A DNA stretch of 64,000 bases, from contig OZ260661.1 in the NCBI GenBank assembly GCA_965285935.1, positions 136,896,001 to 136,960,000 on the forward strand. The letters run 5' to 3'. This document shows, in pieces, positions 1 through 64,000 of this stretch (position 1 is its first letter; each line of letters begins with the position of its first letter). Source of the stretch: Ophelia neglecta (Eukaryota). The position numbers were made by a program, and so were the translations under genes. Under the pieces are notes generated by a model. That model worked only from the letters and a program-made list of their open reading frames with translations, made no database searches and was not told the origin of the DNA.

Positions 1-1999
1 AAATGAAACACGGTGTTTATGTAACTCCTCAATTTGGCCACAATACAAGCAATTGGTCCATCTTCTTATTTATTCAGCACTCAATTATTCCAAGATGTAT
101 AGGTCATCTGAATATCCGCAGTACTCTGCGCTTGGGACGATGCATAAACTATCTATATTGTATTGACGAAATAACAGTATCCAAGCAGTTGTGCGAAAGC
201 GGTCATATGGCGATAGGTCGAGCGGAGAAGAGAACCCCCCCCCCCCCCATTTACCCCTTTATAGCTTTTTTACATACTATAATTTCTCATTTTCATTCTC
301 GACTTGGTAAAATATATTATGATAAAGCATATCCAACTACATATATAGAAGCCACAACCAGTACGGCGAGGCTGACCCATGCATGTCGGATTGATGCTGA
401 CCTATGATTTATCCGCTTTCAAAGCTTCACAAATGTGAATGTACCTGTGGGCATGAGTCATTTAATGTGTATTAGTGAGACCAACCATGAACGATGGAAT
501 GCAGCTCATATTGTTTCTTCCTTTCGAACTAATGGTGACTTAAAAAAGGAAAGTTGTTACCAGGCAGGCAGAAAAAAATCATTAGTCAGAGATAGTATCA
601 AATATGTACAAAAATAACAGAAAACACTGATACGTTTAACTCTTAACTTCTCATTGCAAATTTATTGACCGTTTGGAAGCTTGCCATTGATTTATGTGAA
701 CCTGTGGCTGGTGGTCCCTGATTGGTTCGGACCAACTTACTGGACTTGTTTTGATTAATGCCGTTCATTGTCTGTCGATTATCCAATCCAGTTTTTTTTT
801 CTTTATAGTCCCAGTATATTAAGTAACGCATTATTTTTATGTTAACTGGGGTCTAAACAATATTTTTCGGGTGGAACTTTCTCTCAATAATGGTCTTTAC
901 GGTGTACAAAAATTAAACATTCCAAACCAAATTACGAATATCACTTAATAATCGACACTTTCCATGATGCGAAATAAGCTAAACAAACGAATCAGTGGTC
1001 AAGATAGGAGGATGAAACTTGTCCGAAGAGAAGCCATGCGAGCGTAAGATCTCATATAATAGATAGTAAAGCTGAAATTGCCACAGTAAAGAAAATGTTA
1101 AAGAGGTGGGTAAAAGTCACTGTATCACTAGAAAAATATGTTATCAGATCTCCGCTATAGTACTTTATAAAAAGTACTTCAGTAAAGTGAACCAGTCACA
1201 TGACTGAACACATGGACCCGCAACAAACGGAAATATATCAGATCAGTATGAAGCAAATGCACGTGGCCTAGCCCTAGGATAATCACTCAAAACCACTGCA
1301 ATATCGAACTGCGTAAATATCAGTCTAGAGACTGCTAGTGGATATCACTTCGACAAAGAAATACAGGCATCTGTGAATGTATAAATTTTGCTACCTAAGC
1401 TGAGACGAAAGTTATATTATACTTTATCACGAATTTCAATAACTGCTTCCCGATTTCATGATTACCATTATATGTTTAAAGTGTGGTTAAAAAGGTGTTT
1501 TGAAGAAAATGATTTATCAAAAGAGGTTCAATTGTCAATAGTTAACCATTTATTGGACTACTTTAGTTCTGGAACCGCTTAATGTAGCTCTACGTCCAGT
1601 CCTACTGATATATTATATCATAAAGGTTAAGACTTCCTAAAAGTATGAATTATTATCAGATGCTAAAGGTAACACTGCAACCATTAAATACATATTGCTT
1701 CAATGTGGTCGACAAAGTTGTAATCTGCCAAATTATAGTTAATATTATTGTGCTATTAAAACAATGGCCTCAAAATTGCCTTGTTATATTCGACCTCGTG
1801 CAAATTACAAATTGTGAACCTATTAACTGTTTTCACCAATTTGTTGTTAAATGACTGGCCTCCACATTGCCAGGGTTTTCATCATCACATATAATGTGGT
1901 TAATATATTTGTCATTGAAAACCATTATGATAAATATATATCTGTCATTAAAAACCATAATTATAAATTAACTACCACTGTCAAGATGGTCCATGGAAC

Positions 2000-2335
2000 G
2001 GTGTGAGATATGTCTGAACTTGTCTGAATGTATTGTGTTGGTGCTAAGTGTGAGCATTTGACCAATGCTCCTTCACCTCTGTATTTTTATTTTTTTATTC
2101 TGCTTTGATCCCTTATACTTTTCCCTGTGGTGGCCCCCATGCTAGCGTCCATTTAGGACTTAATGGGGGTCTCCCTGACCGCGGGGACACACTGCTACTG
2201 GTACTTCGAAAGCATCCATTTGCCTTTCTTTTTTTTTCTTCATGATATTCGTGTTTTGTGTGTCTTTGACTTTCCTTTAATATTGCAATTGTATGATTTC
2301 TTGGTCAAATAAATGAATCTGAATCTGAAAATCTG
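2000..2335 (+). mobile_element. 5'-truncated LINE 3' end (3' UTR hairpin plus short tandem tail)
   Basis: Long hairpin at 2123-2185 (GGCCCCCAT..GTCC-ATTTA-GGAC..ATGGGGGTC), AATAAA at 2308-2313, then the tail TGAATCTGAATCTGAAAATCTG. The 5' boundary is approximate. Confidence 0.5.
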
Positions 2336-3047
2336 CTATAATATCGTTTTAGGGGCCACACGCAGCTTGGGACCCTTATTATTTCACCGACATGAACCCC
2401 TTAGCATGCGCCTGACCTTAATGACAGTCTGCAAACACCGATGAAGGTAAAACATACGTCTGGTCATTGCATGAGTTTATGTAAATTTGACAGAATGGCA
2501 CACTCACAGTGGGTGTGAAAATCCTCAAATGGCCCCCCTGGCGTGTTATGCCAATCTGTGTTCCCTACCGAACAGTGATCACGCTGGCACGCTGAATTTC
2601 CAAGATTTCAGTCAGCAGGCCAAAGACGACATGATTTCTCTTATCATCTGATCACCATCCCTACGTAAATGTCAGATACTAGAAAGGTCATTGTGTGTTC
2701 TTAATTCAGTTTACTACTAGTTTTTCTTTATATATGCGGGCTTGTGTAATTCTAAAAATGGTTTCATAAGGCTTAAGAGAGTCAGTTTACAATTGATGTT
2801 TCTCTTTTGGTCTGAACATGTGTAGGATTTTGTAGATGTTTTTTAAAACCAACGCAGTAAAGGTGGAACTGATTGATCTTTTCAGGACACCATAGGGACT
2901 AGGGGCAATGCTCATCGACTTCATACTGTTACAACATCTTATCACACCAATTCACGTGCCAAGTCTTAATTAAAGACTTATACACATCTTAATTAAAGAC
3001 TTATACATATACACGCCATTCATAGCAAACTAACCCGATATCACTAG

Positions 3048-3432
3048 GAGCCTGTTTCATAGAGCCTGGATTACCGCGAAATCCCAGATCGAATAGCCTG
3101 ATTAATGTAGATGCCTATTTCATGAAGGGCAATCACAGTCTTACGCCACAAATCTACCAAATAGCTGGCTTATGATTTTAATCCAGGCTTATTTTTTGCA
3201 ACATAGTGCGACACGTATTAATAGATAAATGCATTTATGATCAAACCGCAGAATAACAGAAGTCTAGTCGTATTGCTGTGCTTGGCTTTAGCCTAACAAG
3301 CCTCTGCCAGCGGTGTTAATAGGCACAGATGTTCGTGGTGATAAAAAAGGAATTACATGTTAGTTGTAGTACTTTTCGAGCCTGGTGTTTTGACACGCCT
3401 GGCTTAGAAGCACATTTCTATGAAACAGGCCG
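3048..3432. mobile_element. MITE / non-autonomous DNA transposon
   Basis: Terminal inverted repeats GCCTGTTTCATAGA (3050-3063) and TCTATGAAACAGGC (3417-3430); no coding capacity. Confidence 0.7.
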
Positions 3433-4639
3433 CAGGAGCCAGCAGTCACTCGCCAATCCCCTGCTACCAAACTATTAATTGATAATGCAAGTTGATGAAT
3501 GAAATATAAAATTAATATCACTTTGAATGAGAGAATGTCAGAATATCACATAAATGCCTGGCTGGTTCCCTTACTTTATATTTTATTGCACTATCGAAGA
3601 GATTTAATAGCATTTTCCCTTTTAGATTACAGGGACCAATTTATCGTTTTGAGGCCTTTTCACCAGGATATTGGTGTAAGCGGGCATAAGAGCGTTGCCT
3701 TCTGAATGATTTAATAGACTTGATGTATAATTTTTTTTATACCTGTGTAACAGGTTTCGGGGTTCCCGGGGTAGAAGATAGGTACCCTACCCGCTTGGAA
3801 CACATTTGCTAACGCAAACCCGGATGTCTCTCGTTCGGGAAATTCTAGTATATTGGGGATCCGGCCTCGAAATCGTGGTTTGTTACGTGCGCCTGTCTTA
3901 TATTAGTGGTTTATTTCTTTCCCGAAGTCTTTGACTCTAGGTTTTTGAGTTCCGGGAATTTTCATACATTCTGAGGTATCAACTTATTTCATACACCAAT
4001 TTCCGGGTTTTGCTGTTTACCACATCATTCCCTCAGCTATTAGAACATTCTCGATTTATCATCTGTGCTTTTTCTTCCGCGAATCCACCACAGTCATTTA
4101 AATAGAAGATTAACCCCAATTGCACTTTTGCAATTCTGTTCTCAATGTATACTTTTTCCAGAAGGTGATTCCTTTTCGGTGAATGGGGATGTATATCATC
4201 AGACACCTGCTGCTGATGGGGAAAAATAAGATATGTTTGCACTCGTGTCTTCTTCTCAAACTGTTCACATTACTATGTGGATTTGAAATGGCATCGGAAA
4301 ACAGATAGCTATCACAAGTAAGATGAATTTCAATTCGCCAATGCAATTAGGTAACCACCACGATAGAATGAAAAGGGCTATAATGTCACCGGTGTTCTAA
4401 AAAGACAATACCAATTATGTCTTATGTATCGCATGTGATAAGCCTTTAATTTCGTCCATTATGCTTGAGCGAGTACTGTGTGAAGCCTCACAAGTCCATT
4501 GTGTCCGAAGAGTATGTACGAGTACATGTATATACGAAATCCAATAGCGTCGAGTGGAATTTGCTCAGACCAAATATAACACATGGCTACGAACTGATAA
4601 ATCACGCCTGTTTGCAACCTTATAGTTTTTTGTGCCATT

Positions 4640-4850
4640 TTATTCAGAGAAAAGAGGAACTCTTTCCGATAAATCGGTCCCACGTGGTCAGGCATTGCAG
4701 AATATACTATTAATAAAATGAGGCCAGGTATTGCCTTGTGCTCCTGGGCTCCAAGGCTCTGGGATCGGGACGCTCCTTTGGCGCATGTATGAGCAGACTT
4801 TGGGGTCACGTAATTTGCCAACAATGCCTCATGTTCTATGCAAATTTTAG
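4640..4850 (+). pseudogene. Highly degenerate L2-like reverse transcriptase fragment
   Basis: Frameshifted translation LQGSGIGTLLWRMY..TLGHVICQQCLMFYAN resembles the L2 motif PQGSVLGPLLFxxY..PLGxII..YADD. Confidence 0.35.
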
Positions 4851-5019
4851 TGAAACACGTGCATATTAAACGATAGAACCAGTCAACATGTTTGAGTCAT
4901 GCCTTTCAAGCCTTTAGGGATTGGGTGCTGGCAAATGCTAAATGCCGACAAAACCATAAATGTATTATTACCTAACGACTGATGTATTTACCTAGTTGTT
5001 GTTTTATTTTCTAGAGGAA

Positions 5020-5385
5020 AATGAGAGTGTACACTGTGTCACTCTGTGCCACCTGAATTATATATATTACCTCAGTTACTAAGAATGACCCCTTGTACTT
5101 TGAGCAAGCCACGAACCAATGGATCTGTTAAGTCTGCTTTACATATCTTATTCCATTCAATCAAATTCGAAATGAAGAATTTGCTGTTGCTTTGGAGGAA
5201 AATTTCTTAGAATGCCGAAAGATGAGCTTGTCTGAACTTCTTCAACAGGTATTTTCTCTCCGCTATCCGGTGTCGACCCTGTATCTAACTTTTACGATCA
5301 ACGTTGTAACGGCCCAACAAGTTGTGATTATCAAACAAAAAATGTTTCCAGTGACAAATATACCGGATTCTCCATCCCTGATGAT
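5020..5385 (+). pseudogene. Degenerate N-terminus (PHD-finger region) of a Crack/CR1-type ORF2
   Basis: Frameshifted translation CVTLCHLN..WIC*VCFTYLIPFNQI..VDPVSNFY..CDY matches the WxCxxC..FPFNxI..DPDxNFY..CxY pattern that precedes APE in these LINEs. Confidence 0.5.
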
Positions 5386-5590
5386 AGTTGGTTTAGTTTA
5401 AACATATTTATTTATATCTTGTGCGCATGTGCAAGGCGGGAACTCTTTTTCAAATCAGCTTGGATTTTCGATCTAAATTGTTGATTTTCACCGAAATATG
5501 ATATAGTGTTCCTTGTCGGATATGTGCATGGTGTTGTGTGAGTGTCAGTGGTTCTGTTGATGTTCACTTTTATACTGTGATACTAGAGAA

Positions 5591-6587
5591 ATGGAAGTAT
5601 CTGGTGATTCAAACGACTCCCTAGTCATAACAAAGGAGGAGGTACACCAGTTGGTAAAAGTCGGTCGACGCTGCAATGACAAACTTCACCGAAAACTTCG
5701 ACAAGCTGCTGAATGATAAACTGGATTATAAATTGCAATCTCTGGAATCCTGGGTATCCAGTGTGGACACGCGTGTAACTCAACACGAATCAAGAATTGG
5801 AAACTTAGAGGCACGACTTAATAAACAGGACCGAGTGATCAATCAGCTAAAAAATGAACTCTATGAAATTAAAAAAGCTGTTAATGATGTTGAAGCGTGG
5901 ACCCGTAAGTCAAGCATCAGAATAGCTGGTATTGCTCGAGGACAAAACGAGAACTGCAAAGCAGAGTGCGTTAAATTTTTCAAAAATAAACTCGATGTTA
6001 TTATCAAGGAAGAGGAAATTGACGTTGCACATCGGTTGCCCACCCAACAAACCGCCACCGGTAAGAAGACTCCCCCCACCATCCTGTGCAAATTTGTCAA
6101 AATTGACTCCAAAATCCAAGTGTTAAAAGCTAAGGGACCCAAAGGGGAAAAACTGAGGGATACCAAGTTCAGTGTCTATGAGGATATTACCAGATCAAAT
6201 GCTGCTCTCCTGTACTCGCTTAAACAACGCAAGACTGAACTTAACTTGCAGTCGGCATGGGCAGCAAACGGTAAAGTGTTTACTAAGAACTCCAGTGGTG
6301 TCATTCGCATTGTTAAGCCCCACGCAGTAGCCAGCCAAACTCCCTCACCCGGTCGAAAGCATCCGTTTGGCGATGCTCAGCATACTATGGAATCCTCCCC
6401 ACGGGTTCGGGTCCCTCAGATCACTGGCCGTGATGAAAAATGGAGCTCCTCAGTTGTCCGCAGCCCTAGAAGTACCCCTGGCGATGACCCCGCTTCTACT
6501 TCTAAGAAGCGACTCCACATGTCAAGCAGCCCAGAATTACCACCTGATACTGTAGACAAACTGAATTTCACAGTAACATCATGCTGA
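5591..6587 (+). pseudogene. LINE ORF1 (coiled coil plus L1-ORF1/transposase_22-like RRM and CTD) with a frameshift near the N-terminus
   Basis: ORF 5676-6587 has a heptad coiled coil, then RKSSIRIAGI..IDVAHRLP..ILCKF..VYEDIT..AWAANGKVF. The ATG at 5591 (MEVSGDSNDSLVITKEEVHQLV) joins this frame if the A-run in GGTAAAAGTC (~5655-5659) is corrected. Confidence 0.85.
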
Positions 6588-7390
6588 AACATGCCAAATA
6601 AGACTAAAACTATTCCTATGAGGAGCAAACAAATCGGTAACTGTATTGTTCGAAATGATCATCTCTTGCTTGGCAAAGGCTGAAAAATCACTAAAGTACT
6701 ATACTATCTGTTTATTGAATCCCACCTATCTAATATTACATGGCAATATTACATCTCACATTTACTTGACTAACTGCGAGGTAATACATATGCTTCAAAC
6801 TATCAGATAACATGCATGTTCAATGATGTCACATGTACCTATGTATTCAAATCTATTTGTAAGATAATATATATATTAGGAGGGCAATTTTTATAATACT
6901 TTTAGCAGCTCACCATTTGAATGCCATGTTTTGTTAGCGGGCATGTTTTCCTAGAATATGATACAAATTCGGCCTAGTATATTGTCTCCTGAACATATCT
7001 AGCTTATGTTCTTGTCGAAGGCAGAGAAACTACTTCATCCCTAACTACAGGGCCGTTTCTATTATCCCATTGTAACACCACCACATATCCCCTAGATCCA
7101 AAATTCTATCATTATGTATATACATGTATCACCATATTATTTGCCATCTCACCCATCTCATTTTCATTTTGCCTTTTCTTTAATACATATTTGGGGGCAT
7201 GGAACTGTATATGATAGTTTTTGTTCTACTCAATCATTGTCTTTGACACTACAAAACAGCTGATTCGGGTCACCACTAGGAAGCCTACTCGTGTTCAGTG
7301 CACTTTTGTGCCGTAATCGAATCGTTGTCTCTAAACTACTCTCCCTTGGCAGCTTATCCGTTAACACTTCTATTGTTCATAAACTATCAC

Positions 7391-10300
7391 ATGAATAACT
7401 CTTCCTATGCCAGACCTTGTGGCATGAGGTCATTCATGTCCAGTGTTTCTCTCACGTGTTGCGGTCTATTCTACTTCACGGTTATTAGAGAAATTCTTAT
7501 CGCACTTAGTGGCGATGTAGAGTCAAACCCTGGCCCTCAAGCTAAGGAATTTAATTTGATGGTTTGCTATATGAACATACGCAGTCTGGCAGCAAGGGCT
7601 GTTTCTAATGATCATGTTTTTACCAAATTCGACCACCTTGTAAACTTTGCGTTGTCAAATCCCGTCGATGTAATTGGCCTTTCTGAAACTTGGCTGGACA
7701 ACACTATATCTGACAGTGAAATCATGCTAGAAAATGTTCGGGCCCCCATTCGCAGGGACAGAAATCGCCATGGCGGTGGCCTTGCAATATATTTATCTAA
7801 TGACTTCCCCGGCAGTCGTGATGAAAATTTAGAAAGCACCGCTATTGAAAATGTATGTATTAGATTAAAACACCGTCATCATGCTGTCCTCCTATGCTTT
7901 TACTATCGCCCCCCTAATTTCGATTCTGTTACTTTTTTAAATGAGATCAACGTAATTTTAGACAACAGCAGGGACACGTATAATGCAGTCTTTTTCATTG
8001 GTGACTCCAATGCAAAGCACCAAGCTTTCTATAAGTCTGACTCCACGGATACAAACGGTCGTCTCTTTCACGACTTTTTCTCAATTAACAATTTTACTGA
8101 GATCATTTCAGAGCCTACAAGATATGGCCTGAATTCTGAGTCATGCATCGATCACATTTTTGCTGATTCTAACGCTCTCGACCTGGTACATCATAGTGGT
8201 ACATTTCAGCAGGTGTGCGATAACTCAGATCACAAACCAATTTATGTAGAAGTTAAATTGAAAATTGTCAAACTCCTCTCCTACCAGCGATATGTTTGGA
8301 ATTTCAAACAAGCTAATTATGATGAATATAGGGATATTTTATCACGCATTCCATGGGAAATTGTATTTGAACTTGACAGTGTTGATGATATAGCAGAAAA
8401 CATCATGAGCATTGTGATGGAATCTGCCAAACAGTGTATCCCATTCCAGCAAGTTGTCATCCGTCCCCGGGACAAACCTTGGATGACGTCGGTTACTAGA
8501 TCAGCTACTGCTGAGAAAAATCGACTGTATAAAATAAAAAATCGTAGCCCTGCCGACTTTATTAGATATAAAGCAGCTCGCAACCGTTCTGTTAATGTCT
8601 GTAGAATTGCTAAACAAAATTATGACCAACGTGGTGACGACGTTTTGCAGTCTTCTTGTAGAACCAAACAGTGGTACAACATTGTGAAAGGTATTTTATC
8701 AGGTTCCTCTCCTAGCTGTCAGTACCCTCTTAAGCATAATGGCTCACTTGTAACTGACTGTGATGACAAAGCTACGATCCTGAACAAATACTTTGTCCAA
8801 CAGTCAACGATTGACTCGGGCAACAAAACTGTCGGTGAACTACCCTTATACACTGAAGCAATTGTCAGTGACAAAGTTGTCACTGAATTCGAAGTCTTCA
8901 ATATTTTAAGCAACTTAGACACTACTAAGGCTACTGGGCCTGATATTATAGGCAATCGCATTCTAAGGGAGGGCGCTATAGCTTTAGCTAAACCACTTAG
9001 TGGTCTTTTTAATATTTCGCTGGGTCAGTGTGTCTTCCCTGCCATTTGGAAACGGGCAAATGTCATACCCGTCTATAAAAAGGATGATAAAACTCTCTGT
9101 AGTAACTATCGTCCTATTTCTCTTTTGCCCTGTGTCTCGAAAGTATTTGAACGCATTATGTTCAATCACTTATTCTCTTTTTTAAAAACACACAAACTTA
9201 TTACTCCTTGTCAGTCGGGCTTCATCCCTGGCGATTCCACAACGAACCAATTGCTGCGTAATTGCAACAACATTTACTCTGCTTTTGAGACGGACAACGA
9301 TATAATGGCCGTCTTGCTTGACTTCTCTAAAGCTTTTGACAGAGTATGGCACAGGGGTCTATTGTACAAGTTGAGGAGGTATGGAATTATCGGTAAAACC
9401 ATTCAGTGGATTTCTAGCTACCTTTCAAATAGACATCAACGGGTCACCATACCGGGCGGTATATCCGATTGGGAAGTTGTTCCAGCAGGGGTGCCCCAGG
9501 GCTCATAACTCGGCCCCCTGTTATTCCTTCTCTATATAAACGACATTGGAAATCACATAAGCAGCAATATTTATCTATTTGCCGATGACACTTCTCTTTT
9601 CAACACATTCAGTAGTGAAAATGTTCGCAACGCAACCCAAACAATAAATACAGATCTTGCTAATTTAAATCGCTGGTGCGACGAGTGGATGGTAAATTTA
9701 AATGTAGCCAAAACTCAATTCATGGTCTTTAGCTTGCGCAACAATCCCCTTATACCCACCTTATATATCCATGGAAGAGTAATTCCTTTAAAAGACTCTG
9801 TCAACCTATTAGGACTTACTCTTACTCAAAAACTCTCCTGGAGTGAACACATTTCCCATTTGGTTTCGAAGGCCAACAAACGTGTGAATATTTTGAACTC
9901 TCTTAAGTATAGATGTTCTAGAAAGGGCATTGAAATAGCATATGTCACATTCATTCGTCCTGTTTTAGAATACAGCTCTATCATATTTGACAGTTGTTCC
10001 CAACACGACGCAATCAGACTTGAACAAATCCAACTAAATTGTTTGAGAATTATATGTGGAGCTCGTAGGGGAACTTCTCATGATCTTCTGTACAATGAAA
10101 CCGGTTTTTCTCCCTTGGCCGTCCGGAGAAGATCATCTCGCCTTCTGAAACTATATGACATAATTTGGGGCAATGTTCCTGATTATCTTGGTGTATGTTT
10201 ACCACCACTTGTTCAGACCCTTGGCCACCGAACTCGCAGCTCGTCAAATCTCGCCCGGTATAATACTAGGTGTCGCACTGAAAAATATAAGCGCTCATTT

Positions 10301-10738
10301 CTACCTCAGTCAGTGTGTGACTGGAATACTCTCCCCCAAACTATAAAAGATATGAATAACCGCCGCCTTTTTTGTCTCAAATTAAAAGCCTCCTCTTTCA
10401 GTAAAATCCCTAAATACTTCTACCTTGGCTCCCGTTCTACTCAAATTATCTTATGCCAATTACGCCTTGGATGCAGTAGTCTAAATCATGACCTATTCCA
10501 GAACCACTGTATAGACTCTTCTTCCTGTAGCTGTGGCGCTCATTGCGAAACTGCCTACCACTATTTCTTCAGCTGCTCTAACTATGCACAATATAGGAAT
10601 CCACTACTTTATTTCCTTGCAATAAATAACCTTCAGTGTAATGTCTTTAACCTAGTTCACTCCACTAATGATCTCTTGGACAAAACCAAAATTACCTATC
10701 TAGAATCCTTCATTAACAGTACTCACCGCTGTCATTAA
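7391..10738 (+). pseudogene. LINE ORF2: 2A leader, APE endonuclease, reverse transcriptase and C-terminal Cys/His domain; one in-frame stop at 9506-9508
   Basis: APE motifs YMNIRSL, LSETWL, GDSNA, CIDHIF, SDHKPI. RT motifs NYRPISLL, LDFSKAFD, GVPQGS*LGPLLFLLYIND, FADD (9578-9589). C-terminal CSCG..ETAYHYFFSC. The frame is continuous across the stop. Confidence 0.95.
7487..7537 (+). other. 2A-like StopGo (ribosome skipping) peptide
   Basis: In-frame REILIALSG-DVESNPG-P, an exact D(V/I)ExNPGP consensus (7514-7537), immediately upstream of the APE domain. Confidence 0.9.
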
Positions 10739-11010
10739 CGCCATATTTGGCTTATATTGCATTCAGTGTTCTGCCTCTCTGCCCACAACTTAACCACCTC
10801 ACTTCATTTCATATCATTATCCCATAATGCATATTTTAATTTAATTGAATCTTTGTCTTTCTTCTCCGAGTTTATACTTTATTTTTGTTAATATTTCTAT
10901 AAAAGTGACCATCAACTATATTAATAATCAATTGATAATTTACTTCCGCTTATCTCATGTTTATTTATTTCCACCACTTTTGTACATACGTTGTGTTGTA
11001 TTCTGTTTTC

Positions 11011-11078
11011 CTGGCGATCCCCCTCGATTAGCCTTGGCTATTGGGGAGAGCCAGAATAAATAAATATGTTTAAACTAA
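11011..11078 (+). terminator. LINE 3' recognition stem-loop, poly(A) signal and tail
   Basis: CTGGC-GA-TCCCC..TAGCC-TT-GGCTA..GGGGA-GA-GCCAG followed by AATAAATAAATATGTTTAAACTAA. Confidence 0.8.
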
Positions 11079-12258
11079 CACAACCAAAAGATAACTCTGC
11101 ACTTAAAGTACCTTGGTATCCAAAATACTGGTAGAACTGTGATACCAAGTAATGTAAACCCTGAAGATACTGCGGAGTTTAACGCTACGAGGTGAAAACA
11201 AAGAAATACAAGAAAGTTGCTACACGGTGGCACAAAGCAGAGAAATTTGAATTAACGAGACTGATGGTTGACATAACAGAAAATTATAGCTACTTGTCAG
11301 TATTTGGTAATTATATTATTTAGGTATGGAATCATGTTCAAGCTCTCTTCTTGAGTGGGAACTCAGCGTTCGAAGTGAGATTTTACGACAGTTCAAAATG
11401 TTTTAGTTTGTTGTTATTCACAAAGGGATAGACATTGCTTTCCTTCCAAACAAGGTAGATTGATGTAGCTTATTCTACATACTTGATGTGTGTCAAAAAA
11501 GTATGCATGGGGGTACAAAAGGGGTCTCCTTGCTTATAATCATATGTTCATGGCTCTAGATTATAATTACTCATGGTATTAAATTTTTTTGTTGTTGTTG
11601 TTGTTGAAACTATTAATCTGATGCAGCTTGGTTAAAACTATTTATACTATATTTTCTAAAATTTGTACTTTTTAGCAGTCAAAGGCGTTCTGTAATTTGT
11701 GTGAACCTTCGATTTCCCCTGTTTCCACTCTACGTCGTATAGTTGTTGTTTATGTGTCTTTATGTAACAATATTATATCTAACACGCTCAAACCACAGCG
11801 TGGAAGATTACGATTTTGATGTATATTTTCCATTAGATTCTGACATTAAACCATGCATTAATTTTTGCATTTTTACCGGTTAGTAGGTAATGAGAAGATG
11901 GTAACAAATTATTTGTAGGCATGCAACATTTCTGAGACGTCACAGTCACCTTGACCATTTGTAAATACATATCAAAGGATGTCGGAGCACGACAAGATAA
12001 GGGGAAAAGGGATTAATATTTTTTCAAATTCACATGTGCAGAATCAAAGTACCCTGTGTTGCACTCGCGCAAAAAGGAAGAACTGAATAATGCGAGTGGT
12101 TCAATGAAGAATGTCGAAGTTGGCGCCTTCTCATTATGAATTCGTGAGCTTTATAAACAGTTTCTAATTCCATGGATGTGCATAAAACCATTGCAGAAAA
12201 AAACATGATAAATGACAAGTGCAGAAATTCCGTTCAGAAAAAGGGCATGTGATTTTGA

Positions 12259-12449
12259 TTAAATGCGGAGGCACTGACCCTGGTGGAGGTAAATTTTCCG
12301 ATTATGACACAAAACCAGACCTACATCACCCTGCCCTGACCTTTTCCCTTACCCTTAAATTAACCCCAGGCCTGAGCATTGCTGAGCATTCTTTGCTTCG
12401 TGTCATTCAGAAATACCCATGACCTTCGCCTCAGCACCTCCGCATTTAA
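12259..12449. mobile_element. MITE with TTAAATGCGGAGG inverted repeats
   Basis: TTAAATGCGGAGG (12259-12271) and CCTCCGCATTTAA (12437-12449); internal ACCCTTAAATTAACCC is shared with a diverged copy near 54190-54355. Confidence 0.65.
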
Positions 12450-14154
12450 ACAATAGCCTAGGGTATGAGAGATAAATTCCAAAGCCAATTACTTCATCAA
12501 TAATTTAATATGCATTGTAAACGCCAGCTGCTATGTTCCTCGGGCTGTCGTTTGCTTAACTTTATCTCAATTCGCATCTGTATGAAGCTTATATGCGATT
12601 ACATCACTGGTATTTATTGTTTCGGATTTGGCATTTGAATCATCACAGAAATTATAAGAACATCTGTAATACGCAGGGGGCCGTTAATTGTGCAGGTGCC
12701 GGTCGGTGCCAATGAAAATTGGAGGTACGGCAGATACACAGGTGCTGCACTGGAACAGATGCAGAATGTGGAACATGCGCTGCATGTGAAAGTTTCAGGC
12801 GAACCGGGTGCAAACTACAGGTGGTTCCGATGGTAAGTTGTTGGACTACAGATAGCCTTATAAAGTACCAACAAAGACAAACGTTTTTTTTGGATTGCGG
12901 AAAGATGGAATTTAGAAAGAGGTGTTTCAGCGTTTGCTCAACATTACATAAAAATGTCAGATGATCACCTTATATTGAACGATCTTCAGGACAAGCAGCG
13001 CCTTTCTTAACGCAAGACAAGTAGTCATCGTGCACTTACATTTTGTATGTTGCCCAATGAATTAGTCGTCCATAAGTAAAACTGAAAGGAATAACAAAGA
13101 GTTAAGTCATTCAGGCTATACCAATGCATTGAGGTGTAGAAATATACACGCTTACCGCAAGTATGATGACCATCTCTATAACTAATCCACTGATATTTGT
13201 TACTATCGTTTTAACCAGGAGCCCACTATCGTTTTAACCAGGAGCCCGGAATAAAATGCTAGTATTGGCCTTTATTACCAAAGGATGATTTGTCAACGCG
13301 CTAACCGCAGCTCCAAATTGCCCAAAAAAGAATCGTAGACACTACATTGATATTGCGCCGCTAATGTAAGTAACATCCTTTCACAGGTAACAACAGAAAC
13401 AATAAATTATTCTAGCTTGCATGACTCTCGCTTAACTGTTTAAAAGCCCCTCCTGTGCCCGGGCATGGTCAGTCGGCAAATGATTTCTGAGTCATTTGTG
13501 AAAACGTATATTTATGAACATTCTATACAGATTTAGGCCAGCCAATAACTCACCTGGGACTAAGGTGAACATGTCCATGATAGTCCAAGAACTCTCATTC
13601 CCAGCCCCTCGCGTGTAATTGTGTAAAATAACTATTGTACGTGCTTTTTCCATTCAACCTACCCCTACCACCCAACCCCGGGTTTCCCCCCTCTCCCCCC
13701 AAAAAAGTTCCCAACCCATTGGAGAGGTATTTTTTTCTGAAAATGATAAGGCCTAATATGTTTTGCCCTTAATGCCTATAAAGTGTAATTAAAAAGTTGC
13801 ATGCAATGCATTGTGCTAGACCATGATCATGGTTTGGACATTCTCTATTAAAAATCTCATTGTATGCTGAAGGCAACTAACATCACCTGAAACAGAAAGA
13901 TGAAACTAGCAGGAGGAAAACAGGATAGCTTGCGGAAATAGAAGACGAGACGAGGGTATTAATCAAGACATCAATTGGGGCAGAGAAAGTCAACCATCTT
14001 AAACGCCTGTTCTACATAGGCCTAGTTATCACATGGATTATTATTTACTGCTGCTATTACTATAGATGTAAATATGCATGGAAGTGGAACATATGACATT
14101 CATTCATTGATTTATTTTATAGAAGCAAATTTCTCCTGAAGAATACACATTCAT

Positions 14155-14433
14155 TTATGATCCTATTTCATTAAAGTGCCGATATGTACCCGTCCATGCA
14201 ATAGTGATGTTCTTGTATCTACATATAATTGCCGGAACAATGTATAGCATATCAACATGACATCCCACTTCTAGAGCTATAACTCCCGGTCCCCTCAATG
14301 GGTAAACGGAAATGGCTATCCCGTCCCCATTCTTATTTCCCCGGAGAATGTGATATTTTTCAACACATCTTCGAAATGCATAAACATAATCAACCTCCCC
14401 GAATTTGAGTGACGCAGCAGATTTCTCAATCAC
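14155..14433 (-). pseudogene. Degenerate LINE APE endonuclease fragment
   Basis: YHILRGNKNGDGIAISV..TYRHFN resembles YxxxRxDR.GGGVAxYV..YRPP. Confidence 0.35.
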
Positions 14434-15059
14434 AAAACTTTACAGAATATATGAACTTTCGAAATATTGCTTATAGAAAGGTGTCTTTCAACCTGAAATA
14501 TTAATCGGACCGTGTGCTTGGCAGCCGATTCTTAACCACTCATTGTAGCGTGCTGGGATTGGGGTGTGTGGTGAATAGGTATTACTAGGGCCTGTTTTTT
14601 ACGGGGTGTTGAAAATAAGAACCAATCATGCAAATTTTCTAGTATACAAATGATGGGTATGAAATAAACAATTTAAGATATCCCATTTTTATTAAATATA
14701 TGCCTCTTGAAGGTCGCTTCTATTTTTTATTAAATAGCTGGTCGTATGTAGAAAAAAATAATTAATTCTTGAGTGGATGAGAACCAAGATTTTACATTAA
14801 TGCTTTATAATATCATTTCAAGCTCTTTTTACTTTTTTGGAGGTGGAAATGGACTTGTTGATGTGCATGGTGTATATGTCTAGGCGCCTTCCGGTAGAAA
14901 GGTGTTCTGTTCGCACAGGGAGGGGCATAGATCTAGGCACCTTCCTGTGTATAGTTCTGTGTTCTGTTTCCCAACCGGATGGTGTTTTTGTGTAGTAGTT
15001 TTTAAATCTTTCATTTGTTAAGATCTACTCCGAGATACACTTTGGTAGGAAGGACGACT

Positions 15060-15720
15060 TATGTTTTTCTATACTTTGGGACATGACGATGTAGCATTGT
15101 CGTGAAACGAGTGCGGCAGTCCCCAGGTATTGCGTGAGGCACAATAAAACATGACAAACAACTTGGCAAGAAGAATATTTTCCGTCCAACTTTTAATGGG
15201 TGGAACCCGGTTTCCTCGTAGCTAAGGGCATGTGACGGGCACCACTTATTATTCTCGAGCATTTTAATTGTATTGTATGGGGAGAAAAAGATCTACACAC
15301 CATTACTTGGGTCCGTCGTGGGCATCTACATTTCAAAAGGTTTAGCATATTGGCTTAGTTCAGTGCTCGTGCAGTCAAACTGGAATGGGTTCGCCAAGAC
15401 AGCTTTGGAGTGATGGAGAGTCACAAATGGAAAAAATTGTCAGAAATTGGCAGAGTTTAAACCGCTAGAATAACTGTGCTGCTGTAGGGTTTCTAAGTGG
15501 GCTAAATATTGGAGATTGTGTCTTGAATTGATTAAATTGACAAACCATTGATCAAGACTGGCCATTATTTTTTGGATCCGGTAGCGATGATAGCATTTTG
15601 TTTGCAAAAGGTGAAGTATCATTAACAAATAATATACGTCGCTATTCACACAACTGGCTATGTCGTTTATGCCAAGGAGATACAGGAAAGGCCCTAGGAC
15701 AGACAAGTGCGGTAGACGTC
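15060..15720 (-). pseudogene. Old CR1 RT/C-terminal fragment related to the element at 5.4-11.1 kb
   Basis: PHLSVLGPFLYLLGINDI..LFANDTS and IQLKCSRIISGAR..YEETGFHPL, compared with IQLNCLRIICGAR..YNETGFSPL in the intact copy. Confidence 0.7.
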
Positions 15721-18473
15721 TTTCTTTATGTCCCCATATATTCTGTACGAGACAATACATTACAGACTGACTTATTAGTCCACCCTTGACGGTGCGCGTG
15801 TCCATACCGGGTACACCAGGTACGCTGGTTGGTTAAGGGAGAGTCTATAATTAATCATAAAGTATGAAATGACAAATAGCGATGTCTAAACCTCTAAACG
15901 ATCGCGAGCTCTGTTTGAAGCTGAAAGACCAAGATATGATCAGGATGAATGGAATGAATCCGTAATGCCCTGCGTTGGGGAGTAAACCCTAACCTTATCA
16001 TAGTCACTCCGGTATTGAGTGTACAAAAACATGTGCGTCCGATCGCTAAAAAGAAAAAGAATAAATAGCCACCTATGTACTTGTGATTCGACTCAGGGGA
16101 TTGTGTTTTTCATTTGTTGCAAGAGCAGATGTTGTGGTTCATGAAAATACAACCTCATGTGTATAAAAACCATTCGAGACGACACAATCAAATGCAGGAT
16201 ATGCATTATGCAAGTAATGTGATGAGATAGTGATGAATATAGCGCAGAAAAACATCTGCTATAACTCATATACATCTACTGTAATACCAGAGCATGTAAG
16301 TGGGCACAAAAGGTGGCATACATAAACTCTTTAGTCTAACAGTTCTGAAAATGAAATATGCAGTGTTGGTGGCAAATGTGCTGCATCAAGTTGGAAGCAC
16401 TCATGCACCGATACAGCAGTGATATATCGTCTTGAGCTTCGCTTTCTATTGGCGCCTGAATATTTCCACCTGTATTTTCTACTTAGAATAGTGGTTCCCA
16501 GATAAACAATTACATAAGTTTAAATAATCATACTTTGTTAAGCTAAACTTTTGATTAATCAGTAAGGTTTGCATAACATTTCTTGAAAAACAGAATATAA
16601 CTAGACAGTATGGACAACCTTTTGACAGCCGGACTAGAGAAAAATCTCTCTACCGGGGACTGAAGCACCTCAAGCGACTGGAACACCTCAAGTGTCCTTC
16701 CTTGAGGGAAAACCTCTCAGCAATTAGGGACTTAAACTCGAAAAAGATCTCTATCTATACAGAGGGGTTCGCCCACATGATAATACCACTAAATACCTGT
16801 GTTTAGTCCTTGCAATAAAGGTGACTCTGGGAATGGAATATTCTCCATTAAGCCTAGGGCAAAGTGACCCTTGACTACGGTAGACAGCAGCCTTCATTTG
16901 CCATTTACGCTTACCTATGACCGTCACCATAAATTTATGCTCCTGGAATCACACACTGTCTGGGTGACAACGTATCGCCAATTAGGGCAGATGTAAGCCC
17001 AGCGCCAATAACTACAACATCATTAGTCATTGAATGACTATAGTACAAAGCGGAAATGTTGGCTTGCTTTCGTAGCCGTCGGAAACAAGTCCATAATGCA
17101 CTTGTAACTTGAAAGCTTACATAGGATATAGTCCATACATAACGTCAGTAATGAGCATGCACCAACTGCATGAGCAGTGCGTGCAAATGTAGAAAAGGAA
17201 ACAAATCAACGGAAGTTATTATACTTACAAAAAAGCATCAGTATCAAATCCGAGTCCATTGGACTGGATTATTGCAAACTACATGACCCGGGGCTGTGCA
17301 CCAAAACGTTAGGGGTTCTTTGTAGACGGGTATGATAGTACGTAGGTGGTCAGATGGATGGGGCAGGGGTAAGTGTAATGTAGGCTAGGTAGTCTCCAGG
17401 AATTTTTGGACAGAAATTGCACATACGGTTGCTAATATATTATGATCGCCTTTCATCATTAACGAAGAGATCTTCTAAAGGAAGGTTACACAACCATTAC
17501 AAGTAATTGCAGTATATGTCAAATAAATTTGTATCCGGACATCAATTTGCTCAAAAGCCAAACTAGAGGTGTGACAATGCAAATCAATCCCTCTCAGGGG
17601 TTCCAGAAGTGACAAGAGCCATTTGCTCATCAGTCAGACGAGTTGATTCTACTCGTGGCTGGCCAGTGGGTCCATTTGTGTAAACTGACGCTAGAACCAT
17701 GCAAAACAAAATATATATACTGTCATACATTTAGACTATCCTTGGTGCTATGTTTACAGCCTGACACTGTGGGATTACAGAGTTATTAGTACACTTTACA
17801 TTAGTCGACACCTAGCTAGAGCATACGTCAGCTATTGTATTGATTTTGGGCAACTCAGTGATTCTTATATTGACTCTTTTGGTTTGCATCTGGTATTATT
17901 CCTAATAATACTAGACAGGTGCATGATTTATATATTTCGCAACCCAGAACATATACTTAAAAATGTAGTCCCTCATATAAGACAGCCTCCCCACATAATA
18001 ATGATTCTTGAGAAATAGCACGTCCCTGCTTGATACACACTTTTCGTTAAATAACAAAATACTACTTATTAGAAGCATTTCGACCACATAGTTCGTGTTT
18101 TGCTTGTTTGTTTTGCTGAGATATATACCCTTTTTGCACAATTTTCTCCAATGTTGTAGGGGCGGGGCCGGTTGCGATGGGTTCTGCAGTGAAAGTGATA
18201 TTTGTCGGCATGGACGGGCTGTTCCAGCGCTGCCGAAATCCACCATATATCTATGCACATTTCTATCCTTTTTCCCATTTATATTTCCTATATAATTGAT
18301 TCGTCAACGTTATATTTCTAAATGTTCCTTCTATTTTAATTTTTTCAAATGTTCCCTCTGCATTAGGGGCTAAAGTATGTTCATACATGTATATGTACAA
18401 ACAAGTGGGGTTCTCTAAATTATGCTGCATGGTAATGATATTATCTTTTTGGGGGGACTGCCCGAATTTTCGC

Positions 18474-18864
18474 CCATTGGTCCGAAGACCCATTGGTCCG
18501 ACGGCCTGTTGGTCCTATTTCCCCGTCTTGTTTATTGTTTATTGTGGATGATTAGTCTCGGAAGTTCGGGCCCGTGAGCTGCCTACCCTTTGTACGAATT
18601 CTTGGAGTCTTAACTAGAATATAATATCTTTGGATTTATTGGAGAAACTGTGTTTTATGCTTTGTGAATAAATTATAATATACATTTTCGGATAAATTGG
18701 AGAAACTATGTTTTATGCTTTGTGAATAGGATTTTGTTTAGTATCGAGGAACTATATTTCTCGCAACCGTACCTGACGGGTCCGAACTTCCGAGACTAAA
18801 CATCCCCAGGTGGTAAGTTAATTTAACAAATAAGACGGGAAAAGGACATATAGGCCGTCGGACC
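18474..18864. mobile_element. Foldback / nested MITE structure
   Basis: Outer IR GGTCCGACGGCC (18495-18506) / GGCCGTCGGACC (18853-18864), extending ~40 bp. Inner IR TAGTCTCGGAAGTTCGG (18553-) / CCGAACTTCCGAGACTA (-18798). An internal 33-bp direct repeat is also present. Confidence 0.7.
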
Positions 18865-21800
18865 AAACCCCCAACCACATTCCGGTTTCCAGCAAGTTTC
18901 AAAGAATTCCAGGGCGCATGAAAAATATTTACAGCAAACCGTGGCATAAGAATGCACATATTACTGTGTCTACGGGAGATTGAAAAATTATTGAACTCTT
19001 TATCAATTTTTGGCTGTACTCTGCAGTGTCAGTACACATTAATGTAATTATATTCACCATTTCTGCATGGTCTGCCCCAATTTATTCGAAATTTAAGTCA
19101 TAATAACGGCGTGTTTTCACATGAATTATTTTCTATTTTTTTATTAATTTCAAAAAATTATTTATCAGTCAACGGAATCAAAAGTAATAATTATGAGCAT
19201 GCGAAAATGTAAAGCACGGAAAACTTTTTTTTATATAATCAAAAGCTCAGAGAGAAACGATTCAATGTATATCGCACCACATACAATGTGTAGGCTTAAG
19301 GCTCCAGCAATTTGTGTTTAACCTGGAAAGGTATTTATCCCCAGCTTAGCCTTTAATGGTTATACTCGTTGTCATATTTTGGGTAAGAAAGTTGAAATTT
19401 CTTGTTATCGATCATGCCATAAACAAGAATAAAAAAGGACACCTGCGCAGTATATGGTCCCATATGTGTGTAAAATGTAAAATCGAGAACAAAATCAAAA
19501 CATGATTATTCTGATCATTTAAAAAGATGAACCGAATGGAACGCGAGAACTACTGTTCCTTCATTCAGACGATTCCTGAAAGGGGTCTTCCTGGACGTGG
19601 GAATTTGGTACCATATTTCCAGTCTGAATTGAGACAATTTCATCATTATTCTCAATGCTTTGCGAGACCTTGGAACATCTCAATCTCAAGTGGCATGTTT
19701 CATCCCTGTCCTAGGTTGATCACTGGCTCGTCGTTTGTCCGTCATTCTGACCCGCATCATGTAAAACTATCAAGTTATGTTATGTCAAGTTCGTTTACTG
19801 TTTGGGAGCTGAACATTGAATTATCGATGTGCGTTAGCCTGTGACTGCCGATTTCTGACGATTTCGGGCTGACTTTATGGATTATTTTTAACGAAGATTT
19901 GGCTATGCTAACTGGTATCAACACCCGTTTCTTTTAAATAATTAAGGTAAATGTACATGATATTGCATATATTTTATATACCAAGAAGGGACATGAAATT
20001 CCGTTTTGGCCACATTTCTATATCAAAACGGCTCAAATGGAAGACTACTGGGTGGCGAAAGCTGCTTTTAGTCTGTTTAATATGGGGTGTGACCGTATTT
20101 CGAGGCTTGTAATTTACCACTGTCTGCCTCGTCGGGATTTAAGGCGTTATTTTTATACTTGTACTAATCGAATTCTAACCAATGGGACCAATGCCACATG
20201 CCATTAAGTAACTTTCAATACAAAAAGGTGACCTAGCTTTCCAAGCAATGGTTTTGTCCTTTTACCTTTTGGGGATATATCAGCGCGGCCTATTGATGCA
20301 ATAAAAAACCTAATCTAGTTGTTCATTTTACAAGAATCTCTTAGGTTTAGCATCATTTACGAACATAATAATGTCTTAAACGCCAGTAGGAAAAGCTTTA
20401 TGGTTTATACATTTTATTTATTAATACATAATTAAAAACAAAGCTTATGAGCGTTGTACGTATATGTAAAAACGAATTTAATAAATAATGAGTAGTTTAA
20501 GCTATATTTCATTTTACAAATTGGTCGGCTTATGGTTACTTGTGTTAAGTACGAGTCATGAATAGCACTACATTGTTGTTCACGGCAGACATAAATGACA
20601 TGACACGAAAATATGCAAAAAATGGGATTTACAAAAGTGAAATAATCAAATTGGCCAACAAGAATTCAATACGAAACAAGTTTAGATATTAACATCTATT
20701 TACTTGTTATCCCTGATTACATATACGCACATTTCTTATTATAATATATTCACATACTAATATTTAACACAAAGTCATACCTAAGAAATTCACTTCTCTA
20801 AAGAAACAATGGTTAAATTAAGCCAGCCCTCAAACAACGTCATTCATGAAGCAACGACAATGCGGTGGTAATTACCGATCAAGCCGTGTACACCAGCTGA
20901 ATGCAACGTGCAGTAACTTAGAAAACATCAGAAAAGATTTGGAACATAAGCCAAATCAGAAGTCAAGAATAATCGTTTGATTCATTCAAAAATCACAAGT
21001 AACTTGCGGTTACAGCCCCACATACGACAATTAATCATTCATCAGCTCTCAAACAGAAAACATGTAACGATACGTAATATCCAAAAGAATATATCCATTT
21101 AACTTGCAATAAAGCATTTGTCCAATATGTGAATAACGTTCTATTTGTTCTGCTTGCCCATTGATCAGGCTAAAAGCTTTTGCAACTTTGTTCTTAGAAT
21201 ATCAGTGAAATATTAAAATGCAGTTTTCTTTCGCTTGTCATATCATTATTGTTAAACTTTCTTGCTTTCAAATGATTTTCGAATTTCGAGGTACCTGTTC
21301 AGTGTCAGCATCTTTATAAAGCCACCTTCAGATTTGGAATCCTGCTGGAGGTGAAGCTTGATATGATTGCTGTGATAATAGCATGTCTGTTTTGTATATT
21401 TGACGAAATTTTTTATGAGCATTACAAGACAATTTACTGCTTGGGAGCTGAGGATTGACGCATGTGGGGCTGATGATTTATGACCAATTAAATGGGCTAT
21501 TCTCTATAAATGACTTTTACTTTTAGGTCGGGTTTCACTCTCATTCTATGTTCGTCTTGCTGTTTTGCTGGGACAGCTTCATTGCCTGTGGAAACTCAAG
21601 TGCGTTGTGTTTCTATTACTGGCATAGACAAAATACTAGCCTTTTGCGTGTTCAAAGAAGCATATATACATATATAAGCTATGGGTCCATAGAGTGCTTA
21701 TATAGAGAAAAAGTACATACTGGTACTGCAATATATGCGTTAAATGAACCTAACCCTAAGGTAAGTTCATTAATCTTGAAGTAACTGGTACTACTATGTT

Positions 21801-23559
21801 TTGTTTGGATTGTAATTTCAAATCAAAATGGCTCAAACTACTCCTGGTAAAAATTACCATTACCAGTCTTACCAGTTCCAGCAAAATGGTCATCAGAATT
21901 TAAATCTCTACCAGTTTGTTCCACTAACAGGGCATTTAAGCCATAATTCAGATTTAAAAAAAATTAAATCTGTCTACTTTATCTAATGACCTTTCGCTGT
22001 ACCTCTGTAATGTTACAAACAGGAATAATAGTCTACCAGTTGAACTCGAATTGTATGATAGTGTTGTAAAGCCTAAAAATTAGAGTGTGTAAATTGTTAA
22101 ACACTGATCAGGTTGGAGGAGAGTCTTTGGAATTAATTATCTTAAATGCAAGCGATATTGAGAATTTAAGTAAACGATACATTCGAAACTTGTGTATGTT
22201 TAATTTGGGACTTCTCTTTCTAAATAGCGAAAACTATTACTTTATTTCTCATTAAAGCGGAATTTTTGAAACGTACTTGTATTTGAAATATATATGTTAT
22301 ATCGATTTATATACTCTTTGAAGGAGTAAATAATTCTATTTGTTGTCTGCCAAATATCCACACCCTTTTTCTCTGAATGTGTGATTACATTGCCATATTC
22401 AATAACCTGCAAATGTCTATACTACTTATATAGCATAATAGCCATTGCGCAAAAATGAATGCTTTAGGCTAGGCCACCCAAGAGATATCGACCGAGAACC
22501 TGAATACGTAATGAAGAAATGTCAAAGGTTAAGGAATTATTTCAGGGAATGTAGTGGCCGTTAACCCGCCATCATTACCTGTCAGATTTCGCAAGAGCTT
22601 TGGTATTTTTCACTCTCAATTCGGAATCCCACAAATGTACCCACGCATTATTCTTTGTGTTGTTGTAGTCAGGTCTGAGTAATTCATGCTCGACTGACCC
22701 GGCATTCTTGCTAGAATGACCAGATATTATGACTGAAAGGTTCTATGCAATGCCTGAGCACATTCTGCAAGATAATGGTGTGCTTAAACAATGGGAGCAA
22801 TCCCCGAGTAGCACCAGTCCCCAATGCACCATAAATAAGAGGGCGGGGTTGCAACCGTTGTACACCACGAAAAGCTAGGCACGCATGATAATTATCAGCT
22901 CTAGATGGCGACAAGTCATTGAAGAAACTTGAAGCCTATTTGGTATACATGTGATTAGTTTAGGCTTAGTAATATTCTTGGTCAAAGCAGGATTGAAATT
23001 AGCTGTAGCTTAAACTTTATTTCTGTTTCATTAAAAAGAGGCTTTCCGCATGTAACCACGCTCATCGGAGGCCTAATTGGTTAAGGCTTACAAAATACCG
23101 CCAGATCTCTCTTCAAAAGTAGCTCATATAATCCAAAAGAAGCCGAAGTACCATTTACAGATTTAGAATTCTTTAAAGTCGGTAACACTATGCTGGCGTA
23201 TTATATATGAAAATTATTCATGAACGGGTGCCGCATCGCTTTGTAATGCATGAGCCAGGCTTAAAATACACTTTCTACCTGTTTAACGGATGTGTGGTTT
23301 GACATCGTGATTTCCGTGTATGATGCAGAAATCTATAGAAATTAATCCCCAATTCCACTGGCAAACAAGGCTTAAAACATTTGTGAAACGGGGCATTGAA
23401 TTGATCCGCAGCCATCACCCCACGGATGGATTTCATACTCGAGTATATAATGATCTAGATGAAAAATATGCTGAAGTCTTAACATACGAACGTGTCCCAA
23501 CCTGCGGATAAAGTAATATACAAAGTATTTTCGAAACATATTGGTCAATCTGCTTACTG

Positions 23560-23945
23560 TGTTGTCTCCTGGAATCCTGTATCATCTTTCCTGCTAATCG
23601 ATAAGCTTAGAAATATCAAGTTAGGCCAAGACTAAAAAGACAAAGTGATAAGTTGCTGCATCATTTGCTGCATCCCAGACGGGTATAGTGTGGAAACTAC
23701 TCTACCGATCTCGTCTGTGTGTTTTTCGAATCTGTCATAAAGGCTCTCATTGCCTTTCAGTTCCCTGTCCCGATGTAACCCAAGTGAACAATGATAAGCA
23801 ATGGAAGCACCACAAACTAGAGCGTTAATTGAAAGCGACGTTGTAAGAGGGACCCTGTCAGATTGACCCATATTTTGATGCAGTGTTTCCAACAACCTAA
23901 TGGCCTTTGCACTTTTCTGCCAGACCAGACTGTCAGGTCTTCATC
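23560..23945 (-). pseudogene. Degenerate Gypsy-like integrase fragment
   Basis: Colinear remnants LETLHQNMG, LHRD, STLYPSG and AY..DDTGF resemble LHxxMGH, LHSDQG, TTPYHPxG and AYN..TGF. Confidence 0.4.
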
Positions 23946-24705
23946 ATATAAACGTCGCACCACTAAGTTCCCCAGTCAAATTCGTCTTTTCGACCTCACA
24001 CATATGGATGTTCAACTAAATCGACTTCAATATTGGTAATATATACATCAGTATAAATGTATATAAATTTCTTGCTTTGTTTAAACATATCAAGCTTGAG
24101 TCTGTAATATGCTGGACAAAATACCATAATTTATCATAACGAAGTCATTCATTGTTTCGTTTAAAACGTATTGGAGAGTAATATTTGAATGAATTGCTTA
24201 CTCCAGTTTGAACGCAGTCTCCAGCTTTCGAAAGTAATTTGGAATTTGGAATTCAGCCCTCGAGGACCATTGCTCATTCCTTTGTTTCACTGTAATGCTG
24301 TCTTGACTTTACTCTTCCAATCCCATCTTGAAGATGGCATTACGCTGAGTAAAATAATATCGCCGGACAGACAACCCCTTGATCATTACCCAATGGTTAA
24401 TTGAAAACACCATGAGACTAAAGCAAAGAAATTACAAGCCAAATTGCTAATGAAGCTTCGTCCTAACAAAAAGCTCTATTGGTCATATCAGGTCTCGGTT
24501 TAAATACACCACAATATATGACAAATGACAAATGACAAATGACAAATTTTATTTACCATCCTCCCTGAGGATGTAGGTAAATTTTGCGACATACATATAA
24601 CGTTTAATTGTACAAAATAAAGTATAGGATAGATTGTAATGGCATAGGCACATGGCTTTGCAGTAAACAGAACGGTTTGATATTGACAATGAAAGCAAAA
24701 CAATC

Positions 24706-27700
24706 TTATGCCTTATAGAGGGCTTTATACAGAAATACAGCAAAATTTTTCAGGGTGTCTGCATTCGAAGAATTAAGTAAATTAACAAATCCATACATGC
24801 TCGGCCTCGAAAGGAGCTCGTTACGAATAAATTTAACTCTGAACTGTGTGAAGCGGCGACATTCCAAAACACAATGGAACTCGTCGTCTATATGTCTATT
24901 ATCACAATATTCACATAATCGGTCTTCATACCTTACATTTCTCCAGGAACCAGTTTCTACCCCAAGCCGGTGATTACGAGTTCTGAATTTAATTATTCTA
25001 GCTTTATGCAGATTACCCAGGTCTTTACAAAGTAGATACGGAGAAGCCTCTCCAGCATCTGGTACTAAATATTTATATAATCTGCATTTAGAAGAACCAT
25101 CAACTAGTACAAGTAGATCATTTCTGGCCATTATTTGGAATTTTTCACCGGCCATCCTTAAAAACGAATTAATATTTTCAGGCCTCCCTCTAAACCACAC
25201 TTCTTCTAAATCTAGTTGTTTTAACAAGTGATGTACATTTCTAGACCATGTCTTCTCCTTGCCGTCTAGCATTTCTGCATAATACAAAGAGGCACAGAGT
25301 TTGCTATTGCTTGGATCTGTTAAATGACACCAAAATTTCAATATATTAAAGTAGCGTTTATACTTAAGAGGCTCTACCCCTAGTTCTAGATACATCATAC
25401 AGCTTGAAGTCTTTTCCTTGACACAACAAATTCTTTTCAGAAAACGCAAATATACACGTTCAATTTTCGGAGATTTGTGGAATCCCCAAGTTTCACTACA
25501 ATAATTTGCTATTGGCATTACATAAGAATTAAACAATCCAATTTTATCAAGGATACCCAAATTGAATTTATAACTATACCTTAAGATAGTATTGATAGTT
25601 TTCGACATTTTCTTAGCTACATCTTTATCAACTTCTCCCCACGTTCCAGAACTAGAGAACATGACACCAAGTAAGTACTAAGGATAACAAAACCATGCTG
25701 GAGGCCAGCCTCACTATCAGCTAGTAGACAAGCATCATCAGCGTACAACAGAATAAACATACGGAGATAATACACAGACACACCCGTGAGGTGTCGATCT
25801 TTCTGTAATGCACTCTTCAGGTCGTTTATATACATACTAAATAGCCATGGAGACAGGGTTTCGCCTTGCTTCAAACCCAGAAGACATTCTATAGGGTCCG
25901 AAAGAGAACCATCAAGGTTACGCACTCTGCAGCTTACATTACGGTAGAGACCTTGGAGCAACTTAAATAGGTTTCCTGTTATACCATGATTAATAAGTTT
26001 ATACCACAAATTTGCTCTTGGTACATAATCGAATGCCTTCTTATAATCGATAAAACCAACATACAATTTTTTACCCGCATTTACAAATGCATTTATAACA
26101 CAACTTAAATTAAAGACATTATCGTTTGTGGAAAAACCACTGCGAAAGCCAGCTTGCTCTTTGATTAATACATCATAATTATCAGACCATGCATAAAGCC
26201 TAGCATTCAAAAGACGTGTGAAAAGTTTACTAACAGCTGATAGAAGGGTAATGCCACGGTAATTGTTAGGATCTGACTTGGGACCACTTTTATGCACAGG
26301 TGTAACATACCCATCAGTCCAGCAACCAGGAAAATCTCCGTTGTCTAGGATACGATTGAATAGTTTCAGGAGGAGGGGGTGCAGACATTTTATATTAATT
26401 AGAATCTCATTTATTATTTTGTCTGGCCCTGGTGCCTTGCCAGTTTTAAGCTGTTTAACACAAGTTTGAAGTTCCGATTCGGAAAAGGGCTTATCGAGCT
26501 CTTCATAAATACACTCCAAGTCGTAATATTCATTAAGAAAGTCTGTTACATCCTGTTTTATCTCGAAATCAGACATGTCATCAGGAGAGTATACTCCTTT
26601 AAAATGGTCGAACCATTCACTAGAAGTAATGTTAGGGTATTTTTTCTCTCCAACAGATTTCAGCATATTATAGTGTTTTTTTAAGTTATCACGACGTAGT
26701 CTTATTAATTCACTGGTTTGTTGTTCTCTGTACAATTGTTTACATTTTCTACTGTGTTTATAAAATTTGGAGCTTATATCAACCATGGTTTCCTTTATAA
26801 TCGGGGTGCCCAAGCTATGGTATTGGTTCCCCCAATAGTTACATTCAGCACGCAATTCTTTGCATGTAGAACAGTAGTACGAAGGCAGGGGTTTCTTCTT
26901 ATTGCGTTTACAGGTGCATTTCCAGACTGATTTGCCAAGATGTTCGTCTATACAATTCAATAGATTACTGGTAAACAGTTGAGTAGCTTCAGTAATATTT
27001 TGAGGTTCTGTTATACAGGCCTCTAACAATGGGTAATTTTGAGTAACTTTACGTATGCAATCTTCTAACTTATTATCTTGCCACAATATAATTCGAGTTT
27101 TTTCACAACTGTGCACATTCACATCTGTTACTTTGGTTCCAAGGCTTACGTATATGGGACAGTGATCAGACATGCAGTTAAAATTACCTACACTGAAATC
27201 TTCAATATACTGGAATAAATCCTGATCACATATTGTATAATCAATGACGCTACTACCCTTATAATTGAAACTGGTGCATTTTGAACTAGATCCATTAGCA
27301 AACCTACCGTTACAAATTCTAAAATTATGTTCGATACAGAATTCTACTAAACGGATACCCGAGGGACTAACCTTTTTATCATCAGACACTCTGGAAATTA
27401 ACGCTTCATCAACAACATAATCTACCAGGCTATTTAAATGTTCAGAAGAGTCATCTAAAATACAATCGTTAACTCCACCAGTACGGGCATTAAAATCTCC
27501 CAAGAGCAGGTGAAAACAGTTTTCATTACTTAACTTTAAAGAATTCATTACATTATTAAGAGCTTCAAAATCATCACCAGGTGTGTGATCCGGCTGGTTG
27601 TTAAAAGGCGGTATATAGACAGCAGATAATACAATATCTTTTGGTAAATGAAACAAAGATTTGTCAATTTTTAGGCTTACGCCCAGTTTGTGCAGTTTAA

Positions 27701-27992
27701 CAGGTTTCACAAATTTTGCATAACAGTTTCTGAAATAAACTCCAACCCCCCCAGAAGGTCGTTTGGCACTGACTTTGGTTGGTCTATGTGAAAAATAATA
27801 ATCATATCCTGGCAAATCTAAATTATAATAATCAACAGACCATGTTTCAGAAAGACAGATAAAGTCACAATTACCCACAGACTCAAGGAAGTCTGGTTCC
27901 TTCAATTTGTCAAATGTCTTTCCCACTAAGCCTCTAATGTTCCATGCCGCACAGGTAAACGTAGACCTTTCAGCTGGGTGCCGGGTAGAATC
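24706..27992 (-). pseudogene. LINE ORF2 (APE, RT, C-terminal CCHC), disrupted by a deletion/frameshift at ~25670
   Basis: WNIRGL, CLSETW, GDFNAR, VIDY, SDHCPI; NYRGITLL, DYKKAFD, GLKQGETLSP, LYADD; C-terminal RLCEYC..DDEFHCVLEC. Split across track ORFs 25617-27926 and 24706-25662. Confidence 0.92.
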
Positions 27993-29501
27993 TTAGTCAG
28001 ACTTGATGCGTGGGCCTTTACCTTGGGCACGAGAACGGGAGGTCTGGGCAACAGGTTTCTTAGCCGATGGACCCTTGGGTTTGCGTCCTGGGCGTTGAGC
28101 CTTGGAAGTACCAGCTGATGTACTTGGGTCGTCCTTAGCTGCGGTTGTCGAGGTGGCAGGCCCTGGGCCAGGTACCAGACGAGGAGACGACACAGCCTTG
28201 GCGGACCGAAGAATAGACTGTAGATTTGCCACAGGCGTAGCTAAGCCAGGTGTGCGAAACTGTGAGGGGGTTGGCGAAAATATTGGAGGCCTAGAAATTC
28301 CCGGAGGGGTGACACCAGACGTGGTCGGCGCGTTGCTTTCCACTCTATCCTCGGGTGAAGCCGGGCGGGACATAGAATTAATGGAAGAAATGCCGGCGCT
28401 GATTACTCTACCCATGGACTCGCGGAGCGACGGAAGTTCTGACGGCCCCATGTTATCCTTAACCAGCTCGGCACTAGCCTCGTCATCTGTAGTTGTATCC
28501 TCTCCAGAGTCATTTTTTTTTTCTTCCAAGGCTCTCGATCCGCCGGTCATATCCACGGCCGCCTGCTGGCTTTGACGACCAACAGGCGATGAGGCCGGAG
28601 CGGGTTGATTTTCAGCAACGATACTAGTCGCGGCAGTCATTGGCGGCCGGCCTGCACGGAACTGCTGTATAACTTCAGTAGGCACAACATCAGTTGGTGG
28701 ATGATAGAAAGGGCAGCGCCGTTGTCTCCAGCTAGGGAAACAGTCAAACCGAACAAAATTGCCAGAAATCAGCTTGGCTGGGAAAACAATATTCGAGTTT
28801 ATCTTCTGCAACTTCAAGTTTTCCTGTAGTGGGCGCAAGGTGTTCCTAGCGGCTCTAATCTCCGGCGGCATGTCTCGGGAGATACGGCGGTCCTTCTCAA
28901 CCATTCTGGCTTTTGCGTATATCTCGGCAATGACACGTGAGTTCGGAAGCCGGGCTATACAAGGCACTGAGTTGTTCCCACGTGCTCTACCAAGGCCGTG
29001 GACATCGCCGAATTCTATAGCCATGACATATTCCTCGGTAAAACCGATATCCCTCACCAGGTAATCCCTCAGTAGTTGCAGAGCCTTATTGTTATCGGTA
29101 CCGCACCTAACCTCGTGGAAAATCAAGTTATACCGCCGGGAGCGGGATTCGGCCTCTAAATCACTGTAGTCATGCTGCTGATTCAAACTCGCCTGTGTAT
29201 GCATGGCTGTTTCAAGGGTACGAACTTTTGACAAAGACTCCAGTGACGCCTGACTTGCGGTCTGCTCAAGCTTATGAATGCGGCTATTCAGGTCCGACTG
29301 TACACTGGTCACCTTGGTCTCCAACTTCTTTTCAAGGTCCTTTCCCAACTCTTTTATCAAGGCCTTGTAGTAATCAAAATTTTCCAATTTATCGGGTGTA
29401 GGTTTGTCGTCCCAAATTTTCTGTCGAGCAACATCATCCCCCGAAATAGGGCTGTCTCCTGCCCCCCTTTTTCGAGATGTACCTCCTGTAGGTGCTGCCA
29501 T
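27993..29501 (-). CDS. LINE ORF1 (502 aa from ATG 29501): coiled coil, L1-ORF1-like RRM/CTD and a long Ser/Pro/Ala/Thr-rich tail
   Basis: Intact frame with ESRSRRYNLIFHEV..VHGLG..PCIARL..ISRDMPPEIRAARNTL..FPAKLI. Confidence 0.88.
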   Translation of the reverse strand: MAAPTGGTSRKRGAGDSPISGDDVARQKIWDDKPTPDKLENFDYYKALIKELGKDLEKKLETKVTSVQSDLNSRIHKLEQTASQASLESLSKVRTLETAMHTQASLNQQHDYSDLEAESRSRRYNLIFHEVRCGTDNNKALQLLRDYLVRDIGFTEEYVMAIEFGDVHGLGRARGNNSVPCIARLPNSRVIAEIYAKARMVEKDRRISRDMPPEIRAARNTLRPLQENLKLQKINSNIVFPAKLISGNFVRFDCFPSWRQRRCPFYHPPTDVVPTEVIQQFRAGRPPMTAATSIVAENQPAPASSPVGRQSQQAAVDMTGGSRALEEKKNDSGEDTTTDDEASAELVKDNMGPSELPSLRESMGRVISAGISSINSMSRPASPEDRVESNAPTTSGVTPPGISRPPIFSPTPSQFRTPGLATPVANLQSILRSAKAVSSPRLVPGPGPATSTTAAKDDPSTSAGTSKAQRPGRKPKGPSAKKPVAQTSRSRAQGKGPRIKSD

Positions 29502-32500
29502 AATCAGAGGAAAATGTGGGAGCTCCAATTTGTGTCCTGTCCGCTAGAAAGTCACGTGATATATATGTATATATATATATATGAGACTGTGGCCCGAATG
29601 GTGCGTATAAACGCCAAAATTATTTATAAAATTAACATTGGCCTGAACTGACTCATCGGCCAAAACATATCAAGGGAATGTCAGAGTGAAAGGCTTTGGC
29701 GTGGAACTTGCAGGCAATCCCATATTATTCAATAAGGATGCGTCTCAGACTTATGTTAGTGACCCAGATTGGTGTAAAAATAAGACAATTTGAGGATAGC
29801 ATGACATTTTATGGATGATGTATTGGAGTAATGAAGAATTTTTAGTTTGGAGCTCAGAAAAAATTGCCTATTGCTATGGTTAACAGTGAAACAGCCCTTA
29901 AATGGTATTAAGAAAAAGGTCAGCATAAATAAAAATGTATATCACAGATTTAATCAAAGAATATAAAAGCAATGTACAACGGGTTGTCTAAGGTACACAC
30001 GTAAAGATGGCTATCTTTTGCCTCGTGGTTACCAGGGGAACCAGTTAATCAAGCACTCCCCTTAATTTGGTGGAAAGTGAATAAATTATTAGTTTGAAAA
30101 CAAAGGCACGGGAATATAATATTTCATATGCATAAAAATGCTAAAAATAGCGCAGGGCCAGACCTTTCCAATGATATATCACCCTTGAGGACAGAATTGA
30201 ATGTGACTGTGGTAACTAGGCGATAACCAGGCATGCCTAACTCCCTTTCATGACAGTTCAGCTGCAGTTGCTATTATCAAGTTGAATAATCAATGAAATA
30301 GTGACCAAATTGTGCACTTTGGGTCAATATCATGGAATTTGTCATACATGTTCAGGCGGGCCAATAAAAGGACCATTTTAAGATAGATAAACAAGCAGAA
30401 AAAAGCCTAGCTTACTATGGTTACAGGCCCGACACCTTGCCTTACTATGGCACCCATCACCGATTAATCTGCAGGAAGGGAAACGTGTGGCCTATTTTCC
30501 ACATCTATATTGAAACCTGAAAATCTAGAAGACCTTTAAAATTAGTTTAAGAAATATAGAAGGTGCTGAATGGACATGGTTGGGAAATTGTCATAGTAAC
30601 AGGTATTTAATTATGTCTCGGCAGGGAGAAAAACAACATTTCATATCTTATTATTTGAAGAGATGTATCGCCTAACATGTCAAGTTCTGGCTGCTATCTC
30701 GCATAGTCGTCATAAATTGACAATCTTTTCAACAACATTTTTGAAACCAACGGTGTTTCTTTTTCTATATGATTCGGCGGGGCTCCTCTATCTCTGCACG
30801 GAGCGCGGAGTGTTACTTGAGTCAGTATAGGGTTCATCTTTTGTTCTCTAGCAGCGAAACGCCACACAAGGCAGTGTTGAATACAGGGAGCTATGCCAAC
30901 GATATATCGAACAATTCGGTACCATCGAAGGCGGACAAAATACATATCACTCGGCATTGCTACACTGCCTGTTTTGAAATCAAGCAATGTAAAGCAAGTT
31001 AAAGAGGTAGCTTTCTGACATATGCAATACCTTATTACCGTTTCCAATGTTCTATCAAGTCCTGCGTTTTCAGCCGACGCTATTTATAGAACTTCTTTAA
31101 ATATAATTTCTCAAGTGTATCATTTTATAGTATTGATGGATTTAGATCTTGGTAAAACAGAACAACCAGACAACGCCGGAAATAGCGATTGTTATTTTGT
31201 CCAGTTGGCGGTTACAGTTATTAAAAAGGGGAAAATGGAAAATATTATGTCAAAGCCCCGTTCAAGGCGACTCAGACTCCAAGGATAACAGGAACATGAC
31301 CGCATTTGCCTTCAGCCGATCAAAATTAAATAAAGAGAAAGTTAGATCAAGACCTTAGAAGAATAAAAACACAGGTTAATATATTACACGATAAATAAAA
31401 CTATAATGGTTTAACATATAAACAATGTGTATATAAACAAAATTGATATAGTCGAATACAGACTCGACAGATATACCAACAAATCATGCACCATGATTAA
31501 CGACGATTAGACCCCAAATCAGGTATGTACCCTCTTAATATATCAAATTAACCTATTTCAAGCGATTTGCAGGTGTGAAGTGAAACCTTGGCGAAAAATT
31601 ATAATAACGTACAGTTCTTTTTTTTTTTTTTTTTTGAAGTGAGAACAAATAGTTTTCTTAAAAGTAGAACCAGACGAACCCAAGTGTTTAAAGTAATGAG
31701 TACATGGGAAAATAACCAGAAAGGTTTTACACAGAACACTTACTTAGTTTAAATCCCTATATTTTACCAGCACTACATGGCAAGTAAAAGGCTATGATGC
31801 GGTCCGTAAACGAACCAACGAAAATAGAAGTAGTTGAACTAAAATAGACCATAAAACGCGGTTCTTCTCCCTGATCGGAGTTCGTTTTGCGTATAAATTC
31901 CTGTGATTTTTCCCGATTTTTTAGGGTCCCACAATGCCCCTTAATTGCAATTGTAATTTTGCGATGGTTGCGCAATTTGCGGAAAAATCTGTGTTGTATA
32001 TGTGATAGTCGGTATGCTAAAATAATGTTAAAATCAGTCAGCTACTCGTTGAATGGTAGCAATTGAATTTATATATTATTTATATTTGGTCATGTGATGG
32101 CCATGAATACAAGGCAAACATCACCAATTTAGGATACAATCGGGCACAATCCATACTCTAATAGTAGTAACTCGGCCATGCGCTCTTTGTGACTTTGTTA
32201 ATTCTTTTATTATCCTAACTTTTGTTGATTAGAATTTGATTTGGAATCAATAGTTCATAATTGGTGGCAATGGCATTTTTAAATTTTGAGTTGGCATCTT
32301 GCTTTCAGAAGGCGTAGGAACTGTATGGTATGTGATGGTATGTAGTGGTATGGTATGATATGGTCACATGGTAATATGTAGAGGTGCAACAAAGTCATAT
32401 TATTCAAGATACAGGTCTAACTAAGCTTACATGTCACTTTACAAGATTAAAGACAAGTCTTATGGCCAGACACACCACTACTATCATTTGCCTACTCAGA

Positions 32501-35500
32501 CCAATCCAACACCCACTCATGTACTGTCCACTATTAACAACCTACAATGGCACTCACTTACACTACAAAAGGAACGGCGACGAATTTTTATACACGATGT
32601 TTCTTCATTGCATAAAAGAAGAATTTAGACCTTAAGCCAAGATATTTATGACTGTTTCTTTTCGGCTATGCAAATTTGTTCATGAAATGATTTGGCTTAA
32701 TGATTAGAAACTTATATCCGAAAGACAACATTATTGTTACATGTATATAACTCGAGGCTTCAACAATCAAATCGCAATTATTGCTCTCGTTGACCTGGAT
32801 AATTAGGTTTTTTTTACTTCTGGCGAAATGCTCTATTGTTATTCGGGTTCATGTACGCCACGGGCCAAGCTTACTTTTAATGCAGGTAAAACACATTATA
32901 TGATATTTTCAGCCAGCAAAAAATAACGGTTTTCCAAAATAACCTTTTTTTCATCGACACTTAATTGAAATAATTGAGTCAAATAAGTTTCTTGGCGTAT
33001 TTGTAGGCTCCTCACTGACCTTGAAGCAACATACATATTAAATTAGTGTTAAGTTACTCGAGGCATGTGTATATTCAACAAAGCGAGAAAGCTTTTTGAT
33101 AATTAAACTATTTATGTCTGTATATTATTCTTTTATCTATCCCTATATATTTACACTAGTTTGACATAATACCATTCCATTAAAATACATAGTGTCTCCG
33201 GGGTTTAATCCACGGTCATGTACCGTTTTGTGTCTCTTCATTGTTTAGATTCAATGTTTATTTTCGTAACAAAATAACAAAATGAGCAAGAAGATGCATG
33301 TTACGAGTCTTATTAATACTGTTAAAAAAACACTGTATTACATACAAGGCCACCCTATCATTTTACAAATTTACTCATCAATAATTGATAATGTTCTATT
33401 TATGAGTTTAAGGTATCTGTCGAATTGGTTCCACACACCTCTGAACAATTTTCATTTGGGCGTGGCGTTGCAGGAGGTTGAAGTGACGTCATGTTTATCC
33501 AATGGATGGACAAAGGCATCGCATTGTGGCCACCTGGGCATGCGGGTTTCAGTGGTTCTTCGGTTGGCCGCATATGTGTATTTTTTTTCTTTTTTCCCCT
33601 CTTTATGAATCAAGTAGCCATGATATTACAGTTTTGGGTTGCGGGAGACGGTATTGGTTGTCACAGTTTATATGGCCAGGAGGCCAAATAAAAGTCCACA
33701 GGGTTACCAGACATGCAAATAATTCCGGCCCATAGAATAACCAGGGAGCCAAACACCAACGCAGGGAAATATCATGGAGCCTAGCACTAGTTCAGAGAGA
33801 AACAATAGCCCTGGGTGATACAATAGATCATAATTTCAGTCCTAAGAGATATCGGGAAGCCAAATAATAGTCTAGAGAGACACCGGGGATTCAAATGACT
33901 ATTATACTCCACAACTGAAGATTACTTCTAGAAACCGGGTTTTATGTCTTTTGACATGAATCTGGTTGTTCTCAGTGATTTCGGAACGGTTAAGTGGCCT
34001 AATAGATTAAAAGTTTTCCTTTGTCGGCCGGTATCCTATCCCCATTTGCAGTATTGGAATCAAGAACGCAAATTGTTTTAACCAGTCCATGCTTTTCATT
34101 TTAAAATTATTATCCTAGAAGGTATATTCGACAACGGCAAACGTTTTACAATTATGCGTTTGAAGATTTTTTCCTTTTAGGCTTCGAAGTATATCGCCTT
34201 GGATCCAACAATAATAAATCAAGTTACTTAATGGTAGGGTTAATAAGGATAAAACCCTTCAAAACAGCAGACGTTACAGATGGAATTTTGATTTAAATAT
34301 TGCTTCGACATATTCATGGCGATATATAACAAACCACATTGGATGGCGCCAAAAGTCTCGGCAATATAAAACAAAAAGGTGTAAAAATAGTTCAGTCAGA
34401 TAGAATGTTAATGAACTATAGTGAATATTGATTTATAAGTAGTGTATCAGAAGATGACCCCCCCCCCCTCCCCTGAGTTGGAAATCCTGGACAAAGCGTG
34501 AGTACCCAAAGGCACATTGTTGTTCTAGTATCTGAATACCATGAGCTCTTAAGGCTTTAGGAAAGATAGCACTAAAAACACCAAAATGCATACTGTTTCC
34601 AAGAGCAGATGTTATGATATAGGACCTAGCATGAAAAGCATGTGAAGGCTACGGTGTTTCACATAAAATCTTTGATTTGTATGAACAAAGAAAACAACAA
34701 AGATTAATGGGTCCACTATATTCTGGACTGCGAAGTGCAAAACATCGATGCGTAATATATGACATCTAACGTTCTCAGTAAACTTATAATGAACATTAGA
34801 CAAGTCATCCTATTCAGGGTCCTGTTTAGTAAATTTAGGTTTTAAAGGTAGGCTTGGTCAAACCAAAATTAACAAGACCTCCTGCTTAAAATTAACTCCT
34901 TTAATGTTAAAAAGAGAATAGATCCTTTAATAGAGGGCATCGGAGGCTTAGGTGGTTATAGCCATGCAACATAATACCGCCCAACGTCTTGCGCTGTTGC
35001 TTGTATCATCGCAACCTGTCATCTTACCATTTACATCATTTATTCATGTCAGTTACTCTTGGGCTTCTGTTTTTTTTGCATATAATTCATTAGCACTCTT
35101 TTTCTGTGTGTATAAGCCTGGCTGACTATCTATAAATAACCAATTTAGCTGGTTTGGACTTAAAACGAAGATTGCCATTAATGATATCGATGACTTCACT
35201 AATCGAGAAAAATAACCTGGGATTCCGACAGGATTAATAGCTTAATGAGGCAGGGTCTTCCTTATTTAGTCAATGTTCACTATTTTTCTCTGAATACAAT
35301 TTTGTTATTCCGTTGTGTAAAAGACACATGTCACAGTACATTGGGCTCAGAGTCTCAACTAAATGTACTGTCCTACAAAGCAACCATTTTACTGTTCATT
35401 CGAACAGTATTAGTTCGTTCTGCGCATTTCGAGTCAGATTTCTCTGTGCACTCGACTCTGTATACAATTTATTGGGCAAATATGTGTGATATGAGCGAAA

Positions 35501-35830
35501 AGCCAAAATACCTTCATACAAGGACAGCGCTTTGAGACAAAGGTGGTTTCGACGACTTTTTCCCAGCAAATGTTCCCAACTTTTGTGGCTTAGGTTTTGT
35601 TTATCCCCTTGCTTTGTTGTAAGGGTCATTTTATAAGGGGCATATTGTCACTGTTTCAAGACCATTAAAAGAATAGTGTAATAACTTGACCTATTTCATT
35701 GTACCCATCCGTTGATTTCTAGCTTCGTGTGCCTGCTTTAAGCCTACTTACGGATTTCGGTTTTATGCGTCCCTATCGTACATTCGGCTCGTATTCACCT
35801 CCAGCTATTCTGTCTGAGCAATTTAAAGGC

Positions 35831-36130
35831 TGTTGTTGTTTGGGGTTTTATGTGGTTTTCAACTCTTATATGGTCACATAGCAACGGTGCCTACTTGTGA
35901 CAGTGGGACTAATGCCCTCTTTATAGTGCTTCCTCACTTGAGTACCTGCCGTAGACATCAGACAGGGAACCCCACCCGGTCACATTATACTGACATCGAG
36001 TTGAGCAGTCCCGACACTACCCAAGAAATACCGGGCGCCTGGCAGGGGAGCTATTAGTACCTTTTTTTACGTCTTCGGTTTGATGCGATCGGGATTCGAA
36101 CCGCGGACACCCTACCCACTTCTCCACGCT
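35831..36130 (-). mobile_element. tRNA-derived SINE with a Meta(MESC)-like central domain
   Basis: Pol III B box GGTTCGAATCCC on - (36091-36102), central GTCAGTATAATGTGACCGGGTGG (35972-35994) and a (CAA)n tail. The A box is not recognisable. Confidence 0.75.
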
Positions 36131-36624
36131 TTGGAAGAGGGTTGGAAGGAAGCGCGGGATGTATGAATAGTTTATTCTGTTGTTTTATTAATGCGGGATT
36201 TAAACTTTTCATGACTCGGGGTTTGATTTGCTCACGTATTACTCAATTTAAAGGACCATTTGGCTTTAAATGATTTGCTTTGTGCGCTGAGTGTCCACTC
36301 TCCTTTGTTTCATCAGACTGTCTATCCAAAGCACTGGTACCATGAATATTATTTATTTGAAAGGGTCCTCTGACCTCCCTACATCAATATGATAATCGCC
36401 TTGACAGAGAAGGTAGGGGTTGGGAATAGACACAATAACATTTGGAAATGCCTTTCTTTATTGTTTCGCTGTGGAATGGAAATTTGGTACATTTTATTCA
36501 CAGTAATATAACAGTCATTTTCTGTTTTCCAAAGAAATACATCGTTTGTCAACCAAATGGGAATGGAGTGCATGTTTCAAACCTTTAATCACTAGTATTA
36601 AGGAGAAAGGGGGTTCATAAACTA

Positions 36625-36801
36625 CAGTAAAACCTGGCCTAAAGGACACCTGACAATTAGGGACACACTGACTAATAAGGACATTGTTTTTAGTACAGTT
36701 GTAATGCTTTACATGCAAAGTAACCTGTGAAATAAGGACAACTGAGAAAAGAGGACAGATTTCCCAGTCCCTTGGCTGTCCCTTATTGTCAGGTTTCACT
36801 G
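36625..36801. mobile_element. Tc1/mariner (pogo-like) MITE
   Basis: TIRs CAGTAAAACCTG / CAGGTTTCACTG, flanked by TA on both sides (36623-36624, 36802-36803); internal AAGGACA subrepeats. Confidence 0.85.
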
Positions 36802-36871
36802 TATATGTGAGTTTTGAGTTGTATACTATTCTATACAACCTCTGTAGACCTGCTTGGCAATAAATGCAATA

Positions 36872-37490
36872 CAATTCTCAAAGAGGGTGCTTTGACACTA
36901 GCCAAACCACTGCGTTTGTTTTAATATTTCCCTTGAGGCATCTGTATATCCAAAGATAAGAAAAAATGGCCAATGTCGCCTGCACTAACAAGGAAAATAA
37001 CAAGACTATTTGAAGTAACTGTCGTTCCTTTTCCATCCTGCCATTTGTCTCCGAGGGTTATGGGCGAATTATTTGTTATCACATATGTCCTTTCTTGAAA
37101 CACGACCATCTACCCGCGGCAGTCAGGATTCATTCAAAGAGATTTAACCAATTGGCAAAAATGTTTACTCTGTTTTTAAAGGGGCCGATATGTCATAGCT
37201 GTAGTTCTAGAATTATCTAAAGCCTTTGAGAAAGAATGGCATGAAACACTGGTTCATACACTTGAGTGTTTTTACTTGTGGTGGTGAACTAGAATCTTAC
37301 TTCTTAATTATGGGGTGCATCCCAGAGTAACAATCCTAGGGGGGTTGTCCAGCTGGATAAGGAGTCCGGCGGGGGCGCGCCATGGCTCATGAGCCTGTTC
37401 ATGTTTTACTTATCTATGCAAGTTATGACGAGCCTAGTGGTCAAAGACAATTGCTTGTTGGCCGGTGATACATCACTCTTTATGTCAAGT
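36872..37490 (+). pseudogene. Old CR1 RT fragment homologous to ~8957-9600
   Basis: ILKEGALTLAKPL, QSGFIQRD, VLELSKAFEKEWH, RVTILGG..PAGARHGS and LLAGDTSLF are colinear with the intact ORF2. Confidence 0.75.
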
Positions 37491-39607
37491 GCCAACTGGG
37501 TCCCCTTAATGAAGGACTGTGTATTTCATAAGTACATTAGCCATTTATTTATATATATTTGTGAAAAATAAATGTTTTAGCGAAGGGGTTGATATAGCAT
37601 TTACCTCTTTCATTCACCTTTTGAGTTGTACAATTGTCACAAATATATCAAAATCACTGCAGCGTCATTTCTGCTACGGATTCAAATATGTTATGTTCCT
37701 CTCTGATCTCGATTCATTGAATTATATTATGCCAGATACGACTCTATTGCAGCAATTTAATTATGACCTTATAAAAAAAGCAGATTCTAGATTCTCCGCC
37801 ATAAAAGAATTGTTTAGAATCTCCAATGTGTCGATGCGGCCATTCTGACTTCTCAGCCTTGCCATCGCCAACGCAGTGGACCAGTGGTGTCTCATTCATA
37901 GATACAAATATTCAAATGGCCAAGGGTACATGACCTGTCATTTGTTTACAATTTGTTTTTATACTGGTTCCCAGCTAAAGCTGAAAAGTAATCTTTGGAG
38001 GTCTCCTGTTTCTAATTTCCCCAAAAAAAGTATTTACAATTTAATTGAATATCATGCAAATAGTATTGAAGTTAAAGGTTGACAAGCAACTTGTAAATTA
38101 CCTGTGGACGATCATTAGTCTGTGTTTGGCTCCTTAGTTAAGCTATCCCTCTAGTCCAATTTATATTTTTCCAAAGTTGACGATGAAATTACATTCCATC
38201 GTCAAGACCCTTTAGAAAGTACAAACAAACGTTTGATACGCTTGAAAAAAATCAAGGCTGGTCGTCAATTGTCCATGGCACTATCATGGAGGTGAATACA
38301 GAGAGCCAGTTTTTTCAGTTACTAAACCAGTACGACAGAATAAGCAAATGACAGCATTTACACAGGACTCATACGCAGCAAGAAAATGGATTATTTACAA
38401 TGTCCGATTTTGGTTTCAACCAGACTAGAGATACTAGTACTTTTTAGTTATGGTTTGAGAGCAAAAAAGTCCCTTTTACTGGCCATGGTGTTGTCGATGT
38501 TTATGCTTGGAGGATGAGCATAAGTTGGTAAAAAAAAACTAGGAATGTTCACCTTCATTTGGTAATGCTCCTATCCTTTTCAATATAAACTGCCGAATAA
38601 ATGTCATAGAAATCAAGACAGATATCTTGTCAGTATTTGATCAATAGTGGTTCTAAGCGTTGTAACAAATAACTTAGCCTGCTATTTCTTGTCGGATCAA
38701 TCCAGACGACCAGTCTGCTTTACTTTCTTGTAGTAATGAAATAATTTAAGTTTGTAAATGAATTAGCAATCCACCATACATTAAGAAGTAAATTCAATCT
38801 TTGTTTGCCCCTTTTAGTACTAACCATGCGTTAGGCTGTATCATTGGCATGTCTATACTTGTGTTTGTAGGAGAAAACCTTGTCCTCTTAAACCCTCAGA
38901 GCATTTCCTCAGACAAATGTGGCCAAAAACAAACGAGCACAAACTATGCCACCGTTTTCTTTTAACTTTCCTTTTCGCGGCGTGCTCTTGCGGTTTCAAA
39001 TTGCCTCATTTGCCAACATTTCGGCCAAAAGTCTAATCGCGGCTCAAAATATGGGTTCATAGAAATCCCTAAAGGCTTGGCCTACATTATCTCTGCGATG
39101 CAGAGTGAGTCGCAGGCCAATGTTTGGTGATGTTAGCATTATCGTCGGTCGAATAATATAGCAACCTGGAACCCCCTAGCTGTTATGTTATCTCAAGCAT
39201 ATGTTTTAGATTGTTCACGTGATTGAATGGTAAAAGACTCCTGATCTTAAAGCTTTTGGATATAAGGTAGGCTGAATATATTGGCCATTAAATTAATAAG
39301 CAGGACCGGTGTCTGGCGCGGTCAACTATCTCGGAACAACTCATATTTTTATCGACTGGCTGGGCGGGTCAGAAACAGTTATTTATTTTATACTTTCGAT
39401 AGTTATTTCAGGGGCCACCCGATATATTTTAATAAATAAGGCACAATATGCTGATGGATTATAAAAATGTTCTTCCATGAGTATATTACAAAAATTAAAT
39501 CTTTCCATCTTGTTTTTATCGCTGGTATTTGTTTTACAGCATTCCGAATCCTAGTGCTAATGGATTTCGTTCTTAGTCTGCCATGATAGGTGAACTGACC
39601 AGAGATT

Positions 39608-39789
39608 NNNNNNNNNNNNNNNNNNNNNNNNNNNNNNNNNNNNNNNNNNNNNNNNNNNNNNNNNNNNNNNNNNNNNNNNNNNNNNNNNNNNNNNNNNNNN
39701 NNNNNNNNNNNNNNNNNNNNNNNNNNNNNNNNNNNNNNNNNNNNNNNNNNNNNNNNNNNNNNNNNNNNNNNNNNNNNNNNNNNNNNNNN
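39608..39789. other. Assembly gap (182 N)
   Basis: Run of N. Confidence 1.
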
Positions 39790-40799
39790 CATCCTGTCTG
39801 ATCTCAATAAATACATTTATTATTGGAGAACACGTGTTTGGGAGTGTAATGTTGTCAGTAGATTCGTTGCAACTCATTTTTGACAGGAATCAGGGGATTG
39901 GGGAAGTTTTAAACTTGACTTCATAATGAAGGAATTGTTTGACAACCGATAACCTATTTATTAGTTATATCTGTGTCACCGGATAAGGCCGATACCTGTG
40001 AGCGGTTTATCTGGGGCCACGGATCGAGCAGCATCCAGGAGTTAATGAGGTCAGTGCGTATATTATTAGGACAACAGTAGGCCTATATTCAGGCAACGAA
40101 GCAGCAACGGAAAATGTTCTAAGGAATGTCCTTATTTATGTCATACATGGTTATGTTTAAACGGTTTTTGTTTTCTACTTTCCTTGTTTTTCCCGCAAAA
40201 CAGTTGATAGCGATGGTGCTATCTTCAGGTTTACTTCATCTATCATGTCAAAATGACTTGCATAGAATATGTGTGGTTGCTGCTGGAAGTTATAAGGTCA
40301 TGTCATAATAACATTGAGAATTTCTTACTGCCTATTAACTTAATGAGACGGTTCAATCATACTTTGTCGAATAGTGCAAATGGACGTCCATTGGAGATAT
40401 AATCTTCAATCAATTCGTCTCCCTTCGCATGCGTTTTTGTCGTTTTCTTGTTCGACTAATGTACGGACCATCACCTGAACATAACGAACAGTGACGTACA
40501 TCCACCGAGGCCTAAAGGCGTGGGATCACGCCCTCTTTAGTGTCATGAATTAGCCCAATTAATTTTTAACTTCCTTTAAGGGGGTTCAATAATTTTAGGT
40601 ATCAAATTTTTTTGGATAGGGTTTTTTAAAACTACTTGATAATACTTGAAAACACACTGAACAGAAAACTCACGCACGTACAAATTGGGGGCCCCATGCC
40701 ACTGATAAAGAACGGTAGAGATGTGTTAAGATTAATAGACTCAATTTGGTCATCTTTGCTCAAAATATGTCATAGGGAGGAGAGTTTATTTACCGTTAG

Positions 40800-41750
40800 T
40801 GGGCTGGGAATAAATGTTTGAGTGCCTGTGCTGCTGGTTCTTGATAACTTCGGCCATAATCTGTTCTTGATTATTGATATGTTTGGTATGCTTGGTAAAA
40901 AATTCTGCTCATATTTGCTCAGAAGCCTTAAACCACAACTTTTAAATTTAGGTTTTTTTCTGTCAATATTTGTATCTACCGGTTTTAAGCTGATGTACAA
41001 GCTTCCCTGCAAAATGTTTGCTTATATAAACATCATATAAATCAGGAACTTTTTTACAAGCAGGATATTTTGTGAACATGTTCTACAGTTGATTTAATTT
41101 CTGAGTTAGACTATCATCTGGTCCACTACTGACTTTCCTCACTAATATAAGAGACGAAATGCCATGTCAGAAAAATATCATGACGCAAGAATGGCCAACT
41201 CTCCTACTATGTAGTGTATATGCAGTTTTGCACATATTGGAAACATGTCTCTAAGATCGTAAGCAGCATTAAACATCACGTCTCGTGGTGTCTCGAGCTG
41301 CTATCAAAGCACCTGTCGTCGACAACCAAGCTACATGGGAATAGGGTCATATTAGCCTCGGGCAAACTGAAATGTTAGTATCAACAGGCAATTAGATATC
41401 CGGATAACAACTTAATCAAGCCGGAGTAATCGAATAACATCCTCGAAATTACCCGACACGTAAACACGAATACAGGTGTTGCCGGCCTTGCATATTGATC
41501 TCAAAATGTAGCGCAAAATTAGCAAGTAATGACTTCTGGAGGTATTCGACAGTAATGACCTTTGGGGTAAATGGATATTTGTACTTTGGCCTACATGCCC
41601 GCAGTGGCTGCGTGTAAAGGCTATTGCTGTTACAAACCCCGCACCCTCAGATGCTAATAACTCTAATGTATTTTGTATTGATTTTTGCCATAAGTCGATT
41701 CTTCGTCTATTTGTCAAAAAACATTGTAGGAAGTCCTGACTTAGCAAATA
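40800..41750 (-). pseudogene. Degenerate RTEX-like ORF2 C-terminal fragment
   Basis: LRYILRSICKAGN..HQLKTGRY/NIDRKKPKFKSC..YEQNFL resembles KxILG..KASN..HxLxIETGRY..RxCxxC..DExHFL. Confidence 0.4.
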
Positions 41751-42396
41751 ACAATGTTATAAGTTCCACATAACAAAGAACATGTATGAATCAAAAATCA
41801 AATGTCGACTTCCAAGTTACCCCTGTTCACTTAATTTTAGCTTAAAGTAATTTAGGATAGCACCAAAGAGGCGTATTAAATACCTTTTTCCATGGTGATC
41901 CTTCTTAATACACAGCTAAAAATTACAGCCAATATAATTATGACATACAAACCGGAAATTTTAAAAAGACAGTTAGCCATTGAATTAAAAGTAAGAACAT
42001 AGTTTTACCTATTGGATTAGATTTTGGCTTCCATGAACAAAGCAAATTTGTTTACCAAGCTAGTTTGTTCCATTTAATCGGCCCGAAATCATTTGGACAT
42101 GTCGCATACAAGGCCACAAAAATACTTTCGAAATGACTTTATATATGTAAACAAAGTTTTAATGTGATTTGGAATAATAAAAATCACTCTGATATCATCT
42201 GGAATGGACGTGCATGGGGGATCAGAGAATCTAGATGAAACATTCCCTAGGAATGTCCGGGCATTTTGGTTTTAGATCTGAGTGGTTATCACGTTTTATT
42301 TCCCTGGAATTTGTACGGACTTGTAGTAGTGAAAAACCTACCGTTCCTGCGCTTAGTTACGTCATTGATTTTTATTCTCCAACATATAAAGCGAGG

Positions 42397-42635
42397 TATT
42401 TTAATTAATTAAGAATAGTTCTAAGCGAATCAATTTATTCTCGAAACACGTTCTTGTCCCTAGTTTACACTTTAACAAGGTTTTCAGTACATCCCTTTTG
42501 CTGGGGTCAATCATCTTATTTTAATTAATTAATAGTAGGTCTAAGCGAACCAATTTATTCTCGAAACACGTTCTAGTCCCTAGTTCACACTTTAACAAGG
42601 TTTTCAGTACATCCCTTTTGCTGGGGTCAATCATC
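42397..42635. repeat. Tandem duplication, 2 x 120 bp
   Basis: 42397-42515 and 42517-42635 differ at only a few positions. Confidence 0.95.
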
Positions 42636-43510
42636 GGATAACATAGATAAAAGTGTGCGGGACTTCATCAGTATAATTATCATTAGGTTTCCAGTCACTA
42701 TGGCCCTTAAATAACAATGATTAAAGCGACTTGCTCCACAGGATCTCCGAGGTTTTATTATGAGTAATGGATTGATTTTGGGGCTTGATCCGTAAAATCA
42801 CTACATTCTCAAGTGTATTAGAGGTATAAAGGGCCCTTATGCGACTGCGAGCCTGATAACATACAAAGTGGCAATCTTGGAAACGTGTTGGAAACATCAA
42901 CAAATTTTCCAGGTATCCAATGTTAAAACAAATCATCGAGTCCCTTTTCCCAGGCCTGTGTATTATGGCAGCACGACATTATAAGCCAAATATACGCGAA
43001 TAGTAGCCCAACAAGATCTATAATAATTTATTATGCCCAAAGCGCATATATATTTGAATCTATGAGCATCTTCATATATTGAGCAGTGCTTATTATAGGT
43101 ACAACGTATGGCATCACAGGAAGGCAAAGTTTGATAATCTCCTATCGCAAAAATATTCACTGTTAACCTTGTTGAGTCTGTTTGGTCGAAGCACGGTGTC
43201 TGTTACTAGGCTTGGCTATATAACGCTAATCTAGACAAGTGAACAGGTTAAGACGACATTTTTAACCACACGCTTCAAATACTGCTTTTGGACCTGAGTT
43301 TTATGCCTACCATTAACGTTACTCAATATTCATTTTGGAAACAAAATATCGCCTCACAGATAAAAAATTGATTTCCACAGAGGTGATAACATACTTCCTT
43401 GTTTGTCGACTCAAAATTAGTTAATGATTGATAATTGTAATCTCAATATTTGAATCAGACGCTAATGCAAGCATTCATTAATAATATCACTAATTGGAGT
43501 AGTATTTTAC

Positions 43511-43624
43511 CTCTATGTGACGCAGCGGCGCTCTTGGGTAGGCCCCCTTCAGAAGAACCATTGGGAATATAACAGCGACAATTAGCGAAGTCAGGCGAGT
43601 CGTAATCATGATCCCACCCACCAT
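43511..43624 (-). CDS. Tentative first coding exon with a signal-peptide-like sequence
   Basis: Acceptor CATACAG| at 43643, ATG at 43624, MVGGIMITTRLTSLIVAVIFPMVLLKGAYPRAPLRHIE, donor GAG|GTAAAA at 43511. No downstream exon identified. Confidence 0.3.
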
Positions 43625-44739
43625 CCAAATTATGGCATTCTACCTGTATGCGTAATGAGATTTGCTTCATGGGTCGATCATGATATCTTGTTAGAGTAGC
43701 TTTCTAGAGAGCTTGATATCTATAGACAAGGTTATGGACGTGTTGCCTGTGGTGACCTTGCATGGAAGCTGTAAAAATTAAATAATCGCAGGCTCTTATA
43801 ACTTGTGTGGGCGGGGGACCTAAGAATACAAAAAGAATAAACCGAATGACATCCCTCGTTTTGTCCAATAAGTCAAAGTGTTCTTTTGGCTTTTTCCTGT
43901 TCAGTAAAATGACTATGATGCAAACCTCAGATGCATTGAATTAAATAATAACTTTGGGGAGGAAAAGTACGTTAATTGTATCTTAAATTAATTGCTTAAA
44001 GGCTATCAGAGACTTATCAATTGCCTAGCCCATCTTAGGTGGCGGATACGGAGATGAAATATCGAATATGGTGTACAGACATAGCTAGTACCAATCGCGC
44101 ATGTATTTTCAAATGGTTCGATTTGAAATATTTTAATAGTAGTGTAGACGTTCGTCGAAGGGAATCTTTTAGGGCGCCCCCCCCCCCCCATGGAAATATA
44201 AAGATTTTCCCTTACACAGAAGTACGCCTTAACGATTAAGTTATTTGCAGGAGATATCAACATCTATTTATTGGTTGTATTGTATTTATTTTAATGAACT
44301 TATTTCATTTTGAGTACTTTCATCTTGCTCGTCAACTTGATTATATCTTGTCAGAATGCCTAATAGACTTGGGGGGCGAGGTGGTAATGGACATTACCGC
44401 AATTAATGGGCTTCATTGGGTAGCAGCAGAAGAGAAGGCAGCAACAAATTATATAATGCTTTTACACATCCAGACATGTTGTTATTGGCCTATTTCAGTC
44501 ATCAAATGCAAGCGAACGTAGACTACATGGCTAGTAAGAAATCGATAAAATATTGGTGCGTGTGTTTCGTCCTGGATACAAAATCAAATTACTGTGTACT
44601 TTTATGTTTCTTCATGTCTCCACTAGGTCGAGCAAAAAAAAATGAAGCCCCTTGACTTTAAAAGAGCCTCCTGCATCTGATTTGAATAAGTTATTCCTTA
44701 CTCAATCGACTGAAGTAACACGCGATGTGATTTTTTGCA

Positions 44740-45030
44740 TGATTAAGCCAATATATTGTTAGATTCGTCGTGCCCTCGAGAAGTAAGAATTCTTTGACCA
44801 TTCGTAGTTATGTGACTTCTGGTGCATCTAATCAGTACCAGAAGACACCGGGCTAGATTATAGCTCCCATGACAGCTTTATCACGTATACATAGCATTTG
44901 GAATCACAGATTTAACAAATGAGACCAAGTAGCATGTTTTTAGAAAAGGTTTGATATAAGTATCGCGAATTAATATGTTAGTTTATCGAATCAAAATTCT
45001 ATATAGCTCTATCGACTTGTTAGTTTATAC
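44740..45030 (+). repeat. Diverged dispersed repeat, copy 1 (copy 2 at ~47985-48260)
   Basis: Colinear blocks TTCGTAG..CTTCTGGTG..AATCAG..TGACAGCT..TAAGTAT..TGTTAGTTTAT at a ~3240-bp offset. Confidence 0.7.
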
Positions 45031-48000
45031 CATATAAGTGTTCAACAGACCAAACATATATGTGTGAAATGCCTTTTTCTTGCAACAGCGTGCATGATTA
45101 TAGCGAATGTAAATGACGTCATCATAATCGTTGTACTTTTTGTAATACATTGAAACAAGTCAAGGATGTGTACAAGACGGGCCCGGGCATAGGAATTTTA
45201 CCTTAGGCCAAAATTATGTATGTCACTGCATTTTAAATAGGTACACTTATACAAGTGGTCTAGAAGAGGTAAAGATGTGATTTAAAACATTAAATTGGCC
45301 CAGCCACCAAAATCTATTCCTCGAAGTAAATTCTTTCTCTAGCTTACATTTTAACAATATGTTCTGCTCATCCCTTATAGCTATGAAGGATCAATTACAG
45401 GCAAGCACGAGGGTTTATAGATAAATGGAGCAGGACTCAATGTGTGTAAATGACCGTTACATGTTTGTATAGCCCAAGACTGCATTGAATAAAGAGACTT
45501 CCTTAAATAATCAAAGTGATTGTATCACGAGTGCCTATTTTATAAAGGGACTCGATCCCTAGGATCATCACATTCCTTTAGGTGTATTAGATCTATAAAA
45601 AGCCTAAATTCAAACTATTAGCACTCTCTCCCATGTGTTTTTGTAGAAGTAGGCTTGCATCATCAATTACTAGTGACTTAATGCTGGTTATTTCTCGGTG
45701 AAATATGTACCAACAGGAGGTTTGTGGAAGTATTCCTGGGACTGCGATGCCCGATAACATCCAGAGTGGTGATCTTAATAAATTAATCTGGAAATCATTG
45801 TCACTAAGGTCATGTAATGCTTTCCAGTCATTTGAGTGTTATACACTAAATTTTTCACTAAATCGAGCCACTGTTCCAGGCCCGTTTGTTATATAAACAC
45901 CTAGTTATAAACAAATAAGTAAGTGCTGGAAAACAAACATGCTCGTATATAGTAGCAATCATGTATAATGATAAATTTTATTAAACCCAAAAGGCACCTA
46001 CAAGTAAACCTATAGTCATTTTGATTTATATTATAGCTGCAGATGGTTTCAACAAGTACTAATGATACGAGCATCACGCCTGATTTTTGGCATTAATACG
46101 TTATAAGAGCGCTTTTTAATCTCATAAGAGAGACATGTTCATTGTCAATGCTGTAGAGCTGGTTCGGGCAAAGCTAGGTGCCTTTCACTTACTTTGGCTT
46201 TGTTGCGCGTGGATCAATGAAATAATAAGGTTAGTGGACAAACCAGAACCACGCAATGTCATAGCCGATCCTGGTTCTGAACATTAAGTCTTGCTATTTA
46301 AGTCATTCAATATTTAGTTCGGTAACATAATCGATCTCGATCCGAACAAATTTTAACATTTTATTGTGAGATGTAATAATAGTTGTGAATATTATACTCA
46401 AAGATATAAACGAGTTGTCTTTATATTTGGGCGCCGTTATTTATTTAAACAGGCGTACTGGAACACTAGTTTGCTCATGTGTTTGCTAAACAATGTTTTC
46501 GGGCCTGTTCAAAATTTTCCCTACTAATTTTTACACGACAATATTGTCTTATATCAATTCGGTCATGTCTGACTATTTCAAACCAATCATTCAGGTCTGA
46601 CCTGCACATGCGTTAATACTTAATAATAGGGGCGCCTCTAAATAAAATATGTTATTATCGATTTTTTGCGAGTAGCATAATTTCGAAAACAATATATCAT
46701 CATATAGACGCATCTGAGCAATATAGGGAGCGATGGTAAGACGGGCATTATGGGCAAATTGCATGCATGGAATTATTCTACTCCCGTATATACCCTAAAT
46801 GAAAGTAACGTACACTTATACTTTTGTTATCATGAACGCTTCGATAATTAAACTCATTTATATTAGTCTCGTGAGGTATCGCCGCTCACACAAGGAAGAA
46901 CGTTATTTAGCTTCCAGTTTGAAGTAGGTCGGAGGCCGTCCTTCCAGTCATATGAACACACATGCCAAGATTTAGCCAATTACTCCCTGTAGGTGAGCAT
47001 CGAATTATTTATAGCATGGGTTAGACACTTACAAAGTATTTGGTAATCAATGGGCTAACCGAGATTACTTTAAACCTTAGGAATATCAAAATATGCTATA
47101 ACAGACTATATTCAAATATTGGTTTCCCTTTCATTGATTTTACTACTTCATCAGTTCACCATGCATACTGTATGTCAACAATCGTCCGCCCAATATGTCA
47201 CTGTGTAGGTAATCTTCATTTACCTGTAACAGCGGTGTTTGGCTGCCTTGTTGGCGTATGCACACAGTAAAACAGTACAATATCCGAAATAATATAAATG
47301 GGAACTTTCGATGCTGAACTCCTGACAGAAAATGATGATATAGAAGTGATCAAGCCTACTGTACCTCCAATATATATTAGCCTTATGCTGACAAAATGTT
47401 TGCTGGTGTTTTGATAATCTTAGCATTTCACTTGCCAGAGAGATATACGTGAATGCATGTATGAATTCTTCAATGATGCTGAGTTCCTTTTCATCAGTAC
47501 CGATGTCCGTGCCGTGGCCCAGATAAAGTACTTCCTTGCCAACTAGCTACGCCTGACCACCCGAATACAAAGTTATGCATGACTGCCCGAATTAAGTGAT
47601 TGCTGAGAGAGCACTGGTCATTTAACAAAGGATTGGTGTGAGGTGTGCCTACCTGAGCCAGTCCGGGCAGATATGCTGCTAATTGAAATGACAGCATACT
47701 TGTTGGAAGTACAGCTTTACCAAGTCATATGGCACAGGTGTATTGACTAAAGATTGCATAACCATCATGTATACATCCAGACAAGTTGCAATTTGTCCAG
47801 TGATGCCATCGACTGCAAACGAATATAAGCAAGGTTTGTAGAAGAAAATCGATACAACCTTAGCCTAAGTATTTATTGTTATGTTTCGTAACATAATAAA
47901 GTCGGGATATTAAAACCCTGTTGGGCTAAAACTATGTCCTTTGCCTTTGAAGATTCTAAATAAACGCTTAATCGATTCTCTGCAATCAAGGCCCAATTGG

Positions 48001-50258
48001 ATAAGTCGTGCAAACGACAAGGGAGATACTTTTATAATATTTCGTAGATGTGCGGCTTCTGGTGTGTCAAATCAGACATTAAAATAGGGCCCAAGTTGTT
48101 TCCCTTGACAGCTGTATTACTTATACTTACAGCTCATTGGGAATTATACTTTAAACTAATAAGAACAAGGTACATGCCTTTAGAGATGGATATATTAAGT
48201 ATAAAGAATCTGTGTTAGTTTATTTATGAAGAGTCCCTGTTAATCGAGTTGAGTTTAGCAGCTCTCTTTGAAGGAATTTAAAGGGTATAAACGAGTTAAT
48301 TGTATTGACAAAAAGTAATCCGCAATATAAAATATTCATCCGCTCGGCTAGTTTCTAGAAGGACCATGTATTAGTTAGGCTGTATATATCAGACGGGATA
48401 GTTGACTTGTGGCTCAGCTGATTATATACTTGAAAACAATGTTTTGGTATCTGAATCACCCAATGCTTATAAAAAAAAAATTATAGATTAACATGCTTCA
48501 TCCAAAAATCTTTTTGTGCAATATGACTCCATTCACTTTTCTTTGCAAATTGCGTCTTAAGATATTGAATAGATTGTTTTTAAACTTGTTTAATCAATCA
48601 GTATTTCAAACAAGTAAGGCAAATGATTTACATTAACAAAATAGCATACTTGTTTACCGACCGAACACTGATTTCTACTAATAACGAAAACTCCAAGGTT
48701 ATCAATTAAGTCAGACGGTCTTTCATGTTTAGCAAATAAATCTGATCTGTTTCTCACTTAATAATATGATACAATTAATTTTCTTTCAGGTCTGGACTAA
48801 CAAAGACTGTATGCGCATTTACTGATGAACTAATATAGTCATTGTTTCAATTTAATTTATATAATTCATAGAGTAGACATGTGAATTTAGGCAGAAACTG
48901 AGCACACTTCATTACTCGTTTTATTCATTCAATGGAAGAAATAGTAGCAGTGTTGTATGCATGAGAAATCATTAAATTTGGATACCATGATGGATTGCTA
49001 GATTAAGGGTCGCTTCTTGTACATATATTTATTGATAATAACGTGCTTTCCTAGGATCTACGAGTTTTCTTCAGGATGATGAGATCTGGCAAGCCGGTTG
49101 AACAAGCATGTTTAAATTGAGAGCTTTTAAATAATGAGACATTTGTGCATTAAGTAACAATGCGTATGATTAATTATAGTAATTTTGAATGGTATATCCG
49201 ATACAAAACAAGTTTTTCCTATCATTATCGGCGACACAGTTGATTCCCTTTTTTAAGGGTATTTGATTTGATAGCTTTTACCAGGACATCCTACCAATGT
49301 CCCATCCCTCAACTGGACATTTCCTTCCTGGCAGAATAATGCCCATCGTAGAAGAAAGAGGCTAGGTATCACTTAGTATCCGGCGACCTTTGAGTCATCT
49401 TATCAATGCGTACGTGTTCCTTCGCCTATCTTTATCAAAAAAATTGCAATGACCAATTTAAGCATAATATTCGGATCTCTACCACTTAACTAACAACCAA
49501 TTTGATGTTCAGGGCTGCCTAAAATATTATTAAGTGCGGGTTCCATTTATTTTCACATCTGGCAAACTGTATTATAAGCGAATCGCCACCTCTTCCTACT
49601 CTCATTCAGGCTACTTCAAAGCACTTCCCTGGGTAATGTGTTAAGCTTACATTTTGCTCTGATGCTGGAACAAATGTACAATAAAAACCAAAAGTGCTCC
49701 TCGTGGTCCTATAAGAATATAATTTACGACGCTTCTGAATCGAATGTGGTGCGGAATTGGATCATTATAGTTCGTGGCCCGGCAACAGTCGGCCTTTGAT
49801 GCATTTTGTGCGATTCAACGGATTAATGCATAACCTTTTTTTTTTAGCTCCCTTTATATTTTCCCTAATTGCTTTGTTTTCATGGCATGAATATACATGC
49901 TTTATTGTCAAGGCAATACATCCTCAGACCAAATTGATGTGTCTTTTAATAAAATAGAAGTGTGAACAGAGGGTCAATTAGCTGTTTGTTGTTTTGAGGA
50001 AATGACTTGATCTCCATTTACTAGTGATGTATTGTAGGCAAGTGTTGTAGAAAGGGCAATCGTGGGGAATGTTCATCCTCGGATAGGCCTACGCTCCCCT
50101 GTCTGACAATGGCCTAACGAACTCATCTAAAACAGTGACGCCTCGGTCACTATTGGCCCAGCAATATAAGTAAGACTGTTCACCCAAAAAGCCTCTCGTC
50201 ATAAGATAATGGGAAGCAGACGGACTCGTCTTCTACGACGGAGTTATATCTGGTCCAT

Positions 50259-50724
50259 AGACAAAAAGGACTGGATCCCCTGCAGACAAAGCCAATTCAT
50301 GATTCAAAAAGACAAAAAGGCACTGGATCCGCTGCAGACAAAGCCAATTCATGATTCAAGAAGACAAAAAGGACTGGATCCGCTGCAGACAAAGCCAATT
50401 CATGATTCAAGAAGACAAAAAGGCACTGGATCCGCTGCAGACAAAGCCAATTCATGATTCGAGGAGACAAAAAGGGACTGGATTCGCTGCAGATAAAGCC
50501 AATTCATGATTCAAGAAGACAAAAAGGGCTGGATCCGCTGCAGACAAAGCCAATTCATGATTCGAGAAGACAAAAAGGCACTGGATCCCCTGCAGACAAA
50601 GCCAATTCATGATTCGAGAAGACAAAAAAGGGACTGGATCCCCTGCAGACAAAGCCAATTCATGATTCAAGAAGACAAAAAAGGACTGGATCTGCTGCAG
50701 ACAAAGCCAATTCATAATTCGAGA
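50259..50724. repeat. Minisatellite, 9 copies of a 51-53 bp unit
   Basis: Unit AGACAAAAAGG(C/G)ACTGGATCC(C/G)CTGCAGACAAAGCCAATTCATGATTC(A/G)AGA, head-to-tail with no spacers. Confidence 0.97.
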
Positions 50725-53700
50725 ATAGTCCATTAAATCGAAATCATCAGGAACCGGCTTCCACAACGTCACATAATGTTAAAAGACCCCTGGTGTATTA
50801 TTTTGTTATATATTAAACATAAAACATAAATTCTTACCTGGAGAAGGCTTGCGGAATAGCAACGTTTATTTGTCGGATGTTGTCTCCTGTTAATGCTATA
50901 AAAGACCGTGACTTCTTATAAAGCTAGGGGAGCGATTGTATTTTTGCTATGGGTTGATTTCAGATTTTTATGTTGAATCCGAGAATTGGTTGGACAAGAA
51001 GAAGGTCAATGTTGGATGATGGGTATTCCTTTTTTTAGGTTATTGCGGGATATGATTGCTTAGTTAATAATATTACGATGAAAACTTGATTATTAGAATA
51101 ATAATGTGTAGTCGCTGATGTCATTGTATTCCTAAAGATATTTTAGATTCGTGGAGAAGCCTTTTGTTTGAGCACCGGAGCATTTATGTACATACAATAT
51201 ATATGGGGGTGTTTTAATTTGACAGATACAGGGATGTGCTGTATATCACTAATTTCCAATTTCATCTTTCTTACAATGTTAAGTAAATGATAATAAATAA
51301 ATAAAAACATACACCTGTGTGGGAATGTATTTGTCAGTAATGATTATGTTGCTTGTATTTTAAATGTCCACTATGCGGCGACACCGTCGCACCAGTCACA
51401 TGGGTCACCCATGCCATGCCAGTTAGCTTAAAAATATTGAAAGAGTCTCACCTGGCAACCGTACATGTATCATATTTCATATTAATGATTATGTTTTCTG
51501 TTATTCTACGGAAGAATTGATATGGTAATAACTTGAATAACCTGAGAAATAACATCATTAAAACCTATGGAGAAGGTACAAGTCAGTTTTTTTTAATGTT
51601 ATCTTGGAGCCTAACTATAACGGTATATTACATGCTTTGTCTCCGAGTAACTTATACATGTATTTATAACTATTTACAGATTTTATATATTACTTAACTC
51701 TGTACAGACATCCTCATAGTCCCTGAATAAATATATGTACTCGAACACGGTCTTTTCTTTATATTTTGACCCACCATATACAACAACTCAAATACCATAC
51801 ATGGTATTACTTACAACGAAATAGTCACCAAGTTTCCCCGGGTAAAGCCCAAACGAAAACAGAGATCAAATATGCTCTTGGAGAGTATATTTAGGTCTCA
51901 TATATCCCAAACGTTAGAGACTAATGGTGAAATTGTTTCAATAAACCGATCCTTCTACCCGGCGATATGAGCGCTGTATTTCTGACACTCCAGTTTACCG
52001 GTAGCGGCTTACGAGTGTTTTTGGTGTTTGGGTATTATATGGCGAGAATACCCCAGTGCCCGAAAATAAACACAAGAAAAGAGAATGACGTTAAACTTTT
52101 TTGAATATTCTGGCGGGGAATGGTATTAAACCGCGTCGATAGTGAAGGAAAATGTAATTTAGATTAAGTAAGCAAGTCACGCTTTAATCGGGACTCACCA
52201 TGTGCATTTGCTGTATACGATTATATATCAGTACGACGCAGATAAAATTGGCCCTAGCATGAGAGGAATATATCACCAAAAGCCATTGTTACTGACAATG
52301 GGACGCAGAGGTTTCCGCTTAGTTTGGAACCACCTATCTTAGTATTGTTTTCCGCTGTATAGGACAAAACTCAGTGGCGCAACTTGATCTAGCAATCTCA
52401 TGGCCGGTCGTTACCCTTTGCAGATTAGTACTTCATTCCACTTCACATGATACACACCAATGCGACGATGTGAAATGAATTAATCTTCCGCAAGCCTAGG
52501 CTCTCCGTGGGCGAAATATGAATCACTGTATAATGTGTTGTTTAATGTCTACTTGTGTTTTAATGTCAACGCGCTGGCAAAAAGTGTCGAGTTGTCTCTA
52601 ATTATCACGAAATCTTTGACCTAGCGTTTCTTTTTACGGCTGTTTCCTGAAGATTTCCTGCCGGTTTGAAAGACTCTTCTATCTAAGATTTGCTCTGGCT
52701 GCCGGGAAGCAACTCTCATTTTTCGCAAACCAATGATTGTTAGCTTTTTTAATGAGTCGGCACAGACAAAAAAATGAGTCGTCAACGTGGCATAAAGAGG
52801 ATATATTCCATGAGATAGCCTGTTCCTGGCCGTGCCACAGCTCTACACTCTGTGTGCACTTTTTTACATTCCGTTCGCCGCAGACGAGAAGTTTACAAAC
52901 ATAGTATGACTATTTTTCTATAAAGAATAAAGTTAAATTGCATAATCGTTGCTTTGCACTTTCATGCAAACAGTTTATATAAATTGTGCAAACATTAGTT
53001 TCCAATATTGCAAGCTTTGTGTTTCCCAGTAACAAGAAAGTATTATTATTTGCGATTATTTCCTTTATGTCGGAGAGGCGACCGGAGGTGTTCACAATCC
53101 CGAATAAGATCGGCTTCAGTTCTTTCTCTTTCAGGTTTCAAATCAATCTAATATTTTTATACTTTATTCAGGTATTTTGGAATATTCGGTTGGTGTTGTA
53201 GGCTTAAAACACTTTGCAGATGTCCCCAAACGGTACTCAGAACATATTCAGTTATAAAAGTAATTTTTTATTTTTCCCTTGTTTCGACAATTTTAAACAG
53301 ACATTAATGGCAGTATTTCGAACTTTTTTCATCAAAGAAATTCCGCTGTAAATCTGGGTGACTTTTTGCACGAGCCTTGAAATTATGTTAAACACATGCT
53401 TTATGTTTTGCTTCAGTTTTTGAAATAGAATATACCCATTGTACAAAATGTATTGTTGATATCCGCCTTCCTCTCCACAAAATTATTATACTAAATATGT
53501 TACCTATGTAGAAAAAAGTGTGCTGAAAAAACCGGGAGTGCAGAATGTGTAGCAACCCATGTCGATTCTGAATTTTTACCTACTCATTTATGCCATTTTG
53601 CGCACGATGATAGTGTAATGTTTTTTACTTAATAGGATTTGATGCCTCCGTTGCAAAAGGTCCGTAGATGAGAATGTTTAACCAGAATCGAGACCCCTTC

Positions 53701-54188
53701 TCTTAAACCAGTATTTCATCAACCTGGTCAGACAGGCCCTAATACAACTGGCTGTATAGTCCCTATAGGTAGCTACGAGAACGGCAACAATAATCGAGGA
53801 TATTATTGAAGAGTCGTGTGGTGTGATCTATGCACTTTCCTTTGTTTACCTCGTTTTTTCGAACTTTTTGTTCACAAGGACTATGCGATGGCAGACGACA
53901 ACTACACTAGCGTAATAGCATTACTTATTGACATTAAACAACCCTCTAAATGAGGTCTCAGCTGCTTCCTAGGTGCTCTGACACGTGATTTATATTACAG
54001 ATTTAGAACATGTTTCATCATAATTGCCGTATTGTGTAATTGCCTTCCTTCAGACTCGACTGACAGCCTAGTGGATCAAAAGACTAGAAAAGACTTTACA
54101 GGTTATAAAATAAACCAGAAGCAGCGGATGACACTGCGATATGTTCACCCTTAGGCCATATGTCGTTTACATGCCCAGCCACTAAGCT

Positions 54189-54356
54189 TTTGATTAAAAG
54201 AGGGAGTCAATCCCAACATAAGAACAGAACACTTGACCTTTACCCTTCCTTTACCTAACCCTTAAATTAACCCTCAGCCCTCACCCTTGCCTTGCTTACT
54301 TAGTTTTGCTTCATGACATTCAGGATTACCAAAGACCTCCGCCTCCGCAGCTTTAC
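54189..54356. mobile_element. Diverged copy of the 12259-12449 MITE
   Basis: Shares TTTTGATTAAA, ACCCTTAAATTAACCC, TTTGCTTC.TG.CATTCAG and GACCTCCGCCTC. Confidence 0.5.
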
Positions 54357-54577
54357 GTCCTACCCACTAAAGTAAAAAAAAGGTATTTTATGACAAGAAC
54401 ACTGGGTTATTTTTAAAGGTATTATGTGGGTCTTATTCTCAGTGATGAATGGACATTCATGAAATACTCGCGGTGGTCTGGAGCAATGACGGTTAGGGTA
54501 AGGTTCATACGCCTTGGTCCTGGCTAGGCCTGCCCACACGACGGTACAATTATCCGCTGACACATGGATCTGCTCAT

Positions 54578-54856
54578 TGATTGATTGATTGATTTTTTTT
54601 TTATTTTGCAAATAAGTTTACACGGACGCTAGCAATAACCTCTGGGCCGTAGGTGTTAGACGCCCAACACCATCCTAATTTGTATCATTTCTGAATTGTT
54701 TTTTATCTCCCCCGGGAGTATACGTGGTGCAATCGCCTTAACGCCCAAGAACCTTATTTATTAATCCGCCAGACACCCATCGTCTCCTGGGAGGAGAGTG
54801 TGGCGGCGAGGTTAAGATCCTTGCTAACAAACAAAAATTCCGTTGCCTCGACCGAG
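54578..54856 (-). mobile_element. Degenerate SINE-like retroposon (CORE-like)
   Basis: (CAAT)n / A-rich tail on -. ACCCAT..CTCCTGGGAGGAGAG..GGTTAAGATCCTTGCT resembles the reverse complement of the CORE domain. Confidence 0.35.
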
Positions 54857-54861
54857 GGGTG

Positions 54862-56773
54862 GGGGGGGGGGGCATGCCTCGCCGTCAACTCGGCCACTGC
54901 GCCCCATGTGCAAACTTATATATTAAATCGGCCACGTCTATGTGTTTATTCGAGTACTGTGATCAGTTATAACTTCATCGTTGAGAACACATGGTATAGC
55001 TTAGGGTATAGCTTAGGGTATTTCCCATATAATATCATTCAAATGAAAACAATTGGGTGCAAGGTAATCAAAAAGAAATCGACCCACAAAAGAGTTCAAG
55101 TATCCATAGACCAGATGGCGAGTAACCCATTCACCTACATGACATGCGGTGTCCTGGTTGGTTTAACATCAATTGTGAATATGTTCCTCATAAAAAATGC
55201 TTGATTTAAATTATGTCCTAATTAAGTTAGATACAATGAAGTATTAAATTAAATATAATCAACTAAAGTGTATATTTAGAACAAATTTTAAAAACAAATA
55301 TGTGCATACGAAATGTAATGATTCATTTTCAAATCATGCTTGAATTTTACTCAACCCTTGGAGAGATGGAGGAACAGCATATTTCTCTAGTTATATATCT
55401 CATAAAGCATCGACCTTTGAGGCTTATCATTCCTTACAATATTTAATCACTCCTAGTCCAAGTTTGGCATGTTGAATATCCCATTCACAATAATGCACTA
55501 AAGGATGTTTATCATATCTCTGTATGCCCTGGGAGTTCCCAACATCTCAGAGATTTAACTTTGAGTATTAACCAAGCTTTGGTTTCCAAGAAAAAGCCTG
55601 ACTTTGTCCCAAAGACATAGAAGGAAGGAAATTTTTCAATTGTTGAATAAGACTAAAACAAAATACGTATGCTATGTGGTTAGGTTAATTTCACGTTATC
55701 ACAATTGTGAGATGTTTGCCTTTTGTACGCATCTTAATGTAAATCGACATCAACTTGCAGGATACTGACATCTATGTACTTGCCATAATTATTAACCTTT
55801 TATTATATAAAACTGTTGTAAAACTATTAATGCTTAACATAGCCTTCCAGGTGTTGTAAATTGGGCACACGAGGGCCAGTGCGACGTGGGATTAAATACC
55901 CATCAGAATCAAAGGGAGCCTTACTAAAGCAAAAGATAGCTATGGTAGTCAGTGCCTTAACAACGATGCACACACTGCAGTATGATCAGTAATCCAATCT
56001 TTCTGAAGGCTAGGCACAAAAGTTTCATACGTATAATTTAAATTATTTCATGTTACAGGTTTGCGGGCAAAGCTACCAGGATAGCTTGGGCAGTCCTCTT
56101 AGTTAATATATTATCATGTGTATCCCTTTAAGAGGAATGAAGAAACTTGTTACCTGATGACACTATTCATCAGTGTATATTCTGCAGATGACATTCGTTT
56201 ATTTTTCTATGCTAGCCTCTTCCAGATCACAAACTTCATCATACTAACTTTAAAACGTGTAGTTTTGTTTATGACTTTGTTTTCAAACAAGGGGACGGTT
56301 TTCTTTGCAAAAAAAAAGGAGTGTGGCCCAATCCGAAAATCGCAGTCCGCAAACAAAACACATATTTAATTGCTTATAGTGTATCTGGAACAGTTTTGAT
56401 ACCAATATCTTGTGTTATTTGTGAAAATGATGCCGTTACCAAACCTTTACCGAGGCCAATACTTTTAAGAAGTTTTCTGTCAACGGGCAGTGGCTCAATG
56501 ACATAGGGATATACGTTCGCTTCATAACATGCTCAAATTATTTAATATACAATGTTTATGCCCTGCCCTAGATAAGTTTTCATCAAACAAGTATAATATT
56601 GTCGGAATCAATTCAAAACAACACGTGTACTGATACCACATTATTTTATTGTTTCACACGTATGTTTTCGATGAAGTTTAAAGGTGGTTCAAAGGAAAAT
56701 GATATGCCTTAAGAGTTGATATAACGATTAAAACGTCAAGTATATGTTTAATAGTGATATGTCCTAGTAAATT
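54862..56773 (+). repeat. ~2-kb diverged duplication, copy 1
   Basis: Colinear with 61641-64000, e.g. GCATGCCTCGC..TGCGCCCCATGTGCAA, ACCAAGCTTTGGTTTCCAAGAAAAAGCCTGACTTT and TAATAGTGATATGTC.TAGTAAATT. Confidence 0.95.
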
Positions 56774-58556
56774 ATATATTTGACTTCATATTTCAAGATA
56801 ATCCAAAAAGAAATCATATCCATGTGCCCAGCAGGCAACTGGGTCAACACAGCGCAGCTGTATCTTACCTTACTCGACGTGCTCCAATTAACATCAACTA
56901 AAACTAAACTTTCAACCACCCCTTAGGAGTTAGGTTCCTAGGCTGGACGCATTAAATATCTCCCCTAATAAAGAGTGAATGTTCAGATAAAATATAACAT
57001 AGAATAGGTAAAAACCGGGTTTAATGACACGGCAGACAGAGCGAAGCCAATAATAAAGAAAAGTCCATTAAGTAATCAGGAACCAGCAACCACAGGCTGT
57101 CTGACACCAATCTATGGAGTAAGCTCTATTGTACATGTGTGGCTGCAGATGAGCTTTGTTCCATAAAGGGACATCCAATGTGTTTCATATTTCAGTGTAA
57201 TTAGCCACGTAACTGTTCGGTTTTGTATTGTTCTGTATCTACGGCGTCAATTGTGAGCCACGGCTGATAGTTCAGCAGAAGAATAGTAAAGCATAAGAGG
57301 AACGTTTTTATGTAATATTAGAATCGACCAACGATTCAGTAGTAGAGTAGTAAAGCATAAAAGGGACACTGCATGTATGATTGTTTTAAATATTTTCTAC
57401 CCGCTAAACCGCCATGTGTGTTTACGCCAGAAAAGTATGAAAAATTCCGGATGCGAATTGGCTTGAGATTTCTTAATATGACATGGGCCAATATGATTCA
57501 TTTCTGTTTAAATGGTGCAGGGATATGTCTCTGGATATCTAAGTCGCCAAAATCATGCGAAGGACCCACAAAGGAGGCTATTGGACATGAATATATATCA
57601 CAGCTGAGATACCCCGCCATGTGTTGGGGCGCTCAAATGTGAAAGCGAAAGTAGTATTGCAGCATTAGCAAGAAGTTTTATTTCGCAGTATATAGATATA
57701 TATCAATCTAAACGTTCAAGTAAAATATATTGTGCATGCAGCTTGTCTTATTTCATTGATAAAAATGGAAACCATTTGTTTTCAGATTTATACTTTTTTC
57801 TTTATCTTTTTGATAATAAAATTGTCAAATATATAAAACACATGTCCCGGCCGTGCCATTGGACACCACGTCACTCCAAAAGGCAATGATAGCCAAGAAT
57901 ACAGCCGAACCCGGCACAGTATAGGCAAAACCCGTTGAGATGACCATTTAATGAAACCCCAGGAACACAGCCAGGTAAATACACTGACTAGATGTGTCTG
58001 AAAGCATAATCCACATTGGTCTGCTGCCTGATAGCAGGACGATAACTCCATGTGTTCAGCAACTATGGTTGATGCCAAAAACCCTCTGACCACCGAAAAT
58101 TAAAGTAAGATTGGACTTATTGTTTGTGTAGGAAATACAGTCAAATGGAATGCCATTTTCCTTTCTATAGAATATAGCAAGAACAGCATCGGCCTTCCTC
58201 ATGTGGCTATTTCTGGACTGACCTTTGTTTAAGACCAGTCATTAAAATGCAGCTTGGGAAAGAACAAACGACTAAGAAAAACCATAGGTTTACTGTGTCT
58301 CTTTGAACCGACAAAATATAAAATATGGGACAAATACTGCTCACTAAGCATGATCATATAGTGGGTTTGAGTCCAACCCACCTGATTATGCAGTCAGTGT
58401 CTGAATTTCAATTTTATACTCTTGTTCATGTACCGTTTAATATAAAATGGTCTGGGTAAAACTAAACATGATGTGATTTTTTGAAGTACTTTCTTTGGAG
58501 TGCTTTTCATGACAATTAAAATAAGTGTTTTCCTATTATTTAATATACAAACTGTT

Positions 58557-58730
58557 TACTGAACTGAACTGAACTGAACTGAACTTTTATTCAACCAAAT
58601 TAATACAAATAGTAACATGCAAAAAATATGTATAATCCAACCATAATGTTACACAAAGACATTTATTAACAAAATAAGTATTTACAATCGAGTGATTAGT
58701 TTGGATGGGAAACCCCCACTAAGTATAAGC
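58557..58730 (-). mobile_element. 5'-truncated LINE 3' end with (AGTTC)5 tail
   Basis: On -: TAGTGGGGGTTTCCC..AATAAAAGTTCAGTTCAGTTCAGTTCAGTTC. Confidence 0.55.
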
Positions 58731-61640
58731 GATTGCTAAATGATCTACGTGCACCGAGTCCATTATGGTAAAACATCTATATGGTATATAATGTCCGAAC
58801 CATTTTTACACGTATAAACAAAAGATATTTCTTTATCATATTAAGAATATTCCGCAACTTCATTTTGCTTGTTTATACATACTGATGATAATGAATATGT
58901 TTGTAAAGCAGAACCTCAAGGTCAACTCCGTTCCATGACATGTGAAATAAACTGGTCTAATACAGCTCAAAAACGAGCTGAAAGCATGAATATAAGGTCA
59001 TAAACGGGCCGGGATACAAACCCGTGTTGGTGGTGCGTATATAGCCGACCGATTCTTGCATGTGCTCCCTCATATAGGACGAAAAGGGAAATTTTTCCTT
59101 GCCTCTTGTGGTTTTATGTTACTCCATTCTTATTGCCAAACTTCCATGATATGATTATTATAAGTGATATGTAGATATAAAGGTGTATATCTTTATTTGT
59201 GTATGGATCTGAATAATCCCTAGATGCAAGATATTATAAGAATAGCGAGACGAGGGTACATGTTCCAGTGTGAAAAAATTGGAAACTAAATCAAGCTAAT
59301 TTTCACGTAGAATCTATTATTGTCATTATATAAATGTTATTCAGACTAAAAGACTAAAAAAGACTATATTTGTCAAGCTTCTCCGTATCGCCAAATTGCA
59401 ACTTACCCAGCTTTGCTTGAGAGCATCTAGTCGAGCGATTGTAGCATATATATATACCCGGCACATTCTTTTGAGCATTACGTCTGCCCTGCTGGTAGGC
59501 ATTGTCTCTGGCAGCTACATAGCTGAGGGTGATGAAGCCTTTTGTCGTGGTTAGGTAGCAATATATAATCTTATTCCCTGGTTTGTTAGACCATTATTGA
59601 TTGATGTTTTGTTCATTGTTTTTACAATTGAAAAAAAATATGTCTGTGCGTCCTATGCCTAAGGATCTGGCGTCCATGTTTTCACAGCTGCCTTGATCAT
59701 ATTGAATATTGCAAAACATAAGTATGCAATATGCGTCTGCTGTAGAAAACAAAAATACTTCAAACCATCAATCATCCAAATGTGCCGCATTTGTCGCATA
59801 AACAGTGGAGGCATTGAAAATTCTGTTTAGTGAAAACAAGCAAATTTACATTTTGATCAACCACTGATGAATAATTAGGTAAACATGCTCCCAAAAAATG
59901 TTTCGCTACAAATCGTGGCAAATCAAAGAGAGGCATCATTAAAGGGCAGCCTAATTACTTAAGGAATATTCCGACAGGCATCCTAGCCACGTAATAGCTT
60001 AGATATTAAAACTGTCAAGATTCATAATCAGGCATGCACCTGTTCGAATGAGTTGTACCTAGTTACACAATCCTGACGAGGGCTAATGTATTGTACTTTG
60101 GAAGGCGTAAGGGTTTGCGATATCGTGTGATTTGAATGATTTGACAACCATTCAAGCTCTGCCTTGTATGGTTATTGACACGTTCCGTGAGAATTACTTT
60201 GCTTGCGGCACGCCCCATTGGTCGTTTACAGTGTAGTTAAGGCCGTAGCTAGCCGCCGGATTGAAAGAGAACGTGTATAAGTATGCTTTAAGTGTTCTAA
60301 TACCATTTGATTGCCATTATTAGAGTAAACGATATGAACTGTAGTGGCCATTTCGGTTTTATTGTTAGCCGATAGCAGTTATCCTGTTGGGCATCCTTCC
60401 CGTTTGTTGCAAGCCACGACATGTAATAAAGCAGCAATCTTTCTATCAAACCGTTCGTGAAATGTGTTATTTTAACAAATAGCCTTGCCGATTCCAGTTT
60501 GAATATGGCGAGCTAGTAACAGGGATTGCGGCAAATGCAAGTTTGTATTTGTGGAACATATTTCGTGCTCATTCGTTTCTAATAGGCGATGCGTCAATAG
60601 TATATATACTATTCTTAATGTAAGACTTACTGGCATTACAATTGTCATGAAAAACAACACAGTGCCGCTACAGAGGACCCACTAGTCTTCAGCGGGTGTC
60701 ATACATCGTCTGGCCAGAAGTGATCATATTACTCTGACCATCATAATCATCCACTAGCTGCTCATCTACTGGGAACGTGTTCTGCTGAATATTACACAAC
60801 CTTATTTATATACTTATTGTGACCACATGTCTTGTATGACTCCCATCATGGAAAGTTGACTCCGTCCCATTGCAAGTTATATCAAATTTATGTTTACTAA
60901 ATTTATTTGCTGTTATGGAGCTTGAAGTTGGTGTATTGATATGTGTGGGACAGTGGCTGCTTCTTGGACCGGTCTAATGGACTGTTCTTGCTCAATGATT
61001 CGGATTGTTTTGCCGGGTATGCATTCGCGTTCTTGGTGTGTATACCTTCATTTTATGGGATACACTGCCGCATACCTCAGTATTAATTAATAAGGTGCTG
61101 GTTAGCTGTATAAACATTTGTTTGTATAATAACTTTAAACTAAAGCAAATTCAAATTGGAAAAAATTGTCAATATGTAGTCACTATTTATCAGGTTGTCA
61201 TGTTATACCTCCGTTTTAATTTAACATCTATGTAATATATATGTAAGTTGTTGAGACACATTTACTGTCCACAAATATAATTCTTCACAGAAAGCGTTGT
61301 GTTGTATCATAATAAGGCTTTTTGGCCAGGCCATGCGTAAAAAAAGTTCACCAGTAATTGCGAATGGTATAATTATAGCTTTAGCAAGTTTAGTTCCTTA
61401 AACCTTTCTATTTTCACCAATACATTTACACAGTTGTGTTATCTCCTAACAGTGGTGTATTGTGATCCAGCCACCTTTCACATAATGATTAATCGCCATA
61501 CGTAAGTAATGTTTTTATAAGCTAAGTTTACAACTAAATACTGTATCATCCTGGCAGATTGAAAATATGGACTATATTGTCGTACACGTATTTATAAATT
61601 AATCCTTTAGTAAGGACAATTAATTCAAAATAGTCAATAT

Positions 61641-64000
61641 GGGGGGGGGGGGGGGGCAATCACCGGGCTGGTGCCTTGGAGCATGCCTCGCTGTTCACTC
61701 GGCAAATGCGCCCCATGTGCAAGCTTATATGTTTAATCTGATACTTCTATGTGTTAAATCGGGAACGGGGATCAATTATAATTTCATCGTGGTGAAAATC
61801 GGGTAAAGCGTCATTATACGCTAGTTTACATTGAGTTGTTGACTGATTGTCTAACCATAAAGACATGTGTACATGACTCAATAAAATAAAGAATATTCCA
61901 TTTTATAGAGCACCGTACAATTAAAAGTTAACATTTGTCACAGTACAATAAGCTTATGGCACAGGATATAGTCGAAAAATTACGGAACTTATGTCCACGA
62001 AGGTCCCATGACAAGCATCGGGTTTTTTTTGTTCTTTAAAGTCGTACTAGTAATATCCAATCACGAGTCAAATATCCCATAAGAAATTGTGCATGACTGA
62101 CTTCCTGATTGTCAGTCGAATATTCACTTTCTTCTTTACAATTTTTGAACTGATATGTTCACCACAAGAAAATATCAGACTCTGATAGTTGATTATATAA
62201 TAGGCCCTTCTAACTTATGGAGGACTTGTTTTCCTGCTGCCTCCAGCAATTTGAAACAAACTGAGGTCCGATACTAACACGCAATTAATAAGCTTTATAC
62301 CCGAAGGGGGGGGGGGAGGGGGTCTTCCACTTTTTATAAATTGTCAGGGAACTAAGGGCATTTCCGATATTATATCATTCAAATGAACACAATTGGAAGC
62401 AAGGCGAACAAAGAGAAATCGACCCAAAAGTATCGATTGAACAGATTGCGAGTAACCCATTTGTGATTTATTTTCAAATCATATTTGTATTTTAATCAAC
62501 CCTTGAAGAGATGGAGGAAAAGCATATTGCTCAAGTTATTTATTTCGTAAAGCATCGATATTTGCTGTTATTGATTCCATACAATATTTTATCACTCCAA
62601 GTCCAAGTTCGGCATGTTGCATATCCCATTCACAATGATGCACTAATGGATGTTTATCATATCACTGTATACACTGGGAGTTCCCAACATACTTATGGAT
62701 TTACCTTTGAGTATTTACCAAGCTTTGGTTTCCAAGAAAAAGCCTGACTTTTTTCCAAAGACATAGAAGGAAGGACTTTTTTCAAGTGTTGAATAGGACT
62801 AAAACAAAATACGTATGCTATGTTGTTAAGTTAATTTAACGTTATCACAATTGTGACATGTGCTAATGGTTTTGATTATACGAGAAATCCTTTTTATAAC
62901 CTCATTTACTTTGTATATTAATATTGTTTAACCTTTGTACGCATCTTAATGTAAATCGACATCGAATTGCAGGAAACTGACATCTATGTACTTGCAATAT
63001 ATTTTTTATTATATAAAACTGTTGTAAAACCATTAATACTTAACATAGCCTGTTAGATGTTGTAAATTCGGCAGACGTTGGCCAATGTGCTTTAACTAGC
63101 CATCAGCATCAAAGGGAGCCATACTAAAGCAATAAATAGCCATGGTAGTCAGTGCCATAGCAGTGTTGCGCACACTGCAGTGTGCTCAGTAATCCCTTCT
63201 ATCTAAAGGCTAGGCCGAATGTTACATAAGTATACTTGAATTATTTTATGTGACAGGTTCGCGGGCAAGGATACCATGAAAGCTTGCGCAGTAGATTTAG
63301 TCAATTTATTATCGTGTGTATCCCATTAAAGAGGAAGATGGAACTAGTTACCCGATGACACTATAAACTAGTTTATTTTCTGCATATGGCATTCGTTTAT
63401 ATTTCTATCCTAGACCACAAGGAATTATCATATTAACTTTTAAACATGATGTTATTTTATGCGTTGATTCGCAGCTGAGAACAAGGAGACAGCTTCGCTT
63501 TGTAAACATAATGAAGTATTGACCAATCCTAAAAAACGGCAGCATGCAAACAAAACACAGATATAATTGCTTATAGTATATCTGGAATAGATACATTGAA
63601 TCATTTTTGATACCATTATATTATGATACTTGTAAATATGACACCGATACTAAACCTGCACCGATGCCGATACTTTTTGCGTTTTTCTTTAAAGGGACAG
63701 TGCCTCAATGGAATAGAGATGTACGTTCGCGTCATACCATGCTCAAACTGCTTCAGAAACAATTTTATACCCTGCCCAAGATAAGTATAATATCTGCCAG
63801 TTTCCGTCAAACAAATATAAAATTGTCGAAATAGTCAATTCAAAACAACACAGATACTGATACCACAATATAATTTTGTTAAAATGTATGTTTTCGATGC
63901 AGGTAATAGTTTGTTTAAACGAAAATAATATGCCTTAAAAAGTTGCTATAACTATTAATAAGTCAAATATATTTTTAATAGTGATATGTCATAGTAAATT
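61641..64000 (+). repeat. ~2-kb diverged duplication, copy 2 (runs off the window end)
   Basis: Homologous to 54862-56773, with an extra ~540-bp block (~61810-62350) and other indels. Confidence 0.95.

Follow-up and report, generated by a model that had tools for sequence, protein, structure and literature searches.

A 23-nt inverted copy of the 3′ tail beside the 5′ end of a full-length CR1/L2-like LINE: a likely one-off scar of insertion

A full-length LINE on the forward strand of the window (the whole 64-kb stretch of DNA that was analysed) is preceded by an inverted copy of the last 23 nt of its own 3′ tail. This inverted copy is real and non-random. Since the sister copies do not carry it, it is likely to be a one-off scar of the window insertion and not a feature of the family. 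The arm probably arose because reverse transcription started from the two broken DNA ends alike, on the RNA tail of the element, a reading to which a probability of about 0.55 was assigned; this value, as well as the lower weight given to a snap-back of the cDNA on DNA, is a judgement and was not computed. The arm is a variant among the known types of 5′ junction and, as a single event, gives no sign of function. Short fold-backs that recur elsewhere in the genome are the firmer and better documented result.

Results

Structure and classification of the LINE

The element (5421..11078, + strand) is an APE-type LINE with about 95% identity to its full-length sisters. We take it to belong to the CR1/L2 type, a label based on anatomy and the 2A-like motif. 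ORF1 (5658..6587, +) is a frame of 309 aa from stop to stop with a coiled coil and a weak likeness to L1 ORF1p (2yko/2ykp, E = 0.02 in a structural-database search); matches to hemagglutinin were discarded as coiled-coil noise. ORF2 (7280..10738, +) encodes an AP-endonuclease followed by a reverse transcriptase (PF14529, PF03372, PF00078), the order of APE-type LINEs, and its best structural-database match is L1 ORF2p (E = 8e-12). It is interrupted by one in-frame stop, at 9506-9508; in a comparison of four full-length copies, the window copy, with this single ORF2 stop, was the most intact. A putative 2A-like motif, GDVESNPGP (7511..7537, +), lies at the beginning of ORF2 and immediately precedes the endonuclease domain, with motif and position as in PMC3708506. 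That paper reports such a motif in CR1, L2, Crack and Rex1 elements; the window element also retains an ORF1.

Copies of the family span 46-5,658 nt and show the common 3′ end, variable 5′ truncation and target-site duplications of APE-type LINEs. The 3′ end is made of ACTAA-type short tandem repeats and not of poly(A), as in CR1 and L2 elements, and 36 of the 44 target-site duplications overlap the tail by 2-3 nt. This overlap is not exclusive to CR1/L2, because PMC6007223 describes a target overlap of the 3′ end for CR1, L2 and RTE.

Tail copies in the genome

Genome-wide exact matches showed that the 23-nt tail (11056..11078, +) is common, letter for letter, to at least three LINE families, and sister copies bear extra ACTAA repeats. 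More than 1,000 related tails ending in AAACCAA were found genome-wide, many of them in copies cut at about 25-35 or 60-75 nt.

Tail loci were surveyed in two sets. The first, drawn from 100 listed of the 116 exact tails, gave 96 loci, of which 82 were independent, and the other four listed places (the two head-to-head pairs) were handled separately; locus boundaries were set automatically and cannot be relied on where a copy is the longest of its family. The second set comprised 52 loci enriched for very short tails. With a strict filter, a clear target-site duplication was present at 44 of the 82 loci. Six of the 82 were insertions of 26-36 nt with a clear duplication, i.e., early stopping is common. 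Seven tail copies at G000:C1:144.68-144.82 Mb (L055-L061), with shared flanks and 16-28 kb apart, form a tandem segmental array.

The inverted arm at the 5′ junction

The arm (5393..5415, − strand) was recovered by a repeat search. When the sequence was re-checked, it proved to be the exact reverse complement of 11056-11078, as claimed in the initial annotation. It lies 5 nt outside the element, whose start is placed at 5421 because three other 5′ ends in the genome start at the equivalent base. A search of the flanks of the LINE also bore out the earlier remark that there is no target-site duplication. The repeat finder extended the arms to 5387-5415 and 11056-11084 (29 nt, 93%). However, the outward 6 bp, previously taken as an extension of the match, had to be removed from the duplication, since they are host DNA at both ends: the left GTTGGT continues the reading frame of an older LINE whose homologs have GCTGGT at this place, and the right CACAAC is also found in a paralogous region without the element.

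Positions 5360-5451 are covered by contigs from two sequencing runs with 0 differences to the assembly, and read-derived contigs reveal the same junction on a second allele, which differs at about 5390 and at 5421. The junction is thus supported in the reads by two runs and two alleles, and an assembly artefact was ruled out, with a residual probability that is practically nil. Since all the runs come from one sample, possibly that used for the assembly, and were read in contig form, they exclude an assembler error but do not add a second individual. No joint skipping the element was found in the contigs of three runs from this sample, which show presence and not absence.

With 116 copies of the exact 23-mer in 762 Mb, chance would produce 0.026 head-to-head pairs at distances up to 6 kb and 0.00026 at distances up to 60 bp. 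Two such pairs were found among the 100 listed of the 116 places, the window pair and one with a distance of 16 bp. The expected counts are incompatible with a chance meeting of abundant tails, the case that the initial annotation had named as fatal to its proposal. A further head-to-head pair, 8.3 kb apart (L191), was rejected as two ordinary elements of different families.

Is the arm a family trait?

One of the two origins put forward in the initial annotation was that the termini of the family are intrinsically complementary and could form an RNA panhandle. The complementarity is perfect, but at one locus only. The arm is absent from 14 of 14 other insertions of the family among the 82 independent tail loci, two independent full-length ones included, and for this reason the panhandle idea fails and its probability was set close to zero. 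Terminal inverted repeats would be expected in all full-length copies, but none of the three other 5′ ends, which come from two independent insertions, bears the arm. Both independent full-length sisters share the start base and have ordinary duplications of 10-13 bp, and the alignment of family junctions gave no inverted tail at a constant position in full-length copies. In addition, the pattern of an inverted tail followed by the element start has a single match in the genome, the window locus itself.

Host flanks, deletion and filler

The left host flank (5026..5392, +) is a fragment of an older, different LINE with 72% identity to 11 homologs. Its frame ends with SIPDDSW, just before the endonuclease domain; the homologs align through 5392 and continue with SMLHLNIRS, and the corresponding endonuclease-domain continuation is absent from the 64-kb window. 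The right host flank (11079..11207, +) is pre-existing DNA, with an 81% match to a paralog at G000:C1:136737651 without the element. More widely, 3008-5035 and 11055-14000 have old paralogous counterparts, at about 85% identity, in a region that lies about 165 kb upstream (L171/L172). In that region the left and right homologies stand 2.2 kb apart, and this 2.2-kb middle part has no match within the window. Since the two flanks were not contiguous before, their comparison suggests that DNA was lost here without a target-site duplication. The deletion presumably happened during the insertion of the window LINE; because the empty site was not seen, it is not datable to that event.

The 5 nt of filler between the inverted tail and the element start (5416..5420, no strand assigned) match the reverse complement of 11088-11093. 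The match to the inverted right flank is 6 nt long, and 9 nt on the second allele, with probabilities by chance of 1.2% and 0.09%, respectively, per 30-nt window and orientation. Because of this match, the cDNA end probably reached back to its primer strand at least once. Such a contact fits both double priming and snap-back, because two cDNA ends still needed joining. In addition, the last 8 nt of the left flank agree at 7 of 8 positions with the complement of the tail-repeat continuation, and the mismatch is compatible with a G-U pair. The same level is reached after 9 of 82 real tails compared with 0.18% of 15,580 background 8-mers, a statistic that was chosen post hoc and was discounted.

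Other features were noted in the window. An open frame at 15440-15832 (−) contains a decayed reverse-transcriptase-like stretch, likely another LINE fragment, and nested inverted repeats at 18493-18866, with arms of 30 and 36 nt, resemble a small DNA transposon of the non-autonomous kind. Units of about 52 bp are repeated in tandem at 50263-50780, and 54856-56773 and 61665-64000 form a direct duplication, 77-93% identical, with a spacing of about 7.2 kb.

Short look-alikes elsewhere in the genome

In pattern searches and the two surveys, an inverted copy of a 3′ junction was found at nine other loci (L035, L036, L126, L146, L147, L166, L167, L224 and L228), all of them with forward inserts of about 40 nt or less. 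Because these searches are biased towards short inserts, the number is at least nine, and we give no rate. In eight, the copy goes beyond GTTTAAAC and 9-61 nt or more into host DNA; in L228 it goes only 5 nt further, and this case is ambiguous. Because flank DNA is absent from the RNA, these eight were copied from a DNA template. A duplication outside the inverted block was found in six of the nine (L126, L146, L147, L166, L167 and L228). Four (L146, L147, L224 and L228) fold at one common place, where TTTA of the new cDNA could anneal to the TAAA within the same molecule, and in L146 there is in addition a filler of iterated TGAGAC. The inverted copy of L036 begins at the same tail position as the window arm. 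The short fold-backs fit well in the snap-back class of R2 junctions (PMC11371274, PMC11331408) and agree with the extra 5′ bases, templated in origin, of L2 elements (PMC4245944, PMC4760211).

Inverted matches of 9-11 nt at L131, L098, L063 and L069 were rejected as palindromic duplications or AT-rich chance, and L143, a loose-pattern match, has no inverted arm and was not counted. The loose-pattern matches L160-L165 and L168-L170 were partly inspected and left out of the count.

A genome-wide pattern search for a double tail with a spacer of 60-360 nt gave 0 matches. No long, tail-only case was found among the 19 other insertions over 1 kb, the 52 loci enriched for short tails or the 82 loci of the first survey. 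The window locus is thus an outlier, being full length (one of 20 insertions over 1 kb), tail only and without a duplication.

Discussion

Origin of the arm

In the preferred reading, the right end would prime normally and copy all 5.66 kb, while the left host end, TAGTTGGT, would pair with extra tail repeats of the same or a second RNA through one G-U pair. The left-primed cDNA would copy 23 nt and stop, end-joining would unite the two cDNA ends and leave 5 nt of filler, and whatever DNA lay between the breaks would be lost. Double priming accounts for an arm that ends at the tail terminus without any copy of the flank, in contrast to eight of the nine other events, and for the absence of a duplication, which is clear at 44 of the 82 loci under the strict filter. 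The 7/8 match of the left outward 8-mer to the tail-repeat continuation (post hoc as it is), the extra ACTAA repeats on sister copies and the commonness of early stopping (six of 82) also argue for it, and PMC11702581 provides a precedent, opposite-orientation L1 inserts from two ends extended by reverse transcriptase. In addition, snap-back onto the tail apparently falls off with length, since the nine events are all about 40 nt or less and none has a spacer of 60-360 nt. Nevertheless, there is no second long, tail-only case (0/19 over 1 kb, 0/52 short-tail loci), eight of the nine look-alikes indicate DNA templating with the ninth ambiguous, and L036 shares the tail position at which the inverted copy starts. 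The filler match places the cDNA end probably at the primer strand, and with the empty site not seen the deletion stays undated. L1 twin priming retains duplications of 12-18 bp (PMC11702581) and ZfL2-1 gives no 5′ inversions (PMC4245944). Double priming on the RNA tail, the other origin put forward in the initial annotation, is therefore kept as the leading reading at the window locus, but its recurrence is not, since no second case appeared in 82 + 52 loci.

The two origins put forward there had left out a DNA-templated snap-back, which explains most of the look-alikes in the genome and is the serious competitor, with a chance below even. The full-length cDNA would have folded back at its end onto the strand that had primed it and copied a few bases of the flank, the filler. 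It would then have slipped to the tail start, added a 23-nt copy made on DNA and been joined to the resected left end. The nine other events favour it, eight of them running 9-61 nt or more past GTTTAAAC and six having a duplication outside the inverted block, as does the filler match of 6 nt, or 9 nt on the second allele. R2 snap-backs arise after full-length cDNA (PMC11371274) and extra 5′ bases of L2 are templated from flank or LINE DNA (PMC4760211). However, the window copy stops at the tail end and retains the host GT, not the CA of the flank, the resemblance of the left host end to the tail repeat, at 7/8, is left unexplained, and the nine comparators are without exception tiny inserts, with no spacer of 60-360 nt among them. 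Far less probable are two unrelated insertions, a very short minus-strand tail and a later full-length LINE, adjoined by chance or by deletion. Very short tails do occur (six of 82), more than 1,000 related tails are available and the flanks are discontinuous, but no separate duplication accompanies the short arm, and the counts put the odds of its coming to lie no more than 5 nt from the 5′ end of a full-length element far below 1 in 1,000 per junction.

Double priming at this locus and the short fold-backs can be joined in a wider proposal, which is tentative and rather doubtful as a whole. The RNA of a CR1-type LINE would bridge a deletion-bearing break by its repeated tail, with both DNA ends priming there, and the product would be an element of full length with inverted tails on either side; the self-complementary tail (TAAA...TTTA) would also, in this genome, fold very short cDNAs back repeatedly, and these families would be a recurring natural source of inverted duplications. 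The attachment of a LINE's 5′ end to the chromosome is still open beyond L1 and R2. So far, double priming from the tail and snap-back of cDNA have been observed mostly in tumours and engineered cells, and natural germline cases of the CR1 type would extend both processes to invertebrate genomes.

Comparison with known systems

A literature search turned up no CR1-type LINE for which an inverted copy of the tail had been described. Among the closest descriptions are those of R2 snap-backs, in which reverse-complemented cDNA or nearby target DNA is found joined at the 5′ junction, and this happens after full-length synthesis as well (PMC11371274 and PMC11331408). The descriptive definition of a snap-back, as worded in PMC11331408, fits 5393-5420. 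In contrast to the window arm, which has no flank DNA, the R2 cases come from engineered insertions in human cells (PMC11371274, PMC11331408). Zebrafish LINEs of the L2 clade are alike in having filler from flank or LINE DNA in an annealing-type end joining, whereas the available text of PMC4245944 and PMC4760211 does not describe a copy of the extreme tail and gives no 5′ inversions for ZfL2-1. Somatic L1 foldback inversions also place a short inverted duplication beside the 5′ junction and are rare (3 events, 0.3%), but they duplicate DNA upstream of the target and not the tail (PMC10191854).

In L1 twin priming, a second DNA end primed by microhomology on the LINE RNA likewise leaves an inverted piece at the 5′ junction; the primary cDNA can pass the second site, duplicating sequence, and inserts bearing tails at both ends have been described (10.1101/2024.08.27.596794 and PMC11702581). 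A statement that twin priming duplicates no sequence would be too strong: 283 of 1,703 5′-inverted L1 insertions (17%) carry an internal duplication, which arises if the second priming site is overrun by the first cDNA (10.1101/2024.08.27.596794). The window locus differs from these in its CR1/L2-like element, its invertebrate-type genome and a second site that would be the extreme 3′ tail, with the primary cDNA at full length. Its inverted part is the last 23 nt and not an internal segment, and its forward part is complete. The flanks are discontinuous, and since the typical duplication, of about 10-20 bp, is absent, the locus was not filed as classical twin priming. By analogy, it would be a limiting case of duplicating twin priming, with the second site at the tail itself.
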